Source: an uncultured Alphaproteobacteria bacterium
GTDB lineage: Bacteria; Pseudomonadota; Alphaproteobacteria; HIMB59; GCA-002718135
Direction: 5' to 3'
Assembly: GCA_902597795.1 (NCBI GenBank)
Contig: CACJZA010000007.1
Coordinates: 4,733 to 68,732 of the forward strand
Length of the DNA stretch: 64,000 nucleotides
The notes under the pieces: generated by a model
Told to the model about the DNA's origin: nothing
Databases searched by the model: none
Seen by the model: the letters and a program-made list of their open reading frames with translations, nothing else
Program-made: the position numbers and the translations under genes
In this document: piece after piece, positions 1 to 64,000 of the stretch
Layout of the letters: every line of letters begins with the position of its first letter
Numbering within the stretch: the first letter of the stretch is position 1

Positions 1-74
1 TTCTTAATCAGTATAGAATTTTGGTTTATTATTTTTTCACCATCAAAAATTTTGGCGTTTTGTAAGAGAATCAT
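1..74 (-). CDS. Partial CDS (N-terminus only), possibly a metal-dependent amidohydrolase
   Basis: Minus-strand ATG at 74..72, 2 nt after the TGA of the upstream gene (76..78). It runs off the window edge. The translation MILLQNAKIFDGEKIINQNSILIK resembles amidohydrolase N-termini but is too short to be sure. Not in the ORF track because no stop lies in the window. Confidence 0.4.
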   Translation of the reverse strand, partial: MILLQNAKIFDGEKIINQNSILIK

Positions 75-75
75 A

Positions 76-1275
76 TCACTGAGTTGCAATTGAAATTGCT
101 AATTCACATGAATCTTCATACTCTTTGATATCTAGATATTCATCTAAACTGTGAGGATTGTAATGACCATTTCCAAAAGTTATAGTTGGAATACCATTTC
201 TGATCAGCCAATTTGCATCAAGACCACCGTTTACAGCTACAGTTTTAGAATTTATACCGATTTTATTTGCTGATTCTTTTGCGATTTTAATAACTTCTAA
301 ATTATCATCCAGTTTAAAAGGAAAGTAATCTAAGCTTTTTTTAAATCTAATTTGAGCTTTTTCATTTTTAGAGTTTTTGACCATTTCAGAAGCAGCAATA
401 AAATTCTTTTCATATTGATTTGTAATTTCACTAATAAAATCTTGATCCATGCTTCTAGACTCACCGTTAATCTTCACATAATCAGTAACTTGATTAGTTG
501 AAGAACCAGCGCAATTTCCATCTTGATCACCATAATAACCAATATTAGAAGTCCCTTTTAATCCATTTTTTTCTACTAATCCAAACCATCCATCTTCATA
601 CGTTTTACTAAGAGCAATAGAAGCAACTATTGAAGATGAAATACCTTTATTAGGTGCGACACCTGCATGTGATCCTTTCCCCATAATTTCTACTGACCAT
701 CTTTCAGCTCCAACTGCAGATGTGATAATTTCATATGGCGATGATCCATCAGTATTGAAGCCAATTTCAGGTGATCCAAGATCTTTTTTATCGACATTTC
801 TAGCACCCCAAAGTCCGCTTTCTTCTCTAACAGTAAATAAGCATGTTAAGGGTGTATACTCTACATTATTCTGAAACAAAAATTTTAAAAGATTAACTAA
901 ACAAGAAACACCACCTCTATTATCAGCTCCTAAAGCCGTATCATTTTTTGCAATAATTTTTCCATTATTAATTATTGGTTCAGCTCCCTTACATAGAGAT
1001 ACTGTATCAAGATGTGTTGAAAAAAGTTTCCTCTTACCTGGCTTAGTGCCGGGAAGTTTAACTATTAAATTTCCTGTCTCAGTAAATAAAGGAATTTTTT
1101 TATTAGCCTCATCAAAAAAAATATATTCTTCAGGTACTCCATATTTAATTAATTTATCTTTCACGCTTAAAGCAATATTTTTTTCATATCCAGTAACACC
1201 TTCAATAGATAGAAATTCTATAACGTTTTTTATGTTTTCGCTTAGATTATTGGTCATAAATAAAAAATACCACAA
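76..1275 (-). CDS. M20-family metallopeptidase (PepT/tripeptidase-like)
   Basis: 399-aa ORF with M20-type metal-ligand motifs: STHLDTV, GADNRGG, VREESGLWGA. Confidence 0.8.
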   Translation of the reverse strand: MWYFLFMTNNLSENIKNVIEFLSIEGVTGYEKNIALSVKDKLIKYGVPEEYIFFDEANKKIPLFTETGNLIVKLPGTKPGKRKLFSTHLDTVSLCKGAEPIINNGKIIAKNDTALGADNRGGVSCLVNLLKFLFQNNVEYTPLTCLFTVREESGLWGARNVDKKDLGSPEIGFNTDGSSPYEIITSAVGAERWSVEIMGKGSHAGVAPNKGISSSIVASIALSKTYEDGWFGLVEKNGLKGTSNIGYYGDQDGNCAGSSTNQVTDYVKINGESRSMDQDFISEITNQYEKNFIAASEMVKNSKNEKAQIRFKKSLDYFPFKLDDNLEVIKIAKESANKIGINSKTVAVNGGLDANWLIRNGIPTITFGNGHYNPHSLDEYLDIKEYEDSCELAISIATQ

Positions 1276-1280
1276 TTATA

Positions 1281-1886
1281 CTAATTATCGAATAAAATAT
1301 AAATTGCAGTTAATACTAGCAATATTGCCAATGATATTTCAATTATTTTTTTTAAATTTTCATTTTTTAAGTAGTTTCTAATAATACTGCCACCGATAGC
1401 CCAAATACTAATTGATGGTAGATTTATAATTGTTGACATAAAAACCATAAATAAAGTTCCAACTAAAATATTTTCTTGTTCAGGATAGAAGGATGAAACA
1501 GCTGTTGTACAAATAACCCATGCTTTAGGATTAACAAATTGAAAAATAATTGCCTCAAAATACGTAAGTGGTTTAGCTGAGTCAGTCGAGTTTTTTATAT
1601 TTAGCGATCCAAACATTTTATAAGATAAATACAGTATATACGCTGCACCAACATATCTTAATACATCTAATATTATTGGAAACTTTACAAACAAAGTACC
1701 CAAACCTAGACACACAAGACATAATTGCAAACCATGGCCGGAAGGAATGCCAAACAAGTTAGGTATTGTTTTAAAAAAACCAAACTTTATTCCTGAAGTG
1801 GTTAAAATTGTATTGTTAGGGCCGGGTGTAACATACATTACAAAATTATATACGCTTACAGCTAAAATTAATTCCAAAGTTATCAC
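1281..1886 (-). CDS. LysE/RhtB-family amino-acid exporter
   Basis: 201-aa polytopic membrane protein with the N-terminal TPGPNN motif typical of the LysE/RhtB family. Confidence 0.85.
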   Translation of the reverse strand: MITLELILAVSVYNFVMYVTPGPNNTILTTSGIKFGFFKTIPNLFGIPSGHGLQLCLVCLGLGTLFVKFPIILDVLRYVGAAYILYLSYKMFGSLNIKNSTDSAKPLTYFEAIIFQFVNPKAWVICTTAVSSFYPEQENILVGTLFMVFMSTIINLPSISIWAIGGSIIRNYLKNENLKKIIEISLAILLVLTAIYILFDN

Positions 1887-1891
1887 AATTT

Positions 1892-2377
1892 TTAATCTCT
1901 AAAATTAATAAATTGTATAGGTATTCCAATATTTGAACTTTCAATTAATTGCATAACTGATTGTAAGTCATCTTTTTTCTTTCCGTCAACACGTAGCTCA
2001 TTACCATTAATTTTGACCTGAACTTTGATCTTTGAGCTTTTCACATCAGCTATTAGTTTCTTGCATATGGATTGATCAATACCTTCAATTAAATCATAAA
2101 TTTGCTTTATTTTATTTCCACCAGCTTTTTCTAATTCCTTTTTCTTTAAGCAAAGAGGATCAACTTTTCTTCTAACAAAATGCGTAACTAGCATATCATT
2201 AACCTGGCCTGCCTTCATTTCATCATCTGTTAATACTACAATTGAATTCTCTTTTTTTTCTATAGATGTATTGGATCCTTTAAAATCATATCGTGTAGTT
2301 ATTTCTCTTGTAGCGTTACCTATCGCATTATCAATCTCTTGATGATCTAATCTACTTACAACATCAAAACTAGGCAT
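1892..2377 (-). CDS. yajQ: YajQ-family nucleotide-binding protein (UPF0234)
   Basis: 161 aa. Starts MPSFDVVS and ends QFINFRD, and is collinear with E. coli YajQ as I recall it (MPSFDIVS...FKNFRD). Confidence 0.9.
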   Translation of the reverse strand: MPSFDVVSRLDHQEIDNAIGNATREITTRYDFKGSNTSIEKKENSIVVLTDDEMKAGQVNDMLVTHFVRRKVDPLCLKKKELEKAGGNKIKQIYDLIEGIDQSICKKLIADVKSSKIKVQVKINGNELRVDGKKKDDLQSVMQLIESSNIGIPIQFINFRD

Positions 2378-2383
2378 AGTAAT

Positions 2384-3346
2384 TTATCCTATGACATCGT
2401 CATCAGAGTCTGGCAACTGTTTTTTGGTACTTAATCTTCCAAGCTTTTTCATTTTTTCAACTTTTTTAGTCAAACTGCCTGATCCTTCTTGTAATCTTTG
2501 TCGCGCTTCATCCATTTTTGTTTTAGCTAAATCTAAAGACTGATTTGCTTTAATGAATGATTCATAAACACTTACAGTTTTGTCATAAATATCAGAGGCT
2601 GCCGACGCAATATCCTTTATTGTTTTAGACTGCTTATCAACTCTCCACATATTTTCTACAGCCTTCAAGAGAAATGGAAGTGTTGATGGACCAACTATAA
2701 TAATTTTTTTATTCCAAGATTCTTCAATTAATTTATTTGCTTCATTATAAAGTGTTAACAAAGCTGGTTCGATAGGTATAAACATTAGCACATTATCAAT
2801 AGTATTTATTCCATATACTTTAGAGTAGTTATCTTGACTTAAATTACGAATAGAAGATTTTGTTGAATCAAGAAATTTTTTTAAAAAAATTTTTTTTCTC
2901 TCTTCATCATTAGTATTAGAATAATCGTGCCAAGATTCTAAAGAAACCTTTGAGTCGATAATGATATGACGATTACCAGGCATATGCACCACAACATCTG
3001 GTTTTTGTAAATTACCATCTTCATTTCTAAAAGTTTTTTGCATTGAATATTCTTCACCTTCTCTCAAACCAACACTATCCAAAATATTTTTTAATACAAA
3101 TTCACCCCAAGGCCCTTGTTGAAGTGCCCCACCTCTTATTAATGTATTTTCAATTCTATCTTGAGCAAGATTAAAATTTTGAAGAGACTGTTGAATAGAT
3201 TGCATATGATTTTTTAAGGAAATGAGATCTGTATTTTCCTTAATGTCAGTTTTGTCTTTACGTAAAAAAATTATTAAAGATAAAAAACCTATACCAACAA
3301 AGAAACCAATTATAAAAATAAAGTAAAAATTCTCAAACATAATCAA
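2384..3346 (-). CDS. rmuC: DNA recombination protein RmuC
   Basis: 320 aa with an N-terminal TM helix, a coiled segment and an RmuC nuclease-like core (HMPGNRHIIIDSKVSL, LMFIPIEPA). Confidence 0.8.
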   Translation of the reverse strand: MIMFENFYFIFIIGFFVGIGFLSLIIFLRKDKTDIKENTDLISLKNHMQSIQQSLQNFNLAQDRIENTLIRGGALQQGPWGEFVLKNILDSVGLREGEEYSMQKTFRNEDGNLQKPDVVVHMPGNRHIIIDSKVSLESWHDYSNTNDEERKKIFLKKFLDSTKSSIRNLSQDNYSKVYGINTIDNVLMFIPIEPALLTLYNEANKLIEESWNKKIIIVGPSTLPFLLKAVENMWRVDKQSKTIKDIASAASDIYDKTVSVYESFIKANQSLDLAKTKMDEARQRLQEGSGSLTKKVEKMKKLGRLSTKKQLPDSDDDVIG

Positions 3347-3765
3347 TAAATTAGAAAATAAATATATATAAATAAGTACCTAGCAACTTTCCCAATAGAT
3401 ACAAATATTAAAAAAAATAAAACGTTGTATCTAAAAGTACCTGCAGCAAATGCTATAGGATCACCAATAAATGGAACCCAAGATAATAATAATGACCATT
3501 TTCCATATTTTTTAAAAATACTAGTAGCTTTTTGAAGTAAATATTTATTAACTGGAAACCAGGATTTATTCATAAAATAATTTATAAAGTAACCAAATAT
3601 CCAACTAATTAAAGATCCTAAAATATTACCTAATGAAGCAAAGATTAATAATACAAAATTATTATATTTTTCAGATAAAAATAATGTTGATAAATATGTT
3701 TCTGAAGCAAATGGAAAAAAAGTACCTAAACTAAGACAAAAAATAAATAACGACAGGTATATCAA
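3343..3765 (-). CDS. YqaA/DedA-related small membrane protein
   Basis: 140-aa hydrophobic ORF. Its stop overlaps the rmuC start by 4 nt. The family call rests only on size, topology and the PFIGDP-like motif. Confidence 0.55.
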   Translation of the reverse strand: MIYLSLFIFCLSLGTFFPFASETYLSTLFLSEKYNNFVLLIFASLGNILGSLISWIFGYFINYFMNKSWFPVNKYLLQKATSIFKKYGKWSLLLSWVPFIGDPIAFAAGTFRYNVLFFLIFVSIGKVARYLFIYIYFLIY

Positions 3766-3814
3766 AGTAATTATTAATTCTTATTAATGTTAATATTATG
3801 ATATCTATCAGTTT

Positions 3815-4966
3815 ATGATGAGTTTTCCAAAAGAAGAATATCTCAAGAGATTAGATAATATTCATGAAAAATTAGAAAATGAAAATATAGATGTAATTGT
3901 TATTACTTCTCCTGCAAATTTTAGATACTTTTCCGGATTAGATAGTAACTTTTGGGAAAGCCCTACAAGGCCTTGGTTTTTAATAATTTCAAAAAATGGG
4001 AAAATCAAAGCCTTAGTCCCATCTATAGGTTTATCGGCAATTGAAAGTACGTTTATTAATGATATAGAAGTATGGCAATCGCCTAATCCAAAAGATGAAG
4101 GTACGTCATTATTAAAGAAAATCATTAAAACATTTCCAAAAAATTCAAATATTGGTTTTGAATTAGGTATGGAAACATACTTAAGAATGAGTATTAAAGA
4201 ATTTTTAGAAATTAAAAAAGATTTACAAGAATATAATTTTATTGATTCTACTAATATTGTTTGGAGTCTTAGAAAAATTAAATCTGATCTCGAAATCAAA
4301 AATATTGAAAAAGTTTGTTCTATTACAAGTAAAGTTTTCAATAATTTAATTAACAAAATAAGTTTAGGTATGAGTGAAAGAGAAATTGCAACAATATTTA
4401 AAAAAGATCTTATTAATAATGGGGTTGATTACATAATGTATCTTTCATGTGCATCAGGAATAAATGGTTATAATCAAATAATTTGTAATCCAAGTGAAAA
4501 AAAAATAGGTGACGGTGATATTCTAATTATTGATACTGGTTCTACCTTAAATGGATATTACTGTGATTTTGATAGAAATTTTGGATTTGGAAATATCAAT
4601 CAAAAATCTTTAGATGCCTATAACAAATTATGGAATGCTACAGAAAAAACTTTAGAAATAATTAAGCCAGGTATCAGCTGTAAAGAAGTTTATGAATCAA
4701 TAAGTAAAAATTTGTTTTCAAGTAATGTTAAAAGTAGTGTTGGAAGAATGGGGCATGGTTTTGGTCTTCAACTGACAGAACCGCCAAGTATTATGATTGA
4801 TGATAATACAATTTTAGAAAAAAATATGATCTTAGCCTTAGAACCTTCAATCGAAATTGAAAATGATTTGATGTTGGTTCATGAAGAAAATATTTTAATT
4901 ACTCAAAATGGTAATAGATTATTGACCTCAAGAACTCCTAAAGAATTGCCTGTAATTAATGTTTAA
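3815..4966 (+). CDS. M24-family Xaa-Pro peptidase/creatinase-like hydrolase
   Basis: 383 aa with pita-bread fold metal motifs: DTGSTLNGYYCDFDRN, GHGFGLQLTEPP, ALEPS. Confidence 0.85.
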   Translation: MMSFPKEEYLKRLDNIHEKLENENIDVIVITSPANFRYFSGLDSNFWESPTRPWFLIISKNGKIKALVPSIGLSAIESTFINDIEVWQSPNPKDEGTSLLKKIIKTFPKNSNIGFELGMETYLRMSIKEFLEIKKDLQEYNFIDSTNIVWSLRKIKSDLEIKNIEKVCSITSKVFNNLINKISLGMSEREIATIFKKDLINNGVDYIMYLSCASGINGYNQIICNPSEKKIGDGDILIIDTGSTLNGYYCDFDRNFGFGNINQKSLDAYNKLWNATEKTLEIIKPGISCKEVYESISKNLFSSNVKSSVGRMGHGFGLQLTEPPSIMIDDNTILEKNMILALEPSIEIENDLMLVHEENILITQNGNRLLTSRTPKELPVINV

Positions 4967-4989
4967 TTATTATTTTAACTTAAAAGATA

Positions 4990-6345
4990 TTAATATTTGG
5001 AAAAGTTTTCCATTATTGCAGCAGCATATTTTATACCTTTTATATAGTTTTCAACTTTTATATTTTCGTCTGGCGCATGAAGATTTGCACCAGAATTAGC
5101 AAAACCAGTTAATACACATGGCATCCAAACATGTTTCAATATAGTTCCTTCTGCTGAAACACCATTTACAACAGGTTTTTCACCAAATACTTCCTCTGCA
5201 GCTTTAATGATAGCTTGAGATATATCCTCTTTAACAGAAATTTTGTAAGGAGGCTCTGCTGCATCGAAAGCTTTTACCTCAAGATGACCAAACCCATGTT
5301 CAATCAAATGATTTTTTAGTTTTTTTATACATTTTTGTGGATTCATATTTGGAAGTAAACGAAAATCTATTCGAACTTTCGCTTCGCTTGGTACGATTGT
5401 TTTGTGTCCAGGACCTGTGTATCCTGAAATCATTCCTTGAATATTTGCAGTTGGCTCATATGTTCTAGCTTTAATAGCCTCAACTCCATCTCTATTTAAA
5501 ACAAAATTCTCAATACCAAATTCTGATTTTAATGCTGATAAATCTACCCTTTCATTTTTTTCATTTAGTAAATTTATTTCTTCCTCTCCTAATTCGTATA
5601 ATCCTTCGTACCAATCCTTAATTAATATTTTTCTATCTCTTGTCATAATAGTTGATAAGGCATGAACCAATTCCCATGGAGGGCTAGGTACAAGTGGAAA
5701 ATTAAGAGAGTGAATATCTTTTTTTCCTCCTCTTGCGATTAATTCCACAAATAAAACTGATTTTAAACCAAGCTCTACCTCCGGCACTTTAGCAAATTCA
5801 TCAACTGTTCCATCTAGGCAGTGCATTCCATCAGCCTCTAACAGTTTTTTATTTTTTTCAACCCACGGACCAAGATGAACGGAACCTATCTCTTCTTCAC
5901 CTTCATAGAAAAATTTTAAATTTAAAGGAACTTCACCTCTTACTTTTAAAAATGCTTTTGCTGCTTTATTAAAAGCTAATAAACCACCTTTGTTATCTGT
6001 AGCACCTCTTCCATAAATTACATTATCAACTAAAGCGCCAGACCATGGACCTCCGTGTGACCACGCTTCAATAGGTTCTGGTGGCTGAACATCATAATGA
6101 GAATAACAAAACATTGTTTTTTTTGAATTTGAAGATTTTAAATGTCCAAAGACTAAAGGAGGGCCATCTGGTATCTCATGTAATTCAGCGGGTAAGCCAT
6201 CCTTGTGCATTTTCTCAACAACATAATTTGCACATTCTTCTAAACCTAATTTTTGAGCAGATACTGAAGGCTTTCTTATAAATTCTTGCAAATCTTTTAT
6301 ATATTCGTCAACATTATCATCTATATATTTATATATATCTTTCAT
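4990..6345 (-). CDS. M20-family dipeptidase (ArgE/DapE/CPG2-like)
   Basis: 451 aa with motifs SHYDVQP, GRGATDNKGG and EGEEEIGS. Shares an ATGA overlap with the upstream SDR gene. Confidence 0.85.
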   Translation of the reverse strand: MKDIYKYIDDNVDEYIKDLQEFIRKPSVSAQKLGLEECANYVVEKMHKDGLPAELHEIPDGPPLVFGHLKSSNSKKTMFCYSHYDVQPPEPIEAWSHGGPWSGALVDNVIYGRGATDNKGGLLAFNKAAKAFLKVRGEVPLNLKFFYEGEEEIGSVHLGPWVEKNKKLLEADGMHCLDGTVDEFAKVPEVELGLKSVLFVELIARGGKKDIHSLNFPLVPSPPWELVHALSTIMTRDRKILIKDWYEGLYELGEEEINLLNEKNERVDLSALKSEFGIENFVLNRDGVEAIKARTYEPTANIQGMISGYTGPGHKTIVPSEAKVRIDFRLLPNMNPQKCIKKLKNHLIEHGFGHLEVKAFDAAEPPYKISVKEDISQAIIKAAEEVFGEKPVVNGVSAEGTILKHVWMPCVLTGFANSGANLHAPDENIKVENYIKGIKYAAAIMENFSKY

Positions 6346-7052
6346 TTTTTATCCTCATTAGATAGATCCCATGCATTTACATGCTTTCCTATAAGATGTT
6401 TATATTTTCCTGAAGCTAATTTCAAAAAAGCTGGAGTCAATTCAATTGGATCTACCCATTTCTTTTTATATTCATCAGTATAGTTTTGTTCTGACATGGG
6501 GGTATTCATAAACATTCCAGGAGTAATAGTAAATACTTGAATGCCAATACTAGAGCCTTCAATAGATAAACTTTTCATTAAACCTTCTAAACCATGTTTT
6601 GCTGCACAATAGGCACTTTCATTATCAAAACCTTCTACACCAGCACGTGATGATACAAAAATTATTATGCCTCTTCCATTTTTTTTCATATTATTCCAGA
6701 CAAATTTAGATAAATGAAATCCACTATTTAAGGAAATATTAAGTACATCATTCCAATATTTATTGTCAGTATTTTCAAATGATTTTGGGATAAGAATTGC
6801 AGCATTATGTATTAAAATATCAATTGATTTTTGTTCTTTAGATAAATTAAGAAATAATTTTTCTAAATTATCTATTTTGCTTAAATCGCACTCAATATTT
6901 TTTGCATTAGGAATATTATTTTTTATAAGTTTTTTATGATCAATATCTAATAAAAATAAATTAGCTTTTTTTTCTGAAAAAGCTTTTGAGACTGCGAAAC
7001 CTAAACCATCTGCTGCTCCAGTAATAAGGATATTTCTGTTTGAAAAATCCAT
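6342..7052 (-). CDS. Short-chain dehydrogenase/reductase (SDR)
   Basis: 236 aa with TGAADGLG cofactor motif and YCAAKHG catalytic Y-x3-K. Paralogue of 31987..32733, sharing the C-terminal motif ITPG...W.DP....PAFL..). Confidence 0.85.
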   Translation of the reverse strand: MDFSNRNILITGAADGLGFAVSKAFSEKKANLFLLDIDHKKLIKNNIPNAKNIECDLSKIDNLEKLFLNLSKEQKSIDILIHNAAILIPKSFENTDNKYWNDVLNISLNSGFHLSKFVWNNMKKNGRGIIIFVSSRAGVEGFDNESAYCAAKHGLEGLMKSLSIEGSSIGIQVFTITPGMFMNTPMSEQNYTDEYKKKWVDPIELTPAFLKLASGKYKHLIGKHVNAWDLSNEDKK

Positions 7053-7054
7053 TT

Positions 7055-8122
7055 TTATAAATCAATCCATTTTCTTTCTTTTGTAGATTGGAAAACTGCA
7101 TCAACAACAAGTTGATTTTTTAATCCATCTTCAAATGTTGAACCTTCGTTCAAAGATCGGTTTTCCTTAATAGCTGAAGTTAATTCTTCTAACAAACTAA
7201 CTACTGAAACATTCCAAATACCTTTATTAACACCGTCAAGTGATGTGTTAGGATCTTCAAAAGATAATTTTTTAAAATCTTCTCCTTTTTTTGCAAATAA
7301 AATTTCTTCTGTCTTGTCTTCTAGAATAATGGTACCTTCTGATCCAAAAATTTGAGTTTTATTGCCTAAAGAATGACTAACAACACCGCTCATAAAAACA
7401 TTAGCGAGACCACCATTTAACAACTCTAAAGAAAAGTAAGATAAATCATCGGCAGTAGCTTGCCATTTTTCTTTACTATTCTTATCTATTCTATCTTTTA
7501 CTATTGTTAAAGCTTGTCCAAATACTGATTTTATTTCACCACACCACCATCTTATCAGGTCTACTTGATGTGATCCATTTGCTCCCATTCTTCCCCCACC
7601 TCTGCTGCTTAGACTCCACCAATCATCTTTTGGTCTTGATGATGGATCCAACCAACTATTAGATACATTTAAAATATTTATGTGTTGAATTTTGCCAATT
7701 TCTCCACTTGAAATCCATTCTCTAATTTTTTTTCTATTTGGATTAAATCTTAATTCATGATCAATCATATGAATTTTATTATACTTTTTTGCAGTTTCTA
7801 ACATTTGGGTTGCCTCTTGAGCATTCATAGCAGTAGGCTTTTCACATAAAACATGAGCTCCTTTTTGAAGAGATTTTAAAGTAATTGGTGCATGCAAATC
7901 CGTAGGAGTAGCTATACAAACTAAATCAAGCTCATTTTCTTCAATCATTTTTTCCCAATTATCGTAAAAATTTTTTATATTAAATTTTTCAGCACAGGAT
8001 TTAGCGCTTTCTAATCTATTTGAAGATAGACATGTTACTTCAACTCCTTCTATGTGATTTAAAGCAGGTAAATATGCAGCTTTTGCAAAACTTGCTCCTA
8101 CTATTCCAATTTTAAGCGTCAT
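7055..8122 (-). CDS. Gfo/Idh/MocA-family NAD(P)-dependent oxidoreductase
   Basis: The track ORF extends to 8236, but that extension overlaps the permease gene. An internal ATG at 8122 (MTLKIGIVGASFAKA, Rossmann start) forms a TAATG junction with the permease stop. EKP motif present (CEKPTAMN). Confidence 0.85.
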   Translation of the reverse strand: MTLKIGIVGASFAKAAYLPALNHIEGVEVTCLSSNRLESAKSCAEKFNIKNFYDNWEKMIEENELDLVCIATPTDLHAPITLKSLQKGAHVLCEKPTAMNAQEATQMLETAKKYNKIHMIDHELRFNPNRKKIREWISSGEIGKIQHINILNVSNSWLDPSSRPKDDWWSLSSRGGGRMGANGSHQVDLIRWWCGEIKSVFGQALTIVKDRIDKNSKEKWQATADDLSYFSLELLNGGLANVFMSGVVSHSLGNKTQIFGSEGTIILEDKTEEILFAKKGEDFKKLSFEDPNTSLDGVNKGIWNVSVVSLLEELTSAIKENRSLNEGSTFEDGLKNQLVVDAVFQSTKERKWIDL

Positions 8123-9012
8123 TATTCTACCTCCTTTAGTCTTGGATCTAAGTAATCTCTTAACCAATCTCCAACAATGTTGAATGCTAAAACAGTTAGT
8201 AAAATTGCCATTCCTGGAAAGAAAGGCATCCACCATCTTTTAGCAAATATATGATCTCTACTCTCTGCCAACATAGCTCCCCATGTTGGAATTTGAGGTG
8301 GAACCCCGAGACCTAAAAAGGAAAGAGCTGCTTCTGCTAAAATAACACTTGCTACATTAAATGAAGCAATAACAATTAAAGGAGCAAAAATATTAGGAAG
8401 TATTGAACCAAACATGATACTAAAATTATTTACTCCTAATGCTTTTGCAGCTTCTACATACTCTTTTTCCTTTTGAGAAATTGTCTGAGCTCTTGCAATT
8501 CTAGCATATGTAACCCATTGACCTATACCCAGAACTATAATTAAATTTATTAACCCTTCACCTAAAACAACAAGAAATAAAATAGCTAAAAGTATAAATG
8601 GAAAGGCAAGTTGTATATCAGCTAGACGCATTATAATATCATCTATCCATTTTCCATAATATCCTGCATAAACACCTAAAGCTGTGCCTAAAATTCCACC
8701 AACAAGTACGGCTGAAAAACCAACAATTAAAGATACTTGAGCTCCAAAAATGAGTCTTGAAAATGAATCTCTTCCTAAAGCATCAGATCCAATTAAGTAT
8801 TTCATGTTTCCTTGTTTGTCTAGGGTTAGTGGAGGGGCTACCCTTTCCATAATATTATTTTTATTTGGATCAAAAGGTGCAAGTTGTGATGCAAATATTG
8901 CAATTGCTATAATTATAAATAACCAAATTATAGATGTTAAAGCCCACTTATTTTTTATAAGTGCAAATAAAAAATCTTTTATATTTTGATTATTTGTTTT
9001 TTTACTGTTCAT
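8122..9012 (-). CDS. Dpp/Opp-type ABC transporter permease (DppC-like)
   Basis: 296 aa, polytopic, with an EAA-loop region (EYVEAAKALGV). Confidence 0.9.
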   Translation of the reverse strand: MNSKKTNNQNIKDFLFALIKNKWALTSIIWLFIIIAIAIFASQLAPFDPNKNNIMERVAPPLTLDKQGNMKYLIGSDALGRDSFSRLIFGAQVSLIVGFSAVLVGGILGTALGVYAGYYGKWIDDIIMRLADIQLAFPFILLAILFLVVLGEGLINLIIVLGIGQWVTYARIARAQTISQKEKEYVEAAKALGVNNFSIMFGSILPNIFAPLIVIASFNVASVILAEAALSFLGLGVPPQIPTWGAMLAESRDHIFAKRWWMPFFPGMAILLTVLAFNIVGDWLRDYLDPRLKEVE

Positions 9013-9983
9013 AATTTTATTCTTGGATCTAATTTTGCATAAACTAAATCTGTGATTAAATTTATTACTATTACGAATAGGGATATTACTACCACAGCTG
9101 CCTGCACAAGTGGAATATCTCTATTTGAAATTGCATCAAAAACTGTTCTACCTAATCCAGGCCATGCAAAAATTACTTCTACAACTACTACCCCACTTAT
9201 TACAAAGCCAAATTCTAAACCAATAATTGTTACAACTGGTAGCCAGGCATTTCTCATAGCATGTTTCATAATGACTATGTATTCTGATAATCCTTTTGAT
9301 CTTGCAGTCCTAACATAATCTTGAGATAAAACTTCTAACATTGAAGACCGAATTAATCTTGCATTTCTAGAAACTGAGTAGAAAGCAACAGCAAAGCTTG
9401 GAAGAATTAAATATGTTATTGTAGTAGGTAGATTTTTAAATGCTTGAATAAATTCACCTTGAAAAATTAACATTAAAAAAGGAACATGTCCCGATATAGG
9501 GAGCCAACTAACATTTAATGAAATATAAAGAATACACATTATACCCAGCCAAAAACTAGGTATTGATTGTCCAAGCATAGCAATAGCCATTAATGATCCA
9601 TCAATCCATTTTCCTCGATAAATTGCTGCTAAAATTCCAAATGGAATTGATCCAAAAATTGCAATCAACATTGAAAAAATTGTTAGCTCAATTGTTGCTG
9701 GTAATGTTTCAAGAATGACTGTTAATGCAGGCTGTCTATAATAAAGTGAATCACCAAAATCTAATTGAACTAAATTTGATAAATAAATTAAATATTGAAT
9801 ATGAAGAGGTTTATCAAATCCAAGCATTTTTCTGGTCTCTTCTATTTCTTCAGGTGATGCTCTTTCGCTTACAAATAAATATGTAGGGTCACCTCCTATT
9901 TGGAGTGCAATAAATGTAACTAGAGTTACACCAAAAATAACTAATACTGTTTGAGGAATTCTTCTTAAGATATAAAAAAACAT
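9009..9983 (-). CDS. Dpp/Opp-type ABC transporter permease (DppB-like)
   Basis: 324 aa with the typical DppB N-terminus (ILRRIPQTVLVIFGVTLVTF) and EAA loop (DYVRTARSKGL). Confidence 0.9.
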   Translation of the reverse strand: MFFYILRRIPQTVLVIFGVTLVTFIALQIGGDPTYLFVSERASPEEIEETRKMLGFDKPLHIQYLIYLSNLVQLDFGDSLYYRQPALTVILETLPATIELTIFSMLIAIFGSIPFGILAAIYRGKWIDGSLMAIAMLGQSIPSFWLGIMCILYISLNVSWLPISGHVPFLMLIFQGEFIQAFKNLPTTITYLILPSFAVAFYSVSRNARLIRSSMLEVLSQDYVRTARSKGLSEYIVIMKHAMRNAWLPVVTIIGLEFGFVISGVVVVEVIFAWPGLGRTVFDAISNRDIPLVQAAVVVISLFVIVINLITDLVYAKLDPRIKL

Positions 9984-10001
9984 TTTTTAATTTAAAAAAT
10001 G

Positions 10002-10027
10002 ATGTTGGCTCCAAATGGAGCCAACAT
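10002..10027 (-). terminator. Intercistronic GC-rich hairpin after the SBP gene (attenuator or mRNA stabiliser)
   Basis: Perfect 11-bp stem ATGTTGGCTCC/GGAGCCAACAT with a 4-nt loop. It sits 10 nt after the SBP stop and is followed on the minus strand by a T-run (CATTTTTT). Confidence 0.6.
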
Positions 10028-10037
10028 TAATTATAAA

Positions 10038-11597
10038 CTACTTTAAAGTAGCGTTAAATAGATCAACCTTTTCATCTCTACGTGGATTCCAGTTTACTCT
10101 GTTACTCACACCATAGAAGTCAGGTTGGAAATATAGATGTAACCATGGTCCTTCATTGTAAAAGACTTCAAGCATTCTATCAATTTCTCTACGAATAACA
10201 TATTCGTCATTAGTATTATTGATAACTTTCCATCCTTTAAACCATTCCTCATTCATCCATTTCGTATAGTTTGGACCTGAGTCAGGAGCTGATAAATCTG
10301 CCATATCATATAGCGGACTCCAAGTTGCTCCACCTGAACCAATGAAATACATAGGACCAGCTTTTTTCTCTTTTATAAGAGGTATGTAAACAGCTGACCA
10401 GTCTAATATTTCACAATTTGTTTTTACTCCAACATCATCCAAGTATTGGCAAATAGCTAAAACAACATTTTTGTCATTTAAGTATCTTCCCTCACCTGCT
10501 TGTAAAGTAATTTCAAATCTTACTCCATTGGCATCTCTAGGATATCCAGCTTGATCTAATAGATATTCAGCTATTTCTGGATCATATGGATAAGGTTCTA
10601 GATTTGGATGTGCATTGTTAGGATTAACAATACCCGTCATTCTTGTACAAGGAGCATTTAAAAGATTTTCACAAATTGCTGGAACGTTAACAGCATATTG
10701 TAAAGCTCTTCTAACTTCTGGTTTTTGAATTGCTGCTCCTCCAGGAGTAACTGCAAATTCTGGTCCTTGATGAAAACCAACATACATTCTTCTAGTTCCC
10801 TGAACTTTAGCAACTTTTGCAGTGCTAGAAGCATCAATTGCTTCTACCTGATCAGGTGATGCATTAGTTATCATATCTACATTTCCTGCAATTAATTCTG
10901 CAGTTCTTGTAGATGCTTCAGGAATAACTCTCCAAATAACATTTTCAAAATTTGTCGGTATAGGTGGATTAGCTGCTTTTTTTAGAACAATCTGACTACC
11001 TTTATCCCATTTAACAAATTCATAAGGTCCTGAACCTATTGGGTTTGACGCTGCTTCATCTTTAGACATTTTTTCATAAGAATCTTTACAATGTACGTAA
11101 ACTTCTGCAATCAAACCTAAAGCAATGTGATTAGGTCCGCCTAGTACAATAGTAACTTCTCTTTCACTGTCTGCTCTAGCTTCTTTAAAGTCTATAGATT
11201 TATAAACAAAACCTGCTGAGTTACCAGTAAACGCAAGATCTTCATCTGCTACTCTATTAAATGAATATGCAGCATCTTCTGCTGTTAGTGCCTCACCATC
11301 GTGACAAGTTAAACCTTCTTTTAATGTAAATGTATATTCTTTTCCATCATCAGAAATTTTATAACTCTCAGCTAAGTTAGGATCGATTGAACCTGTTTCA
11401 GAAACTGAATATAGTTGTCCAAAAATATGCTTCATTATATTTGCAGTATGTCTTGAACTAATTTGGGCAGGTTCCAAACCAATTGTATCTGTTGGCAATC
11501 CAACAACAAAAGTATCGTCTGGTGGAGCGGCTATTGTAAAAGTTGATGGAAATATCAAACCAAATACAACTGCTACTCCAGTTATTAATTTTTTCAT
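10038..11597 (-). CDS. ABC transporter substrate-binding protein, family 5 (peptide/opine/nickel type)
   Basis: 519 aa with a signal peptide (MKKLITGVAVVFGLIFPSTFTIAAP) and family-5 SBP architecture. A GGAGG Shine-Dalgarno lies at 11602..11606 (minus strand). Confidence 0.9.
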   Translation of the reverse strand: MKKLITGVAVVFGLIFPSTFTIAAPPDDTFVVGLPTDTIGLEPAQISSRHTANIMKHIFGQLYSVSETGSIDPNLAESYKISDDGKEYTFTLKEGLTCHDGEALTAEDAAYSFNRVADEDLAFTGNSAGFVYKSIDFKEARADSEREVTIVLGGPNHIALGLIAEVYVHCKDSYEKMSKDEAASNPIGSGPYEFVKWDKGSQIVLKKAANPPIPTNFENVIWRVIPEASTRTAELIAGNVDMITNASPDQVEAIDASSTAKVAKVQGTRRMYVGFHQGPEFAVTPGGAAIQKPEVRRALQYAVNVPAICENLLNAPCTRMTGIVNPNNAHPNLEPYPYDPEIAEYLLDQAGYPRDANGVRFEITLQAGEGRYLNDKNVVLAICQYLDDVGVKTNCEILDWSAVYIPLIKEKKAGPMYFIGSGGATWSPLYDMADLSAPDSGPNYTKWMNEEWFKGWKVINNTNDEYVIRREIDRMLEVFYNEGPWLHLYFQPDFYGVSNRVNWNPRRDEKVDLFNATLK

Positions 11598-11733
11598 ACA
11601 ACCTCCATAAGAAAATATGATTAATGAAGGAATAAAAGAAATTTAGAATATTTGAAATAGTAAATAAGTCATATCAGTGATGACTATATGTCATGTATTA
11701 TTTAATAGTATTGCAAAAAATTATTAATAATTA

Positions 11734-12735
11734 TTAGCTTAATATCCTTACTTTTTTTTCAGTTTTAGAAGATTTTATACAAGCATCTACAACAGCTAAT
11801 GATTTTAAATGATCAGAGTTTATTTTGTAAATATCCTTTTTCTTTCGAAGAGAGTCTAAAAAATCATTTAATAATAGATTTGCATCGTCGAACCACATTT
11901 TTATTTTTTTAAGTTTGATTTTTTTTTCTACTTTAGATTTGAAATGTCTGTAATATAAGTCTTCAAATTGTTTTTTTTGAATTATTATTCCATTTTCACA
12001 ATCAGTTCTCCACTCAAAATTTAATGACTTAGAATTACTCTGCCAATTACCTACGTAATTTACTATTATTTTATTTTTTAATTCGAGTATTGCATTAACA
12101 TTTGTATCATCTTTATACATTGACCAAGGTGGATTTGACGTCGTGGCATATACGCTTTTTATTTCTGAATTGTATACATATCGTATTAAATCAAAATGAT
12201 GAATTGATTGCTCCCAAAGCATTGGTTGATCCATTAAAAGAGGGTATTTATTTAATCGCATAAGCTTTCCATCTCGCCATCTCTCATAAACAAATCGTGC
12301 AAAATTTGGTTTTCCGACTTTATTTAATTTAATTAATTTTATTTTTTCAATTGTTGAAGGAAGATATCGAAAATTTAAACCGACCATCATTAATAATTTA
12401 TTTCGGTTCATAAATCTCACTAATTTTTTTGCCTCATTAATATTAACAGCAAGTGGCTTTTCAACTAAAACAGGCAATTTATATTTTGCACAAACTTTTA
12501 AATCTTTCATTCTTGATGCCGGAGGTGTTGATAATACAATAAAATCTGGATTATTTTCAAAAATGGCATTTTCAATCTTTAAGTAAAAAGGAATTTTCTT
12601 TGAGTCTTTATTTTTGGTTTTTAAATTGATATCACATATTGCAACCAACTTAACATTTTTGTTTTTTTTTAAAATTTTAGACCAAATTTTACCTCTTGGG
12701 CCGTAGCCAACTAATACCACCTTATAAGTTTTCAT
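11734..12735 (-). CDS. Gfo/Idh/MocA-family oxidoreductase
   Basis: 333 aa with a Rossmann N-terminus (YKVVLVGYGPRGKIW) and an EKP motif (VEKPLAVN). Confidence 0.85.
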   Translation of the reverse strand: MKTYKVVLVGYGPRGKIWSKILKKNKNVKLVAICDINLKTKNKDSKKIPFYLKIENAIFENNPDFIVLSTPPASRMKDLKVCAKYKLPVLVEKPLAVNINEAKKLVRFMNRNKLLMMVGLNFRYLPSTIEKIKLIKLNKVGKPNFARFVYERWRDGKLMRLNKYPLLMDQPMLWEQSIHHFDLIRYVYNSEIKSVYATTSNPPWSMYKDDTNVNAILELKNKIIVNYVGNWQSNSKSLNFEWRTDCENGIIIQKKQFEDLYYRHFKSKVEKKIKLKKIKMWFDDANLLLNDFLDSLRKKKDIYKINSDHLKSLAVVDACIKSSKTEKKVRILS

Positions 12736-13606
12736 AATTTTTAATTAAGTTAAATGCTCTTTGGAAAGTAGTCCATTTTTTAAATAATATTTTATCAATA
12801 TAAATTGAATAACTCGCATTATTATTATTATTTTCTAATGAATTAATTAGTTTATTATTTTTAGATATTTTTTTCATTAAATAGATATCTTTATAACAAT
12901 AAGGAGATACTAAATTGAGTATCTTAAAATTTTGATTATTTATAATTATGCTATTTAAAGCTTTGGGTATATCTTTAACATATGTCCAATCTCTTAAGGT
13001 ATCAAAATTACTTGTTTTTAAGATTTTATTTTTTTTGTTATCATTAATCCATTTCTGAATTTGTGATACATTTAATCTACTCCATTTTATTTTCTCATGA
13101 CCGCTATAAATATTACCTATTCTCAATATAGTAAGTTTAATCTTATGTTTGTTACAAAAATCTTTTGATATTTTTTCACCTTTTAATTTTGATTTTGAAT
13201 AACTATCTTGTGCAGAAGTTTTTGATTTTTCATTATATTTGTATTTTGAGAATTTTCTATAAACAGAAGTTGAACTTATAAAAAAAAAATTTTTACAATT
13301 AAGTTGCTTAGCTAAAATTAATGCTTTCCTATTCAATTTCGTATTAACTTTAAATAAGTTTTTATTTTTATCTTTATATGTTTTAGTCAACGCACATGCA
13401 TGAATAAAAATGTCACAATTGTTAATATTAATCTTGTGTTTGTTAGATAATAAGTTTTCTTTAAGAAGAATTATTTTTTTATTTTTATTTATTTTATAAG
13501 AAAAATTTATATCATTTGCATAAATTTGATAATTTAATAATGAAAGTCCATTGACTAATTCAGATCCTAAAAAGCCTCCAGCGCCCGTGATATAAATTGA
13601 TTTAAT
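12722..13606 (-). CDS. NAD-dependent epimerase/dehydratase (extended SDR); start codon uncertain
   Basis: The track ORF starts at TTG 13390. My translation shows the same frame stays open to 13627 and encodes NIKSIYITGAGGFLGSELV...DIFIHACA (Rossmann GxxGxxG) with no ATG, GTG or TTG. The Y-x3-K motif (YSKSK) is present downstream. Confidence 0.6.
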   Translation of the reverse strand: MKSIYITGAGGFLGSELVNGLSLLNYQIYANDINFSYKINKNKKIILLKENLLSNKHKININNCDIFIHACALTKTYKDKNKNLFKVNTKLNRKALILAKQLNCKNFFFISSTSVYRKFSKYKYNEKSKTSAQDSYSKSKLKGEKISKDFCNKHKIKLTILRIGNIYSGHEKIKWSRLNVSQIQKWINDNKKNKILKTSNFDTLRDWTYVKDIPKALNSIIINNQNFKILNLVSPYCYKDIYLMKKISKNNKLINSLENNNNNASYSIYIDKILFKKWTTFQRAFNLIKNYENL

Positions 13607-13608
13607 AT

Positions 13609-14091
13609 TTATATTCCTTGATAAGATTTATATTTTTCTAATTCTTGATCTGTGTAAACTTGCATTAATTCTACTTCAATATTATCAACCTCATTATCTA
13701 AAAATGCAATAAAACCTTCAGGGTGAGGATGATTTCCAAGTACTTTACATGCCTTACATTCCCTAAGAGTAGCACCTTCGTCTGTCATTACCTTGATTGA
13801 CTCATCTAAATTTTTAACTACATAACAAATATGGTGCAAGCCACCTCTTCCTCTTTCTTTTATCCATTTATTAAATCTTCCATCAGGATCTTGTGATTGA
13901 CAGAGTTGATATTCTATATCTCCAATATTAAAAACAGCAACTCTTGTACGTGATTTTGGCATATCTTGAATTTCTATATCATTTGATACGCCCATAAATT
14001 TTTTATAATACTTTAGTGATTGTTCAATATCTTCTACAGCAAATGCCATGTGTTTTATTTCTAAAACCTCATTTTTTAATTTAGCATTCAT
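13609..14091 (-). CDS. VOC-superfamily protein (glyoxalase/methylmalonyl-CoA epimerase-like)
   Basis: 160 aa with IKHMAFAVEDIE and GLHHICYVV motifs. Roughly half of the residues match 42517..43008. Confidence 0.8.
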   Translation of the reverse strand: MNAKLKNEVLEIKHMAFAVEDIEQSLKYYKKFMGVSNDIEIQDMPKSRTRVAVFNIGDIEYQLCQSQDPDGRFNKWIKERGRGGLHHICYVVKNLDESIKVMTDEGATLRECKACKVLGNHPHPEGFIAFLDNEVDNIEVELMQVYTDQELEKYKSYQGI

Positions 14092-15251
14092 ATTGTTGAT
14101 ACAACTTTTTTTATTCTGGATACTGCTTCTTTAATTTTATTTGCTGGTTGAGTTAGAGAAAATCTTACAAAATCATCACAGTGATCACCATATAAACCTC
14201 CAGGGTAAATTATAACTTTTCCCTCTTCCAATAATTTTATACAAAAATCTGTAGCATTCATGCCTGTTTTTGAAACATTGGCATATACGTAATATCCTCC
14301 TTGTGGTTCTGAATAAGGTATATTAATTTCATCAAGTCCATTGCATAATATTTCACATCTTTCCTGCATGATTTGCTGCATTTCTTTTACGCAATCCTGA
14401 GAACCCTTTAGAGCTGCAAGAGCTGCATGTTGACTAACTGCAGGAGCGCATATTGCAAATCCATGATGAATCTCACCTAAATGAGTTATCAAATTTTTTG
14501 GTGCAGCAAAATATCCTACTCTCCATCCGGTCATACAATATGATTTTGAAAATCCATTTAAAGTTATAGTTCTTTCAAACATTTCTGGTAAAGCTGCAAC
14601 AGGTTGTGCTGTATGATTTCCAAAAGTAAGACGAGAATAGATCTCATCAGATATTACTATAAGATCATGTTTTATTGCTAACTGTGATAATTTAAGTACT
14701 TCTTCATAAGGTGTAACTGCACCTGTTGGATTGCAAGGATTGATAATAACCATAATTTTTGTTTTATCAGTTATTAAGGGTTCAACAGCTTCAGCAGTCA
14801 TTGCAAAATTATTATCAATATAAGTTTTAACCATAACTGGCTTCGCTTCTGCTAATTCAGCTGCCTGAAAATATGGATTGTAGCCAGGAGCTACAGCAAT
14901 CATTTCGTCACCAGCATTTAATATACCTAAAGCAATTGCAAACATTGCTTCCTGACCTCCAGCTGTAACAACTATTTCGTCATCGTTATATTTTGCTCCT
15001 CCATTCTTTAATATATCGTTACAAATTTCATTTCTTAATTCTGGCATACCCATAGGATGTGTATAATGTGTTGCTCCATTGTTTAGAGCATTTATACCTG
15101 CATCTATGATATGTCTTGGTGTATCTAAGTCAGTATCACCTCTTCCCATTGCAATTACATCATCTAATTTTTGTTGAATATTCCACATTTTTGTTACAAT
15201 ATTAGATTTATGATCTTTAATTCTTGAAGCGACAAAATTTTTCTTAATCAT
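14088..15251 (-). CDS. Class I/II PLP-dependent aminotransferase
   Basis: 387 aa with NPCNPTG and the SKSY lysine motif (NGFSKSYCMTGWRVGY). Paralogue of 22170..23327. Confidence 0.9.
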   Translation of the reverse strand: MIKKNFVASRIKDHKSNIVTKMWNIQQKLDDVIAMGRGDTDLDTPRHIIDAGINALNNGATHYTHPMGMPELRNEICNDILKNGGAKYNDDEIVVTAGGQEAMFAIALGILNAGDEMIAVAPGYNPYFQAAELAEAKPVMVKTYIDNNFAMTAEAVEPLITDKTKIMVIINPCNPTGAVTPYEEVLKLSQLAIKHDLIVISDEIYSRLTFGNHTAQPVAALPEMFERTITLNGFSKSYCMTGWRVGYFAAPKNLITHLGEIHHGFAICAPAVSQHAALAALKGSQDCVKEMQQIMQERCEILCNGLDEINIPYSEPQGGYYVYANVSKTGMNATDFCIKLLEEGKVIIYPGGLYGDHCDDFVRFSLTQPANKIKEAVSRIKKVVSTI

Positions 15252-16785
15252 TAAATTTTACTCCATAAACTTGGCTGGCCTTGCCTTTAAGATAATTTAT
15301 ATAAGGTAAAGGATTTAGAGTTTCTCCAGTCGACCTTTCTAATAATTCGTTTCTTGTGTATCGTCTTCCATGAGTATGAATGTTTGATCTTAACCAATTG
15401 AGTAGTGGCTCATAATTAGCTTGATTAATATCATTTTGTATTTCTGGGTTTGTTTTTTTCATTGTTTCCATTAGCTGAGCAGCCATTACATTTCCAATTG
15501 TATAATTACAAAAAGTTCCAAATTGACCACCTGACCAATGAATATCTTGTAAGACACCTTGACTGTCATCAGGTACTTCGAGATCTAAATATTGTTTTAT
15601 TTGTTCATTCCAAACAATTGGTAAATCTGCTACTTTTAAACTTTTATCAATTAGCATACTTTCTATATCAACTCTTAACATGATATGAAAATCGTACGTA
15701 GATTCATCAGACTCTACTCTTATAAGACTTGGCTCAACTACATTTACTGCTCTAAAAAAATCTTCAGGAGAAACATTTTTTAATGCTTCAGGAAAGCAAT
15801 CTTTTAAATCACCAAAGTGGTTTTCCCAAAAAATTTTGCTTCTACCAATATGATTTTCATATAATCTTGACTGTGACTCGTGAGCACCAAAACTAACTCC
15901 ACCAACAGCATAAAAGCTTAAAAAATCTGTTGTCATTGCTGAGCGAGTGTATTTTTCATTAATATTTTGTTCATAAATTCCGTGACCTGCTTCATGTAAA
16001 GTACCAAATAAAGATGGATTTATAAAATCTTCATAATATCTTGTGGTAATTCTTACATCATCTCTAGTAAAAGAAATTTCGAAAGGATGAACAGTGCTAT
16101 CTAATCTTCCCCTGTCAAAATCATATCCAAACTTACTTGCAATTTTTGTAGAGAACTCAATTTGTTTTTCTACAGAATAATTTTTATATAAAAAACTTTT
16201 ATTTGGTTTTTCTACTTTTGAGGTTTCTTTAAGTATTTCTCCAAGGCCTGATTTTAATACATCAAATAATTTTTTAAGTGATTTTACAGACTCACCTGGT
16301 TCAAATCTTTGCATCAATGCATCGTATGGATGTTCTTTAAAACCGATACAGTGAGCTTGCTCAATTGCTATATCAACTTGCTCCTGTAAGAGTGGTTTAA
16401 AAATGCTAAAATCTTTTTTTTCTCTTGCTTCAGCCCAAGCATTATGGGCTAAAGGTTCAATTTCAGCTTTTCTAACTTGAATTTTTTCTGGTATTTTATC
16501 ATGATACTCAATAGCCTCACCTAAATGTTTAAGTGTTTTTCTTTCAAAAGTATCATCATTTAAATTATGAGTTTCATTATCAGATTCATCAAATAATTTT
16601 CTCATTTTTGAAGATAGTAATATTTCTCTTGCTACAGATGTAAGACTTCCTATCTGTGAACCTCTTCCAGATGCTCCTTTTTTTGGCATTTTAGTTCTAG
16701 AATCCCAAATCAAAATATTCATAGTGTTTAAGACATCATTAAATTTTTTTATTTCATTATTTAAATTTTCAAATGAAGTTCCCAT
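15244..16785 (-). CDS. M32 carboxypeptidase (Taq-type thermostable carboxypeptidase family)
   Basis: 513 aa with HEAGHGIYE (HExxH), HESQSRLYEN and IRVESDE motifs. Confidence 0.9.
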   Translation of the reverse strand: MGTSFENLNNEIKKFNDVLNTMNILIWDSRTKMPKKGASGRGSQIGSLTSVAREILLSSKMRKLFDESDNETHNLNDDTFERKTLKHLGEAIEYHDKIPEKIQVRKAEIEPLAHNAWAEAREKKDFSIFKPLLQEQVDIAIEQAHCIGFKEHPYDALMQRFEPGESVKSLKKLFDVLKSGLGEILKETSKVEKPNKSFLYKNYSVEKQIEFSTKIASKFGYDFDRGRLDSTVHPFEISFTRDDVRITTRYYEDFINPSLFGTLHEAGHGIYEQNINEKYTRSAMTTDFLSFYAVGGVSFGAHESQSRLYENHIGRSKIFWENHFGDLKDCFPEALKNVSPEDFFRAVNVVEPSLIRVESDESTYDFHIMLRVDIESMLIDKSLKVADLPIVWNEQIKQYLDLEVPDDSQGVLQDIHWSGGQFGTFCNYTIGNVMAAQLMETMKKTNPEIQNDINQANYEPLLNWLRSNIHTHGRRYTRNELLERSTGETLNPLPYINYLKGKASQVYGVKFND

Positions 16786-16886
16786 AAAATCGTATCTAAA
16801 TTGTTTTTATAATTTAAGAAATAGATAATTTATCATTTTGGTGGTGATTATTTTGCAATATACGAGTATTTTTTAGATTACATTTT

Positions 16887-16908
16887 ATCAACACTGTAAT
16901 GACAATTT
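16887..16908 (+). promoter_or_regulatory. Candidate operator shared with the LysR divergent promoter
   Basis: ATCAAcactGTAATGACAATTT matches 43054..43075 (ATCAAttttGTGATGACAATTT) at 18 of 22 positions with identical spacing. It lies about 40 nt upstream of the GTG start at 16950. Confidence 0.4.
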
Positions 16909-16949
16909 TGTTATTCTTTATTTAAATTAAACAAGATATTTCTCTCAAT

Positions 16950-17813
16950 GTGATTTCAAATTTAAAAACTAATGAGAAAAATTTAATAAAAATGTCAATT
17001 GGGGGTTTTGCTACGCAACCCTCTTTTAAAAATCCTGGATATATTCCAAATAATGATGGACAGGCTGTGATTTATCCAGGAATGTTTGGTGTAGTAAATA
17101 ATATTAAAGTAGGAGATAATGCATTTGGTTGGGCTGGAGATCACGTTGAACCAGGTGTATCGATAGACTCTGAAAATCCTAATGAGCATTTTGCTTTGCA
17201 TTATTTGGTATGCACTGGCAATAAGGCTATAGTTAGATCGGGTGAAGCTAAAGGTGCAATTGGCATAGTCACTGGGGAACATGCAAGAAATTTAATTCAT
17301 TTCGAAAATAAAATTCTAGATAAGATTTGCATAGGTGATCAAATTGATATCATAACTCATGGTAGAGGATTAAAATTATTAGATTTTCCAAATATTGAAA
17401 TTAAAAAAATTGACCCAAAACTTTTAAAATCTTTATTTTTAAAAATAGTTAAAAAAAAACTAATAGTTGATGTCGCAATCGAATTACCAATACGTATTAT
17501 GGGATCTGGAGCAGAGTTGAATTCTGAATACGTAGATCAAGATCTGATGTCTGGTGATCGAGCCTTAATGAAAAAATTAAAAATTGATCAAATGAAACTT
17601 GGTGATTTAATCGCTATAAATCATGCTGATCACAGGTGGGGCAGATCATATAAAAAAGATTATGTTAGTATAGCAATTTGCATTCATGGAGATTCTGTAA
17701 TGTCAGGTCACGGTCCTGGAATTATGACTATAATGACAGGCAAAAAAAAAGATTTAAGTTGGAAAATTAATAAAAAAGCAAACATTAAAAATTTATTAAA
17801 AATAAAAATATGA
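16950..17813 (+). CDS. Conserved protein of unknown function, paralogue 1 of a tandem pair
   Basis: 287 aa. The GTG start is supported by N-terminal similarity to paralogue 2 (TNEKNLIKMSIGGFATQPSF vs TNENLLVNVSVMGSVCQPNF). Shared motifs: VGDxAFGW...PGVSI, GNxAI..GEAK, IHFE, LGD, G(H/Y)GPG. From memory it may correspond to a ~290-aa DUF family (DUF4438?); unverified. Confidence 0.75.
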   Translation: MISNLKTNEKNLIKMSIGGFATQPSFKNPGYIPNNDGQAVIYPGMFGVVNNIKVGDNAFGWAGDHVEPGVSIDSENPNEHFALHYLVCTGNKAIVRSGEAKGAIGIVTGEHARNLIHFENKILDKICIGDQIDIITHGRGLKLLDFPNIEIKKIDPKLLKSLFLKIVKKKLIVDVAIELPIRIMGSGAELNSEYVDQDLMSGDRALMKKLKIDQMKLGDLIAINHADHRWGRSYKKDYVSIAICIHGDSVMSGHGPGIMTIMTGKKKDLSWKINKKANIKNLLKIKI

Positions 17814-18688
17814 AGATAGAAACTAACGAAAATTTATTAGTTAATGTCAGTGTAATGGGATCTGTGTGTCAACCAAATTTCCAAGGGTTGCCTGCTGAAC
17901 CATACCGCTTAGACTCTGACGGTATTCCTTTTCTTTTACCTACATGGGGATCCATAGTTCATAATGTATCTGTTGGCGATTCTGCATTTGGTTGGGAAGC
18001 TGATTGTATTCATCCAGGTGTTTCTATTAAATATCCTAGTGAAGGAGGTAATAGAGGTTTAAATATTTTATCATGTGTTGGTAATGAAGCAATTATAATG
18101 AATGGTGAAGCTAAAAATTCAGTTGGGTTCGTATCTGGCAAGTCTGGTAGATTCTCTGAACAAATAATTATACATTTCGAAAAGAAAGTAAGGGAAAGGA
18201 TTTCAATTAATGATAAAATTTTAATAAAGTCATTGGGCGTAGGTTTAAAAATAAAAAATTTTGAAAATATTTTCTGCAAAAGTTTATCACCTCAAATTTT
18301 TAATAAAATGAATATCAAGATTAAAAATAAAAAACTAAACATACCAGTCACACACATCATACCAGAGCACTTAGTTGGAGCTGGCTCAGGATTAACAAGT
18401 GAATCAGGATCTTTACACATTCAAACAACAGATCTAAATGAAATGAAAAAGTATAAACTTAATAATTTGCGTTTGGGTGACTTTGTATACGTAGAAAATT
18501 ATGATAGCAGTTATCAACATGGTTTCTTAAGAAAAGCTTGGTCAATAGGTATTGTAGGTCAAACTAATGGTCCAAGAGCAGGTTATGGACCGGGTCTTAC
18601 TATATTAATGTCATCAAAAACAAATGATGGAATTCCAAAATTAAACAGTAACGCAAATATTGTAAATTATTTAAAATTTAAAAAATAA
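17810..18688 (+). CDS. Conserved protein of unknown function, paralogue 2 of a tandem pair
   Basis: 292 aa. ATGA overlap with paralogue 1 (ATG 17810, TGA 17811..17813). By eye about 30% identical to paralogue 1 across the full length. Confidence 0.75.
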   Translation: MKIETNENLLVNVSVMGSVCQPNFQGLPAEPYRLDSDGIPFLLPTWGSIVHNVSVGDSAFGWEADCIHPGVSIKYPSEGGNRGLNILSCVGNEAIIMNGEAKNSVGFVSGKSGRFSEQIIIHFEKKVRERISINDKILIKSLGVGLKIKNFENIFCKSLSPQIFNKMNIKIKNKKLNIPVTHIIPEHLVGAGSGLTSESGSLHIQTTDLNEMKKYKLNNLRLGDFVYVENYDSSYQHGFLRKAWSIGIVGQTNGPRAGYGPGLTILMSSKTNDGIPKLNSNANIVNYLKFKK

Positions 18689-18692
18689 TTTT

Positions 18693-19748
18693 ATGCAAAA
18701 TATAGATATGACATTAGTCAACTTTAAAAATTTAGAAAATTTTGTACTTAATTCTTTTTTAGCAATGGGATTAAGAAATGAAGATGCAAAAATTTTTACT
18801 GACGCTTTGATGTTTTCAGAACTGAGATTTCATAGCGGTCAAGGTCAAGGAGTTCAAAGAATAACAACATATTACAAAAGAATTAAAAATAAAGAAGTAA
18901 ACATAAATATTGATTTAGATATTCTAAAAGAAAGTTCTTCCTTAGCTTTGGTAGATGCAAAAAATGGAATTGGAACAGTACAAGCATCTAAATGTATGGA
19001 TATTGCGATTACAAAAGCAAAGAATGAAGGCATAGGTCAAGTAATTATAAAAAATTCAACTCACTTTGGTTCTAGTTCAGTTCATGCAGTAAGAGCAACA
19101 AAAAAAAATTGTATTGGAATTGCGTATACAAATGCAGGACCCGAAATGGCACCATGGGGATCTAGAAGTGGAGGAGTTGGAACAAATCCATGGGGTATTT
19201 CTTGTCCTACTAATAGAGGTTATCCTTTAATTTTAGATATAGCATTAACAACAGCTGGCAAAGGAATGATGAGATGGCATGAAAGAGAGCAAATACCAAT
19301 GCCAAACGATTGGGCTCTCACTAAAGAAGGTGAAGAAACAACCAATCCTTCTGATGCTATGGATGGTTTTTTATTAGGTATTGGAAAATATAAAGGTTAT
19401 GGTTTATCGTTTATGACTGATATCTTAACAGGAGTTATAAGCGGTGGTGGATATGGATTAATACCCTACTCTGATCCAAAAAAACTAGATGTTTCCCATT
19501 CATTAACAGCGATAAATATAGAGTGGTTTATGGAAATTTCTGATTTCTATTCACGCATAAATGATTTTGTTGATACGCTTAAAAAATTGCCACTTAGACC
19601 TGGTTTTGATGAAATTTTAGTTCCTGGCGATCTTGAGAATAAAAGAGTTAAAGAAAAATTAGAAAAAGGAATACTAATTGATAGTGAAGTAATAGATTCT
19701 TTTAACATTTTAGCAAAAGATTTAAATATTGATAAACTCAAAATTTAA
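18693..19748 (+). CDS. Ldh2-family (malate/L-lactate dehydrogenase type 2) oxidoreductase
   Basis: 351 aa with HFGSSSVHA and GTNPWGIS motifs typical of the Ldh_2 family. That family includes ureidoglycolate dehydrogenase and pyrroline/piperideine-2-carboxylate reductase. Confidence 0.85.
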   Translation: MQNIDMTLVNFKNLENFVLNSFLAMGLRNEDAKIFTDALMFSELRFHSGQGQGVQRITTYYKRIKNKEVNINIDLDILKESSSLALVDAKNGIGTVQASKCMDIAITKAKNEGIGQVIIKNSTHFGSSSVHAVRATKKNCIGIAYTNAGPEMAPWGSRSGGVGTNPWGISCPTNRGYPLILDIALTTAGKGMMRWHEREQIPMPNDWALTKEGEETTNPSDAMDGFLLGIGKYKGYGLSFMTDILTGVISGGGYGLIPYSDPKKLDVSHSLTAINIEWFMEISDFYSRINDFVDTLKKLPLRPGFDEILVPGDLENKRVKEKLEKGILIDSEVIDSFNILAKDLNIDKLKI

Positions 19749-19752
19749 TAAA

Positions 19753-20922
19753 ATGAATGAATTTAAAAAAATAAAACCATTAAGTAATAATTTTTATAAT
19801 CAGACAAGAAAAATGTTGCTTAGACTAATAGAAGAAAAAGGTCTAGATGGATTTCTTATTACTAACCCTGCAAATATTTTTTATTTTACAGGTTTTTTTT
19901 ATGTAACTAACGAAAGACCGTCAGGTTTTTTTTTAAGTAAAGAAAATAAAAGTAAATTATTTATTCCTCTATTAGAAAAAGAAAATTCAGAAAACACAAT
20001 TATAGATGAAATATTAATCTATGAAGAATATCCAGGAAAGATAAATCCTTATTTATTTATGGCTCAAAATATTAATGAAAAAAAAATTGGTACAGACATA
20101 AATAAAATAGATATTATAGAATTAATCAAAAACAGATTTGAAATACTAAATTATAAAGTCAATATAAATTATTTCAGATATCAAAAACTAAAAGAAGAGA
20201 TCGATATAATTACTGAAGCAGCAAAGTATGCTGATTTAACCCTTGAATATTTAAAAGAAAATGGGAAGGAATTGATCAATAGTGAAACTAATGAAAGAGA
20301 ATTAGTGAAAATTTGTACTGAAGAAGCAAAAAAAGAAATGTTAAAAAACTTACCGGCTGATTTTGATGAAACACCATGCAATGTAGTAGCCACTATTCAT
20401 TCAGGACCAAGAGGAGCGTTTCCTCATGGCAAATCATTAAGCAGAGTACCAAAAAGAAATGAAACATTAATTTGTGGTGTTGGAGCTTGTGTTGGTGGTT
20501 TATACGCTGAATCTGGAGTAACTTTTATTCTTGGTGAGCCAAGTCATGATCAAATGGATATTATAAAAACAATGAAAAAAGTTAATGATGAGGTAATTAA
20601 AAACCTTAAAGAAGGAACTGAATGTGAAAATATTAATGAAATTGCAACAGCAATATACAAGGAGAGTGGTTATTTCGAATTTGTGAGACATCGCATAGGA
20701 CATGGAATGGGATTTGAGGGACATGAAGCTCCTTGGTTATCGCCTGGAGATAAAACCATATTAAAAAAAAATATGATTTTTTCAAATGAGCCAGGTATTT
20801 ATAGACCTAATATTGATGGATATAGAACTATTAGCTCAATGATTGTGGACGTAAATAATGGAAAACAAATATCAAGCTTTTTAGATAAAAGTATTGATCA
20901 TAGAATTATTAACTTAAACTAA
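19753..20922 (+). CDS. M24-family Xaa-Pro dipeptidase-like hydrolase
   Basis: The track start at 19729 overlaps the Ldh2 gene end. The ATG at 19753 (MNEFKK) lies 4 nt after that stop. GHGMGFEGHEAP and SNEPGIY motifs are present. Confidence 0.85.
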   Translation: MNEFKKIKPLSNNFYNQTRKMLLRLIEEKGLDGFLITNPANIFYFTGFFYVTNERPSGFFLSKENKSKLFIPLLEKENSENTIIDEILIYEEYPGKINPYLFMAQNINEKKIGTDINKIDIIELIKNRFEILNYKVNINYFRYQKLKEEIDIITEAAKYADLTLEYLKENGKELINSETNERELVKICTEEAKKEMLKNLPADFDETPCNVVATIHSGPRGAFPHGKSLSRVPKRNETLICGVGACVGGLYAESGVTFILGEPSHDQMDIIKTMKKVNDEVIKNLKEGTECENINEIATAIYKESGYFEFVRHRIGHGMGFEGHEAPWLSPGDKTILKKNMIFSNEPGIYRPNIDGYRTISSMIVDVNNGKQISSFLDKSIDHRIINLN

Positions 20923-20934
20923 AGGATAAAATTT

Positions 20935-22170
20935 ATGCCAGAAGCAGCACCTTGGAAATTTAGAAAAATAATTAAACCGCTTTTTGATTTACAAAAAGAG
21001 AACATATTATTTAAATGCAGGGTAATTGAAACAAAATCTCTTAAAGTAATCGAAAATGGATTTGTTGAAATAGATAATGGTAAAATAATAAAAGCAGGTT
21101 CTCAATCTGATTTAGACAGTAGTGCAAATTCCAAAAAAGTATTAGAACTTAAGGATCATACAATTTTACCTGGACTAATGAATTCACATGCTCATCTTGC
21201 TTGGGATGGAACACATGATTTAGCTCAGCAGTCACTTGATGATCCATCTGAAATTTCAGCTTATAAATCTTGTGCGAATATGTTGAAATCATTGAGGGCA
21301 GGTGTAACTCTTGTAAGAGATTTAGGAATGAACAAGTCTAATATTTTTGCTAAGCAAGCAATAGAACAAGGTATATATCCAGGTCCAAGATTAAAAATAT
21401 GTGGAGAAGCTATAGTACAAACTGCAGGACATACATATTGGTGTTGTCGTGAAGCTTCTGGAGCTGATGAAATGCGAAGAGCAGTACGAGAACAAGTTGG
21501 AAGTGGTGCAGATCTAATTAAAATTATGGCGTGCCATGATACTCTTGAATTTACTGATGAAGAATTAGAGGCAGTTATCGATGAAACTCATCGAAATGGA
21601 TTATATATTACCGCACATGCTACTTTTGATGCAGCAATTAATAGAGTTACTGATTTTGGAATAGATTGTATTGAACATGGGGGCCCTATGACAGATGCAA
21701 CAATTGAAAAAGTTGCAAAAAAAAATATTCCAATATGTACAACTTTTTCACCAGTAGTAATGCAAAGTAAGGAAGAAATTGCAAGACAGTATAATATTCC
21801 TGAATGGAAAATAAAAGAACGACAAAAAATTGTTAAAGATAAATCGAGATTTGATTCACTTGTTAAAGCAAGTAAAGCAGGCATTGATATAATTTTTGGA
21901 ACAGATGCAGGGTCGCCAGTTGTACCACATGATGCTATAGTTCCTGAAATGAAGTTTATGATTGATCTTGGTGTAGTTAAAGATAATTTAGATGCTATTC
22001 AATCTGCTACTTATAAAGCAGCAAAAGTAAATAAAATTGATGACAAATTAGGATCAATTGAAATTGGAAAAGATGCAGATCTTATTATTGTACAAGGCAA
22101 ACCTGATAAAAATATAGATGACTTATCAAATGTAAAACAAGTTTATATTCATGGAAGTAGATTAATATAG
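20935..22170 (+). CDS. Metal-dependent amidohydrolase (imidazolonepropionase/prolidase-like subfamily)
   Basis: 411 aa with MNSHAHLAWDG (HxH), TAHA, IEHG and GTDAG motifs. Confidence 0.85.
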   Translation: MPEAAPWKFRKIIKPLFDLQKENILFKCRVIETKSLKVIENGFVEIDNGKIIKAGSQSDLDSSANSKKVLELKDHTILPGLMNSHAHLAWDGTHDLAQQSLDDPSEISAYKSCANMLKSLRAGVTLVRDLGMNKSNIFAKQAIEQGIYPGPRLKICGEAIVQTAGHTYWCCREASGADEMRRAVREQVGSGADLIKIMACHDTLEFTDEELEAVIDETHRNGLYITAHATFDAAINRVTDFGIDCIEHGGPMTDATIEKVAKKNIPICTTFSPVVMQSKEEIARQYNIPEWKIKERQKIVKDKSRFDSLVKASKAGIDIIFGTDAGSPVVPHDAIVPEMKFMIDLGVVKDNLDAIQSATYKAAKVNKIDDKLGSIEIGKDADLIIVQGKPDKNIDDLSNVKQVYIHGSRLI

Positions 22171-23327
22171 TGAGCATAGTTTTTAATAAATCTAAAGAAA
22201 TATCACTAGACGATGAGACATTAAGATCAGATCTTTTAAAAATAGCTTCGGGTATGGATAATGTAATAGCTTTAGGAAGAGGAGATCCAGATTTTCACAC
22301 ACCACGACATATAGTTGAGGCTGCGAAAAAAGCCCTTGATGAAAACAAACATCATTACACACCTCCGACTGGACTGCCAGAATTGAGAAAATCTATATCT
22401 AAAAATTTTGAGCTAAAATATAATTTAGATTATTCTGAAGATGAAATAATTATCACAGCTGGTGTTCAAGAAAGTATTGCTCTCGCAATGATTTCATTAT
22501 TAAAAGCAGATGATGAAGTCTTAATTACCTCACCAAGATTTACTACATATGATTTAACAGTAAGGATGTGTAATGCTAAACCTGTACCTGTTCACACATA
22601 CGAAAAAGATAATTTTGCATTAATGCCAGAATTAATTGAGCAAAAAATTACTAAAAAAACTAAGTTGCTTGTTCTTGTTTCACCAAATAATCCTACAGGT
22701 GCTGTAACACCTCCAAATAATATTAAAAAAATTGCTCAGATAGCAATAGATAATAATTTAATTGTAATATCGGATGAGATTTATGCTGACTTAATTTATG
22801 ATTCGCATGAACATCTATCAATTGGTTCACTTGAAAAAATGAAGGAAAGAACATTAACACTAAATGGTTTTTCTAAAACTTATGCTATGACTGGTTGGAG
22901 AGTTGGATATATTGCAGGTCCGAAAGATATTATAAATAAAATGACAGAAATAAGACATGCCTTATCAATAAATTCATGTACATTTTCTCAATATGGAGCT
23001 TTAGCTGCTTTAGATGGTCCTCAAGAAGAGATTAATAAAATGAAAAATGAATATAATGAAAGAAGAAAGTTTAGCATGAAAGCCTTAAGTGATATTGGTT
23101 TTACTTATGGTGATCCAGGAGGTGCTTTTTATATTTATACAAATGTATCAAATTCAAATATGACTGCTTCAAACTTTTGTAGAGAATTACTTATTAATAC
23201 TGGTGTTCTTATGTTTCCTGGTATTTTATTTGGTGATGAAGATGACAAGTATATACGCTTATCTTATTTACAACCTATTGAAAAAATAGAAGAGTCAATG
23301 ACAAGGATAAATAATTTTTTAAAATGA
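22170..23327 (+). CDS. Class I/II PLP-dependent aminotransferase
   Basis: 385 aa. The GTG start overlaps the preceding TAG. SPNNPTG and NGFSKTYAMTGWRVGY motifs are present. Confidence 0.9.
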   Translation: MSIVFNKSKEISLDDETLRSDLLKIASGMDNVIALGRGDPDFHTPRHIVEAAKKALDENKHHYTPPTGLPELRKSISKNFELKYNLDYSEDEIIITAGVQESIALAMISLLKADDEVLITSPRFTTYDLTVRMCNAKPVPVHTYEKDNFALMPELIEQKITKKTKLLVLVSPNNPTGAVTPPNNIKKIAQIAIDNNLIVISDEIYADLIYDSHEHLSIGSLEKMKERTLTLNGFSKTYAMTGWRVGYIAGPKDIINKMTEIRHALSINSCTFSQYGALAALDGPQEEINKMKNEYNERRKFSMKALSDIGFTYGDPGGAFYIYTNVSNSNMTASNFCRELLINTGVLMFPGILFGDEDDKYIRLSYLQPIEKIEESMTRINNFLK

Positions 23328-24748
23328 TTAAAAATGGAAAAGATAAATTTGTTGGAATTCAAATAAGTCCGATTTCATTTATTGATGAAGGAATTGATAA
23401 TGTATTAGATACATTACAAAAACGTGTTGGTGTAAATGTTCTGCTAATTGGGACTGTTTCATGGCTAGGATTAAAATCGGGAAGATCAGTGTCTTGGGAA
23501 ATAGATGGTTGGCCAGATCATGGAATTCCTGAACCATTTTCAATGAAGGGTGGTGCATATTTTGATCCAGATCCTAAATTTTATAATAAAACTTTCATAA
23601 AAAATTTTAAAGCCCAAGACAAAGAAATGAAAAATAAAGATATTTTAAAAATGGTTATTCCTAAAGCAAGGGAAAGAGGAATGAAAATTTTTATTGAATT
23701 AATGGAACCCTTTTTCAATTATGCAGGTCATGGATCTGCCACCGGAGTAGATATTCCAAATTTAGTTCAATGTATGGAAATAGATGTTTTTGGAAAAATT
23801 GGTAAATCACCTTCCACAAGTAATAAAAATTATAGAAATTGGATCTTATCAATGATCGAAGATCAAGTTGCAAATTATGATATTGATGGTGTTATGTGGT
23901 GCAATGAAAGATATTCACCTCTTGATCAATTATTTCAAGGAAATGAGCCTGGAGACTTTTCTGAAGATTTTTTAATAGAAGCTAAAACTCATAATTTAAA
24001 TATTGAAAAAATTAGATCCTCACTTTTGAAATTATATGAATTCTTTCAAGAAACTTTAAATGGAAAGAACTTTGTTGATGGAAACTTAATTGAATTTTTT
24101 AGGATTTTATTTGATAAACCAGAAATTTTAGAGTGGGAAAAATTTTGGCTTAAAAGGAACAAAGATTTAGACAAAGAAATTTATGGTTTAGTAAAATGGA
24201 TAAAACCTAATTTATCTTTTGGGTTAAATGTATGGAATAGAAATCATTTTAATATTATTAGAAAAATACAGTGGCCTTGGAAAGAACAGGTAAGTTATTC
24301 TGATTGGGTAAAACCTATAACTTATCAGCATCAATCAGGTGAAATATTTCATAGAGAAATAAATATATTTGGAAAAACAATCTTAAATGAATTATCTAAT
24401 TCTGAGTTAGTTTCATCTTTTTCTAAAATTTTAGGAATTAATGAAACTAACTTAGACAATCTTATAGAAAGAGGATTAGATCCAGATACATATATTTATA
24501 CTCAATGTGCAGATGCAGTCAGGGGTGTTGATGGTGGCTCCAAAGTATATATGGGCATTGGTATCGATGCACCAAGATCATCAAAAGAACAAGCAATCTG
24601 TACACCAGATATTGCATATAGATCGGTTTTAGCAACTTATAAAGCTGGAGGAGAAGGGATAGTGTTGTCACCAAATTATGCATCTATGAAACTTTCAAAT
24701 CTTGATGGAGTTGCAAAAGCTTTAAAAGAACTGAAAATTTTTGAGTGA
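23324..24748 (+). CDS. Hypothetical protein (no family recognised)
   Basis: 474-aa ORF, translationally coupled at both ends (4-nt overlaps). The alternating beta/alpha-like pattern (KIFIELMEP, DGVMWCNERYSP) hints at a TIM-barrel hydrolase-like fold, but I cannot assign it. Confidence 0.7.
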   Translation: MIKNGKDKFVGIQISPISFIDEGIDNVLDTLQKRVGVNVLLIGTVSWLGLKSGRSVSWEIDGWPDHGIPEPFSMKGGAYFDPDPKFYNKTFIKNFKAQDKEMKNKDILKMVIPKARERGMKIFIELMEPFFNYAGHGSATGVDIPNLVQCMEIDVFGKIGKSPSTSNKNYRNWILSMIEDQVANYDIDGVMWCNERYSPLDQLFQGNEPGDFSEDFLIEAKTHNLNIEKIRSSLLKLYEFFQETLNGKNFVDGNLIEFFRILFDKPEILEWEKFWLKRNKDLDKEIYGLVKWIKPNLSFGLNVWNRNHFNIIRKIQWPWKEQVSYSDWVKPITYQHQSGEIFHREINIFGKTILNELSNSELVSSFSKILGINETNLDNLIERGLDPDTYIYTQCADAVRGVDGGSKVYMGIGIDAPRSSKEQAICTPDIAYRSVLATYKAGGEGIVLSPNYASMKLSNLDGVAKALKELKIFE

Positions 24749-26142
24749 TGATTATTAATTGTGACTTGATTATAAAAAATGGAAAAGTTTTTGAGAAAAA
24801 TAGATTTAAAAAAAACCATATTGTAATCAAAGATGGTAAAATTTTTAAGCTAACAAAAAATATAAAATCATTTAAGTCCAAAAAAATTATCAATGCTGAT
24901 AAAAAAATTGTTATTCCTGGAATAATTGATATTCATTTTCATGTTAGAGCACCATCATTTCCTCAAAGAGGTACAGTTCAAAGTGAAACTAAAGCTGCTG
25001 CGAAGGGTGGAATAACTACACTTTTTGAAATGCCTATAAGTAATCCGTGCATGTCAAATGCTAAGGTGCTCAACCATAGAAAAAAACATTTTGATGAAAA
25101 TACTTACATTAATTTTGCTATGATTCCTGCTTTAGGAAAATTCAATGATAAAAATCTAAATGGATTAATAAATAGTGGGGCTATTGCTTTTAAAATTTTT
25201 ACAATTGCTCCTCCACTTGATAGAAAAAGTGAATTTGAAGGATTGTGTTTTACTGAAGAAAAAAATATTCTCAAAGCATTAATACATGCAAAAAAATCAA
25301 ATTTAACGACAATTTTTCATGCTGAAGATCAGAATTTACTTGATCATTTTGAGAAAAAACAAAAAAATTTTAAAAAAAATAATCCAGCAATGCATAATGC
25401 TATGAGACCTGCTGTTGTAGAAGCAAGTGCAATTGAAAAAATATTAAGGTTAAATTCAATTGTGAAAACTAAAGTTCATATTGCTCATGTAACTTCAGAA
25501 CTATCTTTAGAAGTAATTTCTAAATTTAAAAATAAAGGTCAAAGTATAACTGCAGAAACGTGTCCACATTATTTATTTAAAAATGAAAAGGATGTAATTA
25601 AATCAGGCCCATTTGGAAAAATTAATCCACCAATAAGGAATCAAAAGGATCAAAAAAAATTATGGTCAGCTCTTAAGAATAAAACTCTTGATATTATAGC
25701 TTCAGATCATGCTTCTTTTTCATACAATGAAAAAATAAAGGGGGAAAAAAATTTTCTTAAAGCACCTCCAGGTGCACCTAGTGGTGAATTAATGTTACCA
25801 CTTATGCTAAAAGCTGTTTCAGAAAAAAAAATAAAATTAGAAAAAGTAATTGAACTGATGTGTATTAATCCAGCAAAAAGATTTAATATTTTTCCAAATA
25901 AAGGTTTAATTAAAAGAGGATCTGATGCAGATATAGTTATTTTAGATATGAATAAGAAATGGACTGTGGATAGAAATACCCTTGTTTCAAAAGGAAAAAA
26001 CTGTGCTCATCTATATTTTGGGGAAAAAATAAAAGGAAAGATAAATAAAACTATAGTTAATGGAAAAGTGGTTTATGATGGAAAAAAATTTTATAGGAAT
26101 AGAAATATGAATAATTTTGTATCTCCAATAAGAAAAAATTAA
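24745..26142 (+). CDS. Cyclic amidohydrolase (allantoinase/dihydroorotase/hydantoinase family)
   Basis: 465 aa with DIHFHVR, a FKIF carboxylated-Lys context, FHAED, HIAHVTS and ASDHA motifs. Confidence 0.85.
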   Translation: MMIINCDLIIKNGKVFEKNRFKKNHIVIKDGKIFKLTKNIKSFKSKKIINADKKIVIPGIIDIHFHVRAPSFPQRGTVQSETKAAAKGGITTLFEMPISNPCMSNAKVLNHRKKHFDENTYINFAMIPALGKFNDKNLNGLINSGAIAFKIFTIAPPLDRKSEFEGLCFTEEKNILKALIHAKKSNLTTIFHAEDQNLLDHFEKKQKNFKKNNPAMHNAMRPAVVEASAIEKILRLNSIVKTKVHIAHVTSELSLEVISKFKNKGQSITAETCPHYLFKNEKDVIKSGPFGKINPPIRNQKDQKKLWSALKNKTLDIIASDHASFSYNEKIKGEKNFLKAPPGAPSGELMLPLMLKAVSEKKIKLEKVIELMCINPAKRFNIFPNKGLIKRGSDADIVILDMNKKWTVDRNTLVSKGKNCAHLYFGEKIKGKINKTIVNGKVVYDGKKFYRNRNMNNFVSPIRKN

Positions 26143-26143
26143 T

Positions 26144-27133
26144 ATGAATAGTGAAAACTTATTAAGTATAAAGAATTTAAAAACACATTTTACTGTTGGT
26201 GAATCAGTTGTTAAAGCTGTTGATGGTGTTTCTTTTAATTTAGAAGCAGGAAAAACTTTTGCGATAGTTGGGGAATCAGGCTCAGGTAAATCTATTACAG
26301 CATTATCTATTATGGGCTTGTTACCGAATAACTTAGCACAAACTGAACGAGGTGAAATATTATTTGATAATAAAAACTTAATTGATCTTGAAGAAAATGA
26401 AATGAGAAAAATTAGAGGAAATAGAATCTCTATGATTTTTCAAGAACCTATGACAAGCCTAAATCCAGTTTATGATTTATCTTTTCAGATTTCAGAAACA
26501 ATTATTCTTCACCAAAAGAAAAGCAAAGAACAAGCAAGAAAAATTGCTATTGAAATGCTAGATCTTGTAGGCATACCTGAACCTCAAAAAAGAATTGACT
26601 CCTACCCTCATGAATTATCTGGTGGAATGAGACAAAGGGCAATGATCGCGATGGCTTTAAGTTGTAATCCTAAAATTTTGATTGCTGATGAACCTACAAC
26701 TGCTCTTGATGTTACAATACAAGCTCAAATTATAGACCTAATGCAAGAACTACAAAAAAAACTTGGGATGTCGATTATATTTATTACTCATGATCTTGGA
26801 GTTGTTTCTGAAATATCAGATCATGTAATGGTAATGTATTTGGGTAATGTTATGGAAATTGCAGAAACATCAGAATTATTTAATAATCCGCTGCATTCAT
26901 ACACTAAATCATTAATTGATATAGCGCCTCAAATTTCGGATGAAAAAAGAGAAATTAAGGTACTAAGAGGTGAGATTCCTAGCCCAACAAACCCACCTTC
27001 TGGTTGTGTTTTTAGGACTAGATGTCCTAATCCTGGTATAGGCTGTAAAGGTGGAGATATTGAGATGGGTTTGATTGAAGCCAAACCAGGACACTGGGTT
27101 GATAGATGTTGTTATGAGTGTAATCAAACGTGA
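26144..27133 (+). CDS. Dpp/Opp-type ABC transporter ATP-binding protein (DppD-like)
   Basis: 329 aa with Walker A GESGSGKS, signature LSGGMRQR and Walker B ILIADEPT. Has a Cys-rich C-terminal tail. Confidence 0.9.
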
Positions 27134-28095
27134 TTAGAGTAGAAAATATAAAAAAATATTTCCCAATAAAAGATGGATTTTTTAACAATAAATCGGGAGA
27201 TGTAAAAGCAGTTGAAAACGTTAGCTTTGAAATTCCTGAAGGAGAAATTCTTGGTCTTGTCGGAGAATCTGGATCCGGCAAAAGCACTCTCGGAAGAGCA
27301 ATCATTAGATTAATTGAGCCTACTCAGGGAAATATTTTTTATAAAAATAAGAATATTACAAAATTATCAGATAGTGAAATGAGAAAATTACGAAAAGATT
27401 TTCAAATAATTTTTCAAGATCCATATGCTAGCTTAGATCCTAGAAAAAAAATTTATGATATTATATCTCAAGGTCTCAAAGTTCATGAAAAAATGGATAA
27501 AAATTCTATTAATCAAAAGGTAGAAGAGATAATTCAAGATGTTGGTTTGCAAAAAGAACATTTAAATAGGTATCCTCATGAATTTTCGGGGGGACAGAGA
27601 CAGCGCATTGGTATAGCTAGAGCGTTAGTTCTTAATCCAAAATTCATAATAGCTGATGAACCAGTGTCAGCTTTAGATGTAACCATTCAAGCCCAAATTC
27701 TAAATTTAATTTTAGAACTTAAAAAAAAGTATTCTTTAACAATTCTATTTATTTCTCATGATCTTTCAGTAATAAATCAAATAGCTGATAGAGTTATGGT
27801 GATGTATTTAGGTCATATAGTAGAAGTTGCAAATACAAGTAATTTATTCTCAAATCCTCAACATCCTTATACTAGATCTCTTATTGAAACTGCTCCACAA
27901 ATATTTAGAAAAAATAAAAAGAAAACTCTACTTAAAGGTGATATTCCCAGTCCTATTAATCCTCCTTCGGGTTGTGTTTTTCGAACACGATGTCCAAACC
28001 CTGGTATAGATTGTAAAGGAGGTAATATTGAAATGGGCTTAATTGAAGTAGAGCCAGGACATTGGGTCGACCAGTGTTGTGCAAATTGTAATTAG
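27130..28095 (+). CDS. Dpp/Opp-type ABC transporter ATP-binding protein (DppF-like)
   Basis: 321 aa with [16 protein letters not shown] and IIADEPVS motifs. Has a Cys-rich C-terminal tail and a 4-nt overlap with the upstream ATPase gene. Confidence 0.9.
27932..28095 (+). repeat. Copy 1 of a perfect 164-bp direct repeat (3' end of the ATPase gene)
   Basis: I compared it base by base with 39216..39379 and found it identical from TTAAAGGTGATATTCCC through TGTAATTAG (the stop codon). Flanks diverge immediately on both sides. Confidence 0.95.
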
Positions 28096-28116
28096 TTAAA
28101 TTACATTTTTAAGAAT

Positions 28117-29016
28117 ATGAATAAAAAACTATTTGTAATTTTGTTATCTTTATTAGGCACTGGTACAGCAGCAATTATGGTTTCAGGAATAAAACTACTT
28201 TCACAAGATTTAAACCCTTTCATGATTGCATTTTACAGATGTCTATTTGGGGTTATTATTATGTTACCTTTTATGATTTATAATTACCCAGAAGCTTGGA
28301 AAACACATAACATAAAACTACAGTTTGTAAGATCTGCGATTAATGTTTATTCAATGATAAGCTGGTTTACAGCTATAGGAACATTACAACTAGAAAAAGC
28401 AGCAGCTATAGGTTTTACTACTCCACTATTTACTACCATCCTCGCAATTATTTTTTTAGGTGAAGTAATTAGAATTCAAAGAATTACTGCACTAATTGTT
28501 GGCTTTATAGGAATTTTGGTTGTTATAAGGCCTGGGTATATACCTTTTGAGAGTGGAGCTTTATGGCTTCTATCAGCAGCAATAACTTTTTCAATAGTAA
28601 TAATAATTGTAAAAAAACTTACTGAAAAGGATTCAAGTTTAACGACTGCATTTTACCAAATGGCTTTCATGGTTCCTCCGACATTTTTTATTGCATTGTT
28701 CTTTTGGGAAAGTATTAATATAGATCAATTTTTATTATTTATATTTGTTGCTATCGCGGGATTTATAACACAGTTCAGTTTTGCTCAATGTTTAAAAATG
28801 GCTGAAACAACATTTATAATGCCAATACAATTTACAAAACTAATTTGGCTGTCTTTAATTGGATATTTCTTTTTTATGGAAGTGCCTGATATTTGGACAT
28901 GGATAGGAGCTTCTATAATATTCTCATCAATTCTCTTTATAGCTTATAGAGAAGCTATTAATAAGAATAGCTTACTTAAAACTAAAAAAGTTGATAAACT
29001 AATTTCAAATTATTGA
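28117..29016 (+). CDS. DMT-superfamily (EamA-like) transporter
   Basis: 299 aa, about 10 predicted TM helices, with two EamA-like halves. Confidence 0.85.
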   Translation: MNKKLFVILLSLLGTGTAAIMVSGIKLLSQDLNPFMIAFYRCLFGVIIMLPFMIYNYPEAWKTHNIKLQFVRSAINVYSMISWFTAIGTLQLEKAAAIGFTTPLFTTILAIIFLGEVIRIQRITALIVGFIGILVVIRPGYIPFESGALWLLSAAITFSIVIIIVKKLTEKDSSLTTAFYQMAFMVPPTFFIALFFWESINIDQFLLFIFVAIAGFITQFSFAQCLKMAETTFIMPIQFTKLIWLSLIGYFFFMEVPDIWTWIGASIIFSSILFIAYREAINKNSLLKTKKVDKLISNY

Positions 29017-30008
29017 TGAAGTATGGTTTACTAGGAATCGGCCAAGCAGGTTTAAGGCATTTTGAGGCTTTTAAAAAAATTAGAAATTTAAAATTAATTG
29101 GATTTACAGAATATGATTTGAAAAAAGCTAATAAATTTAAAAAATTAAACAATATAGAGCATTTCAATAATTTTAATGAACTTATAAAGTTAAAACCTGA
29201 TTTTATAGTTATTGCATTGCCACATTTTTTGAGAATAGAACCAATATTAGAGTGTTGTAAAAATAAGATAAATCTTTTGATAGAAAAACCACTAGTTTTG
29301 AATAGTAATGAGCTAAGTTCTATAAAAAAATATATATCAAAAAAAAATATTACACATACAATTAGTTTTGTTCATCGATACAGAAAAGAAGTATTTAATG
29401 CTTACAAACTGATACAGAATTCAAAAATCGGGAAAATAAAATTTATTTCTGAAACAATGATTTCTCAAAAAAACAAATCTTTACCAAAATGGATAGATGT
29501 TAAGAAATATTCTGGTGGAGGTGTTTTACTATACAATGCGATTCATAGTTTAGATAAGATTTCATACTTAGCTAAATCTAAAATTCATGAGGTTTATGCA
29601 AAAAAAATAAATATAAACAACAAAATAGATGTTGAAGATATAATTTCAATTTCAATGAAGTTTAAAAATGGAATAACTGCTCAGTTAATAGCAACTTTTG
29701 TGCCATATGAGACTACTCCAAAATGGGAAACAAAAATATTTGGTACGTCTGGACAAATAGATATTAATATTAGAAAAGGATTAGAGCTAAGATCAAAAAA
29801 TAAAATAACAACATATGATTATTCAAAATATTACAATAAGTATGGTCTTAACTATAATTTTTATACTCAAGCAAAATCATATGTTGATGCACTAAAGAAA
29901 AAAACCCAACCTTTTATCAAAATACAAGATGGGATAAATTCTGTCTTAGTTGTTGATGCAATTTATAAGTCGATAAATATAAATAAAGTTATTAAATTAA
30001 AATACTAG
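29013..30008 (+). CDS. Gfo/Idh/MocA-family oxidoreductase
   Basis: 331 aa with a Rossmann N-terminus (KYGLLGIGQAG) and an EKP motif (IEKPLVLN). Confidence 0.85.
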   Translation: MMKYGLLGIGQAGLRHFEAFKKIRNLKLIGFTEYDLKKANKFKKLNNIEHFNNFNELIKLKPDFIVIALPHFLRIEPILECCKNKINLLIEKPLVLNSNELSSIKKYISKKNITHTISFVHRYRKEVFNAYKLIQNSKIGKIKFISETMISQKNKSLPKWIDVKKYSGGGVLLYNAIHSLDKISYLAKSKIHEVYAKKININNKIDVEDIISISMKFKNGITAQLIATFVPYETTPKWETKIFGTSGQIDINIRKGLELRSKNKITTYDYSKYYNKYGLNYNFYTQAKSYVDALKKKTQPFIKIQDGINSVLVVDAIYKSININKVIKLKY

Positions 30009-31105
30009 TTAATTAGATTTAGTAGATGATTTGATAAAGTTTCAATTTCATTTTTTGTCATATATTGATGACATGGAAGATTTAGAATCTCAGAATTAAC
30101 TTTTTCTGTAATTTTTAAATCAAAATTATGTTTAAAATTTTTATAACATTCATCTTGATGATTAGGGGGTAAATAATTAAGTTTTACTAATGAATTTATA
30201 GAATTTAATTTATCATATATTTTATTTCTATTTTTTATTCTTATCGGAAAATTTCTCCAGGAGGATTTTGCATCCTTAAGAGTTTTTTGAAATTTTATTT
30301 TTTTAGAGAATAAAATTTCTTTGTACAGTTCTGCGTTATAATTTCTAATTTGTATATATTCATCAAGTTTTTCTAATCTAATATTTAGAATTGCGGCACT
30401 TATTGTACTTAATTTTGAGTTATAACCTATTGTATAAGACTTTACTGGCCATTTTTTTGGCCTCTCTTTTCTTCCATAATCACGAAGCTGAAGTAACTGA
30501 AGATACAAGTTTTTACTGTTAGTTGTAATAATACCACCTGGGCCTATACCATCTAATATTTTACCTGGATTAGTACTAAAAACTGTCAAATCACTTAATG
30601 AACCAATTTTTTTATTTTTGTACTCTGCACCAGTTGCTAAGCACGCATCTTCAATAATTTTTAATTTATGTTTTTTTGCAATAGATGATATTTTCGACAT
30701 ATTACATGGATTTCCAAATAAATGCACAGGTAAGATTGCCCTGGTATTCTTTGTTATATTTTTTTCGATTTTGTTTTCATCAATATTTAAAGAATCTTCA
30801 TTAATATCAACCCATTTAATTTTTGCTCCAACAAGAGTAATTGCGTGACTTGTTGGAATATCAGAATTAGATACAGTTATAACTTCATCATTTTTTTTTA
30901 AGTCTAAAGTTTTAAGGGCTAAAAGTAACCCCATAGATCCAGAAGATACAGTTACACAATATTTAACATTACAATATTTTTTAAAATTCTCTTCAAATTT
31001 CTCTACCTCCGCACCCATTTCCAAAACACCCTTGCTAAGGACATTTTCAATTTTTGATAAAATAATTTTTTTATCAGCTAGAAAATGTTTTTTTAGGTCG
31101 TACAT
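30005..31105 (-). CDS. DegT/DnrJ/EryC1/StrS-family PLP-dependent (sugar) aminotransferase
   Basis: 366 aa with family-typical layout and an active-site Lys region (VFSTNPGKILDGIGPGGII). Its stop overlaps the convergent Gfo gene stop within CTAG. Confidence 0.85.
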   Translation of the reverse strand: MYDLKKHFLADKKIILSKIENVLSKGVLEMGAEVEKFEENFKKYCNVKYCVTVSSGSMGLLLALKTLDLKKNDEVITVSNSDIPTSHAITLVGAKIKWVDINEDSLNIDENKIEKNITKNTRAILPVHLFGNPCNMSKISSIAKKHKLKIIEDACLATGAEYKNKKIGSLSDLTVFSTNPGKILDGIGPGGIITTNSKNLYLQLLQLRDYGRKERPKKWPVKSYTIGYNSKLSTISAAILNIRLEKLDEYIQIRNYNAELYKEILFSKKIKFQKTLKDAKSSWRNFPIRIKNRNKIYDKLNSINSLVKLNYLPPNHQDECYKNFKHNFDLKITEKVNSEILNLPCHQYMTKNEIETLSNHLLNLIN

Positions 31106-31244
31106 ATTATTTTAGTAAATACTATTTTTTAGTTTTTTTAAAGTATTACATAAAGGTAATTCATTTAAAGTGTATACAAAATGTCAACAATAACTATACA
31201 ATTTGTTTATTTATTTATTTTTGAATTTTAATTAACTTACAAAT

Positions 31245-32009
31245 ATGATTTTAAAAGATAAAATATCAGTAATAACTGGTGGAGCGACCGGAATTGGAAA
31301 AGCTACAGTAGAAACATTTGCACTACAGGGTGCAACAGTTATTTTTTGTGATGTAAACAAAAATGAGGGTGAAAAAACTCAAAAGGAGCTTCATAAAAAA
31401 GGTCTGAAAACTTATTTTGTAAAAGCTGATGTATCAAAGGAAAAAGATATTATTAATTTATACAAATATGTAACTAAAAATTTTAAAACTTTAGATACTG
31501 TTTTTAATAATGCTGGTATAGAACAAGCAGTTACTCCATCACATAAATTAAATACAAAAATATTTGAAAAAATTATTGATATAAATCTTAAGGGAATATT
31601 TTTATCTTGTAAGCATGCCTTACCTATTTTGTTAAAAAATAAAAAAGGTTCAATTGTGAATAATAGTTCAATAAGTGCTTTTGCGAATGTAGGTGGCAAT
31701 CTTAGTTATGCAGCTTCAAAAGGAGGAGTGATGTCACTCACAAGAGTCTTAGCTATTGAGTATGCAAAAAATAATATAAGAGTAAATGCTGTTTGTCCCG
31801 GAGTAATTGATACTCCTATGAATGAAAGAAATTTAAAAAAAACAAAAAATAAAAAAGAGCTTATTAGTAAATGGAAAACGATTACACCATTAGGAAGAGT
31901 TGCAAGTCCATATGAATTAGCCCAAACTGTTCTTTTTCTTTCATCTGATATGTCATCTTTTATAACAGGCGTAGGTCTTTTAGTGGATGGTGGTAGAGCT
32001 GCAACATAA
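31245..32009 (+). CDS. Classical SDR (3-oxoacyl-ACP reductase/glucose dehydrogenase-like)
   Basis: 254 aa with TGGATGIGKA, NNAG and YAASKGG motifs. Confidence 0.9.
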   Translation: MILKDKISVITGGATGIGKATVETFALQGATVIFCDVNKNEGEKTQKELHKKGLKTYFVKADVSKEKDIINLYKYVTKNFKTLDTVFNNAGIEQAVTPSHKLNTKIFEKIIDINLKGIFLSCKHALPILLKNKKGSIVNNSSISAFANVGGNLSYAASKGGVMSLTRVLAIEYAKNNIRVNAVCPGVIDTPMNERNLKKTKNKKELISKWKTITPLGRVASPYELAQTVLFLSSDMSSFITGVGLLVDGGRAAT

Positions 32010-32733
32010 TACTTTTAAAAATTTAAAAGTTTTTATTACAGGCACTTCCAGTGGGATTGGACATGCAGTATCCAAAGCATATTTAGAGAGAGGTTCGATT
32101 GTATATGGTATTGATAACAAAAATAATAAAAGTTTAAATTTACAATTTAAAAATTTTGAATTTCATAATTGTAATGTTCAGAACTACAAAAAGATGAGTT
32201 TAATTGTAAAAAAAATATTAAAAAAATCTAAAAGAATTGATGTCCTTATTAATTGTGCAGGTATTATTGATTTTAAAAGTATTGAAAAAAGTACAATTGA
32301 TTTTTGGAAAAAAATTATCGATGTAAATTTAACTGGTACTTTTATAAGCTGTAAACTCATTGCTCCTTCTATGAAAAAAAATAAAAAAGGTTCCATTATA
32401 AATGTATCTAGCAGAGCTGCTAAGTTTGGTGGATTAGATGAAACTGCATACTGTGCCTCAAAATTTGGCGTTGAAGGATTAAGTAGGTCTCTATATGAAG
32501 AATGCAAAAAATATAATATATTTGTAAATACAATAACTCCTGGAACTCCTATTAAAACTTCTATGAGTAAAAAAACTTATTCGGATGAAAAGAGAAAAAT
32601 ATGGAAAGATCCATATTTAATTTCACCAGCGTTTCTTCATTTGGGAGTACAAACAAAAAGTGTTATAAATAATAAATATATTGATGCTTGGCAATTAACA
32701 AAAAAAATTAAACATAAATATAAATTGAATTAA
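31987..32733 (+). CDS. SDR, paralogue of 6342..7052
   Basis: 248 aa with TGTSSGIGHA and YCASKFG motifs. ATG 31987 overlaps the upstream SDR by 23 nt, and the only alternative start before the cofactor motif is an adjacent GTG at 31990, which still overlaps the upstream gene. Confidence 0.8.
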   Translation: MVVELQHNTFKNLKVFITGTSSGIGHAVSKAYLERGSIVYGIDNKNNKSLNLQFKNFEFHNCNVQNYKKMSLIVKKILKKSKRIDVLINCAGIIDFKSIEKSTIDFWKKIIDVNLTGTFISCKLIAPSMKKNKKGSIINVSSRAAKFGGLDETAYCASKFGVEGLSRSLYEECKKYNIFVNTITPGTPIKTSMSKKTYSDEKRKIWKDPYLISPAFLHLGVQTKSVINNKYIDAWQLTKKIKHKYKLN

Positions 32734-32740
32734 TATAGAT

Positions 32741-33979
32741 ATGAGAAAAATAATTAAAACCAAAAAACTAATAAATGGTGTAAATAAAAAAATTTTAGAA
32801 AACAAATGTATCATAATTGAAAATGGAAAAATTACAAAAGTTTTAGATTTAAAAAATTTTAAAGATAAAAAAGGTGACAAGGTTTATAATTTTAATAAAG
32901 AAGTGGTTATGCCTGGCATGGTTGATGTCCATGTTCATTTGGCATTCTCAGGAATAACAAATAATAGATCATTTAGAGCAGAGTCTGCTGATCTTGATTA
33001 TGGAGCTCAAGCTCTAAGAGGTTATGCATTTGCATTAGATCATCTAAATTATGGATTCACAAGTATTAGAGATATGAATGCTCCAGGAAATGTTGCAATT
33101 AATATTAGAAACATGATTAAAAATAATAAATTAAAAGGACCTAACATTTTAGCCTGTGGACTAGGATTGTCAGTAACCGGTGGCCATATGGATCAACCAG
33201 GATGGGGGAGTCATGTAAATTTTAAAGATATGACTTATCCATGTGATGGACCAGATGAATTTATTAAAGGTGTTAGAACTCAATTAAAAGCAGGTGCTGA
33301 TTTTATTAAAACAAATTTATGTGTAAGTTCAACTTATGATCTAAAAAAACCTTATAAACAAGAGATGAGTAACGAAGAAATTGAAGCAGTCGCAAAAATT
33401 ACAAAAATGTTAAATATTAAAGTAGCATCTCATACTTCTGGTGGTTCTGCTATTACAAAAGCAGTTGAATGTGGATTGCATTCAGTTGAACATGGGCATT
33501 GGCTTGATAATAAAACTGTTGATTTGATGAAAAAAAATAATACTTTTTATGTTCCTACACTTTTAGTCAATGAAAGAAATTTTGATTTTAAAGAGAACGA
33601 AAAATTTAAATCTTCTAAAAATTGGAAGTGGTTAGAATTATCTAGAGAGGCAAAATGGGTTTCTTTAAAAAAAGCAATTAAATCTAATATTAAAATAGCA
33701 ACTGGAACAGATGCAGGTTTTATGCTGCCACATGGAGAAATGAACTACAGAGAATTAGAATACTTGGTTCAAGGAGGTATGACAAATATGGAAGCAATAA
33801 TATCTGCAACTAGAATTGGTGGTGAACTTTTAGGAATAAATGTGGGTACTATTGAAGAAGGTCAAAAAGCAGATATCCTTGTTATAAAAGGTGATCCTTC
33901 AAAAAATATAAAAATTTTAAGCGATAGAAAAAATATAAAAGTTTTTAAAGACGGTAAGCTATTAGAAAATAGTATTTAA
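32741..33979 (+). CDS. Metal-dependent amidohydrolase
   Basis: 412 aa with MVDVHVHLAFSG, ASHT, VEHG and GTDAG motifs. Paralogue of 20935..22170. Confidence 0.85.
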   Translation: MRKIIKTKKLINGVNKKILENKCIIIENGKITKVLDLKNFKDKKGDKVYNFNKEVVMPGMVDVHVHLAFSGITNNRSFRAESADLDYGAQALRGYAFALDHLNYGFTSIRDMNAPGNVAINIRNMIKNNKLKGPNILACGLGLSVTGGHMDQPGWGSHVNFKDMTYPCDGPDEFIKGVRTQLKAGADFIKTNLCVSSTYDLKKPYKQEMSNEEIEAVAKITKMLNIKVASHTSGGSAITKAVECGLHSVEHGHWLDNKTVDLMKKNNTFYVPTLLVNERNFDFKENEKFKSSKNWKWLELSREAKWVSLKKAIKSNIKIATGTDAGFMLPHGEMNYRELEYLVQGGMTNMEAIISATRIGGELLGINVGTIEEGQKADILVIKGDPSKNIKILSDRKNIKVFKDGKLLENSI

Positions 33980-34037
33980 TTCTAATAAATTTTTTCAAAA
34001 ACCTTGTAAAATAGGGTTTTTTGAGTGATGTCTAAAA

Positions 34038-34054
34038 AGCATTACAAAAATGCT
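34038..34054 (+). promoter_or_regulatory. Inverted repeat upstream of an SBP operon (candidate operator)
   Basis: AGCATT-acaaa-AATGCT: perfect 6-bp arms with a 5-nt spacer, about 70 nt upstream of ATG 34123. Confidence 0.3.
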
Positions 34055-34122
34055 AATTTTAAACTTTTTGTAATTTCTAAATGATTTAAACTATTTCTAA
34101 TTTTCTTAACAAAGGAGATAAT

Positions 34123-35706
34123 ATGAGAATATTATTAAAAATTGCTCTTGGTATAACTTTTATATTCTCAAGTCTTTCTTTTATTAATACTGCAAACGCA
34201 TTGGATATTGTTTTTGCAGAAGATAGACCAGATTTGAGAACACTAGATCCAAGAATAACACAGTCAAGACATGAAGAGATGTTAATTGTAAATATGTTTG
34301 ATCAATTAATATCAGCTGACTCAGAAGGAAATATATATCCTGGTCTTGCAACATCATGGGATGTCTCTAGTGATGGATTAGAATATACATTCAGCTTAAG
34401 AGATGATGTAAGCTTCCATGATGGAACAAAATTTAATGCTGCAGCTGTTAAGGCAACATTTGATAGCATTGTAGATCCAGAAACTGGATCACAAGGTGCA
34501 GTAGATATTTTAGGGCCTTATAAGGAAACAATTGTTATAGACGATTTTACTGCAAAAGTAGTTTTTGAAAGACGTTATGGATCTGCAATAACTGCATTTA
34601 CAGAAACTGAGTTATCAATTGTTAGTCCAACAGCTCTAAACAAACTAGGTAATGAAGGATTTGGAATGGCTCCTGTAGGTACTGGACCATTTATGTTTAA
34701 AAATTGGGAAGCTAACAAAAAAGTCGAGTTAGTTAGAAATCCTGATTATAACTGGGCTCCTGAATATATGGATGGGAGTGGCCCTTCTCAAGTTGCAAAT
34801 TTAACATATAGATTGATTAAAGATACTAGTACTAGAGTTGCTGCTCTAGAGTCTGGTGAAGTTGATATCGCAGAATTAGTACCTCCACTTGATATGCGTA
34901 GATTTGATTCTAGTGGAGATCTGAGTACTGTTACAGGAACGGTTTCTGGTTTACCTTACTCAGCTTTCTTGAATACAACTACTGGTGTCTTCCAAGATGT
35001 TAATGTCAGAAAAGCATTTTTCCATTCACTTGATAGAGTAAAAATGACAAGTGATTTATTTTTTGGATATGCTGAAGCAGCATTTGGTCCAATTAGTAGC
35101 TCAACACCAAGTTATTGGAGTGGTAATGAAGATTATTATCCTTACAACCCTGAAGGTGCAGCTGCTTTATTAGATGAAGCAGGTTGGAAAATGGGTTCTG
35201 ATGGTGTTAGAGAAAAAAATGGTGAAAAACTTACTGTATTTTTTCCATGTTTACTAGAACCTGACACTTGTGTTGCAATACAAGGCTATGCAAACAAGGT
35301 AGGATTTGATGTTAATGTTGAAGTAGTAATGAAAGCAAGACAAGATGAATTAATCTTTGCTAACGGTTACGATATGCTAGTTATTAGATGGGTTTCTCTA
35401 GATCCAGGAGTATTAATTATTCCTTTCCACTCTAGAAATATTCCACAACCAGGTAAATTCAAATTTAACTGGGCTAGATATGCTAATGCAGAACTTGACC
35501 AACTTCTTGAAGATGCTGAAAGTGCAGAAACACAGGAAGTTAAAGATGATCTATATATGCAAATTCAAAAACATATAATGGATCAAGCAATTTTTCTTGC
35601 AATTCACGATCAAGTACAAACAGTTGCATACAATCCTGATTTAGAGGGTGTGAGATTTGCCAATGGTAATTGGCAAATGCGTATGTATGATGTACGAAAA
35701 AAATAA
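34123..35706 (+). CDS. ABC transporter substrate-binding protein, family 5
   Basis: 527 aa with a signal peptide (MRILLKIALGITFIFSSLSFINTANA). AAGGAG Shine-Dalgarno at 34112..34117. Confidence 0.9.
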   Translation: MRILLKIALGITFIFSSLSFINTANALDIVFAEDRPDLRTLDPRITQSRHEEMLIVNMFDQLISADSEGNIYPGLATSWDVSSDGLEYTFSLRDDVSFHDGTKFNAAAVKATFDSIVDPETGSQGAVDILGPYKETIVIDDFTAKVVFERRYGSAITAFTETELSIVSPTALNKLGNEGFGMAPVGTGPFMFKNWEANKKVELVRNPDYNWAPEYMDGSGPSQVANLTYRLIKDTSTRVAALESGEVDIAELVPPLDMRRFDSSGDLSTVTGTVSGLPYSAFLNTTTGVFQDVNVRKAFFHSLDRVKMTSDLFFGYAEAAFGPISSSTPSYWSGNEDYYPYNPEGAAALLDEAGWKMGSDGVREKNGEKLTVFFPCLLEPDTCVAIQGYANKVGFDVNVEVVMKARQDELIFANGYDMLVIRWVSLDPGVLIIPFHSRNIPQPGKFKFNWARYANAELDQLLEDAESAETQEVKDDLYMQIQKHIMDQAIFLAIHDQVQTVAYNPDLEGVRFANGNWQMRMYDVRKK

Positions 35707-35720
35707 TTAATTGATTAAAT

Positions 35721-35744
35721 TTAGCCACCTTTAAAGGTGGCTAA
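35721..35744 (+). promoter_or_regulatory. Intercistronic hairpin between the SBP and permease genes
   Basis: TTAGCCACC-tttaaa-GGTGGCTAA: perfect 9-bp stem, 15 nt after the SBP stop and 7 nt before the permease ATG. No downstream T-tract, so an mRNA-stabilising or attenuating structure is more likely than a full terminator. Confidence 0.6.
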
Positions 35745-35750
35745 AAAATT

Positions 35751-36680
35751 ATGAATTTTTTTATAAAAAAACTCCTTATTGTAATACCCACACTGTATAT
35801 TGCTTGGACAGTAGTTTTTGTAACACTAAATATTATTCCTGGAGATCCAGTAAATTTAATGCTTGGCGGACGACCCGCATCAGATGAAGTAAGAGAAAAT
35901 GTTAGGAAGAATTTAGGTTTAGATAAACCTGTTTTTGAGAGATATACTTCATTCTTAATTAATGCAACTAAGGGTGATTTAGGAAAATCATATCTCACTA
36001 GGCAACCTGTAACAACAATGATTAAAGAAAACATGATGCCTACAATAGAACTTTCTATAGGAGGTTTAATATTTGGAGTTTTTTTTGGTGTCTTTTTTGG
36101 AATATTTGCTGGAACCAAACCTAATTCAATGCGTGATACTTTTTCAATGATTATTGCTCTTTGTGGCATTTCTCTTCCTAGTTTTTGGATAGGGATGATG
36201 CTGATTTATATATTTGGTACAACTTTGGGATGGGTTCCAATTGTAGGTGAGGGCTTTGTTTCTTTAATTTTACCATCTATTACAGTTGGCTTATTTTTTG
36301 CTGGAGGAATGGCAAGATTAACAAGATCAAGTTTAGTAGATGTATTAAATCAAGATTATATAAGAACAGCACGTTCAAAAGGAATATCCAAATATAGAAT
36401 AGTATTAAGACATTCATTAAGAAATGCAATGATACCTCCAGTTACATTACTTGGTATACAATTTGGATTACTTATTACGGGAGCTGTAATTACAGAAGAA
36501 GTATTTGCAAGACCAGGACTTGGTCAATTATTGCTTCAAGCTATTTTGGCAAAAGATATACCATTAGTTCAAGCGCTAGTTGTTTATATGACAGCAGTGT
36601 ATATTTTTTTAAATTTGATAGTAGATTTTACTTATGGAATTATTGATCCAAGAATCAGACTAGAAAGAAATAGAGGGTAA
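35751..36680 (+). CDS. Dpp/Opp-type ABC permease (DppB-like)
   Basis: 309 aa with an EAA loop (DYIRTARSKGIS). Confidence 0.9.
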   Translation: MNFFIKKLLIVIPTLYIAWTVVFVTLNIIPGDPVNLMLGGRPASDEVRENVRKNLGLDKPVFERYTSFLINATKGDLGKSYLTRQPVTTMIKENMMPTIELSIGGLIFGVFFGVFFGIFAGTKPNSMRDTFSMIIALCGISLPSFWIGMMLIYIFGTTLGWVPIVGEGFVSLILPSITVGLFFAGGMARLTRSSLVDVLNQDYIRTARSKGISKYRIVLRHSLRNAMIPPVTLLGIQFGLLITGAVITEEVFARPGLGQLLLQAILAKDIPLVQALVVYMTAVYIFLNLIVDFTYGIIDPRIRLERNRG

Positions 36681-37534
36681 TGAAAAATTTTTCAATTATT
36701 TTAAAAAGATTTTTATTGAATAAAGGATCAGCTTTTGGCGGAATATTTCTTTTAATTATAATTATTGGAGCTATTTTTGCACCATTGATTGCTCCATATA
36801 ATTGGAATGAAGTTGATACTGGGCCAAGATTAGCTCCACCTAGTTGGGATTTTTTATTTGGCACAGATATTCATGGCAGAGATGTATTTTCTAGAATTGT
36901 TTATGGAGCGCGATATTCTTTAAGTGTGGGTGTTATTTCAGTTTTATTTGGTATCGTTGCTGGTAGTATTTTTGGAATAACAATAGCATATATCGGTGGT
37001 AGAGTTGATATCATTGGTTCAAGAGTAATTGATGTTATGTTTGGTTTCCCATCCTTCCTTTTATCTCTTTTAGTTGTTGCAATAATTGGTGTTGGTTTAT
37101 GGAATGTCGTATTCGCAGTAGGATTGGCAAGTATTCCACATTTTGCAAGAATTATTCGTTCAGCGGCATTACAAGTTAAAGAGCAACCTTATATTGAAGC
37201 ATGTGTAAATATGGGTTTTGGTAAAATACGAATAATGTTTAATCATATTCTTCCAAATATATTTCCAATAATTATAGTTATTGCAACTATGGATTTAGGT
37301 GGTGCTATAATTTCTATAGCATCCTTAAGTTTTCTTGGATTAGGTGCACAACCTCCTGAACCTGAATGGGGTGCCATGTTGAGTTCAGGAAGAGAGTATA
37401 TGCGATATGCGCCCTGGACTATGATTTATCCAGGACTTTTTTTATTTTTAACTGTTATGTCGGTTAACTTACTAGGTGATAGGCTAAGTATTGCACTTGA
37501 TGCGAGACAATCAGTAGATAAAGGTAAAGTGTAG
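36680..37534 (+). CDS. Dpp/Opp-type ABC permease (DppC-like)
   Basis: 284 aa with an EAA region (PYIEACVNMGF). TAATG junction with the upstream permease. Confidence 0.9.
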   Translation: MKNFSIILKRFLLNKGSAFGGIFLLIIIIGAIFAPLIAPYNWNEVDTGPRLAPPSWDFLFGTDIHGRDVFSRIVYGARYSLSVGVISVLFGIVAGSIFGITIAYIGGRVDIIGSRVIDVMFGFPSFLLSLLVVAIIGVGLWNVVFAVGLASIPHFARIIRSAALQVKEQPYIEACVNMGFGKIRIMFNHILPNIFPIIIVIATMDLGGAIISIASLSFLGLGAQPPEPEWGAMLSSGREYMRYAPWTMIYPGLFLFLTVMSVNLLGDRLSIALDARQSVDKGKV

Positions 37535-37540
37535 ATAGAT

Positions 37541-39379
37541 ATGGTAGAAATTTTGAATGTTTCTAATTTAAGTACTGCCTTTCAATCTGATTATGGATCA
37601 AAACAAGCTTTAAAAAATATTTCCTTTAAGATTAATGAAGGAGAAGTTCTTGCTTTAGTTGGAGAATCAGGTTCAGGTAAAACTGTTACTAGCCTCTCCA
37701 TTATGGGCCTTCTACCCAACAATGCCTATATTCAAGAAGGTAATATAAATTTAATTGATAAAAAAAATAATCAAGTAAATATTTTAAAACTTACTGATGA
37801 AAAACATAACTTGATAAGAGGAAATGATATTTCAATGGTTTTCCAAGAACCAATGACATGTCTTAATCCAACTATGACTATTGGTGATCAAATAGTTGAA
37901 GTAATTTTAAATCACAAAAAAATCTCTAAAACTAAAGCATTTAAAGAAATGATTGAATTATTGGGTCTAGTTGAAATACCTGATCCAACTCAAAGAGCAA
38001 GGGAGTATCCACATCAACTCTCTGGTGGAATGAGACAAAGAGTGATGATTTCAATTGCTCTAGCATGTACTCCTAAACTTATAATTGCTGATGAGCCTAC
38101 ATCTGCATTAGATGTAACCATTCAAGCGCAATTATTACAATTATTAATGAAGTTAAAAAATTCAATTGTATCTAAAACTAGTATTTTATTTATTACACAT
38201 GACCTTGGTATTGTTCGGGAATTAGCTGATAGAGTTATTGTTATGTATCAAGGTGAAATTGTAGAAGAAGGTAAGGTTAAAGATGTATTTGATAATCCTA
38301 AACATTCGTACACTAGAAATCTTATTCAATCATTACCCGAATTTAAATTGGAAGAACGTAAATTAACTAAAAAAGATGACAATAAACAAACTAAAGTTGA
38401 TGATAATGAAATAATACTAAAAATAGAAAATTTATTTAAAGAGTTCCCTGTAGAAAAAGGTTTTTTTAAGGAATCAAATGAAACTGTAAAAGCTGTTCAG
38501 AATATTTCATTGAATGTAAAGAAAAATGAAGTTTTAGGTTTAGTTGGAGAATCAGGTTCAGGTAAATCAACTTTAGGTAAATCTATAATTAAATTATTAC
38601 AACCCTCTAGAGGAAAAATTTATTTTAATAATGAAAATATTTCAGAATATTCAAATAAACAAATGATTAAAATAAGACAAAAAATGCAAATGATTTTTCA
38701 AGATCCTTTTGCAAGTTTAAATCCAAGAAAAAATATTTTAGATACATTGATTGAACCTATACTTGTACATGATTTAATGAAAAAAAATGAAGCTATTAAT
38801 TATATTAAAGAAATAATTAATGATGTAGGATTGCCTATAGAGAGTCTAAGAAGATTTCCTCATGAATTTTCTGGAGGACAAAGACAGAGGATTGGTATTG
38901 CAAGGGCTTTAGTACTTAAGCCAGAATTTATTGTAGCTGATGAACCTGTCTCTGCTTTAGATGTTTCTATTCAGGCGCAGGTTTTAAACTTATTAGAAAA
39001 ACTGAAAAAAACTTATAATTTAACAATGATTTTTATTTCACATGATTTAAGCGTAATTGAATTTTTTTGTGATAAAGTTGCAGTTATGTATTTGGGTCAT
39101 GTTGTAGAGATAGCACCAGTATCAAAGTTATTTAACAGTCCTAAACATTCCTATACTCGAGCACTTTTATCTGCAGTACCAAAAGTAAAAGGGAAAGATA
39201 AAGAAAAAATATTAATTAAAGGTGATATTCCCAGTCCTATTAATCCTCCTTCGGGTTGTGTTTTTCGAACACGATGTCCAAACCCTGGTATAGATTGTAA
39301 AGGAGGTAATATTGAAATGGGCTTAATTGAAGTAGAGCCAGGACATTGGGTCGACCAGTGTTGTGCAAATTGTAATTAG
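37541..39379 (+). CDS. Fused two-domain Dpp/Opp-type ABC ATPase (DppD-DppF fusion)
   Basis: 612 aa with two Walker A motifs ([16 protein letters not shown]), two signature motifs ([16 protein letters not shown]) and a Lys/Asp-rich linker. The last 54 codons plus the stop codon are nucleotide-identical to the end of 27130..28095. Confidence 0.9.
   Translation: MVEILNVSNLSTAFQSDYGSKQALKNISFKINEGEVLALVGESGSGKTVTSLSIMGLLPNNAYIQEGNINLIDKKNNQVNILKLTDEKHNLIRGNDISMVFQEPMTCLNPTMTIGDQIVEVILNHKKISKTKAFKEMIELLGLVEIPDPTQRAREYPHQLSGGMRQRVMISIALACTPKLIIADEPTSALDVTIQAQLLQLLMKLKNSIVSKTSILFITHDLGIVRELADRVIVMYQGEIVEEGKVKDVFDNPKHSYTRNLIQSLPEFKLEERKLTKKDDNKQTKVDDNEIILKIENLFKEFPVEKGFFKESNETVKAVQNISLNVKKNEVLGLVGESGSGKSTLGKSIIKLLQPSRGKIYFNNENISEYSNKQMIKIRQKMQMIFQDPFASLNPRKNILDTLIEPILVHDLMKKNEAINYIKEIINDVGLPIESLRRFPHEFSGGQRQRIGIARALVLKPEFIVADEPVSALDVSIQAQVLNLLEKLKKTYNLTMIFISHDLSVIEFFCDKVAVMYLGHVVEIAPVSKLFNSPKHSYTRALLSAVPKVKGKDKEKILIKGDIPSPINPPSGCVFRTRCPNPGIDCKGGNIEMGLIEVEPGHWVDQCCANCN
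39216..39379 (+). repeat. Copy 2 of the perfect 164-bp direct repeat
   Basis: Identical to 27932..28095. The copy-to-copy period is 11,284 bp. Confidence 0.95.
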
Positions 39380-40623
39380 ATATAATTATCCTTAATAATA
39401 CCTTTTAAAACTTTAAAAACTTTTTCAAAATTTTTAATACTCATATATTCTTTTGGATTGTGACTCCCATTCTTATTTCTTATAAATAACATTAAAGAAG
39501 GTATGCCATGATTTGCAAAAACACTAGCATCGTGCCCTGCTCCACTTGCCATAGTTTCAAATTTCATTGAAATCATTTTGGAATAGATTTGAAACTTTTT
39601 TATTAATTTTTTATCCATTAATGCTGGTTCTGAATTTGTTTCATTGCCTAAAAAGAATTTTGTATTTGTTTGTTTTTCAATTAATTTAATTTTTTTGATT
39701 AAAATTTTTTTGGTATAATCAAGTGTATTTTTTGAATTACTTCTTACGTCTATACAAAAATTAACAAGACCAGAGCTTTTTGCAAAAGAATGCTCCTTAT
39801 TATCAGTAAAAAATTGACCAAAGGTTATAACTAAATCTTTATTTTTTTTAAGTTGTGCTTTCCAAAAAATATTCATTTCAATTACTAAATTGGATACTGC
39901 AACAACGGAATCTTTCCTATAATCATAAGGAGTCGCTCCAGAATGTAAATATTCGCCTTTACAAAAAGCATCTCTGAATCTAAAACTTCCTCTTATTCCT
40001 GTAACTATACCTAGGGGTATTTTCTTTTTTTCAAGCACTGGACCTTGTTCTATATGAGGTTCTATAAAAAATTTAAAATTTTTAATATCGAATTTAATTT
40101 GTTTTTTAGATACTTTCTTAGCATTAAAACCTGATTTGTTTATATGATATGAAAGAGATTTTTTAGTATCTGATCTTTTTAAAGAATCTAATAGTTTCTT
40201 GTCAAATTTTCCTAATGCAATTTTACTTCCGATATAACTGTATGGAAACCAACAACTTTCCTCTCCTCTTATACCCATAACTGATATTGAATATTTTGGT
40301 GTTATGTTATTCTCAAAAAAGAATTTTATTAATACTAGACCCATTATCACACCAGTAAGTCCATCAAAGTTTCCACCATGTTTTTGACTATCTAGATGTG
40401 ATCCAATGACAATTTTTTTTTTCAATTTTCCAGAGTAGGTGGCTAGAAAGTTACCTCCATAATCAATAATAATATCTTTGGTAAATTTATTTGCTTCTTT
40501 TATTAAAAAATCATGTGTTAAATTTTCACCCTTTCCATAAGTATCTCTTATTACACCAGGATTAGCAAAAGAGATTTTTTTTACAGAATCAAAAAGATAT
40601 TTTGTGTACTGAATATCATTCAT
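39376..40623 (-). CDS. M20-family amidase (allantoate amidohydrolase/N-carbamoyl-L-amino-acid hydrolase type)
   Basis: 415 aa with GSHLDSQKHGGNFDGLTGV, the diagnostic motif of the AllC/AmaB subgroup. Confidence 0.8.
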   Translation of the reverse strand: MNDIQYTKYLFDSVKKISFANPGVIRDTYGKGENLTHDFLIKEANKFTKDIIIDYGGNFLATYSGKLKKKIVIGSHLDSQKHGGNFDGLTGVIMGLVLIKFFFENNITPKYSISVMGIRGEESCWFPYSYIGSKIALGKFDKKLLDSLKRSDTKKSLSYHINKSGFNAKKVSKKQIKFDIKNFKFFIEPHIEQGPVLEKKKIPLGIVTGIRGSFRFRDAFCKGEYLHSGATPYDYRKDSVVAVSNLVIEMNIFWKAQLKKNKDLVITFGQFFTDNKEHSFAKSSGLVNFCIDVRSNSKNTLDYTKKILIKKIKLIEKQTNTKFFLGNETNSEPALMDKKLIKKFQIYSKMISMKFETMASGAGHDASVFANHGIPSLMLFIRNKNGSHNPKEYMSIKNFEKVFKVLKGIIKDNYI

Positions 40624-41521
40624 TGAAGTTTTTAATCCAGTGAGATGCTATTTCTTCTCTATTACAAACCCAAACCTTATCTAGTTTTTTAATATGATTT
40701 ATTATTTTTTCAACTGCAACAATTCTTCCAGGTCTTCCTATTAGTCTTGGATGAAGGCCAATATTTAACATTTTTGGTTTATGGGCACCTTCTTTGTATA
40801 AATAATTTATGGTATCACAAACGTATTCATAAAATTGATTTGATCCACTAAAACCAGAAGGAAGTTTGAAATGAACATCATTCGTATCAAGTGAATAAGG
40901 TACAACTAAGTGTTTTTTCTTATTAACATTGACCCAATAGGGCAAATCATCATTGTAAGCATCGCTATCGTATAAGAAGTTTCCATTTTGCACTATTAGT
41001 TCTCGGGTGTTTTCACTTGGAGCATATCTACAATACCAGCCTCTTGGAGCTTTATTTGTCAATTTTTGTATTAAATTAAAAGCTTTGCTAATTTGATTTT
41101 GTTCTTTTTCTTTAGTTAATTTATAATGCTCTTCCCACCGGTAACCATGACAACAAATATCATTTCGAGATTTTTTAATATAATTACATATTTCTTTATT
41201 TTGAAGTAAAGTTAATGCACACACAAAATAGGTGTGTGGAATCCTATATTTATTAAAAAGACTGGTTAATCTCCAAAAACCTACTCTTGAACCATATTCA
41301 TAAATTGACTCAATTCCTAAATCTCTTTGATTTTCTTTGTGTCTTCCGCCTGGAACTTCTGAAAGACCTGACTCAGATTTTTTATCTCCAAGTAAAGGAG
41401 AATACTCTGATCCTTCTTCTACATTTACTATAAAATTAATAGCTAGTTTTGATTTTTTTGGCCATCTAGGATTTGGACTTAATTGACCATACCCTACTAA
41501 GTCTCTGTCAAAAGATTTCAT
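40616..41521 (-). CDS. Polysaccharide-deacetylase-fold hydrolase, PuuE-type allantoinase-like
   Basis: 301 aa with RDLVGYG...NPRWP...AINFIVNVEEGSEY and HGYRWEEH, which resemble PuuE as I recall it. Confidence 0.7.
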   Translation of the reverse strand: MKSFDRDLVGYGQLSPNPRWPKKSKLAINFIVNVEEGSEYSPLLGDKKSESGLSEVPGGRHKENQRDLGIESIYEYGSRVGFWRLTSLFNKYRIPHTYFVCALTLLQNKEICNYIKKSRNDICCHGYRWEEHYKLTKEKEQNQISKAFNLIQKLTNKAPRGWYCRYAPSENTRELIVQNGNFLYDSDAYNDDLPYWVNVNKKKHLVVPYSLDTNDVHFKLPSGFSGSNQFYEYVCDTINYLYKEGAHKPKMLNIGLHPRLIGRPGRIVAVEKIINHIKKLDKVWVCNREEIASHWIKNFNE

Positions 41522-41530
41522 TAATTTTTT

Positions 41531-42514
41531 TTACCATTCGCCTTCGATTATAGCATAAAAACAACACCAATCCCCTATTGTAACATTTGGTAAAGCTCGC
41601 AAACCAAAAAACATCCCATCTTCTGGTGCCTTTAATATACATAATTCTTTACCTTGATAATCAATGATTTTTGCAATCTCATCATTTTTTTTCATCATAG
41701 TTAAAAATTTAATATTTGGATTAGGAAGAAATACACCACTCTTAGGCGCTAAAAGAGCTTGCTGAAAGCCTTTATATCTTATTTCAGGATAATGCGGTGT
41801 GCCTTCAATCATTTTATAATGAGTTAAAATATTTATACATGCTTTTAATAATGTTTGTCCTACTTTGAGAAATGCTCCAGGAGCAGTGGAAGATCGTCCA
41901 CCTAGCTCAACAGTAAGTGCTGGTTTTCCATTTTCAGCCATTACTGCCATTGGGCTTTTTGATGTTATATTAGAATACAGACATACTTTCCAATCTTCAC
42001 CCATTGCTCTTGCAAGTTCTTGTGTTTTATCATCTTTGGCTGCAAACATAGCTTCTGCAAGATAAGAATGGGCACCTCCTGAATGAATAGAGATTTCCAT
42101 ATCAGCATATTTAATCATCCATTCTTTATGAACATGTGCAATCCTTTCACTCAAGTATCCATCTTTTTTTCCAGGATAAATTCTATTCATATCGTATGAG
42201 AAGGTATCTAATGGATTGCCGCGTTCTGCCGCTTCCATTGCGGGTACATTCATAACAGGTATCATAACAATTGAACCTGAAAGATCATCTGGTTTAATTT
42301 TTTCTTTTAATAGTGTGCACGTGAGAATACCTTCAGGTTCATCTCCGTGAATACCTCCGTTGATCCAAAAACAAGGTCCAGGTTTTGAACCATTGATAAT
42401 AGTAACTGGAATTGTTAGTTCACTTCCACCAGCTAATTTTTCTACAAAAATATTTCCTTCTACTATTCTTCCAGGTTCAGCAATTGCTGATCCAATTTCA
42501 ATTGTTTTAGACAT
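41531..42514 (-). CDS. Succinylglutamate desuccinylase/aspartoacylase (AstE/AspA, M14-like) family hydrolase
   Basis: 327 aa with a GGIHGDEPEG zinc-ligand motif. Confidence 0.8.
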   Translation of the reverse strand: MSKTIEIGSAIAEPGRIVEGNIFVEKLAGGSELTIPVTIINGSKPGPCFWINGGIHGDEPEGILTCTLLKEKIKPDDLSGSIVMIPVMNVPAMEAAERGNPLDTFSYDMNRIYPGKKDGYLSERIAHVHKEWMIKYADMEISIHSGGAHSYLAEAMFAAKDDKTQELARAMGEDWKVCLYSNITSKSPMAVMAENGKPALTVELGGRSSTAPGAFLKVGQTLLKACINILTHYKMIEGTPHYPEIRYKGFQQALLAPKSGVFLPNPNIKFLTMMKKNDEIAKIIDYQGKELCILKAPEDGMFFGLRALPNVTIGDWCCFYAIIEGEW

Positions 42515-42516
42515 TT

Positions 42517-43008
42517 TTATACTCCCGTTACTTTGTATTTTTTTAATTCTTCTTCTGTGTATACTTGCATAAATTCAATTTCAGTTCCTGCGGCTTCATC
42601 ATCAAGAAATGCCACAAAACCCTCTGGATGGGCATGACTTCCATAAACATTACATGCCTCACAAATTCTTAATTTAGCATTATGTTTTTGAGCATGATCA
42701 AGTGCTTTATCGATATTATCTACTTCATAACAGATATGATGGAGACCTTCTCCATATTTCTCTATCCATTCTGTGAATCTTCCATTTTTATTTAAAGATT
42801 CACATAGTTGGTACTCGATATCGTTAATATAAAAAATTGCTACTTTTGTTTCTGCTTTTTCCCATATAACTTTTTCAGTTTTTTCAGAAACAGATAATAA
42901 AGATTGATAATTTACAAGAGCCTCATCTACACTTTTTACTGCAAATGCCATATGTTTTATACGAATTGATTTATCCTGATTTAATCTAGCTCTTTCTCTG
43001 TAGTCCAT
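42517..43008 (-). CDS. VOC-superfamily protein, paralogue of 13609..14091
   Basis: 163 aa with IKHMAFAVKSVDE, GLHHICYEV and HPEGFVAFLD motifs. Confidence 0.8.
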   Translation of the reverse strand: MDYRERARLNQDKSIRIKHMAFAVKSVDEALVNYQSLLSVSEKTEKVIWEKAETKVAIFYINDIEYQLCESLNKNGRFTEWIEKYGEGLHHICYEVDNIDKALDHAQKHNAKLRICEACNVYGSHAHPEGFVAFLDDEAAGTEIEFMQVYTEEELKKYKVTGV

Positions 43009-43053
43009 AATGATTTTTTAACAGAGAAATTTGCATGCCAAAAGTAGAATATA

Positions 43054-43075
43054 ATCAATTTTGTGATGACAATTT
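43054..43075 (+). promoter_or_regulatory. Candidate LysR operator in the divergent promoter
   Basis: ATCAAttttGTGATGACAATTT contains the dyad ATCA-N6-TGAT and matches 16887..16908. It lies between the VOC gene start (43008, minus) and the probable LysR start (43101). Confidence 0.4.
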
Positions 43076-43100
43076 CTCAACGCTTATTTATAATATTTAT

Positions 43101-44012
43101 ATGTTATCAATTGAGTACAGATATTTTTATCAATCTGCGCTTGATAGCTCTATTAGAAAAGCTTCTCAAAATTTAAATATAAATTCATCAGCTATAGTAA
43201 GACAAATTCAAAAATTAGAAGACAGACTTCAAACAAAATTATTTATAAGAAATGCTAGAGGATTAGAATTAACAAATGAAGGAAAATTATTATTTGATCA
43301 TCTAAAAGTTCAAAATGAGACTAATCATAATTTCTTATCAGATTTAAAACAAAATAAAACTTCGACTTCTGGAGAAATAAATATTTCTACTGGTGAAACA
43401 TTTGCTGTTCAATTTTTGTCACCTATTATATCAAAATTTAGAAAAGAATATCCAGACATAAAAATAAAGATATCTTCAAGACAGCCTGATACAATTTTAG
43501 ACAATCTAATTACAAATAAAACTGATTTTGGAATAACATTTACAAAAGATTTACCTAAAACATTAAAGGTACTTTACCTGTATAATTTTCCTATGGGGGT
43601 TTTGTGCTCTTCTAAGCATATTCTGTCAAATAAATCAGAAATTCTTTTGGAGGATTGTTTCAAATTTCCACTAATTTTTCATCCAGGGACAGTGACTTTT
43701 TGGAATTCTATACAAAGAGATGTAGGTGAAAAATTATATTCCATCAATCCTAATCTTATTTCAAACTCTTTTTCTTTTATAAAAAATTATCTAATTGAAG
43801 ATAACAATTATTTAACTTTTTTTACAAGTGCGGGCTCAGTTAAAGAAATAGAAAGTAAAAAATTAGTATTTAAAAAAGTTAATCACAAAATATTTTTAGA
43901 TAATAAAGTTGGAATTATTGTTTCAAAGAAACAAAAGTTAAAGAAGTTTACTGAAGACTTTATAAATTTAGTAAAAAATGAATTTGATAATTCATTAGAT
44001 TTGACTAAATAA
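43101..44012 (+). CDS. LysR-family transcriptional regulator
   Basis: The HTH region YFYQSALDSSIRKASQNLNINSSAIVRQIQKLEDRLQTKLFIRNARGLELT begins right after the M at 43101. The track start at 43035 adds 22 non-conserved residues and would leave only a 26-bp divergent spacer. Confidence 0.8.
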   Translation: MLSIEYRYFYQSALDSSIRKASQNLNINSSAIVRQIQKLEDRLQTKLFIRNARGLELTNEGKLLFDHLKVQNETNHNFLSDLKQNKTSTSGEINISTGETFAVQFLSPIISKFRKEYPDIKIKISSRQPDTILDNLITNKTDFGITFTKDLPKTLKVLYLYNFPMGVLCSSKHILSNKSEILLEDCFKFPLIFHPGTVTFWNSIQRDVGEKLYSINPNLISNSFSFIKNYLIEDNNYLTFFTSAGSVKEIESKKLVFKKVNHKIFLDNKVGIIVSKKQKLKKFTEDFINLVKNEFDNSLDLTK

Positions 44013-45723
44013 GTGATTCTATTTTTGGCATTAACTTAATTAATTGTTTTGTATAATCGTGCTGAGGATTATTAAACAAACTTTCAGTTTCATTACTTTC
44101 ACATACTAACCCATTTTTAAGAACAACAATTCTATTACACATTTGACGTATTACTGGAAGATCATGACTTATAAACAACATCGTTAGATGGAGTTCATCT
44201 TGAATATCTTTCAATAAATTCAAAATTTGAGCTTGAATACTAACATCTAAAGCTGAAGTGGGCTCATCACAAATTAATAAACGAGGTCTTGTAGCCAGAG
44301 CTCTAGCTATTGATATTCTTTGTCTCTGTCCGCCAGAAAACTCATGTGGATATCGATCTAGAGATTGTCGTGTCATACCAACAATATCAATTAAATCATG
44401 AATATTTTCTATTAGTTCATTATTATTAATATTTTTTTGAAAAAATTTAATTGGTTCAGAAATTATATCTCTAACCTTAAATCTTGGGTTTAAAGAAGAA
44501 TATGGATCTTGAAAAATCATTTGAATTTGTCCTCTGCTTTTGTGAATTTGATATTTGTTATTCGAGTTATACAATGACTCGTTATTGTATTTAATATATC
44601 CATTATTTGGATTAACTAATCCTGTAATGATTTTTGCAATAGTTGATTTACCAGAGCCAGATTCACCTACCAATCCAAGTGTTTCGCCTTCAATAAGATC
44701 AAAAGATACATTATCCACTGCTCTGACAATTTGATCATCAATTTTTTTTCTAGAACCAAATGGAAAGATGCTTCCTAAAGATTGATCATCAAATATTTTA
44801 GTAACATCTTTAAGCTCTAGTAGTTTTTGGTTTTTATTTTCTCGTACACCCCAAGTTTTAATAATATTTTTTGTGAGATTTGAAGAATTTGATGTAATTT
44901 CTTTTCCATCAGGACTAATCAATTTAAATCTATCAATTTTTTTATTTGTAGGAGGTACTGAAATTACTAAACTTTTTGCTTCAGTAGATTTTGGATTTGT
45001 TAGCAATTCTTTGGTTTCACCTTGCTCTACAATATGACCATATCGCATTACAATAACTTTATCAGTAGTTTCTGCTATTACTCCCATGTCATGTGTTATT
45101 ATTATAACACCAAGATTTCTTTTCTTTGTGAGATCTTTAAGAAGTTCTAATATTTGGTATTGAATACTTACATCTAAAGCTGTTGTTGGTTCATCTGCAA
45201 TAATTAAGTCAGGTTCACAACTAATTGCTAAAGCTATCACAACTCTTTGACGCATACCGCCACTAAATTGATGTGGATAGTCCTCAATTCTTTTTTCAGC
45301 ATTCTCTATTCCAACCTCTTTAAGTAATTGAATTGATTTTGTAAGTGAATCTTGATAACTTAAATTCAAATGAGCCTGAATAGTTTCGATTAATTGATCT
45401 TTTATTTTAAATAGAGGGTTTAATGAAGTTTGGGGGTCTTGAAAAACAAATCCTATTTTTTTTCCTCTAATGTTTTGAATTATCTCCTCGTTACCTCTTA
45501 ATTCAATATTGTCTATTTTTATTGAGCCATCTGTTATTTCACCTGGAGGATCAATCAAGTTAATTATCGCATTTGCAATTGTAGATTTTCCAGATCCTGA
45601 TTCACCAACAATTCCTAATATTTGCCCTCTCTCCAGATAAAACTCTACATTTTTACTTGCAACTATAGTTTCCTTTCGTGTTGGATAACAAATGTTTAAA
45701 TCTTTAATTTCTAAAAAACTCAT
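44005..45723 (-). CDS. Fused two-domain Dpp/Opp-type ABC ATPase
   Basis: Two Walker A motifs (GESGSGKS twice) and two signatures ([16 protein letters not shown]). The ATG at 45723 (MSFLEIKDL) forms an ATGA overlap with the permease stop, whereas the track start at 45762 overlaps it by 43 nt. No Cys-rich tail. Confidence 0.9.
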   Translation of the reverse strand: MSFLEIKDLNICYPTRKETIVASKNVEFYLERGQILGIVGESGSGKSTIANAIINLIDPPGEITDGSIKIDNIELRGNEEIIQNIRGKKIGFVFQDPQTSLNPLFKIKDQLIETIQAHLNLSYQDSLTKSIQLLKEVGIENAEKRIEDYPHQFSGGMRQRVVIALAISCEPDLIIADEPTTALDVSIQYQILELLKDLTKKRNLGVIIITHDMGVIAETTDKVIVMRYGHIVEQGETKELLTNPKSTEAKSLVISVPPTNKKIDRFKLISPDGKEITSNSSNLTKNIIKTWGVRENKNQKLLELKDVTKIFDDQSLGSIFPFGSRKKIDDQIVRAVDNVSFDLIEGETLGLVGESGSGKSTIAKIITGLVNPNNGYIKYNNESLYNSNNKYQIHKSRGQIQMIFQDPYSSLNPRFKVRDIISEPIKFFQKNINNNELIENIHDLIDIVGMTRQSLDRYPHEFSGGQRQRISIARALATRPRLLICDEPTSALDVSIQAQILNLLKDIQDELHLTMLFISHDLPVIRQMCNRIVVLKNGLVCESNETESLFNNPQHDYTKQLIKLMPKIESLI

Positions 45724-46643
45724 CTCTTTTTTAATTTTGGATTTAGAGCATCTCTCATCCAATCGCCTAATAAGTTAATTGATAAAGCCAGAACAATTAA
45801 GAAAATTGCTGGAAAAAAAGTAATCCACCACTCTCCTGAAAATAAGAAATTATTTCCGAATCTTATTAGAGTACCAAGTGAAGGTGTTGTTGGTGGAACG
45901 CCAACGCCTAAAAAACTTAGAGTAGACTCTGTAATAATTGCAAGTGCTAATCCAATTGTAGCAATCACTAATATAGGTCTAAGAATATTTGGTAATATGT
46001 GTTTAAACATAATTAGAATATTTGATAGTCCAATAATTCTTGAAGCTGAAACATACTCTTTATTTTTTTCTACTAGAGTTGATGCTCTTGATACTCTTGC
46101 AAACTGAGGCCATTCAGAAATACCAATGGCAAAAATCAAAACATAAATTGCCATTTCATCATGCATTGATTGTGAGATAATTGCCCTTGCAATTCCGTCA
46201 ACAAGTAAAGCCATTAAAATACTAGGAATAGTTAACTGTACATCTGTAAGGCGCATTACAACAATCTCATATCTACCGCCAATATATCCAGCTGTTATCC
46301 CAAGGAATACTCCAAGTATCATAGCAAAAATTATAGATGCAAATCCAACAATAAGAGAAATTCTTGAACCATAAATCATTGTTGAAAACATATCTCTTCC
46401 CTGCTGATCAGTGCCTAAAATAAAGCTAAAACTTCCTCCCTCCGACCATACTGGTGGGGTAAAGGCGTCCATCAAAGAAACTGATGCTGGATCAAAAGGA
46501 TTATAAGGAGCAACTATCCCAGCAAAAACAGAACAAAAAAGTATAATAATAAATATTGTTGAAGAAATTACTGCTAATTTAGAATTAAAGAAACTGTATC
46601 CAATATCAGTATCATATATTTTATTATATGTTTTAAGTAGCAT
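45720..46643 (-). CDS. Dpp/Opp-type ABC permease (DppC-like)
   Basis: 307 aa with an EAA region (EYVSASRIIGL). Confidence 0.9.
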   Translation of the reverse strand: MLLKTYNKIYDTDIGYSFFNSKLAVISSTIFIIILFCSVFAGIVAPYNPFDPASVSLMDAFTPPVWSEGGSFSFILGTDQQGRDMFSTMIYGSRISLIVGFASIIFAMILGVFLGITAGYIGGRYEIVVMRLTDVQLTIPSILMALLVDGIARAIISQSMHDEMAIYVLIFAIGISEWPQFARVSRASTLVEKNKEYVSASRIIGLSNILIMFKHILPNILRPILVIATIGLALAIITESTLSFLGVGVPPTTPSLGTLIRFGNNFLFSGEWWITFFPAIFLIVLALSINLLGDWMRDALNPKLKKR

Positions 46644-46645
46644 TT

Positions 46646-47623
46646 CTAACTACCCTCTTCCTTAAGCCTAATTCTAGGATCAATAAAATAGTATGTGATA
46701 TCTACAATAAAATTTATCATAACAAATATAAAGGCTACCATAATCATGTATGCTGACATAATTGGAATATCGACAAAGTATACTGCTTTGATAAATAATG
46801 ACCCCATGCCTGGCCATTGAAAAACTGTTTCTGTAATAATTGAAAAAGCAATTAAAGTTCCGATGTTGATACCTGTAATAGTAATAACTGGAATTAATCC
46901 ATTTTTTAAGGCATGCTTATAGTTAATAGCACTCCTTTTTATCCCTCTTGCTTTTGCAAATTTAATATAATCTGTTTGTAAAATTTCCATCATTTCAGCG
47001 CGAACTAATCTAATAACATAAGTCATTTGAAATAAACTTAACGTAACAGATGGAAGTATTAGTGCTTTTAATCCTGAAGTAGTCAAAAATCCCGTAGTCC
47101 AAAAACCTAATTGCGTAACTTCACCTCTTCCAAAAGATGGAAGAACTCCTAAAATTACTGAAAATAAATAAATTAACATTATTCCTATAATGAATGTTGG
47201 CAGAGAAACCCCAGCTAGAGAAATTACAAGAATAATATTAGAAATAAAACTATCTCTGTGAATTCCAGTGTATACACCGAGGATGACACCACTGATGATT
47301 GCAATTAAAGCAGAAACGAAAACTAATTCTAAAGTAGCGGGCATTCTTTCTGCAATTAAATCTGAAACTTCTCTTTTTAATTGGTATGATATTCCAAAAT
47401 CACCTTGAATTACATTGCCAATAAAACGTGAAAATTGGACGTAAACAGGATCATTTAAACCCAATACTTCTCTAACCTCAGCACGTCTTTCATCTGAAGC
47501 ATCTTCTCCAGTCATACTATTTACTGGATCACCAACAAAATTAAATAAGGAAAATGAAACAAAGGCTACAACAATCATTACAAGAATAGATTGAAAGAGT
47601 CTTTTAAAGAAATAGCTAAACAT
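46646..47623 (-). CDS. Dpp/Opp-type ABC permease (DppB-like)
   Basis: 325 aa with an EAA loop (DYIKFAKARGI). Confidence 0.9.
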   Translation of the reverse strand: MFSYFFKRLFQSILVMIVVAFVSFSLFNFVGDPVNSMTGEDASDERRAEVREVLGLNDPVYVQFSRFIGNVIQGDFGISYQLKREVSDLIAERMPATLELVFVSALIAIISGVILGVYTGIHRDSFISNIILVISLAGVSLPTFIIGIMLIYLFSVILGVLPSFGRGEVTQLGFWTTGFLTTSGLKALILPSVTLSLFQMTYVIRLVRAEMMEILQTDYIKFAKARGIKRSAINYKHALKNGLIPVITITGINIGTLIAFSIITETVFQWPGMGSLFIKAVYFVDIPIMSAYMIMVAFIFVMINFIVDITYYFIDPRIRLKEEGS

Positions 47624-47630
47624 GCTTTAA

Positions 47631-47656
47631 TTTCTGGCCAGATTACTGGCCAGAAA
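47631..47656 (-). promoter_or_regulatory. Intercistronic GC-rich hairpin after the SBP gene
   Basis: TTTCTGGCCAG-atta-CTGGCCAGAAA: perfect 11-bp stem between the SBP stop (47669) and the permease start (47623). Confidence 0.6.
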
Positions 47657-47668
47657 ATATAAAATTTA

Positions 47669-49243
47669 TTAGTTTACGTTTGCAAATCTAAATAATGGCT
47701 CGTTGTTCATTCTAATTGGAACATCTACGTTACTTTTTGATGCTTGGTTGACAACTTGGTGATGTAAAGGAAGATATGTTACATCATCTTGAGTAATATC
47801 CCAAGCTTCAGCAATCATAGCATTTCTTTTATCTTGATCAGTTTCAACACCCATTGCTGCTACTAACTCATCAACTCTAGCATTGCTGAAATTAACTTTA
47901 TTCCAGCTACCAGCACTATCAAATAAGTATGAGTATACGTAATGACTGTCAAAAGTTGGAACACCCCAACCTAGCATATACATGTCACTTGTCATACCAT
48001 TTGCATCACCTTCTTTAACTTCTGAGAAGTGTTGACTTTTTGTTTTTGCATCAAGAGTTACATCAACTCCAATTTTAGCAAACATACCAATTGCAGCAAC
48101 ACAAATTGCTTCGTCATTGATATAACGATCATTTGGACAATCTAGTGTAACCTCAAATCCATCCGGATACCCAGCTTCTGCTAAAAGTTTTTTTGATAGC
48201 TCTGGATCGTAAGGCAATCTTTCATCACGTGCAGCTGTATGACCGTTTACACCAGGAGCAGTGATAATTCCTGCAGGAACACTTTGTCCTCTCATTACCT
48301 TATCCTTAATAGCTTCCATATCTAAAGCATGGTACATTGCTAAACGAACTCTTTTATCTGCAAAAGGATTTTTACCTTTGATATTAGATGAATTTAATTC
48401 AGCAGAACCTTGATCCATTCCAAAAAATATTGTTCTATTTTGAGGAGTCATTTTTACACCATGTCCAGCAGAAGATTTGATTCTCTCAATGTCTTGAACT
48501 GGAACAACGTTTGTGTAGTCAATTTCTCCAGATAGAAGTGCTGCAACTCTTGTTGCATCATTTGCAATTGGAAGTAGTTCAATAGTATCTACATTGAAAG
48601 TACTATCATCGCCCCACCAATCATTATTTTTTTCAAAAACAGTTCTTACGTCCTGTTCTCTAAAAGTAATTTTGAAAGGTCCAGTTCCGTTTGCATTTGA
48701 AGCACAATAAGATGTTTCACCTGCATCCCAATTGTATGAAACTTCACAACCATTTGCTTTTGCCCAATCTTCAGACATAACAAATATCTGCGTTAATTGA
48801 TTTAAAAGAATTGGATTTGGTCCATCTGTTACAATCTGAACTGTATGATCGGTTAGAGCTGTTGCTGAACTAATACTTTTAATTAAATCAACCATATCAG
48901 ACGGAGCAGTTTTTGCTCTATTGATACTGAAAGCAACATCACTAGCTGTTAAATCTGACCCATCATGAAATTTTACACCTTTACGAATTGTAAATATCCA
49001 AGTGCTATCAGAAGTTGTTTTCCAAGACTCTGCAAGCTGAGGCAGTATTTCCATATTTATACCTGGAGTTACTAAACCTTCATATACTTGACGAGATACC
49101 ATGTGGGTTGGTCCTTCGTTTTGTGCGTGCGGATCAAGAGTTAATGAGTCACCTGGCATTGACCATTTTATTGTATTAGCAAATGCTGGTGAAAAAACAC
49201 CCAAGAAAAGCAATGACAAAACAATGCTTAAAGTTTTTTTCAT
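47669..49243 (-). CDS. ABC transporter substrate-binding protein, family 5
   Basis: 524 aa with a signal peptide (MKKTLSIVLSLLFLGVFSPAFA). GGAGGA Shine-Dalgarno at 49250..49255 (minus strand). Confidence 0.9.
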   Translation of the reverse strand: MKKTLSIVLSLLFLGVFSPAFANTIKWSMPGDSLTLDPHAQNEGPTHMVSRQVYEGLVTPGINMEILPQLAESWKTTSDSTWIFTIRKGVKFHDGSDLTASDVAFSINRAKTAPSDMVDLIKSISSATALTDHTVQIVTDGPNPILLNQLTQIFVMSEDWAKANGCEVSYNWDAGETSYCASNANGTGPFKITFREQDVRTVFEKNNDWWGDDSTFNVDTIELLPIANDATRVAALLSGEIDYTNVVPVQDIERIKSSAGHGVKMTPQNRTIFFGMDQGSAELNSSNIKGKNPFADKRVRLAMYHALDMEAIKDKVMRGQSVPAGIITAPGVNGHTAARDERLPYDPELSKKLLAEAGYPDGFEVTLDCPNDRYINDEAICVAAIGMFAKIGVDVTLDAKTKSQHFSEVKEGDANGMTSDMYMLGWGVPTFDSHYVYSYLFDSAGSWNKVNFSNARVDELVAAMGVETDQDKRNAMIAEAWDITQDDVTYLPLHHQVVNQASKSNVDVPIRMNNEPLFRFANVN

Positions 49244-49385
49244 ATTATTTCCTCCATAGAAATTTGATGTTAGATCCTTACTACTTCAATGGAAATATTC
49301 AATATTATTAGTATTAATAAGTGCTATATTTTGTCATAATTATTAGTATTACTTAATACGTATCCCTTGAAGGAGGCTTAATATA

Positions 49386-50036
49386 GTGAAAAGGATAGAA
49401 AAAGCACAAGAGGTTTCTAGAATACTTAATCGTATATATAAAAAGGTACCTATACCTCTTTCCCACAAAAATAAATTTGAATTAGTTGTAGCTGTACTTC
49501 TTAGTGCACAATGTACAGATGAAAGAGTTAATCAAGTTACGCCAAAACTATTTAAAAAAGCAAATACAGCTATAAAAATGACAAAAGTGCCAAAAACAAC
49601 AATTTATAATATTATTCGTCCTTGTGGTTTGGCACCTCAGAAATCAAAAGCAATTTTTGAACTATCAAGAATTCTTGTAAAAAAATTTAAAGGCAATGTT
49701 CCAGAAAGTTTTGAGGAATTAGAAAAATTGCCAGGTGTTGGTCACAAAACAGCCAGTGTTGTTATGTCTCAAGGATTTGGTCATCCAGCATTTCCAGTTG
49801 ATACGCACATTCATCGTTTAGCTCAACGTTGGGGTTTAACAAATGGTAAAAATGTTGTCCAAACAGAAAAAGATTTAAAATATCTTTTTCCAAAAAAATC
49901 TTGGAACAAACTTCATTTACAAATAATATTTTATGGAAGAGAATTTTGTCAGGCAAGAAGTTGTTATGGTTTGGAATGTGAAATATGTAAAGTTTGTAAT
50001 CCTAAGAGAAAAACACCTATTAAAACAAAAAAGTAG
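49386..50036 (+). CDS. nth: Endonuclease III (HhH-GPD DNA glycosylase/AP lyase)
   Basis: 216 aa. GTG start preceded by GAAGGAGG. LPGVGHKTASVVM (HhH with catalytic Lys), VDTHIHRL (Asp), and a C-terminal Cys cluster. Confidence 0.85.
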   Translation: MKRIEKAQEVSRILNRIYKKVPIPLSHKNKFELVVAVLLSAQCTDERVNQVTPKLFKKANTAIKMTKVPKTTIYNIIRPCGLAPQKSKAIFELSRILVKKFKGNVPESFEELEKLPGVGHKTASVVMSQGFGHPAFPVDTHIHRLAQRWGLTNGKNVVQTEKDLKYLFPKKSWNKLHLQIIFYGREFCQARSCYGLECEICKVCNPKRKTPIKTKK

Positions 50037-50039
50037 TAA

Positions 50040-50459
50040 TTAAAAAGGCTGAAATACAACAAGTATAAGTATAAAAATCAATATTACTGCTGGTGCCTCA
50101 TTTGTAATTCTAAAAAACTTAGTGGAGTATTTATTTTTATCATTTTTAAAATCATTAAGACATTTTAAACAAAAAAAATGATAACCAGATAATAAAATTA
50201 CAAATAAAATTTTTAAAAGTAACCAAGTATCAATACCCACATAATGTGTAAGTGTAAAACCTGATATCCACGTCACTATAAAAGCTGGAAACATAATTAT
50301 TCTGTACAATTTTCCTTCCATAAGTTTGAATGTTTCTGAGGTTTCTTTTGTAATTTCAGGATTAGCATGATTTACAAACAAACGTGGCAGATATAAAAGT
50401 CCAGCCATCCAAGCTATGATACTAAAAATATGAATAACTTTCAGAGTATTAAATAACAT
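50040..50459 (-). CDS. hemJ: HemJ-type protoporphyrinogen IX oxidase (UPF0093/CopD-like)
   Basis: 139-aa four-TM protein with the N-terminus LKVIHIFSIIAWMAGLLYLPRLFV typical of HemJ. Located in a heme gene cluster. Confidence 0.75.
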   Translation of the reverse strand: MLFNTLKVIHIFSIIAWMAGLLYLPRLFVNHANPEITKETSETFKLMEGKLYRIIMFPAFIVTWISGFTLTHYVGIDTWLLLKILFVILLSGYHFFCLKCLNDFKNDKNKYSTKFFRITNEAPAVILIFILILVVFQPF

Positions 50460-50462
50460 TAT

Positions 50463-51272
50463 TTATTCCCATACCGCGTGAGGAGGCATTGACATTAATA
50501 TAGCATCAACATTCCCGCCAGTCTCTAGACCAAATTTTGTACCTCTATCATATAATAAGTTAAATTCAGCATAGCGACTACGCTTAACTAATTGTATCTT
50601 TTTTTCCTCTTCATTCCACTCCTCATCTTTAAGTGCAATTAAAGTATTTTTGATAAACTGATGAAAATAAATACCTACGTCTTGGACAAATTCAAAATCT
50701 TTTCCCCAATCGCCAGTTTGAAGGTAATCAAAAAATATTCCTCCAACACCTCTTGGTTCGTTTCTATGTTTAAGAAAAAAATAGTCATCACACCATTTTT
50801 TAAATTTAGGATAATATGATTTATCATATTTATTACACAAAACTTCTAAACCACTATGATATTTTTTCTCATCCTCAAATATTAAACAAGGTGTAATATC
50901 CATGCCTCCACCAAACCATTCCTGAGTGGTTTTAATAAATCTTGTATTAAAATGCATAGAAGGAATTTTAGGTGAAACAGGATGTAATACAACACTGATG
51001 CCGGTTGCATTATAATTTGGATCTTCTTTAGCACCCGGAATAGCATCTCTCATATTTTCGTTAAATGTCCCAGAGACGGTAGAAATATTTACTCCACCTT
51101 TTTCAACAATATTACCTTTAATTTTACTCATTTTACCACCACCATCACCTTTGTGATCCCAGTTACTTATTTCAAATTGATTTTCATCAATGTTTTGAAT
51201 AGTTTCAACTAAGTTATCTCGTAATTTTTCAAACCATTCTTTTGCAGTATTAAATTTGGGATCAGCAATCAT
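50463..51272 (-). CDS. hemF: Oxygen-dependent coproporphyrinogen III oxidase
   Basis: HemF-like throughout (RNEPRGVGGIFFDY). The ATG at 51272 forms an ATGA overlap with the hemH stop; the track uses an upstream TTG at 51281. Confidence 0.9.
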   Translation of the reverse strand: MIADPKFNTAKEWFEKLRDNLVETIQNIDENQFEISNWDHKGDGGGKMSKIKGNIVEKGGVNISTVSGTFNENMRDAIPGAKEDPNYNATGISVVLHPVSPKIPSMHFNTRFIKTTQEWFGGGMDITPCLIFEDEKKYHSGLEVLCNKYDKSYYPKFKKWCDDYFFLKHRNEPRGVGGIFFDYLQTGDWGKDFEFVQDVGIYFHQFIKNTLIALKDEEWNEEEKKIQLVKRSRYAEFNLLYDRGTKFGLETGGNVDAILMSMPPHAVWE

Positions 51273-52294
51273 AATGGCCAACCTTGAGTATGTTTTTTTA
51301 TCAGATTTACAAAAACATCTATGTGATCATCGTGATCGTTCAAGCAAGGTATATAATGATAATTTTCTCCACCTGACTCCATAAAATATTCTTTATTTTC
51401 TTCTTCAAGTTCTTCAAGTGTTTCAAGACAATCACTACTGAAACCAGGAGATATTATATGTATATTTTTAATCCCTTGTTTTGGTAATTCTTTTAATGTT
51501 TCACTTGTATATGGTTTTAACCATTCCTCTCTTCCAAATCTACTTTGGAAAGTAGTCATTATCTCATCATCAGATAATCCCATATGTTCTTTGACCAGTC
51601 TTGTGGTTTTAAGACAAAAGCAATGATACGGATCACCATTAGTCAAATACCTTTTTGGTATACCATGATAACTAAAAATAATTTTTTGTGGTTTTGAAGT
51701 TTTTTTCCAAAAAGACTTTATTGAATTTGACAATGCTTCAATATAATTTTTTTCTTCAAAGTACTGATTGATAAAACGCATTTCAGGTATCCAACGCCAT
51801 TTTTGCAATACATTTGTTACTTCATCAAATGTACTACCTGTTGTTGCAGCACAATATTGCGGATACATAGGTAGTACTAATAATCTTCTTACTTGTTTTT
51901 TTTGAAGTTTTAACAAAGCATCTGGAATAGATGGATTGCCATAACGCATTCCAACTTCAAAAACTATATTTTCATTTTTTGAAGAAAAAGATGATTGGAT
52001 TTTATTTAGTTGTCTGTTTGCGATATTTAAAAGTGGAGAACCCTTATCAGTCCAAATTTGTTTGTATGCTTCTGCTGACTTTGATGGTCTTATTTGTAAA
52101 ATTACTAACTTCAATATAATTTGCCATAAGATTTTAGGTAATTCTATTACTCTAGGGTCTGACAAAAATTGATTAAGATAAACTTTTAGTTCTTTTTTAT
52201 TTGGAGCATCTGGTGTGCCTAGGTTAGTAATTAAAACACCAATTTTTTCTTTACTCCCGTGCTCATAATCTTTTTCACCTATATATTTAACCAT
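51269..52294 (-). CDS. hemH: Ferrochelatase
   Basis: 341 aa with GVLITNLGTPDAP, MRYGNPSI and PMYPQY motifs. Confidence 0.9.
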   Translation of the reverse strand: MVKYIGEKDYEHGSKEKIGVLITNLGTPDAPNKKELKVYLNQFLSDPRVIELPKILWQIILKLVILQIRPSKSAEAYKQIWTDKGSPLLNIANRQLNKIQSSFSSKNENIVFEVGMRYGNPSIPDALLKLQKKQVRRLLVLPMYPQYCAATTGSTFDEVTNVLQKWRWIPEMRFINQYFEEKNYIEALSNSIKSFWKKTSKPQKIIFSYHGIPKRYLTNGDPYHCFCLKTTRLVKEHMGLSDDEIMTTFQSRFGREEWLKPYTSETLKELPKQGIKNIHIISPGFSSDCLETLEELEEENKEYFMESGGENYHYIPCLNDHDDHIDVFVNLIKKHTQGWPL

Positions 52295-52299
52295 ATCTA

Positions 52300-53298
52300 T
52301 TAGCTAAATTCTTTTCTGATATTTTCTATAAATAAATGAACATTTTTTTCTGGAGTATTTTTGTTAATTCCATGTCCAAGGCCACAAATCCAGCCATTAA
52401 GATTTTCAATTGATTTCATTTTTTTAATAAAATCTTTTAAATCATTAAGAAGTATGTCTGTTTCGCTTAACATTAATTGTTCATTAAAATTTCCTTGAAT
52501 AAATCCATGTTTTTGATTTTCAAACATAGATTTAAGATCTATTGTGTGATCATAGCCAAAACCAGCAAAGGGAAAACTTATGATAGAATTAAGATCTGTT
52601 AAACTCTTACCTCTTGAATAATAGCCAAGTTTATTTGGAAAAGAAATTGCAATCTCTTCCAAAAATTTTGAATAAATTTCATGAAAATTTATTTTATCTA
52701 AATCATACAAGGAGCTATCAAAAATCATCACAAGTTCTACACCTGCATCTAATTGTAATTGAATATTTTTCTTAAGAAGAGGTAAGAGAATTTTTGAAAT
52801 AAATTCTAAATTCATTTTAGTGTCGATTAAATCAGAGTTATTATTTCCAAATGCATATTTTGATAATGTCCAAGGTCCACCAACAAATCCAATTAAACTT
52901 TTATTATTAGGCAATTTCTCTTTTGTTATTTTTATAGCTTCAAATTGAAACTGCATATGCTCAATGCCACGATCAATATTACTATAATTACTAATGTTTT
53001 CTGAATTTATATAAGAATTAAATTTAGGTCCTGGGTCAAACTTTAATTCTAAACCAAGTCCCTCCAAGATAAATAAAATATCACTAAATAAAATTGCAAT
53101 ATCGTAATCAAACTCTTGTATTGGACCAAAAGCGACTTCTGCGGCTAGATCTGGAGTTTTACAAAGTTCTTCAAAAGTATATTTTTCTTTTAGCTTGCGA
53201 TAATGCGAATGGTACCTCCCAGCCTGTCTCATAAACCAAATGGGTGGTGTTTTTTGAATATTTCTTTTGATAGCATTTTCGAATAAAATATTTTTCAT
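52300..53298 (-). CDS. hemE: Uroporphyrinogen decarboxylase
   Basis: PPIWFMRQAGRY motif. The ATG at 53298 (MKNILFEN) lies 2 nt after the hemC stop; the track start at 53328 would overlap hemC by 28 nt. Confidence 0.9.
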   Translation of the reverse strand: MKNILFENAIKRNIQKTPPIWFMRQAGRYHSHYRKLKEKYTFEELCKTPDLAAEVAFGPIQEFDYDIAILFSDILFILEGLGLELKFDPGPKFNSYINSENISNYSNIDRGIEHMQFQFEAIKITKEKLPNNKSLIGFVGGPWTLSKYAFGNNNSDLIDTKMNLEFISKILLPLLKKNIQLQLDAGVELVMIFDSSLYDLDKINFHEIYSKFLEEIAISFPNKLGYYSRGKSLTDLNSIISFPFAGFGYDHTIDLKSMFENQKHGFIQGNFNEQLMLSETDILLNDLKDFIKKMKSIENLNGWICGLGHGINKNTPEKNVHLFIENIRKEFS

Positions 53299-53300
53299 TT

Positions 53301-54809
53301 TTAGGCTTTTAGTAATTTTTTCTTCCAACTATCATAAGATAGCTCAACAAAAAGATTTTTATCATTACCTAATATTTTGCTAATCTCATTGTAAGTATTT
53401 CCTGGGCCACAAAAATGATATTTTTCTATAATTTTAGGATATTTATCAATACTCGCCTTAAAAGCTGAACTACTCATCCAATAAAAGTACTTTTTCTTTT
53501 CTATATCTATTTCAAAATCAATAGACTCCAATTGATACGTTTCAATTTTATTTTTTATGGAACTTTCAGAAGATTGAGAATGAGTTAACTTAACCCAAGG
53601 ATTATTTGTAAGTGAATTAATATCTTTATCAAAATCCTCACCAAGACCATCTGAAGTTCCATTAACCCAAATACCTCTTTCAGATAAATTTTTCCATGTT
53701 CTTAAACCACTAGTCCAAATAACATTATTTGATTGGATTTTTGACTTATCTGGGATTGAGCTAATTCGTGAAACATAAATACATTTATTTTGTAAATTAT
53801 TTATATCATCAACATTTTCATTTAATTGTTTTCTAGAAAATATTTTATAATTTTTTAAATTTTCAGGATAAATTTCATCTGTTGTATTACTAGTAAAACT
53901 TATATCTTTTGGATCAATAAAATCCCAGCTCTCAAAATGATTGCCATTTTCATCTTCACCTCTTTTAGATACAACTAATCCTAATTTATGTGAGATGTAA
54001 GATACTCCTATTTTTTGATGACATCCTCCTCCATAATTTTTTAAAATATTTCTTTCTTGAATAACATTTGAATAATCTTTGGAAAAATTAATATCATTTA
54101 AAATTTCGTTAAGTTTATTATCTTTAATTCTTGTTTCAATCGCTAGAGCTCCTTGTCCAGGAGAACAAGGATTTATAGACAATGGTAAAACAGACCATAG
54201 ACATTCGTTAATATATTTTTTTAGAGTTGTTTTTAATTCATTAAATTCAGAATAATTATTTAAAAGTAATCTATCAATTGCTGCCTTAGCAACAATGAAA
54301 CCATCACTATTAGGATCTTCCAGAAATTTTTTAAATCTAGTAGGTATGTTACCTCTTATATTTTCAAAGCAAACTTCATCAAACTTTTGTGGAAGATAAT
54401 TTTCAATAAAATTTTCTAAATTATATTGTCTTCGAGGCGATGAGCAAAGAATAGTAATTTTCTTACCATCTAATGTTATGTTTTTTTTTAAGAATAATAC
54501 ATCTCTTTTGTCGGCTCGTTTTATTGTTGCAGTTATTTTAGTTTTATCACCAACTTCAATTGGAAGATCCTTCCAAGAGTGGACAATTAAATCACATTTA
54601 TTATTTATTAATTCATCTCTTAAATCATTAGTAAAAACACCTTCTGTTGGCATTTCAGAAAGAGGGGTCTTTAGATCTTTATCTCCAGAGGTACTTCTCG
54701 TTAAAAATTCTATTTCTACAAAAGGATGTTTTGATTGCAAATAATCGGAAAACTCACGTGCTTGAATAATTGCTAAGTCACTTTTTCTCGATAAAACTCT
54801 AATTTTCAT
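53301..54809 (-). CDS. hemC: Hydroxymethylbilane synthase with a ~190-aa C-terminal extension (possibly uroporphyrinogen-III synthase-like)
   Basis: Residues 1 to about 300 carry HemC motifs: SGDKD, HSWKDLP, RGNIPTRFKK, PGQGALAIE, and the cofactor Cys in GGGCHQKIGV. Total length is 502 aa against about 310 for a typical HemC. Confidence 0.8.
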   Translation of the reverse strand: MKIRVLSRKSDLAIIQAREFSDYLQSKHPFVEIEFLTRSTSGDKDLKTPLSEMPTEGVFTNDLRDELINNKCDLIVHSWKDLPIEVGDKTKITATIKRADKRDVLFLKKNITLDGKKITILCSSPRRQYNLENFIENYLPQKFDEVCFENIRGNIPTRFKKFLEDPNSDGFIVAKAAIDRLLLNNYSEFNELKTTLKKYINECLWSVLPLSINPCSPGQGALAIETRIKDNKLNEILNDINFSKDYSNVIQERNILKNYGGGCHQKIGVSYISHKLGLVVSKRGEDENGNHFESWDFIDPKDISFTSNTTDEIYPENLKNYKIFSRKQLNENVDDINNLQNKCIYVSRISSIPDKSKIQSNNVIWTSGLRTWKNLSERGIWVNGTSDGLGEDFDKDINSLTNNPWVKLTHSQSSESSIKNKIETYQLESIDFEIDIEKKKYFYWMSSSAFKASIDKYPKIIEKYHFCGPGNTYNEISKILGNDKNLFVELSYDSWKKKLLKA

Positions 54810-54851
54810 GGATTATATTTATTTAAATAGCACTATATAATAAAATTAGTA

Positions 54852-55415
54852 ATGGTTGAATTTAAAGGTACAAAATCTTCGTGGGGCTTGGTTGCAAAAC
54901 TTTTTCATTGGTCATTAGCACTTCTTCTTTTTTGGCAAGTTGCAACAGGGATTAGCCTTCATAATATGGAATTTTCTCCTCTTAAAATGGGTTTTATTAT
55001 TACTCATAAATTTTTTGGCACCTTAGTCTTTAGTTTAGTTGTACTTAGATTAATGTGGAAATACATATTTAATACTCATCCGAAATATGAAAATATTCCT
55101 TTATTTCATAAATTGGTTTCGAATTTAGTCCATTTTGTACTTTATGGTTTAGTTATTCTTATTCCTATTCAAGGTACCTTTATGACCTGGCTTGGAGGAG
55201 AAGATGTCCATCTCTTGGGATTAATTACAATACCACCTTTAATCGAAGAGAACTTTTTTCTATACCCTCAAGCTCTGGCTATACACTACTACTCAGCACT
55301 TATATTAACAGCTCTTTTTTCACTTCATATTGCAGCGGCATTGTATCATCGATTCATGATTAAAGATAAATATGGTGTCTGGAGGAGAATGTCTTTTAGT
55401 AGACATAAGGTGTGA
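54852..55415 (+). CDS. Cytochrome b561-family membrane protein
   Basis: 187 aa, four TM helices, with conserved His positions (KLFHWSLAL, ITHKFFG, HYYSA, HIAAALYH). Confidence 0.75.
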   Translation: MVEFKGTKSSWGLVAKLFHWSLALLLFWQVATGISLHNMEFSPLKMGFIITHKFFGTLVFSLVVLRLMWKYIFNTHPKYENIPLFHKLVSNLVHFVLYGLVILIPIQGTFMTWLGGEDVHLLGLITIPPLIEENFFLYPQALAIHYYSALILTALFSLHIAAALYHRFMIKDKYGVWRRMSFSRHKV

Positions 55416-55470
55416 CAATTCATTCAATTAAAGACTTACAATTAAACATTGTCTAAGTTATCTAATATTA

Positions 55471-56706
55471 ATGCAATATAAAAATTTCTTTAAATCTGAA
55501 TTAAAAAATCTCAAAGAACAAGGTCTTTATAGAGACTTTAGAAATATAGACAGACCTATAAGAAGTTTTCCAAATGCAGATGAAAGTTTCAAAGATAAAC
55601 AAAGAGAAGTAGAGGTTTGGTGTTCTAATGACTATCTAAACATGAGTCAGCATCCAGAGGTAGTAAATGAAATTGTAAAAACACTACTTGAATATGGATC
55701 AGGTTCAGGTGGAACAAGAAATATTTCTGGTACATCAACCTATCATACTGAACTTGAAAAAAAACTCGCAAATGTTCACAATAAAGAAGCAGCATTAGTT
55801 TTTGCTTCTGCTTATACAGCAAACCAATCTACTTTATGGACTTTAGGAAAAAAAATTAAAGATATTGAGATATTTTCAGATGAATTAAATCATGCATCAT
55901 TAATACAAGGTATTAAGAATAGTGGAGCTAAGTGTCATATATTTAAACATAATGACATTGATCATTTAGAACAGTTACTAAAAGAGTCAGATGTAGATAA
56001 TCCTAAATTAATCGTTTTTGAAAGTTTGTACTCCATGGAAGGCATAAGATCACCCATAGTTAAAATTGTAGAGTTAGCAAAAAAATATAACTGCATGACA
56101 TATTTAGATGAAGTTCATTCAGTTGGACTTTACGGTAAAGAAGGTAAAGGTATTGCAGTAGAAATGGGAGTTGAAGATAAAATAGATATTATTAATGGGA
56201 CTTTAGCAAAAGCATACGGTCAAATGGGAGGCTATATTGCAGCTAGTTCAGAAATAATTGACTACATTAGGAGTTTTGCACCAGGTTTTATTTTTACAAC
56301 TTCAATTTGCCCATCAATTGCTGCAGGAGCATCTAAGGCAATAGATATTGTTTCTCTTGCAGAACAATTAAGAATAAGAATAAAAGAAAATGCTGCTTTA
56401 ATAAGGGAAAATTTAGATTCCTTAGCAATTCCTTATTTGGATACGAATTCTCATATAGTAGCAGTATTAATAAATGATCCTTTTTTATGTAAAAAAGTAT
56501 CGAAAGATTTAATTGATGATCATGGTATTTATGCACAACCAATTTTTTATCCAACTGTGCCAAAAGGTTTAGAAAGACTGAGAATAACCGTTACACCAAA
56601 GCATAGAAAAGAGCATATTGAAAAAATGATTAAGGCTCTAGATACTGTTTGGTCTAAAAACAATTTGCCAAGAAAAAATATTAATAAAGTTACAGCAAAT
56701 ATCTAA
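55471..56706 (+). CDS. hemA: 5-aminolevulinate synthase (C4/Shemin pathway)
   Basis: 411 aa with [11 protein letters not shown]...[16 protein letters not shown] and a PLP-Lys region (NGTLAKAYG). Confidence 0.9.
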
Positions 56707-57605
56707 GTCTTAATATTGATATCGATCTGTCTAGCCGCAAAACCATAGTAAACTACTGCTAGAGTTATTATAAAACCTCCAATTATTACAGTTGTACTTG
56801 GTACTTCATTAATTCCAAAAATAGGAAGCCATACCCAAAGAACTCCTCCAACAACTTCCATTAACGATAAAAGTGCAAGCTCAGCTGAGGGCAAATATTT
56901 TGCTCCAAGACTATAAAGTATCAAACCAGCTGCAACAATTAATCCATGAAGTATACTCAAATAACTATTTATTTGAGGCATCAGAATCAAAGGTTCAAAA
57001 GAGAAGCCTAAAATGAAGAACGCAAATATTGTACAAAATAGTCCAGCTAAAACAACTGTTGTGAATTTTGGCGTTTTAGGTTTCCATCTTATTGTTACCG
57101 TGTATAACGCAAAACCAGTTGCAGAAATAAATCCTATTATTGCACCTAAAGCAGTTCCAGAAATACTATCATTTATAATCATCACGCAAACACCTATAAA
57201 TGCTACAACCATGGCAATTAATGTTGATTTTTTTAATATTTCACCAAGAACAAAATAACCAACAATGGCTGCAATAAAAGGCATGGCTGCTAACATAAAT
57301 AATGTAACAGCAGCAGTAGTCATAGTAATAGAAAAAATAAAACCTGTAAAAGCTGTTGCTAGAAATAAACCTCCGAGTATGGATGGAATTCCTATTTTGA
57401 AAAAATTCTTATAAAAAGCAAAACCTTCACGAAAAAATAAATATATAAGAAGAATAAATGAAATTGTTAAACCTCTATAAAATAAATATTGAAAAACATA
57501 TTGATGGCCATCGACCATATATCTAACGGTTAACGCTCCAAAACTCCAAAAAATTCCAGCAAGAAAAACTACACAAAAAGCATATAAATAAGAATTTTGA
57601 CTCAT
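56703..57605 (-). CDS. DMT-superfamily (EamA-like) transporter
   Basis: 300 aa, about 10 TM helices. Its stop overlaps the convergent hemA stop. Confidence 0.8.
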
Positions 57606-57779
57606 TATTTAATGGTCAAATCATTAAATTTAATAAAAGTAAATTAATATTTTAGTTATTTATTTGAATACCAGTTTCTTTACTTCCTGAGATCTTAAAA
57701 TTAACTTTATTATCATCATTTTTTTGAATTTCAGTCACAGATGACATTTTACAACTTGCAATAGAAAGTAGTAAAAAAA

Positions 57780-58283
57780 TTATTGGCAGCTGCCTATAGA
57801 TCCAAGAGCACATTTTTTACCATCTATCCAAATTGCATTTGATAAATTTGCTTCATCAAAAATTGCTCCTGAAATATTAGCTCCTAGTAAATTTGCTTCA
57901 TATAAATTTGCACCATTAAAAGTAGCTCCAAAGAGATTAGATCCTTCAAAGTTTACTCTAGCAAGGTTTGCATTATCAAAATTAGCATTATTGCAATTTG
58001 CACCTTGTAAGTTAGAAGCATATAAATTTGAATTACTAAAATTTGAGAAAATAAAATTACCAATTGATAAATTTGAGTTGTTAAGTTGAGATTTTTCCAA
58101 ATTAGATAGAGATAAATTAACTCCTGACATTTGAGAGTTAGCCAAACCAAAACCAGATAAATCTACATTTTCATTAAAATCACAATTGGTCCAATCCACT
58201 TCATTTGCTGGCTGGTCACTGCACGCAGCAAATACAGAGAAAGAGCTAAACAAACTAAATACAAATAAAATTAAAAATCTCAT
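57780..58283 (-). CDS. Secreted or lipid-anchored pentapeptide-repeat protein
   Basis: 167 aa with signal peptide MRFLILFVFSLFSSFSVFAAC followed by contiguous A(N/D)LxG-type pentapeptide repeats (ANLARVNFEGSNLFGATFNGANLYEANLLGANISGAIF). Confidence 0.85.
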   Translation of the reverse strand: MRFLILFVFSLFSSFSVFAACSDQPANEVDWTNCDFNENVDLSGFGLANSQMSGVNLSLSNLEKSQLNNSNLSIGNFIFSNFSNSNLYASNLQGANCNNANFDNANLARVNFEGSNLFGATFNGANLYEANLLGANISGAIFDEANLSNAIWIDGKKCALGSIGSCQ

Positions 58284-58324
58284 ATCGATTTTTTATGATC
58301 AGTTTATGTTAAATTTAAGGCAAA

Positions 58325-60091
58325 TTAGCGAGAAGTGAGTTTTAGTTCAATCCTTCTATTTTGCTGCAGGTCACTCTCAGTTTCTCCTTCACTAATAGGG
58401 TAAAACTCTCCATATCCAGCAGATGCTAATCTATTTGGTGGAAAACCAAGATCAAGAAGAAGCTTTAGAACTGTATTAGCTCTGGCTGAAGATAATTCCC
58501 AGTTTGATGGATATCTAATTGTCTGTATAGGTCTTTTGTCAGTGTGACCTTCTACCATAATAATCCAATCAATATCAGATGGGATATCATTAGTAGTCTC
58601 TTTTAAAGTAAGGCCAATTTCACTTAACTTTTCTTTACCAGATAGTTGTAAATCTGCTGACGCAGAATCAAATAATAGCTCTGATTCAAAAATAAATCTA
58701 TCTCCCACAATTTTAATGTCTTTTCTATCACCTAAAATAGATTGTAATTTTCCAAAAAACTCAGATCTATATTTTTGAAGCTCAAATACTTTAGATGTAA
58801 GAGCCTTGTTTAATTTTTCACCAAGTACTTCAATTTCTAAATCCTTAATTAAAGCCTGACTTTCACTCGCTTCTAAAGCACTATTAAGTAAAGCAATTTC
58901 TTTTTGTAAAGTATCAATTTGATTAGAGAGAATTTCTACCTGCTCTAATGTTTTTGAAGCTTGTATTTCCATTTTTTCAATTTCTTCAAGTGACGTTTCC
59001 TTTTGTGCTTGATTCTCTTCTTCTAATGAAACAATTTGATTTTGGAGGAGTTCAAGTTTTTCAAGTTGCTGTTTTTGTTTTTCTTCAGACAAAGATAGTA
59101 CATTATTTAATTCAGAAATTTTTCCACGAAGATTGAAAATAGTATTATCTTTCTGTAATAAATCTTTATTTAATCTTGCTAGTTCTTCATTTTTAAATCT
59201 AATTGCATCAAGTTGCTCATTAAGTGATGCATCTTTTAAGCCAAGACTATCGTTAATTTCTAAAAGATCATTCATTAATTGTTGATATTGAGATATTTGA
59301 TTTTGTAATTCTTCATCTCTTAAAGATAATTCAATATTTGTTTTCTCTAAATCGTTATTTAAACTTAGTAGTTCCTCATTTTTGTTTTTTATTGCCAATA
59401 ATTGATCTTCAATTCCTCCATCCTCTAAACCCAAACTTTCGTTAATTGCCATTAAATTATTATTCTTTTCATTTAATTCTGAAATTGTTGCTTTAAGAGA
59501 TTTCTCACTTTCCATTAGTTTAAAATTCGCATTATCTAATTCTTGATTAAGTATTTTAAGCTGATCAATCCTTGTTGCTAGCGCTTTATTAATCCTTTCA
59601 CCTAAACCTTCGGTTTCGAGTAAAGCAATTTCTTGTCCTTCATAAGTTTCTAGAGCATTTGCAACTATTCTTAACTCTTTTAAAAGACTGCTAATTTGCT
59701 CGGATAATGCAATAATATTTTGCTCTTGAACAAAAATTTCTGATCGTTTTTTTGCTACATCTGTTTGTAATTGTTCACTTAATAACCGTTCACTTTTTAA
59801 ATTTGATTGCGTATCTTCAAGTTGTTTCTCTGTTTCTGAGAGGGTTGAAAGAGCTTCTTCTTTGTCTTTAGTTTCAATAACTAATATTTTTGAAAGTTCA
59901 TTAATTTGTGATCTTAAATCTTGGAGTGCTTTATCTCTCCCTGATATGGCATCACTTAAGTATATCTGTGAAACTGTAAAGACCATTAATACAAAGATAA
60001 TTACAATTAATAATGTAGCTAAAACATCCACAAAACCTGGCCAGATATTTGTTGTATCAGCAAGTCTATTTCTTAAAGACCTAGTAGACAT
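58325..60091 (-). CDS. MotB/OmpA-family protein with a very long coiled-coil spacer
   Basis: 588 aa. N-terminal MotB/TolR-type TM segment with Asp (WPGFVDVLATLLIVIIFVL). Roughly residues 45-440 are heptad-like E/L/Q/N/K-rich sequence. C-terminal OmpA_C domain (VEGHTDKRP, NWELSSARANTV, NRRIELKL). Confidence 0.85.
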   Translation of the reverse strand: MSTRSLRNRLADTTNIWPGFVDVLATLLIVIIFVLMVFTVSQIYLSDAISGRDKALQDLRSQINELSKILVIETKDKEEALSTLSETEKQLEDTQSNLKSERLLSEQLQTDVAKKRSEIFVQEQNIIALSEQISSLLKELRIVANALETYEGQEIALLETEGLGERINKALATRIDQLKILNQELDNANFKLMESEKSLKATISELNEKNNNLMAINESLGLEDGGIEDQLLAIKNKNEELLSLNNDLEKTNIELSLRDEELQNQISQYQQLMNDLLEINDSLGLKDASLNEQLDAIRFKNEELARLNKDLLQKDNTIFNLRGKISELNNVLSLSEEKQKQQLEKLELLQNQIVSLEEENQAQKETSLEEIEKMEIQASKTLEQVEILSNQIDTLQKEIALLNSALEASESQALIKDLEIEVLGEKLNKALTSKVFELQKYRSEFFGKLQSILGDRKDIKIVGDRFIFESELLFDSASADLQLSGKEKLSEIGLTLKETTNDIPSDIDWIIMVEGHTDKRPIQTIRYPSNWELSSARANTVLKLLLDLGFPPNRLASAGYGEFYPISEGETESDLQQNRRIELKLTSR

Positions 60092-60093
60092 TA

Positions 60094-61119
60094 TTATTTT
60101 TTAATTTTCTTTAATTCTTTTTCAATATTCTGAAAATACTCTTTAATTTTTTTTGCTTCTAATATTCCATTTTTACTTAACGCTTCTGTTAAGTTCATAA
60201 GAGAAGATTGTGTATTTAGCTGAGAAGATAAAAAATTTGATAGTTGTTTATCAAGATTGGATGAGTTCGAATTTATTTTATTAAGTGTTTCATTAAATTT
60301 ATCTAAATTTTTTGAGATTTTAGTTTGATTTTCAGATGATTTTTTAAAAGTATTTAAAAGATTTTCTAAGTTATCATAAATTTTTTGAATTGCTTCACCA
60401 GTTGGCTTATCTTCAACTTTAGAAAAATCAGGCGATGAATTAGAATTAAGTATTTTCTCAAAGTATTGACTAAATTTATTTTGCGCTTGACCAAGATTTA
60501 GATCAAGTAATCCTAAAATTAAAGAACCTGCTAAACCTAACAATGAACTACTAAATGCAATGCTCATTCCTTCTAGTGGAGCGTTTAAACCATCTTTAAG
60601 AGAATTAAAAAAACCTGCAACATTAGTATCATCTATATCTAAGCCACTAATAACATTGCCGACAGATCCAATGGTTTGAAGAAGTCCCCAGAAAGTTCCA
60701 AGGAGTCCTAAAAAAACTAGCAAACCTACCAGGTAACGAGAAGTTTCTCTTATGCTTATCAAAGTCATATCAGAATTCTCTATCAATCTATTTATTGATG
60801 AACTTTTAAAAACAAATTTTCCATCAATATTTTTTAATTCAAGAGAAATATTTTTGTCCTGACCTCTTAAATTTGAAAATGCTTCTAGGGAATTAATAAT
60901 GTTGAAGTTGGAATAAGATATATATTTATAATTTAAATAAATGAGATGGAATAAATTAAATAGGATTCCAATTAACAAAGCTAATAAAATTATAATGTTA
61001 ATAAAAATATTTGATAAAAAAGCATTTTGTAAAACTGGATATAATAAAACTACAATAACAAAAACAGCAACTAAAAATATAGAAGCTCTAATTAAATAAT
61101 TATTTAATGATTGTGCCAT
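60094..61119 (-). CDS. MotA/TolQ/ExbB-family proton-channel protein with a helical C-terminal tail
   Basis: 341 aa with four TM segments, the channel signature FLGLLGTFWGLLQTIG and the following helix MSIAFSSSLLGLAGSLILGLL. About 125 aa of hydrophilic helical tail. Its stop is 2 nt from the MotB-like start. Confidence 0.8.
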   Translation of the reverse strand: MAQSLNNYLIRASIFLVAVFVIVVLLYPVLQNAFLSNIFINIIILLALLIGILFNLFHLIYLNYKYISYSNFNIINSLEAFSNLRGQDKNISLELKNIDGKFVFKSSSINRLIENSDMTLISIRETSRYLVGLLVFLGLLGTFWGLLQTIGSVGNVISGLDIDDTNVAGFFNSLKDGLNAPLEGMSIAFSSSLLGLAGSLILGLLDLNLGQAQNKFSQYFEKILNSNSSPDFSKVEDKPTGEAIQKIYDNLENLLNTFKKSSENQTKISKNLDKFNETLNKINSNSSNLDKQLSNFLSSQLNTQSSLMNLTEALSKNGILEAKKIKEYFQNIEKELKKIKK

Positions 61120-61168
61120 AATAGAGGATTATATCACCTGCATTGGAAATTCAATAAATATAAAGAGC

Positions 61169-62353
61169 TTAATTGTAGATATAATTTCTCGTAAGAGGCA
61201 AATTGTCAATATTCTTTGCTATTTGTATTTGAAAAACAACATTACCCATATTGACAAAGGAATACTTACTTGCCAAAAGATAAAACTCCCACATTCTAAA
61301 GAAACGTTGATCAAACATCTTTATAATTTTATCCTTATTTTCCATAACATTTTGATACCATTTAGAAAGTGTGTGAGCATAATGTAGTCTAAGTACTTCA
61401 ACATCAGTAACATTTATATTTAGTTTTTGTGTTTCATTCATTACTTCAGATAATGATGGAATATAACCACCAGGAAAAATGTATTTTCTTATCCAAGGAC
61501 TTGTAGCTGTTGGTTTGCCTCTTTGACCAATTGTATGTAAAAGAAAAACACCATTTTCTTTTAGAATATCATTAGCTTTACTTAAATAAGTTTTAAAATA
61601 TTTTACACCAACATGCTCAAACATTCCAACTGATACTATACGGTCATATTTTTCAATCTCATTTCTATAATCTTGTAATGCAAAAGAGACTTTGTCAGTC
61701 AAACCCTCTTTTTGTGCTCTTTCAGAAGCAGTCTTAAATTGATTTTCTGAAAGTGTAATTCCCTTTACTTTAGCTCCAGTAGATTTTGCTATTTCAATTG
61801 CCATTCCGCCCCAACCACATCCAATATCAAGTACATTCATATTTTCTGTAATTTGTAGTTTTCTAATTATATGTTGTTTTTTATCTTTCTGCGCTTGATC
61901 TAAACTCATATTGGGATTGTGAAAATATGCGCAAGAATATTGCATATCCTGATCGAGAAATAGCTTATATAAATCTTCATTTATATCGTAATGGTGTGCT
62001 ACATTTTTTTTTGAATTTACAAGCTGATTAATTTGCTGAAGTGGCATAAAAATAGAAGATAAATACTCATAAAATTTATAAAACTTATTATTAGAAATAA
62101 AGTCGTCGTAACAATTAGTTATTAAATTAAGAAAATCTTCTATAGTGCCTTTTTCAATAACTAACTCCTCATTCATATATGCTTCACCTATATGAAGATT
62201 AGGATTTAAAAATAGCTTTCTTTCAATAGATTTGTTTTTTAATCTTATACAAACGTGAGGATTTGAATTTCCAAATTTATAAATTTTATCATTAGAGTCT
62301 ATTATTTCTAATGTTCCATCAAAGTTAAGTTTTTTCAGTACACTGAATAACAT
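61169..62353 (-). CDS. Cyclopropane-fatty-acyl-phospholipid synthase-family SAM-dependent methyltransferase
   Basis: 394 aa with SAM motif VLDIGCGWGG and CMAS-family C-terminal region (FRMWEFYL). Confidence 0.85.
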   Translation of the reverse strand: MLFSVLKKLNFDGTLEIIDSNDKIYKFGNSNPHVCIRLKNKSIERKLFLNPNLHIGEAYMNEELVIEKGTIEDFLNLITNCYDDFISNNKFYKFYEYLSSIFMPLQQINQLVNSKKNVAHHYDINEDLYKLFLDQDMQYSCAYFHNPNMSLDQAQKDKKQHIIRKLQITENMNVLDIGCGWGGMAIEIAKSTGAKVKGITLSENQFKTASERAQKEGLTDKVSFALQDYRNEIEKYDRIVSVGMFEHVGVKYFKTYLSKANDILKENGVFLLHTIGQRGKPTATSPWIRKYIFPGGYIPSLSEVMNETQKLNINVTDVEVLRLHYAHTLSKWYQNVMENKDKIIKMFDQRFFRMWEFYLLASKYSFVNMGNVVFQIQIAKNIDNLPLTRNYIYN

Positions 62354-62440
62354 GGTTTTATTATTTTAAGAAAAACATCTCTTATGTCAATAACTCTAAA
62401 TTATTAACATTTAATGAGAAAATAATTTTTAGAGATTGAC

Positions 62441-62665
62441 TTAAGCAGCGATGCGACGATTTTTTTGAGCTTCTTTTTCTTTTTTAAGCTCTTTTTCGTC
62501 AATATACGCAATATCACAGTGGCTCTGACAGTAAGGCTTTCCAGCAACGGTATCAGCTTCACAAAAATGAAAATCTTTCTCTTGTGGATCTCCAATTGGC
62601 CATTGGCAACTTGAGAAACTGTGCATCACACTGTTTTGTTTGAAATAATTTTTTAATATAGACAT
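62441..62665 (-). CDS. Small protein carrying only a GcrA-type C-terminal motif
   Basis: CQWPIGDPQEKDFHFCEADTVAGKPYCQSHCDIAY matches the conserved C-terminal motif of alphaproteobacterial GcrA as I recall it (C-x-WP-x-GDP...F-x-FCG...G-x-PYC..H). No GcrA N-terminal DNA-binding domain is present. Start uncertain: track 62722, internal ATGs at 62665 and 62626. Confidence 0.6.
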   Translation of the reverse strand: MSILKNYFKQNSVMHSFSSCQWPIGDPQEKDFHFCEADTVAGKPYCQSHCDIAYIDEKELKKEKEAQKNRRIAA

Positions 62666-62819
62666 AATGATTTTATTAATTTCGAGGTAGTTTATATTTA
62701 TGAAAAAACCAGTATTCAACATTAAAAATAAAAAAGTTGTTAATTATCAATATGTTAGTACTTTAATCTTTTTGACCTACTATATGTTGATACAAAATTA
62801 ATAACAAAAACGAATCGGT

Positions 62820-63002
62820 TTACCGAAAAAATAAAATTATAAACAATAGTGCCAAAAAAAACAGATAGGATTTGATTACAAAACTTTTAGTTAATTTAGA
62901 TTTAGGAGGTTTTCTCAAATATATAAAAAAAACAATAGTACTCCAAAATAATAAAAGTATTAACCAGCCTGTTAAAAAAGCGTAATAAAAATCTACAGAC
63001 AT
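62820..63002 (-). CDS. Hypothetical small two-TM membrane protein
   Basis: 60-aa ORF beginning 20 nt after the msrA stop, with two hydrophobic helices separated by a basic loop (RKPPKSKLTKS). It could be a chance ORF in AT-rich DNA. Confidence 0.35.
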   Translation of the reverse strand: MSVDFYYAFLTGWLILLLFWSTIVFFIYLRKPPKSKLTKSFVIKSYLFFLALLFIILFFR

Positions 63003-63022
63003 TGGTTACTTAAAGAATTAAT

Positions 63023-63484
63023 CTAAATAGTGCAGTGTAAACCTGTTTTTTGGATATATTTTTGATGATATTCTTCAGCTTTATAGAACTCCTTAGCCTC
63101 TGATATTTCGGTAACAATATTTAATCCTGCACTTTTTGCGTATTCATTTTTAGAATGAATAGATTTATTTTTTTGATCTTCGTTATAATAATATATCGCT
63201 GACCTATATTGTGTTCCAATATCGGGACCTTGTCTATTTAAAGTGGTAGGGTCATGACACTTCCAGAAAACCATCAAAAGATCTTCATAAGATATTTTAG
63301 AATTATCAAATTCAACTAAAACAACCTCTGTATGATTTGTATTTCCTTGGCAAACACTTTCATAAGAAGGGTTAATAGTATCACCTCCAGAATAACCAAC
63401 TAAGGTATTTATTACACCTGGAGTTTTAGAAAATGTTTCTTCCACACCCCAGAAACAACCTGCACCAAATAAAGCTTTTTCCAT
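63023..63484 (-). CDS. msrA: Peptide-methionine (S)-S-oxide reductase
   Basis: GAGCFWGVE active site right after the M at 63484 (MEKALFGAGCFWG). The track start at 63607 adds 41 residues that overlap the divergent nudix gene start. Confidence 0.9.
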   Translation of the reverse strand: MEKALFGAGCFWGVEETFSKTPGVINTLVGYSGGDTINPSYESVCQGNTNHTEVVLVEFDNSKISYEDLLMVFWKCHDPTTLNRQGPDIGTQYRSAIYYYNEDQKNKSIHSKNEYAKSAGLNIVTEISEAKEFYKAEEYHQKYIQKTGLHCTI

Positions 63485-63524
63485 AGTTATAAATATATAT
63501 GTAATATAAAATATATCAATTTTT

Positions 63525-64000
63525 ATGAGTCCAAAATTTAAAATTATAGATAAAAAGAATATCCACGATGGTTTCTTTAAGATGAATGAAGTTACTCTTA
63601 AATACAAAAAATATGATGGAAATTGGAGTAATGAAATAAAAAGAGAATTATTTGGTGGTGCACAAGTATCTGCAGTCTTACCATATGACCCTTTAAATAA
63701 AAAAATTGTTTTAATTCAACAGTTCAGACCAGGGACGATTTCTAAGGATAATGAAAATTATCTAGATGAAATAGTTGCTGGAATAATTGATCATGGTGAA
63801 ACTCCAGAAGATACCGCCAAGAGAGAATGCTTGGAAGAAACTGGATGTGAAGTGAGCAATCTTACTTCTATACAAGGTTACTTTCCTGCACCAGGATCGT
63901 CCGAGTCTTTTTATCATCTTTTTTTAGGCAAGGTAATTGCTCCAAGTAAAGAAATAATAAGAGGTCTAGAGAATGAAAATGAGGATATATTAGTTAAAAG
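63525..64000 (+). CDS. ADP-ribose pyrophosphatase-like Nudix hydrolase (partial, runs off the window)
   Basis: My translation from ATG 63525 is MSPKFKIIDKKNIHDGFFKMNEVTLKYKKYDG...AVLPYDP...VLIQQFRPG, with Nudix box GIIDHGETPEDTAKRECLEETG. Absent from the ORF track because there is no in-window stop. Confidence 0.8.
   Translation, partial: MSPKFKIIDKKNIHDGFFKMNEVTLKYKKYDGNWSNEIKRELFGGAQVSAVLPYDPLNKKIVLIQQFRPGTISKDNENYLDEIVAGIIDHGETPEDTAKRECLEETGCEVSNLTSIQGYFPAPGSSESFYHLFLGKVIAPSKEIIRGLENENEDILVK

Follow-up and report, generated by a model that had tools for sequence, protein, structure and literature searches.

Evidence for recurrent gene conversion between the Cys-rich tails of two ABC ATPase genes in an uncultured marine alphaproteobacterium

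Introduction

Does a perfect direct repeat around a block of genes mark the arrival of a mobile module, or does it record an exchange between the genes in which it lies? The question is raised by a 64,000-nt stretch of DNA from an uncultured alphaproteobacterium (here called the window), in which two ABC ATPase genes end in the same sequence and enclose a multigene segment. A preliminary description of the window had proposed either recent gene conversion or a single-crossover, Campbell-type integration of a circular DNA, and had predicted gain and loss of the enclosed module.

Results

Base-for-base comparison of positions 27932 to 28095 with positions 39216 to 39379 showed identity at 164 of 164 nucleotides, and the two starts lie 11,284 nt apart. 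The very next base differs on either side, and the 3' limit of the identity is the TAG stop codon, after which 27 of the next 60 nucleotides match, which is the level expected by chance. These results agree with the preliminary description, in which the repeat had the same limits, ended at TAG, and was followed at once by diverging flanks.

The first repeat copy (27932 to 28095, forward strand) comprises the last 54 codons and the TAG of F1 (27130 to 28095, forward strand), which encodes a 321-residue DppF/OppF-type ABC ATPase with ABC_tran and oligo_HPY domains (Pfam). The copy corresponds to residues 268 to 321, overlaps the oligo_HPY domain (residues 231 to 295), and, in translation, encodes a Cys-rich C-terminal domain (Cys282, 288, 295, 316/317, and 320). 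The second copy (39216 to 39379, forward strand) comprises the last 54 codons and the TAG of D2F2 (37541 to 39379, forward strand), a fused two-NBD ATPase of 612 residues that belongs to a second peptide-type ABC system and contains two stretches each of ABC_tran and oligo_HPY. Its F2 half begins at about position 38414, and D2 and F2 are separate genes in distant relatives; the fused, two-domain nature of this 612-residue protein had been missed in the preliminary description. The best PDB relatives of F1 are Mycobacterium tuberculosis Rv1281c/OppD and Escherichia coli OppF/DppF. D1 (26144 to 27133, forward strand) encodes a 329-residue DppD/OppD-type ATPase that presumably pairs with F1, and its tail (26968 to 27102) is a third, older copy of the repeat with 78.5% identity to the 164-bp sequence.

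Pfam assignments for the segment between the two copies agreed with the gene content listed previously. All of its genes lie on the forward strand apart from that for the DegT aminotransferase. The enzyme and exporter part of the segment (28117 to 33979) contains genes for an EamA protein (28117 to 29016), a Gfo/Idh/MocA protein (29013 to 30008), the DegT aminotransferase (30005 to 31105, reverse strand), two SDRs (31245 to 32009 and 31987 to 32733), and an amidohydrolase (32741 to 33979), and its synteny is kept down to about 65 to 70% amino acid identity. The second ABC system contributes a family-5 solute-binding protein (34123 to 35706) and two permeases (35751 to 36680 and 36680 to 37534). 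An M20 peptidase gene (39376 to 40623, reverse strand) converges on D2F2, with its 3' end forming the unique flank after the second repeat copy, and it adjoins D2F2 in every contig that covers M20. When every gene between 20935 and 43008 was scanned against Pfam, no integrase, transposase, or other mobility gene was found, in keeping with the earlier statement that the module contains no integrase or transposase.

Upstream of the repeat, F1 and the F2 half of D2F2 are 66% identical at the nucleotide level in a gapless alignment, and their longest identical run is 15 nt; given 66% identity, a 164-nt run has a naive probability of ~5e-30. The encoded proteins are 57% identical upstream of the repeat, so the abrupt jump to 100% that had been described by eye stands, with 57% replacing the earlier figure of about 60%. 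As the preliminary description had suggested, we compared synonymous divergence along both ATPase genes: dS (NG86) between F1 and F2 was ~0.96 upstream (0.7 to 1.26 in 54-codon blocks) and fell to 0 in the tail. The genes are therefore mosaic in structure, with a tract of near identity inside diverged paralogs and with synonymous divergence collapsing within the tract.

Purifying selection and codon bias acting on a critical domain might, in principle, produce such identity without recombination. The tail is indeed the most conserved part of the protein, D1 still being 78.5% identical to it in DNA, and an 18-residue motif is invariant in all tail copies. However, F1 and F2 use the same codon at 60% of identical residues upstream, whereas all 54 codons of the tail, third positions included, are identical (P ~1e-12, even if all 54 amino acids are taken as constrained). 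Furthermore, the orthologous tails of relatives differ by 20 to 29% even though the protein motifs are kept, and private synonymous variants occur in both copies of one genome. The synonymous-site data rule out selection acting alone, the probability of which we regard as negligible.

The layout of the window recurs in about 25 independent assemblies (single-cell, short-read, and long-read) from the same marine population. The order F1-EamA...D2F2-M20 was present in four other single-cell genomes (L011, L013, L014, and L172), in Tara short-read scaffolds, and in at least seven nanopore/pilon reef contigs (L002 to L004, L171, L173, and L177 to L180). In four marine metagenomes, unitig depth was ~2x inside the repeat, and loose unitig ends at exactly 27932 and 28095 carried F2-side flanks.

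These data bear on whether assembly itself produced one tail copy, or the join across it, by forming a chimeric contig or by collapsing and copying the repeat. The repeat does disturb assemblers, with contigs L002 and L182 terminating within it and L176 looping through it, and no sequencing run contained all the words of the window (best share, 0.78). Nevertheless, the two-copy layout recurs independently in several single-cell assemblies and in Illumina scaffolds, as well as in long-read contigs whose reads easily span 164 bp, and the metagenome unitigs show both the doubled depth and both flank contexts. Furthermore, neither gene would be full length without the tail, and every orthologue has one at this place. 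An assembly artefact is thus highly improbable. The 100% identity seen in single-cell assemblies may be slightly inflated if an assembler merged near-identical copies, and the repeat bases of pilon-polished nanopore contigs are possibly mispolished; however, L013 and L172 keep 2 and 5 tail differences, respectively, indicating that assemblers are able to retain nonidentical copies.

The tract and its upstream flank gave conflicting phylogenies. In the 300 nt upstream, F1 and F2 sequences split by locus into two clean clades that are 62 to 68% identical to each other, whereas the tails of the close group are 94 to 100% alike irrespective of locus. Among close relatives, the F1 and F2 tails of one genome or contig differ at 0 to 7 nt. 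For the single-cell genomes, which together with the window are the only sources of true within-genome tail pairs, the four within-genome differences were 0, 0, 2, and 5, compared with a between-genome mean of 5.2. Of 17 polymorphic tail sites in the close relatives, 12 segregate in both loci, and no difference in the tail is fixed between F1 and F2. Private variants, synonymous ones among them, are found in both copies of one genome, as in the window (27969G and 28041A), L014 (CCT/GGA/GAT-CAA), and L172 (28023C).

Since paralogous tails resemble each other more than orthologous tails do, since they share polymorphic sites, and since private variants appear in both copies, these results point to recurrent gene conversion. 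Concerted evolution of the F1 and F2 tails by this process is very likely, and the view that conversion has been recurrent rather than a single event is strongly supported. The recent gene conversion suggested in the preliminary description accordingly gains support from tails that are closer within than between genomes, from the shared sites, and from the lack of fixed differences in the tail.

Several stages of conversion were found in one population, namely, unconverted tails, half-converted tails, tails with 2 to 7 differences, and tails with none. The F1 alleles that we term type B (L091, L111, L175, and L176) are unconverted, being ~80% identical to the F2 tail, and this divergent allele sits in genomes that are otherwise 98 to 100% identical. 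In L011, only about the first 90 nt of the F1 tail have been converted, and in L013, the F1 and F2 tails differ at 2 nt. The window itself represents the freshly homogenized state, with 0 differences. L017, a relative with 77% nucleotide identity, has the same gene order with F1 and F2 tails that are 71% identical; across L017 and the type-B genomes, the same order is accompanied by tails that are 71 to 81% alike.

These carriers of nonidentical tails are informative about Campbell-type integration, according to which a circular DNA with the module and a single ATPase tail entered the tail of a resident ATPase gene by recombination, duplicating 164 bp and making the module an excisable unit of gain and loss. 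The geometry is as previously described: a self-contained gene set lies between direct repeats, and its loss through recombination at these repeats would still preserve an intact F1. In addition, Tara scaffold L176 contains an "F2 upstream - tail - EamA flank" junction followed by a second module copy, as would be expected from a circle or a tandem duplication. However, the gene order is the same in L017 (tails 71% alike) and in L091 and L175 (~80%), which carry it without identical tails, implying that the module already occupied its position when the repeat arose. The module genes of deeper relatives adjoin, and are interleaved with, genes beyond the second repeat (Glyox-AstE-D2-F2-PDA-M20, on one strand), and the gene upstream of EamA in these relatives is a homologue of the window gene at 3815 to 4966 rather than D1 or F1. 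Given that the cluster of these relatives runs past the second repeat and has no F1 upstream, the repeats do not delimit a conserved unit.

The absence of an integrase or transposase also speaks against integration, as does the search of related genomes and metagenomes for an empty site, which had been proposed together with the gain/loss polymorphism. The predicted gain/loss polymorphism gained no support: within the limited sampling of ~25 contigs, including the 10 matches listed, from 23 contigs, that were picked by F1 alone, no empty site was found, each F1 being followed by EamA and each M20 preceded by D2F2. The L176 scaffold, for its part, mixes two types of sequence, with a first F gene of type B and an intergenic region of type A after its second tail, and 14 sites over 7.3 kb distinguish its module copies. 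This composition fits a loop between two strains, and L176 is probably a two-strain assembly loop. Campbell-type integration is thus largely refuted, and we consider it very unlikely.

A 164-bp perfect direct repeat exceeds the length that RecA recombination usually requires as a minimum. The repeat might therefore also act as a substrate for RecA-dependent unequal exchange, a process compatible with conversion that would generate rare deletions or tandem amplifications of the 11.3-kb module in the wild. L176 has a junction of the duplication type, although it is better explained as a two-strain chimera, and the deletion junction was present in none of the contigs searched, a weak test given that the repeat is too long to be bridged by short reads or k=31 unitigs. 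Such exchange is, on balance, unlikely.

Discussion

We propose that ectopic (interlocus) gene conversion has acted between two directly oriented DppF/OppF-type paralogs lying 11.3 kb apart on the chromosome of an uncultured, AT-rich marine alphaproteobacterium. At the outset, homologous recombination would have copied the segment for the Cys-rich C-terminal domain from one gene onto the other, creating a 164-bp island of identity with a 3' end at the stop codon, where homology ends, and a 5' end at a fixed breakpoint, 27932/39216. Since the island would be long enough for RecA-type recombination and the 66%-identical upstream DNA would not, later conversions would be confined to the island and would rehomogenize it repeatedly. 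Any new mutation in either copy would be lost or copied across, such that both loci would draw on one pool of polymorphism.

The first conversion most likely ran from F2 onto F1, judging from sequence comparison with a few outgroups. The F2 tails are the same in type-A as in type-B genomes, and a 10-residue tail loop resembles that of outgroup F2 proteins (PNPGIECKGG and PNPGIECTGG) and is unlike that of outgroup F1 proteins (PHASKDNKEA and PNPCEGCKNG); the NCN* ending of the tail has a more F1-like appearance. We infer the pathway of recombination, the direction in which the first conversion ran, and the neutral or selected status of the identity.

The converted segment coincides exactly with the Cys-rich domain, which in the E. 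coli Dpp transporter holds an Fe-S cluster. The C-terminal domain of E. coli DppF binds [4Fe-4S] through C293, C299, C306, and C323, and this cluster is required for stability of the Dpp complex (PMC12136057). F1 C282, C288, C295, and C316/317 have DppF-like spacing (6, 7, and 21 to 22) and all lie within the converted tract. By analogy, the F1 and D2F2 tails are predicted to form [4Fe-4S]-binding domains. A broader reading, in which the Fe-S tail is a selected shared interface, the repeat allows the 11.3-kb catabolic/transport module to be reversibly amplified or deleted in the wild, and L176 is a real tandem duplication, strikes us as rather improbable. If it were true, F1 (with D1) and D2F2 would need the same C-terminal domain, perhaps because of a shared docking or redox-sensing partner or because ATPase subunits are exchanged between neighboring transporters, and selection would favor each conversion that resynchronized the tails. 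The tail loops of D1, F1, and F2 covary by lineage, which is compatible with a shared interface. Selection for tail uniformity among neighboring transporters is a testable hypothesis.

The locus provides an unusually clean case, in that a single wild population of an uncultured marine bacterium shows a domain-sized conversion tract at several stages. It illustrates that a perfect repeat around a gene block need not mean a mobile element. It also has a practical consequence, as metagenome assemblies break at the 164-bp repeat or loop through it (L002, L182, and L176), and false tandem duplications can result.

F1 and D2F2 share with E. coli DppD/DppF the combination of ABC_tran, oligo_HPY, and a C-x5-C-x6-C...C tail (PMC12136057; PDB 8z1v, 8z21, 4fwi, and 8j5q). 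M. tuberculosis Rv1281c is, like D2F2, a fused two-NBD protein, but in the alignment no tail follows its second NBD, which ends at about residue 605, whereas the C-terminal F half of D2F2 carries the full tail. Genomic islands and integrative elements with att-like repeats likewise have direct repeats around a multigene block and allow clean deletion. Unlike these elements, the present locus has no recombinase, no empty site among the contigs searched, and carriers that lack the repeat; unlike the duplicated target of islands, its repeat consists of the terminal coding sequence of two functional paralogs.

Long-lasting, recurrent concerted evolution is known from tufA/tufB and other prokaryotic cases in a study whose text makes no mention of ABC transporter ATPases (PMC6053082). 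As at the locus described here, those cases involve two dispersed paralogs on one chromosome whose similarity is maintained by recurrent RecA-type gene conversion, and paralogs within a genome are closer than orthologs between genomes. In contrast to them, only a 164-bp 3' segment encoding one domain is homogenized here, the rest of the gene remaining at a dS of ~1, and the event is young and lineage restricted, being absent from the relative with 77% nucleotide identity and from one allele class of the same population.

The mechanism is an ordinary, textbook one, and the case is a clean natural example of it rather than the scar of a mobile module. Partial (mosaic) interlocus gene conversion has been described in the population-genetic theory of duplicated genes. 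The F1 and F2 tails share with that theory the abrupt switch in divergence, the polymorphisms common to both loci, and the raised within-locus diversity in the tract; they differ from it in being a bacterial case from a natural population, drawn from single-cell genomes and metagenomes, in which the loss of homology at the stop codon sets a boundary of the tract.

The 3′ ends of two divergent ABC ATPase genes are identical

The DppF/OppF-type ATPase gene F1 (27130-28095; 321 amino acids, with ABC_tran and oligo_HPY domains) lies directly after the DppD/OppD-type ATPase gene D1 (26144-27133, + strand). D2F2 (37541-39379) encodes a fused 612-amino-acid ATPase with two ABC_tran domains and is the last gene of an operon that also encodes a family-5 binding protein and two permeases (35751-37534). 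Both F1 and D2F2 end with the same 164 nt (27932-28095 and 39216-39379; start-to-start spacing, 11,284 nt). As the preliminary description had claimed, the repeat is perfect and ends at the TAG stop codon. Not one further base matches at either end, and the sequence beyond the common TAG is unrelated between the two copies. The D1 tail (26968-27102) represents a third copy that is 78.5% identical to the repeat.

Upstream of the repeat, F1 and F2, the C-terminal half of D2F2, are 66% identical in DNA and 57% identical in protein (gapless alignment), close to the ~60% protein identity first judged by eye, and their longest identical run is 15 nt. When synonymous divergence was compared along both genes, as had been proposed, dS (NG86) was 0.96 upstream (0.7 to 1.26 per 54-codon block) versus 0 in the last 54 codons. 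Since F1 and F2 use the same codon at just 60% of the identical residues upstream, the probability of 54 identical codons is ~1e-12 even under complete protein constraint.

The two-copy arrangement is present in independent genomes

Exact-sequence look-ups of the D2F2, amidohydrolase, and M20 proteins gave no matches; relatives were found through F1, permease, and AstE matches, and the window itself was not among them. Many marine assemblies encode exactly the F1 protein of the window, among them Tara short-read scaffolds, nanopore/pilon contigs named after the Great Barrier Reef, and the single-cell assembly GCA_902587565.1. A genome scan identified the "uncultured Alphaproteobacteria bacterium" isolates AG-913-B05, AG-913-F06, AG-892-I02, and AG-898-L16 as close relatives (97 to 99% DNA identity to the window in the F2 gene and, where F1 is present, 90 to 99% in F1) and, at ~77% DNA identity, the more remote AG-447-L18, AG-435-K07, and AG-457-I08. 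The order F1-EamA...D2F2-M20, where M20 is the peptidase gene after D2F2, was observed in all contigs that reach the region. In four metagenomes (27300-28700), unitig depth was roughly doubled inside the repeat, and loose unitig ends at exactly 27932 and 28095 carried F2-side flanks; the k=31 unitigs are too short to bridge the 164-bp repeat and so report depth and branch points only. Searches of Nanopore and PacBio runs for the locus found none. Taken together, the shared order in independent contigs and the doubled depth with F2-side flanks rule out an artifact of a single assembly.

One Tara scaffold had a more complex structure (L176, scaffold_1271, 1-19847). It runs from a divergent (type B) F1 through the module, the EamA-to-D2F2 segment, to the D2F2 tail, passes at a junction (12383-12590) into the intergenic sequence of a window-like (type A) F1, and then enters EamA and the module again. 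Over 7.3 kb, the two copies of the module differ by 14 mismatches and 2 gaps (99.78% identity). Type B and type A sequence meet exactly at the repeat, and we therefore read this scaffold as two co-occurring strains that the assembler joined in a loop; a real tandem duplication or a circle is the less probable reading. The scaffold's self-match starts inside the ATPase gene, as it would after a true unequal crossover, but this start reflects BLAST extension through 70% identity, and the switch is really at the tail. Two further contigs, L002 and L182 (5633-5760), terminate within the repeat, which therefore acts as a break point for metagenome assemblies of both the long-read/pilon and the short-read kind. 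The main practical value of the case is one of caution: such repeats loop and break metagenome assemblies, and a perfect repeat that brackets a block of genes is not necessarily a scar of mobility.

Evidence against an integrated element or a gain/loss unit

The genes between the repeat copies are those first listed (EamA, Gfo/Idh/MocA, DegT, two SDRs, an amidohydrolase, and an ABC system), and, as also claimed, no integrase or transposase is among them. The preliminary description had raised Campbell-type integration as one origin of the repeat. However, contig L017, which has the same gene order with F1 and F2 tails that are only 71% identical, and the type B genomes have the module between both ATPase genes, yet their tails are not identical; the arrangement is therefore older than the identity.

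In seven deeper relatives (L096, L100, L105, L106, L107, L109, and L112), the EamA-to-amidohydrolase genes are contiguous with a LysR gene, a binding protein, and permeases; next come Glyox-AstE, D2 and F2 as separate genes, PDA, and M20, on a single strand throughout. A homologue of the window gene at 3815-4966, instead of D1/F1, lies upstream of EamA, and the repeats therefore do not bound the conserved unit. In four of these relatives (L096, 17209-19067; L100; L106; and L107), D2 and F2 are ~170 nt apart, preceded by Glyox-AstE and followed by PDA-M20 on one strand; in the window lineage, D2 and F2 are fused (37541-39379) and Glyox-AstE-PDA-M20 is inverted downstream.

The module had also been proposed to be a gain/loss polymorphism with an empty site in related genomes. 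No F1 joined to an M20 flank was found in the 10 places shown of 23 contigs chosen by F1 alone, nor in look-ups from the M20 side. Of the features expected of an integrative element, a mobility gene, an empty site, and repeats that bound the conserved unit were not found in the genes and contigs covered; the one junction of circular or tandem type, in L176, is probably an assembly loop.

The tails of F1 and F2 evolve in concert

In the 300 nt that precede the tract, F1 and F2 sequences fell into separate, clean clades that are 62 to 68% identical to each other, whereas tails within the close group were 94 to 100% identical whatever the locus. A gapless estimate of nucleotide diversity for the upstream region was discarded, since indels in the nanopore contigs make it invalid. 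The two tails of a single-cell genome differed at 0 (window), 0 (L014), 2 (L013), or 5 (L172) positions, and those of a long-read contig differed at 3 to 7, relative to a mean of 5.2 between genomes. No site in the tract showed a fixed difference between the loci, and 12 of the 17 polymorphic sites segregated in both. Where a variant was private to one genome, both tails of that genome carried it: 27969G and 28041A for the window, CCT/GGA/GAT-CAA for L014, and 28023C for L172. The 5′ breakpoint was identical in all converted genomes. Clades by locus upstream, tails blind to locus, shared and private variants, and a common breakpoint are the hallmark of a single founding conversion and of later, recurrent conversion limited to the identity island. 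Gene conversion between the ATPase tails, the other origin first put forward, is thus strongly supported.

Allelic diversity at D1-F1 and the direction of the first transfer

D1-F1 (window, 26144-28095; L091, 1079-3028; L175; L111; L011, 3407-5346) is hypervariable in the population: three or more classes of allele (window-like; type B, 83% nucleotide identity; L011, 93%) occur in genomes whose neighboring genes are 98 to 100% identical, which suggests allelic replacement by recombination centered on D1 and F1. The type B allele, found in L091, L111, L175, and the first F gene of L176, is 83% identical to window F1 upstream and ~80% identical to the F2 tail, with neighboring genes 98 to 100% identical to the window. 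The single-cell genome L011 (AG-913-B05) has another, third F1 allele with 93% identity upstream; for about 90 nt from its start the tail is F2-like, and beyond that it departs from F2 (87% overall). L011 also carries one extra T in both F1 (4436-4442) and the F2 half (15717-15724), in the poly-T encoding Gly-Phe-Phe (T7 for T6 and T8 for T7), creating an in-frame TAA in each; the two insertions may be homopolymer errors that happen to coincide, or genuine slippage at one position in both paralogs.

F2 tails are the same in type A and type B genomes, and the 10-residue variable loop of the converted tail resembles outgroup F2 tails (PNPGIECKGG and PNPGIECTGG) and is unlike outgroup F1 tails (PHASKDNKEA and PNPCEGCKNG). 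The first transfer would thus likelier have been from F2 to F1, although the last codons of the tail are ambiguous on direction. By lineage, the D1 tail covaries with the F1 tail in its variable loop, which suggests older exchanges or coadaptation among the D1, F1, and F2 tails. The window (26968-27133) pairs its own 10-residue D1 and F1 loops, while L017 pairs NASSNEKKES in D1 with HASKDNKEA in F1. D1 and F1 of L017 are without the third Cys of C-x5-C-x6-C; its F2 retains it.

Genomic setting

The window, from an uncultured marine alphaproteobacterium for which a SAR11-like identity is a guess, has a GC content of ~30%, and tRNA and Rfam scans of it gave no matches. A ~45-kb region rich in peptidases, amidohydrolases, and aminotransferases is flanked by heme synthesis genes, endonuclease III, and RmuC and contains three family-5 ABC systems. 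The binding protein and two permeases of system 1 (8122-11597, - strand; permeases at 8122-9983) adjoin no ATPase, and D1/F1 (26144-28095, + strand), 14.5 kb away on the opposite strand, adjoin no permease; they probably work together as a split ABC system. The third system (44005-49243) includes a third fused ATPase with two nucleotide-binding domains (585 amino acids; 44005-45762, - strand), whose C-terminal oligo_HPY is truncated (profile positions 2 to 29 of 65), and it therefore is without the Cys-rich tail common to D1, F1, and F2.

Two adjacent DUF4438 genes (16950-18688, + strand) start the operon that ends in D1-F1. Next in order come Ldh_2, a peptidase of the M24/creatinase-like type, amidohydrolases, and an aminotransferase, and the whole looks like a catabolic cluster for some nitrogen-containing substrate. 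Two open reading frames are without a Pfam match (474 amino acids, 23324-24748, + strand; 341 amino acids, 60094-61119, - strand). The former lies between an aminotransferase and an amidohydrolase and is kept in relatives (85% amino acid identity in L017).

The converted segment and its relation to known systems

The closest solved relatives are Mycobacterium tuberculosis Rv1281c (a fused OppD), Escherichia coli OppF, DppF, OppD, and DppD, and 4fwi. The tract encodes F1 residues 268 to 321, which contain Cys282, Cys288, Cys295, Cys316/317, and Cys320. Its first three cysteines are spaced like the ligands that hold the [4Fe-4S] cluster in E. coli DppF (C293, C299, C306, and C323), a cluster required for a stable DppBCDF complex (PMC12136057). 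Given this spacing, the converted piece would correspond to the entire presumed Fe-S domain.

All of the sequence features by which interlocus gene conversion and concerted evolution are recognized were found at F1 and F2. Judged by these features, the process is a known one, and the natural-population data document the case well. Interlocus gene conversion and concerted evolution have been described for tufA/tufB and other prokaryotic paralogs (PMC6053082), which F1 and F2 resemble in this respect; in contrast with those paralogs, conversion here is young and confined to a single 3′ segment that encodes one domain.

What the first reader, a model, noticed from the sequence alone, without database searches (positions are those of the whole stretch)
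57780..61119. Stator-like MotA/ExbB plus coiled-coil MotB/OmpA pair with a secreted pentapeptide-repeat protein, with no flagellar, Tol or Ton context
Three co-directional genes sit 2 nt and 41 nt apart.

- The first (60094..61119) has the MotA/TolQ/ExbB channel signature (LGLLGTFWGLLQTIG) plus a ~125-aa helical cytoplasmic tail.
- The second (58325..60091) has the MotB/TolR-type TM segment with the conserved Asp (FVDVLATLL) and a canonical OmpA peptidoglycan-binding domain. These are separated by about 400 residues of coiled-coil-like sequence.
- The third (57780..58283) is a signal-peptide-bearing pentapeptide-repeat protein.

Canonical MotB, TolR and ExbD are short and lack such a spacer. 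At 0.15 nm per helical residue a fully extended coil would be about 60 nm, longer than a typical periplasm, so it must fold back or serve another role.

The one stator-like system with a long coil that I know of is Zorya. It puts the coil on the A subunit in the cytoplasm and has nuclease or helicase partners, which are absent here. No flagellar, TolA/TolB/Pal or TonB genes are in the window. This looks like an uncharacterised ion-driven envelope machine.
Basis: partly seen in the sequence, partly recalled or inferred. Interest (0 to 1): 0.72.

Follow-up and report, generated by a model that had tools for sequence, protein, structure and literature searches.

The report
Housekeeping Zorya-like membrane motor pair
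Two adjacent SAR11 genes encode an uncharacterised ion-driven membrane motor, closest to the anti-phage Zorya motor but sitting among housekeeping genes across Alphaproteobacteria, whose cell-wall anchor sits on an unusually long stalk that varies in length by whole seven-residue steps.

Summary
The three co-directional genes are real and sit exactly where stated.

- **A (341 aa)** is a divergent MotA/ExbB-superfamily channel subunit. Its nearest defined relatives, by profile and by fold, are Zorya ZorA proteins.
- **B (588 aa)** has an invariant WPGFVD transmembrane Asp and about 410 proline-free helical residues. It ends in a MotB-type OmpA peptidoglycan-binding domain and passes the curated cut-off of NCBIfam PRK09039.
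- **C (167 aa)** is a secreted pentapeptide-repeat protein and possibly a lipoprotein.

A and B are adjacent in 77 of 78 informative loci. These span Alphaproteobacteria, including Sinorhizobium meliloti, plus a few other Proteobacteria. The context is housekeeping (efp, suhB, rpmE), and no homologue was found on true plasmids or phages. No Zorya effector genes are present. Gene C is a partner only in the SAR11-like lineage.

In that lineage 11 of 12 distinct B lengths differ by multiples of seven residues, partly through copy number of a 28-residue unit.

Most likely this is a proton-driven 5:2 motor anchored to the cell wall. Its cellular role is unknown, and I found no characterised member. 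I rate it a new variant of a known kind, of moderate to high interest.

The parts
60094..61119 (-). Gene A: 341-aa channel (rotor-type) subunit of the MotA/ExbB/ZorA superfamily
   Evidence: ORF. PADLOC ZorA3 E 1.2e-12 and ZorA1 E 1.4e-11. 33/43 relatives hit PF01618. AF2 pLDDT 87.2. Foldseek top hits are ZorA, then ExbB, TolQ and MotA.
60955..61083 (-). A residues 13-55: two N-terminal hydrophobic helices (TM1, TM2)
   Evidence: Kyte-Doolittle windows >=1.6 centred at aa 13-31 and 37-55. AF2 helices 6-25, 27-36 and 38-75.
60499..60738 (-). A residues 128-207: the channel-lining helix pair. It holds the invariant GLLGTFWGL (aa 138-146) and PLxGM..FSSS..GL (aa 181-196) motifs and the polar residues T142, T149, S190 and S192.
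   Evidence: Invariant columns in alignments A1 and A2. Coordinates. This is the region matched by the ZorA and MotA_ExbB profiles.
60097..60435 (-). A residues 229-341: cytoplasmic helical tail with heptad periodicity. It is the shortest tail among the 43 family members aligned in A1.
   Evidence: AF2 helices 241-316 and 322-340. The 3.5-residue periodicity z-score reaches 8.4 at aa 236-290, and the tail is 113 aa against 113-173 in the family.
58325..60091 (-). Gene B: 588-aa axle/anchor subunit, a member of NCBIfam PRK09039 ('peptidoglycan -binding protein')
   Evidence: NF006543 359.8 bits against a cut-off of 305. PADLOC ZorB3 E 1.2e-22. AF2 model.
59972..60043 (-). B residues 17-40: single TM helix opening with WPGFVD. 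The Asp22 codon is at 60026..60028.
   Evidence: W17, P18, V21 and D22 are invariant in 106 and in 54 sequences. Hydropathy maximum at aa 23-41, and 3 Arg in the N-terminal 16 aa.
58733..59971 (-). B residues 41-453: periplasmic helical/coiled-coil stalk with three Gly-rich hinges (aa 152-160, 220-225, 283-289)
   Evidence: No Pro in aa 45-440, a Leu/Glu/Lys/Gln/Asn-rich composition, and heptad periodicity z of 2-3.7 in most windows. AF2 helices 17-151, 161-219, 226-282 and 290-453.
59297..59380 (-). B residues 238-265: the 28-residue (four-heptad) unit NEELLSLNNDLEKTNIELSLRDEELQNQ. It is present once here and two or three times in the 616- and 644-aa alleles.
   Evidence: Alignment of the 588-, 616- and 644-aa variants. 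Coordinates.
58328..58723 (-). B residues 457-588: OmpA/MotB-type peptidoglycan-binding domain (invariant GHTD, SNWELS..R, NRRIE)
   Evidence: Pfam OmpA E 3.1e-15. PDB sequence hits to MotS, MotB and PomB. Foldseek TM 0.75-0.83 to MotB, MotS and PomB periplasmic domains. Invariant columns.
57780..58283 (-). Gene C: 167-aa secreted pentapeptide-repeat protein, a lineage-specific neighbour and possibly a lipoprotein
   Evidence: PF00805 72.7 bits. It sits downstream of B in 78 of 79 SAR11-like loci (the full CFA-A-B-C-EamA order in 68), and the B-C gap is about 41 nt in nearly all loci where it was printed. It has an invariant Cys21 after the signal peptide and four further invariant Cys. No homologue sits next to A-B outside this lineage.
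61128..61154 (-). Promoter-like element in the 49-nt CFA-A spacer: TTGAAT, 15 nt, then TG-n-TATAAT, ending 8 nt before the A start codon
   Evidence: Read directly from the sequence. This is a consensus resemblance only. The scan tool did not list it because the spacer is under 16 nt. No terminator-like site lies in 57500..62500.

Best explanation
A and B form an inner-membrane, ion-driven (most likely proton-driven) motor of the 5:2 class.

**Proposed assembly**
- Five A subunits surround the TM helices of a B dimer.
- Each B helix carries the invariant Asp22, facing a ring of invariant Thr/Ser residues on A (T142, T149, S190, S192).
- B's N-terminus is cytoplasmic. Its single TM helix continues into a roughly 410-residue periplasmic coiled-coil stalk.
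- The stalk ends in a MotB-type OmpA domain that binds peptidoglycan. That would make the B dimer the fixed axle.
- Ion flow would turn the A pentamer. The C-terminal heptad-repeat helices of A would bundle into a short cytoplasmic tail, a miniature of the ZorA tail.

**Family and context**
The pair belongs to a vertically inherited, chromosomal housekeeping family. It is centred on Alphaproteobacteria and is the nearest known relative of the Zorya ZorAB core, but it has no Zorya effectors.

**Role**
Its cellular role is not established. I favour monitoring or maintaining envelope architecture, with wall engagement at the end of the stalk gating the motor. In the SAR11-like lineage the secreted pentapeptide-repeat protein C may be a periplasmic accessory.

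**Shown versus inferred**
- Shown: homology, domain order, conserved residues, conserved gene pairing, genomic context, and heptad-quantised stalk length.
- Inferred: 5:2 stoichiometry, rotation, the coupling ion, peptidoglycan binding, tail bundling, the physiological role, and any involvement of C.
For: **Identity of A**
- PADLOC ZorA3 and ZorA1 E about 1e-12.
- All 43 diverse relatives hit the ZorA1 and ZorA3 profiles, best 4.6e-16.
- 33/43 hit Pfam MotA_ExbB.
- A confident AF2 model (pLDDT 87.2) has best PDB matches to ZorA (8vvn, 8qyk, 8qyd), then ExbB, TolQ and MotA.
- Invariant GLLGTFWGL and PLxGM..FSSS motifs carry T142, T149, S190 and S192. These parallel the Ser/Thr ring around the ZorB Asp described in PMC11890865.

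**Identity of B**
- NF006543 score above the curated cut-off.
- W17, P18, V21 and D22 invariant in 106 sequences.
- OmpA domain with invariant GHTD and NRRIE.
- Fold match to MotB, MotS, PomB and ZorB.

**Topology**
- Three Arg lie before B's single TM helix.
- A has four hydrophobic segments, with K+R enrichment in aa 63-127 and in the tail.

**Stalk**
- No proline in aa 45-440, and heptad periodicity.
- Four long helices in the AF2 model.
- 11 of 12 distinct B lengths in 71 complete SAR11-like genes are congruent modulo 7.
- The 588-, 616- and 644-aa alleles carry 1, 2 and 3 copies of a 28-residue unit.

**Pairing**
- B lies directly downstream of A in 77 of 78 informative loci.
- The 2-nt gap fits translational coupling.

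**Housekeeping context**
- efp-suhB-(OmpA)-A-B-rpmE in a Rhodospirillales-type genome.
- thiE-sel1-suhB-A-B...rpmE in S. meliloti.
- No match on phages, and matches only on mislabelled chromosomes in the plasmid set.
- The local GC content matches the rest of the window.
Against: - The window's A alone is below Pfam's and every NCBIfam curated threshold.
- An A-core profile finds only a weak ExbB hit among PDB sequences (E 0.12). Foldseek E-values are modest (3.5e-3).
- Stoichiometry could not be modelled because no multimer tool was available.
- A straight 410-residue coil would be about 60 nm, far longer than a periplasm. Close relatives differ by up to 126 residues. The stalk therefore cannot be a rigid ruler across a fixed gap. 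How a long, hinged stalk could resist torque is unexplained.
- The A tail is shortened in SAR11, which lacks the family's conserved C-terminal motif. The tail is nearly absent in some deltaproteobacterial members (A of 241-289 aa). A cytoplasmic output is therefore not universal.
- The link to C is weak. The CFA-synthase and EamA flanks are just as syntenic.
Confidence: 0.6

Rival explanations
1. Tol-Pal-like force transducer. The output is periplasmic rather than cytoplasmic. B combines a TolR-like TM Asp helix, a TolA-domain-II-like long helix and a Pal-like wall-binding domain in one chain. Powered by A, it would extend or retract to tether or remodel the outer layers. Secreted partners would be C in SAR11, or the Pro-rich OmpA-like protein encoded upstream in other lineages.
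For: The accessory genes that recur beside A-B are secreted proteins. One is a signal-peptide, Pro-rich, OmpA-like protein directly upstream of A in 25 loci. The other is C in the SAR11-like lineage. The stalk is conserved at both ends and variable in the middle, as expected of a flexible reach element. The A tail is dispensable in some lineages.
Against: There is no TolA/TonB-type partner or TolB-like gene beside the pair. B's C-terminus binds the wall itself rather than an outer-membrane protein. A's closest relatives are ZorA, not TolQ or ExbB. No interaction was tested.
Confidence: 0.2
2. A minimal or degenerate Zorya-type anti-phage system. A-B would sense envelope perturbation by phage and act through an effector encoded elsewhere or not yet recognised.
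For: ZorA and ZorB are the best-scoring defined families and the best structural matches.
Against: - No zorC/D, zorE or zorF/G homologue is adjacent. C has no PADLOC hit and the flanks are CFA synthase and EamA.
- Hu et al. [quoted passage not shown]
- The A tail here is 113 aa against about 500 aa in E. coli ZorA.
- ZorB has no linker, whereas B has about 410 helical residues.
- The context is a conserved housekeeping neighbourhood across orders.
- The family is absent from phages and true plasmids.
- Scores are far below NCBIfam's ZorA cut-offs (17 bits against 100-500).
Confidence: 0.07
3. A passive structural anchor. B is simply a wall-anchored coiled-coil protein, and A is a non-conducting membrane chaperone or scaffold that has lost motor activity.
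For: A's sequence similarity to working motors is remote. The stalk length is very tolerant of change, as might be expected of a non-mechanical tether.
Against: The residues that define the ion pathway are the most conserved in both proteins across over 100 sequences: Asp22 and WPGF in B, and GLLGTFWGL with the Thr/Ser positions in A. That is hard to explain without ion-coupled function. A streamlined SAR11 genome retains both genes.
Confidence: 0.08
4. A flagellar, pilus or gliding stator (a true MotAB), as many public records name the A orthologues.
For: NCBI names several A orthologues 'flagellar motor protein MotA' and JGI names B 'chemotaxis protein MotB'. B's OmpA domain is most like MotB, MotS and PomB.
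Against: - TIGR03818 MotA scores 13.5 bits against a cut-off of 303.8. The MotB, MotS and MotD models score at most 97 bits against cut-offs of 250-312.
- A's cytoplasmic loop is about 65 aa, with no match to MotA's torque-generating region.
- The pair sits next to efp, suhB and rpmE, not flagellar genes.
- From general knowledge, SAR11 is non-flagellated.
Confidence: 0.03

Closest known systems
Zorya ZorA-ZorB core (5:2 proton-driven motor of an anti-phage system; PDB 8qyd, 8vvn)
   Same: It is the best profile match for A (PADLOC ZorA1/ZorA3; NCBIfam ZorA_2/_3/_4) and a strong match for B (ZorB3 E 1.2e-22). It is also the best structural match for A, and it appears among B's matches. Shared features are a TM Asp on B, a Ser/Thr-bearing inner helix pair on A, an OmpA-type wall-binding domain on B, and a C-terminal heptad-repeat cytoplasmic tail on A that starts at nearly the same residue (about 229 here, 223 in E. 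coli ZorA).
   Different: - No ZorC/D, ZorE or ZorF/G genes are present.
- The tail is 113-173 aa rather than about 500 aa.
- B has a helical spacer between TM helix and wall-binding domain (about 410 residues in the window; family B lengths of 328-644 aa imply shorter spacers elsewhere). ZorB has none.
- A has two N-terminal hydrophobic helices.
- The context is chromosomal, housekeeping and vertically inherited, not a defence island.
- Scores are far below NCBIfam's curated ZorA cut-offs.
NCBIfam PRK09039 (NF006542-NF006546), 'peptidoglycan -binding protein'
   Same: B scores 359.8 bits against NF006543's cut-off of 305. Orthologues in Azospirillum, Asaia, Nitrospirillum, Acetobacter and Sinorhizobium carry exactly this name.
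   Different: The family name describes only the C-terminal domain. No function, partner or motor role is attached to it. The SAR11-type proteins carry an extra insertion of about 250 residues in the stalk.
Flagellar stator MotA-MotB / PomA-PomB
   Same: The same superfamily and the same logic: a channel subunit plus a single-TM Asp subunit with an OmpA domain. B's C-terminal domain superposes best on MotB, MotS and PomB.
   Different: A lacks MotA's large cytoplasmic torque domain and falls far below the MotA model cut-offs. B's linker is many times longer. There is no flagellar gene context.
Tol-Pal (TolQ-TolR-TolA-Pal) and ExbB-ExbD-TonB
   Same: They belong to the same motor superfamily (fold hits to ExbB and TolQ). 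TolA domain II is likewise a long helical periplasmic element (general knowledge). Pal is likewise an OmpA-type wall binder (it appears among B's hits).
   Different: Here the TM Asp helix, the long helix and the wall-binding domain lie in one polypeptide. There is no TolR/ExbD-type periplasmic domain and no TolA-, TonB- or TolB-like gene nearby. No NCBIfam TolQ or ExbB model is hit at E<=1e-3 by any of 43 family members.
Pentapeptide-repeat proteins (Pfam PF00805; Qnr, MfpA, HetL, lumenal Rfr proteins)
   Same: C passes PF00805, PF13599 and PF13576.
   Different: C has a signal peptide and five invariant cysteines, one in a lipobox-like position. It is therefore extracytoplasmic, unlike the cytoplasmic DNA-mimic members. 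It falls far below every curated NCBIfam pentapeptide subfamily cut-off.

Membership tests
MotA/TolQ/ExbB superfamily (Pfam PF01618) | Protein scores at or above the Pfam gathering threshold for MotA_ExbB | tested here: not met
   Window A scores 13.5 bits, E 0.064, against a cut-off of 22.9.
MotA/TolQ/ExbB superfamily (Pfam PF01618) | Homology shown through relatives and fold: inner helix pair with the G-x-x-G-T-x-x-G motif and the pentamer-type fold | tested here: met
   33/43 relatives hit PF01618, best 5.2e-6. GLLGTFWGL is invariant. Foldseek probability is 1.0 to ZorA and ExbB, with TolQ and MotA also hit.
5:2 rotary motors (general) | A5B2 stoichiometry | not testable with these tools
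   Only monomer prediction was available.
5:2 rotary motors (general) | Conserved acidic residue in the single TM helix of the B subunit | tested here: met
   Asp22 is invariant in 106 and in 54 aligned B sequences.
Zorya (ZorAB plus effectors) | ZorA- and ZorB-type sequences | tested here: inconclusive
   PADLOC ZorA3 E 1.2e-12 and ZorB3 E 1.2e-22, and all 43 relatives hit ZorA models. However, the NCBIfam ZorA models give 17 bits against cut-offs of 100-500.
Zorya (ZorAB plus effectors) | Adjacent effector genes (zorCD, zorE or zorFG) in canonical order | tested here: not met
   The neighbours are a CMAS-type methyltransferase and an EamA transporter. C has no PADLOC hit. In 74 wider loci the recurrent neighbours found were efp, an inositol monophosphatase, a secreted OmpA-like protein and an unannotated 610-680-aa ORF on the opposite strand (an ABC-cassette protein at that position in S. 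meliloti); rpmE lies downstream in the two annotated loci.
Zorya (ZorAB plus effectors) | Long ZorA cytoplasmic tail (about 500 aa in E. coli; long in all subtypes) | tested here: not met
   The tail is 113 aa here and 113-173 aa in the family. The ZorA tail spans G223-T729.
Zorya (ZorAB plus effectors) | ZorB wall-binding domain fused to the TM helix without a linker | tested here: not met
   About 410 helical residues separate the TM helix from the OmpA domain.
Flagellar stator MotAB | Scores above curated MotA and MotB equivalog cut-offs | tested here: not met
   TIGR03818 gives 13.5 bits against 303.8. MotD, MotS and MotB models give 37-97 bits against 250-312.
Flagellar stator MotAB | Flagellar gene context | tested here: not met
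   None of the annotated or profile-scanned genes flanking A-B is flagellar, in the window or in L160 and L163. No further stator-like ORF exists in the window. The whole genome was not examined.
Tol-Pal / Ton | TolR/ExbD-type periplasmic domain and a TolA/TonB partner | tested here: not met
   B carries an OmpA domain instead. No NCBIfam TolQ or ExbB model is hit by the A family. Neither the Pfam-annotated genes of L160-L162 nor the annotated genes of L163 include a TolA- or TonB-type protein. The whole genome was not examined.
NCBIfam PRK09039.1-2 (NF006543) | Score at or above the curated cut-off | tested here: met
   359.8 bits against 305.
OmpA-like peptidoglycan-binding domain (PF00691) | Pfam threshold and conserved wall-binding motifs | tested here: met
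   56.8 bits against 27.2. GHTD, SNWELS..R and NRRIE are invariant. Fold TM is 0.75-0.83 to MotB, MotS and PomB. Actual binding was not tested.
Pentapeptide repeat (PF00805) | Pfam threshold | tested here: met
   72.7 bits against 20.2.
Bacterial lipoprotein (for C) | Lipobox directly before an invariant Cys at the end of the signal peptide | tested here: inconclusive
   Cys21 is invariant. The preceding residues are VFAA, VYAG, AMGA or LNAA in different relatives, and only some fit the classical lipobox. No dedicated predictor was available.

The most novel reading that the evidence does not exclude
The pair is the cellular, housekeeping sister of the Zorya motor, an 'inside-out Zorya'. Its long coiled element is on the periplasmic B subunit rather than on the cytoplasmic A subunit. 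It is inherited vertically through Alphaproteobacteria and kept even in streamlined SAR11. It would use ion flow to sense or set the state of the cell envelope. Its stalk length is tuned in evolution by whole heptads. If so, Zorya defence was probably built by recruiting effectors onto such an envelope-monitoring motor. SAR11 would then carry a previously unrecognised fourth class of envelope motor, beside flagellar, Ton and Tol.
Probability: 0.3. Interest if true: 0.8.

Novelty: new variant of a known kind. Interest (0 to 1): 0.6.

Why it matters
Ion-driven 5:2 motors power flagella, gliding, nutrient import, envelope maintenance and, in Zorya, phage defence. Each newly understood branch has revealed a new way of using membrane energy.

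This branch is widespread: 942 clusters at 50% identity at E<=1e-10. It is retained in one of the most abundant and most streamlined bacteria in the ocean, and it also occurs in genetically tractable species such as Sinorhizobium meliloti. Yet it has no assigned function and is named inconsistently in public records.

Three things follow:
- Its closeness to ZorAB offers a way to ask where the Zorya sensor came from.
- The heptad-quantised stalk offers a natural series of length variants for testing how such a motor reaches the wall.
- Many records that call the A subunit 'flagellar motor protein MotA' in non-flagellar contexts need correcting.

Tried and rejected
**Searches that led nowhere**
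- The full-length A family profile against PDB sequences returned only coiled-coil noise from the tail.
- The trimmed A-core profile gave only a weak ExbB hit, E 0.12.
- A single-sequence PDB search with A found nothing meaningful.
- Eight literature searches found no paper on this family. The topics were PRK09039, 5:2 motor surveys, stator-like genes in model alphaproteobacteria, annotation strings in rhizobia and relatives, Zorya with SAR11, and the SAR11 periplasm.
- The 2025 MotAB evolution paper groups non-flagellar relatives as 'generic ion transporters' and excludes ZorAB from its trees. It does not describe this architecture.

**Ideas tested and rejected**
- Cell-cycle control by CtrA: no TTAA-N7-TTAA box in the 1.5 kb upstream of A in 69 GC-rich loci.
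- Mobile or defence-island origin: no phage hits. The only 'plasmid' hits are 3.5-4.6 Mb replicons that are evidently chromosomes.
- A conserved three-gene module: C has no homologue next to A-B outside the SAR11-like lineage.

**Technical failures**
- A regex for the B N-terminal motif mis-anchored. I replaced it with an alignment.
- A regex for the A C-terminal motif found nothing. That statement rests on alignment A1 instead.
I repeated it with admissible sequences.

**Not obtainable**
- I could not tell whether the modelled stalk is extended or folded back, because model coordinates are not exposed.

Full report
**Observation**

The window is AT-rich (GC about 0.30 throughout). It matches single-cell genomes labelled Pelagibacteraceae or uncultured Alphaproteobacteria at 94-98% protein identity.

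- A: 60094..61119, 341 aa
- B: 58325..60091, 588 aa
- C: 57780..58283, 167 aa

A and B are separated by two bases (TAA-TA-ATG). B and C are separated by 41 bases. The quoted motifs are present.

**Gene A**

By itself A misses Pfam's MotA_ExbB threshold: 13.5 bits against 22.9. It also misses every curated NCBIfam cut-off. It does match the PADLOC ZorA3 and ZorA1 profiles at about 1e-12 over its channel helices.

An exhaustive search showed that A belongs to a large family. There are 2094 clusters at 50% identity at E<=1e-3, and 942 at E<=1e-10.

In an alignment of 43 diverse members, the invariant positions cluster in two helices. One carries GLLGTFWGL (aa 138-146). The other carries PLxGM..FSSS..GL (aa 181-196). 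Together they include T142, T149, S190 and S192.

Family-level evidence for the assignment:
- 33 of the 43 hit PF01618 on their own.
- All 43 hit the PADLOC ZorA1 and ZorA3 models, best 4.6e-16.
- In NCBIfam the only motor models hit at E<=1e-3 are ZorA models. No MotA, TolQ or ExbB model is hit.

An AlphaFold2 model of A is confident (pLDDT 87.2). Its best solved-structure matches are ZorA chains (8vvn, 8qyk, 8qyd), then ExbB, TolQ and MotA. The E-values are modest (3.5e-3 and weaker). A core-only sequence profile finds just a weak ExbB match in the PDB, so the relationship is remote.

Hydropathy and charge distribution indicate four membrane helices with both termini in the cytoplasm.

The last 113 residues form long helices with strong heptad periodicity, z up to 8.4. 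This tail is the shortest among the 43 aligned family members (113-173 aa). It ends before the C-terminal segment conserved in most members, consensus GR......LR.EIRLL.RTI.

**Gene B**

B passes the curated cut-off of NCBIfam NF006543, PRK09039.1-2 'peptidoglycan -binding protein': 359.8 bits against 305.

Across 106 relatives, W17, P18, V21 and D22 are invariant (WPGFVD). So are the OmpA-domain positions within GHTD, SNWELS..R and NRRIE.

Three arginines precede the single hydrophobic helix at aa 17-40. The rest of the protein should therefore be periplasmic, as its wall-binding domain requires.

Features of the stalk:
- Residues 45-440 contain no proline and are rich in Leu, Glu, Lys, Gln and Asn.
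- Most 42-residue windows show heptad periodicity.
- The AlphaFold2 model (pLDDT 70.4) gives helices 17-151, 161-219, 226-282 and 290-453.
- The helices are broken at three Gly-rich hinges.
- A confident OmpA fold follows.

The OmpA domain superposes best on the periplasmic domains of MotB, MotS and PomB (TM 0.75-0.83). ZorB is also among the matches.

The family-wide alignment shows that both ends of the stalk are conserved. The extra length in SAR11 is an insertion between about aa 103 and 365.

**Stalk length comes in heptads**

Among 71 complete B genes of the SAR11-like lineage, the distinct lengths are 532, 581, 588, 595, 616, 623, 630, 637, 644, 651 and 658 aa. All are congruent modulo 7. 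One exception is 633 aa, in a divergent genome.

The common 588-, 616- and 644-aa alleles differ by one, two or three tandem copies of a 28-residue unit. In the window that unit is aa 238-265.

Whole-heptad changes preserve coiled-coil register, so this is independent evidence that the region is a coiled coil.

The 126-residue span among close relatives would be about 19 nm if extended. That argues against a rigid spacer across a fixed distance. The hinges suggest that the stalk can fold or lie obliquely. I could not test this, because model coordinates are not exposed.

**Conservation and context**

A profile-guided scan of species-representative genomes returned 80 loci.

- B lies directly downstream of A in 74 of them. 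In three more, B is split into two adjacent ORFs.
- Two loci end at a contig edge.
- One Holosporales locus has A followed by a release-factor gene and no B.

Carriers include Azospirillum, Nitrospirillum, Devosia, Asaia, Acetobacter, Kordiimonas, Defluviicoccus and Sphingomonadales. There are a few beta-, gamma- and deltaproteobacterial genomes. Elsewhere B is 328-644 aa, so a long spacer is the family norm.

The surrounding genes are housekeeping:
- deoC-thiE-efp-suhB-(secreted OmpA protein)-A-B-rpmE in a Rhodospirillales-type genome.
- thiE-sel1-suhB-A-B...rpmE in Sinorhizobium meliloti.

In 25 loci the gene directly upstream of A encodes a protein with a signal peptide, a Pro-rich linker and an OmpA-like domain. 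The window has no such gene.

A has no homologue in the phage collection. In the plasmid collection the only hits are 3.5-4.6 Mb replicons that are evidently chromosomes.

**Gene C and the operon**

C is a pentapeptide-repeat protein. It has a signal peptide and five invariant cysteines. The first follows the signal peptide directly, in a lipobox-like context that fits the classical pattern in only some relatives.

The order CFA-synthase, A, B, C, EamA holds in 68 of 79 SAR11-like loci. Ten of the other eleven show a shorter run of the same gene order, mostly cut by contig ends. The order persists down to about 60% B identity, and the B-C gap is about 41 nt in nearly all loci where I printed it. 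One relative at 55% identity (L078) lacks C. No C homologue accompanies A-B elsewhere.

The flanking genes are equally syntenic, so synteny alone is weak evidence that C works with A-B.

No terminator-like site lies in 57500..62500. The 49-nt spacer before A contains TTGAAT, 15 nt, then TG-n-TATAAT, ending 8 nt before the start codon. That is a consensus resemblance only.

**Mechanism**

The most conserved residues in both proteins are those that build the ion pathway in solved 5:2 motors: a TM Asp on the B dimer, facing a Ser/Thr ring on the A pentamer (PMC11890865).

I therefore commit to a wall-anchored, ion-driven 5:2 motor:
- B2 is fixed to peptidoglycan through its stalk and OmpA domains.
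- A5 turns around B2.
- The A tails bundle into a short cytoplasmic rod.

Stoichiometry, rotation, the coupling ion and wall binding are all inferred.

The cellular role is open. I favour envelope monitoring or maintenance. The main alternative is a Tol-like periplasmic output, in which the stalk acts as a TolA-like reach element working with secreted partners. Points for that alternative are that the recurrent accessory genes are secreted proteins and that the A tail is reduced or absent in some lineages.

**Comparison with known systems**

*Zorya.* According to Hu et al. (PMC11946911):
- The wall-binding domain of ZorB is fused to its TM helix without a linker.
- The E. coli ZorA tail spans residues 223-729.
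- Long tails occur in all subtypes.

The present pair fails the tail, linker and effector criteria. It also sits in a non-defence context, so it is not Zorya, although ZorAB is its nearest defined relative.

*Other systems.* It is not a flagellar stator (scores; context). It is not Tol or Ton: B has no TolR/ExbD-type domain, no TolA or TonB partner is nearby, and the A family hits no TolQ or ExbB model.

B is a bona fide member of PRK09039, a family that carries a name but no function.

*Public names.* Names for A orthologues are inconsistent: 'flagellar motor protein MotA', 'hypothetical protein', 'DNA recombination RmuC family protein' and 'MotA/TolQ/ExbB proton channel family protein'.

**Verdict**

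1. The conserved unit is A-B, not A-B-C.
2. The family is large and catalogued.
3. Zorya is its closest relative rather than a contrast.
4. A long B spacer is typical of the family.

I rate it a new variant of a known kind, with interest 0.6.

Noticed in passing
L084-L159, directly upstream of the A gene (e.g. L102:5186-5986, L160:5628-6737): In 25 of 74 loci the gene immediately upstream of A, on the same strand, encodes a protein with a signal peptide, a long Pro/Ala/Lys-rich linker and a C-terminal OmpA-like domain (NCBI: 'OmpA family protein'). It may be a third component of the system outside SAR11. The window has no counterpart.
   Followed up: partly
L150:5989-8174 (Holosporales MAG): This is the only informative locus where A is not followed by B. 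The next gene looks like peptide chain release factor 1. It may be an orphan A subunit in a reduced endosymbiont genome.
   Followed up: partly
L105:2318-3043, L125:1591-2457, L135:5941-6810 (Desulfobacterota-type MAGs): The A proteins are only 241-289 aa, so they largely lack the cytoplasmic tail, yet they are still paired with a 425-446-aa B. The tail is therefore not essential to the core machine.
   Followed up: no
Public records found: Annotation problems. A orthologues are variously named 'flagellar motor protein MotA', 'DNA recombination RmuC family protein' or 'hypothetical'. The 3.72-Mb S. meliloti Ak57 replicon that carries the pair is filed as 'plasmid pSymB' in the plasmid collection, and the 3.5-4.6 Mb Sinorhizobium and Shinella replicons are likewise filed as plasmids.
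   Followed up: partly
window 62441..62722 (-): A 93-aa ORF whose C-terminal half (…CQWPIGDPQEKDFHFCEADTVAGKPYCQSHCDIAYI…) looks by eye like the conserved domain of the alphaproteobacterial cell-cycle regulator GcrA. It lies just upstream of the CFA-synthase gene. No profile search was run.
   Followed up: no
window 51269..56706: A cluster of tetrapyrrole-synthesis-like genes next to the locus. By eye these are a ferrochelatase-like ORF (51269..52294), a uroporphyrinogen-decarboxylase-like ORF (52300..53328), a 502-aa ORF whose N-terminus looks like porphobilinogen deaminase and which is long enough to be a fusion (53301..54809), a cytochrome b561-like ORF and a 5-aminolevulinate-synthase-like ORF (55471..56706). 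None was checked with profiles.
   Followed up: no
window 61169..62353 (-): A cyclopropane-fatty-acyl-phospholipid-synthase-type methyltransferase (PF02353, E 4.6e-92) lies 49 nt upstream of A on the same strand. It is syntenic with A-B-C throughout the SAR11-like lineage but not elsewhere. A membrane-lipid modifier next to a membrane motor may or may not be meaningful.
   Followed up: partly
L073 and L075 (SAR11-like single-cell genomes): B appears truncated (362 and 372 aa), with a 681-735-nt gap after A. This suggests frameshifts or assembly errors inside the repetitive stalk-coding region.
   Followed up: no
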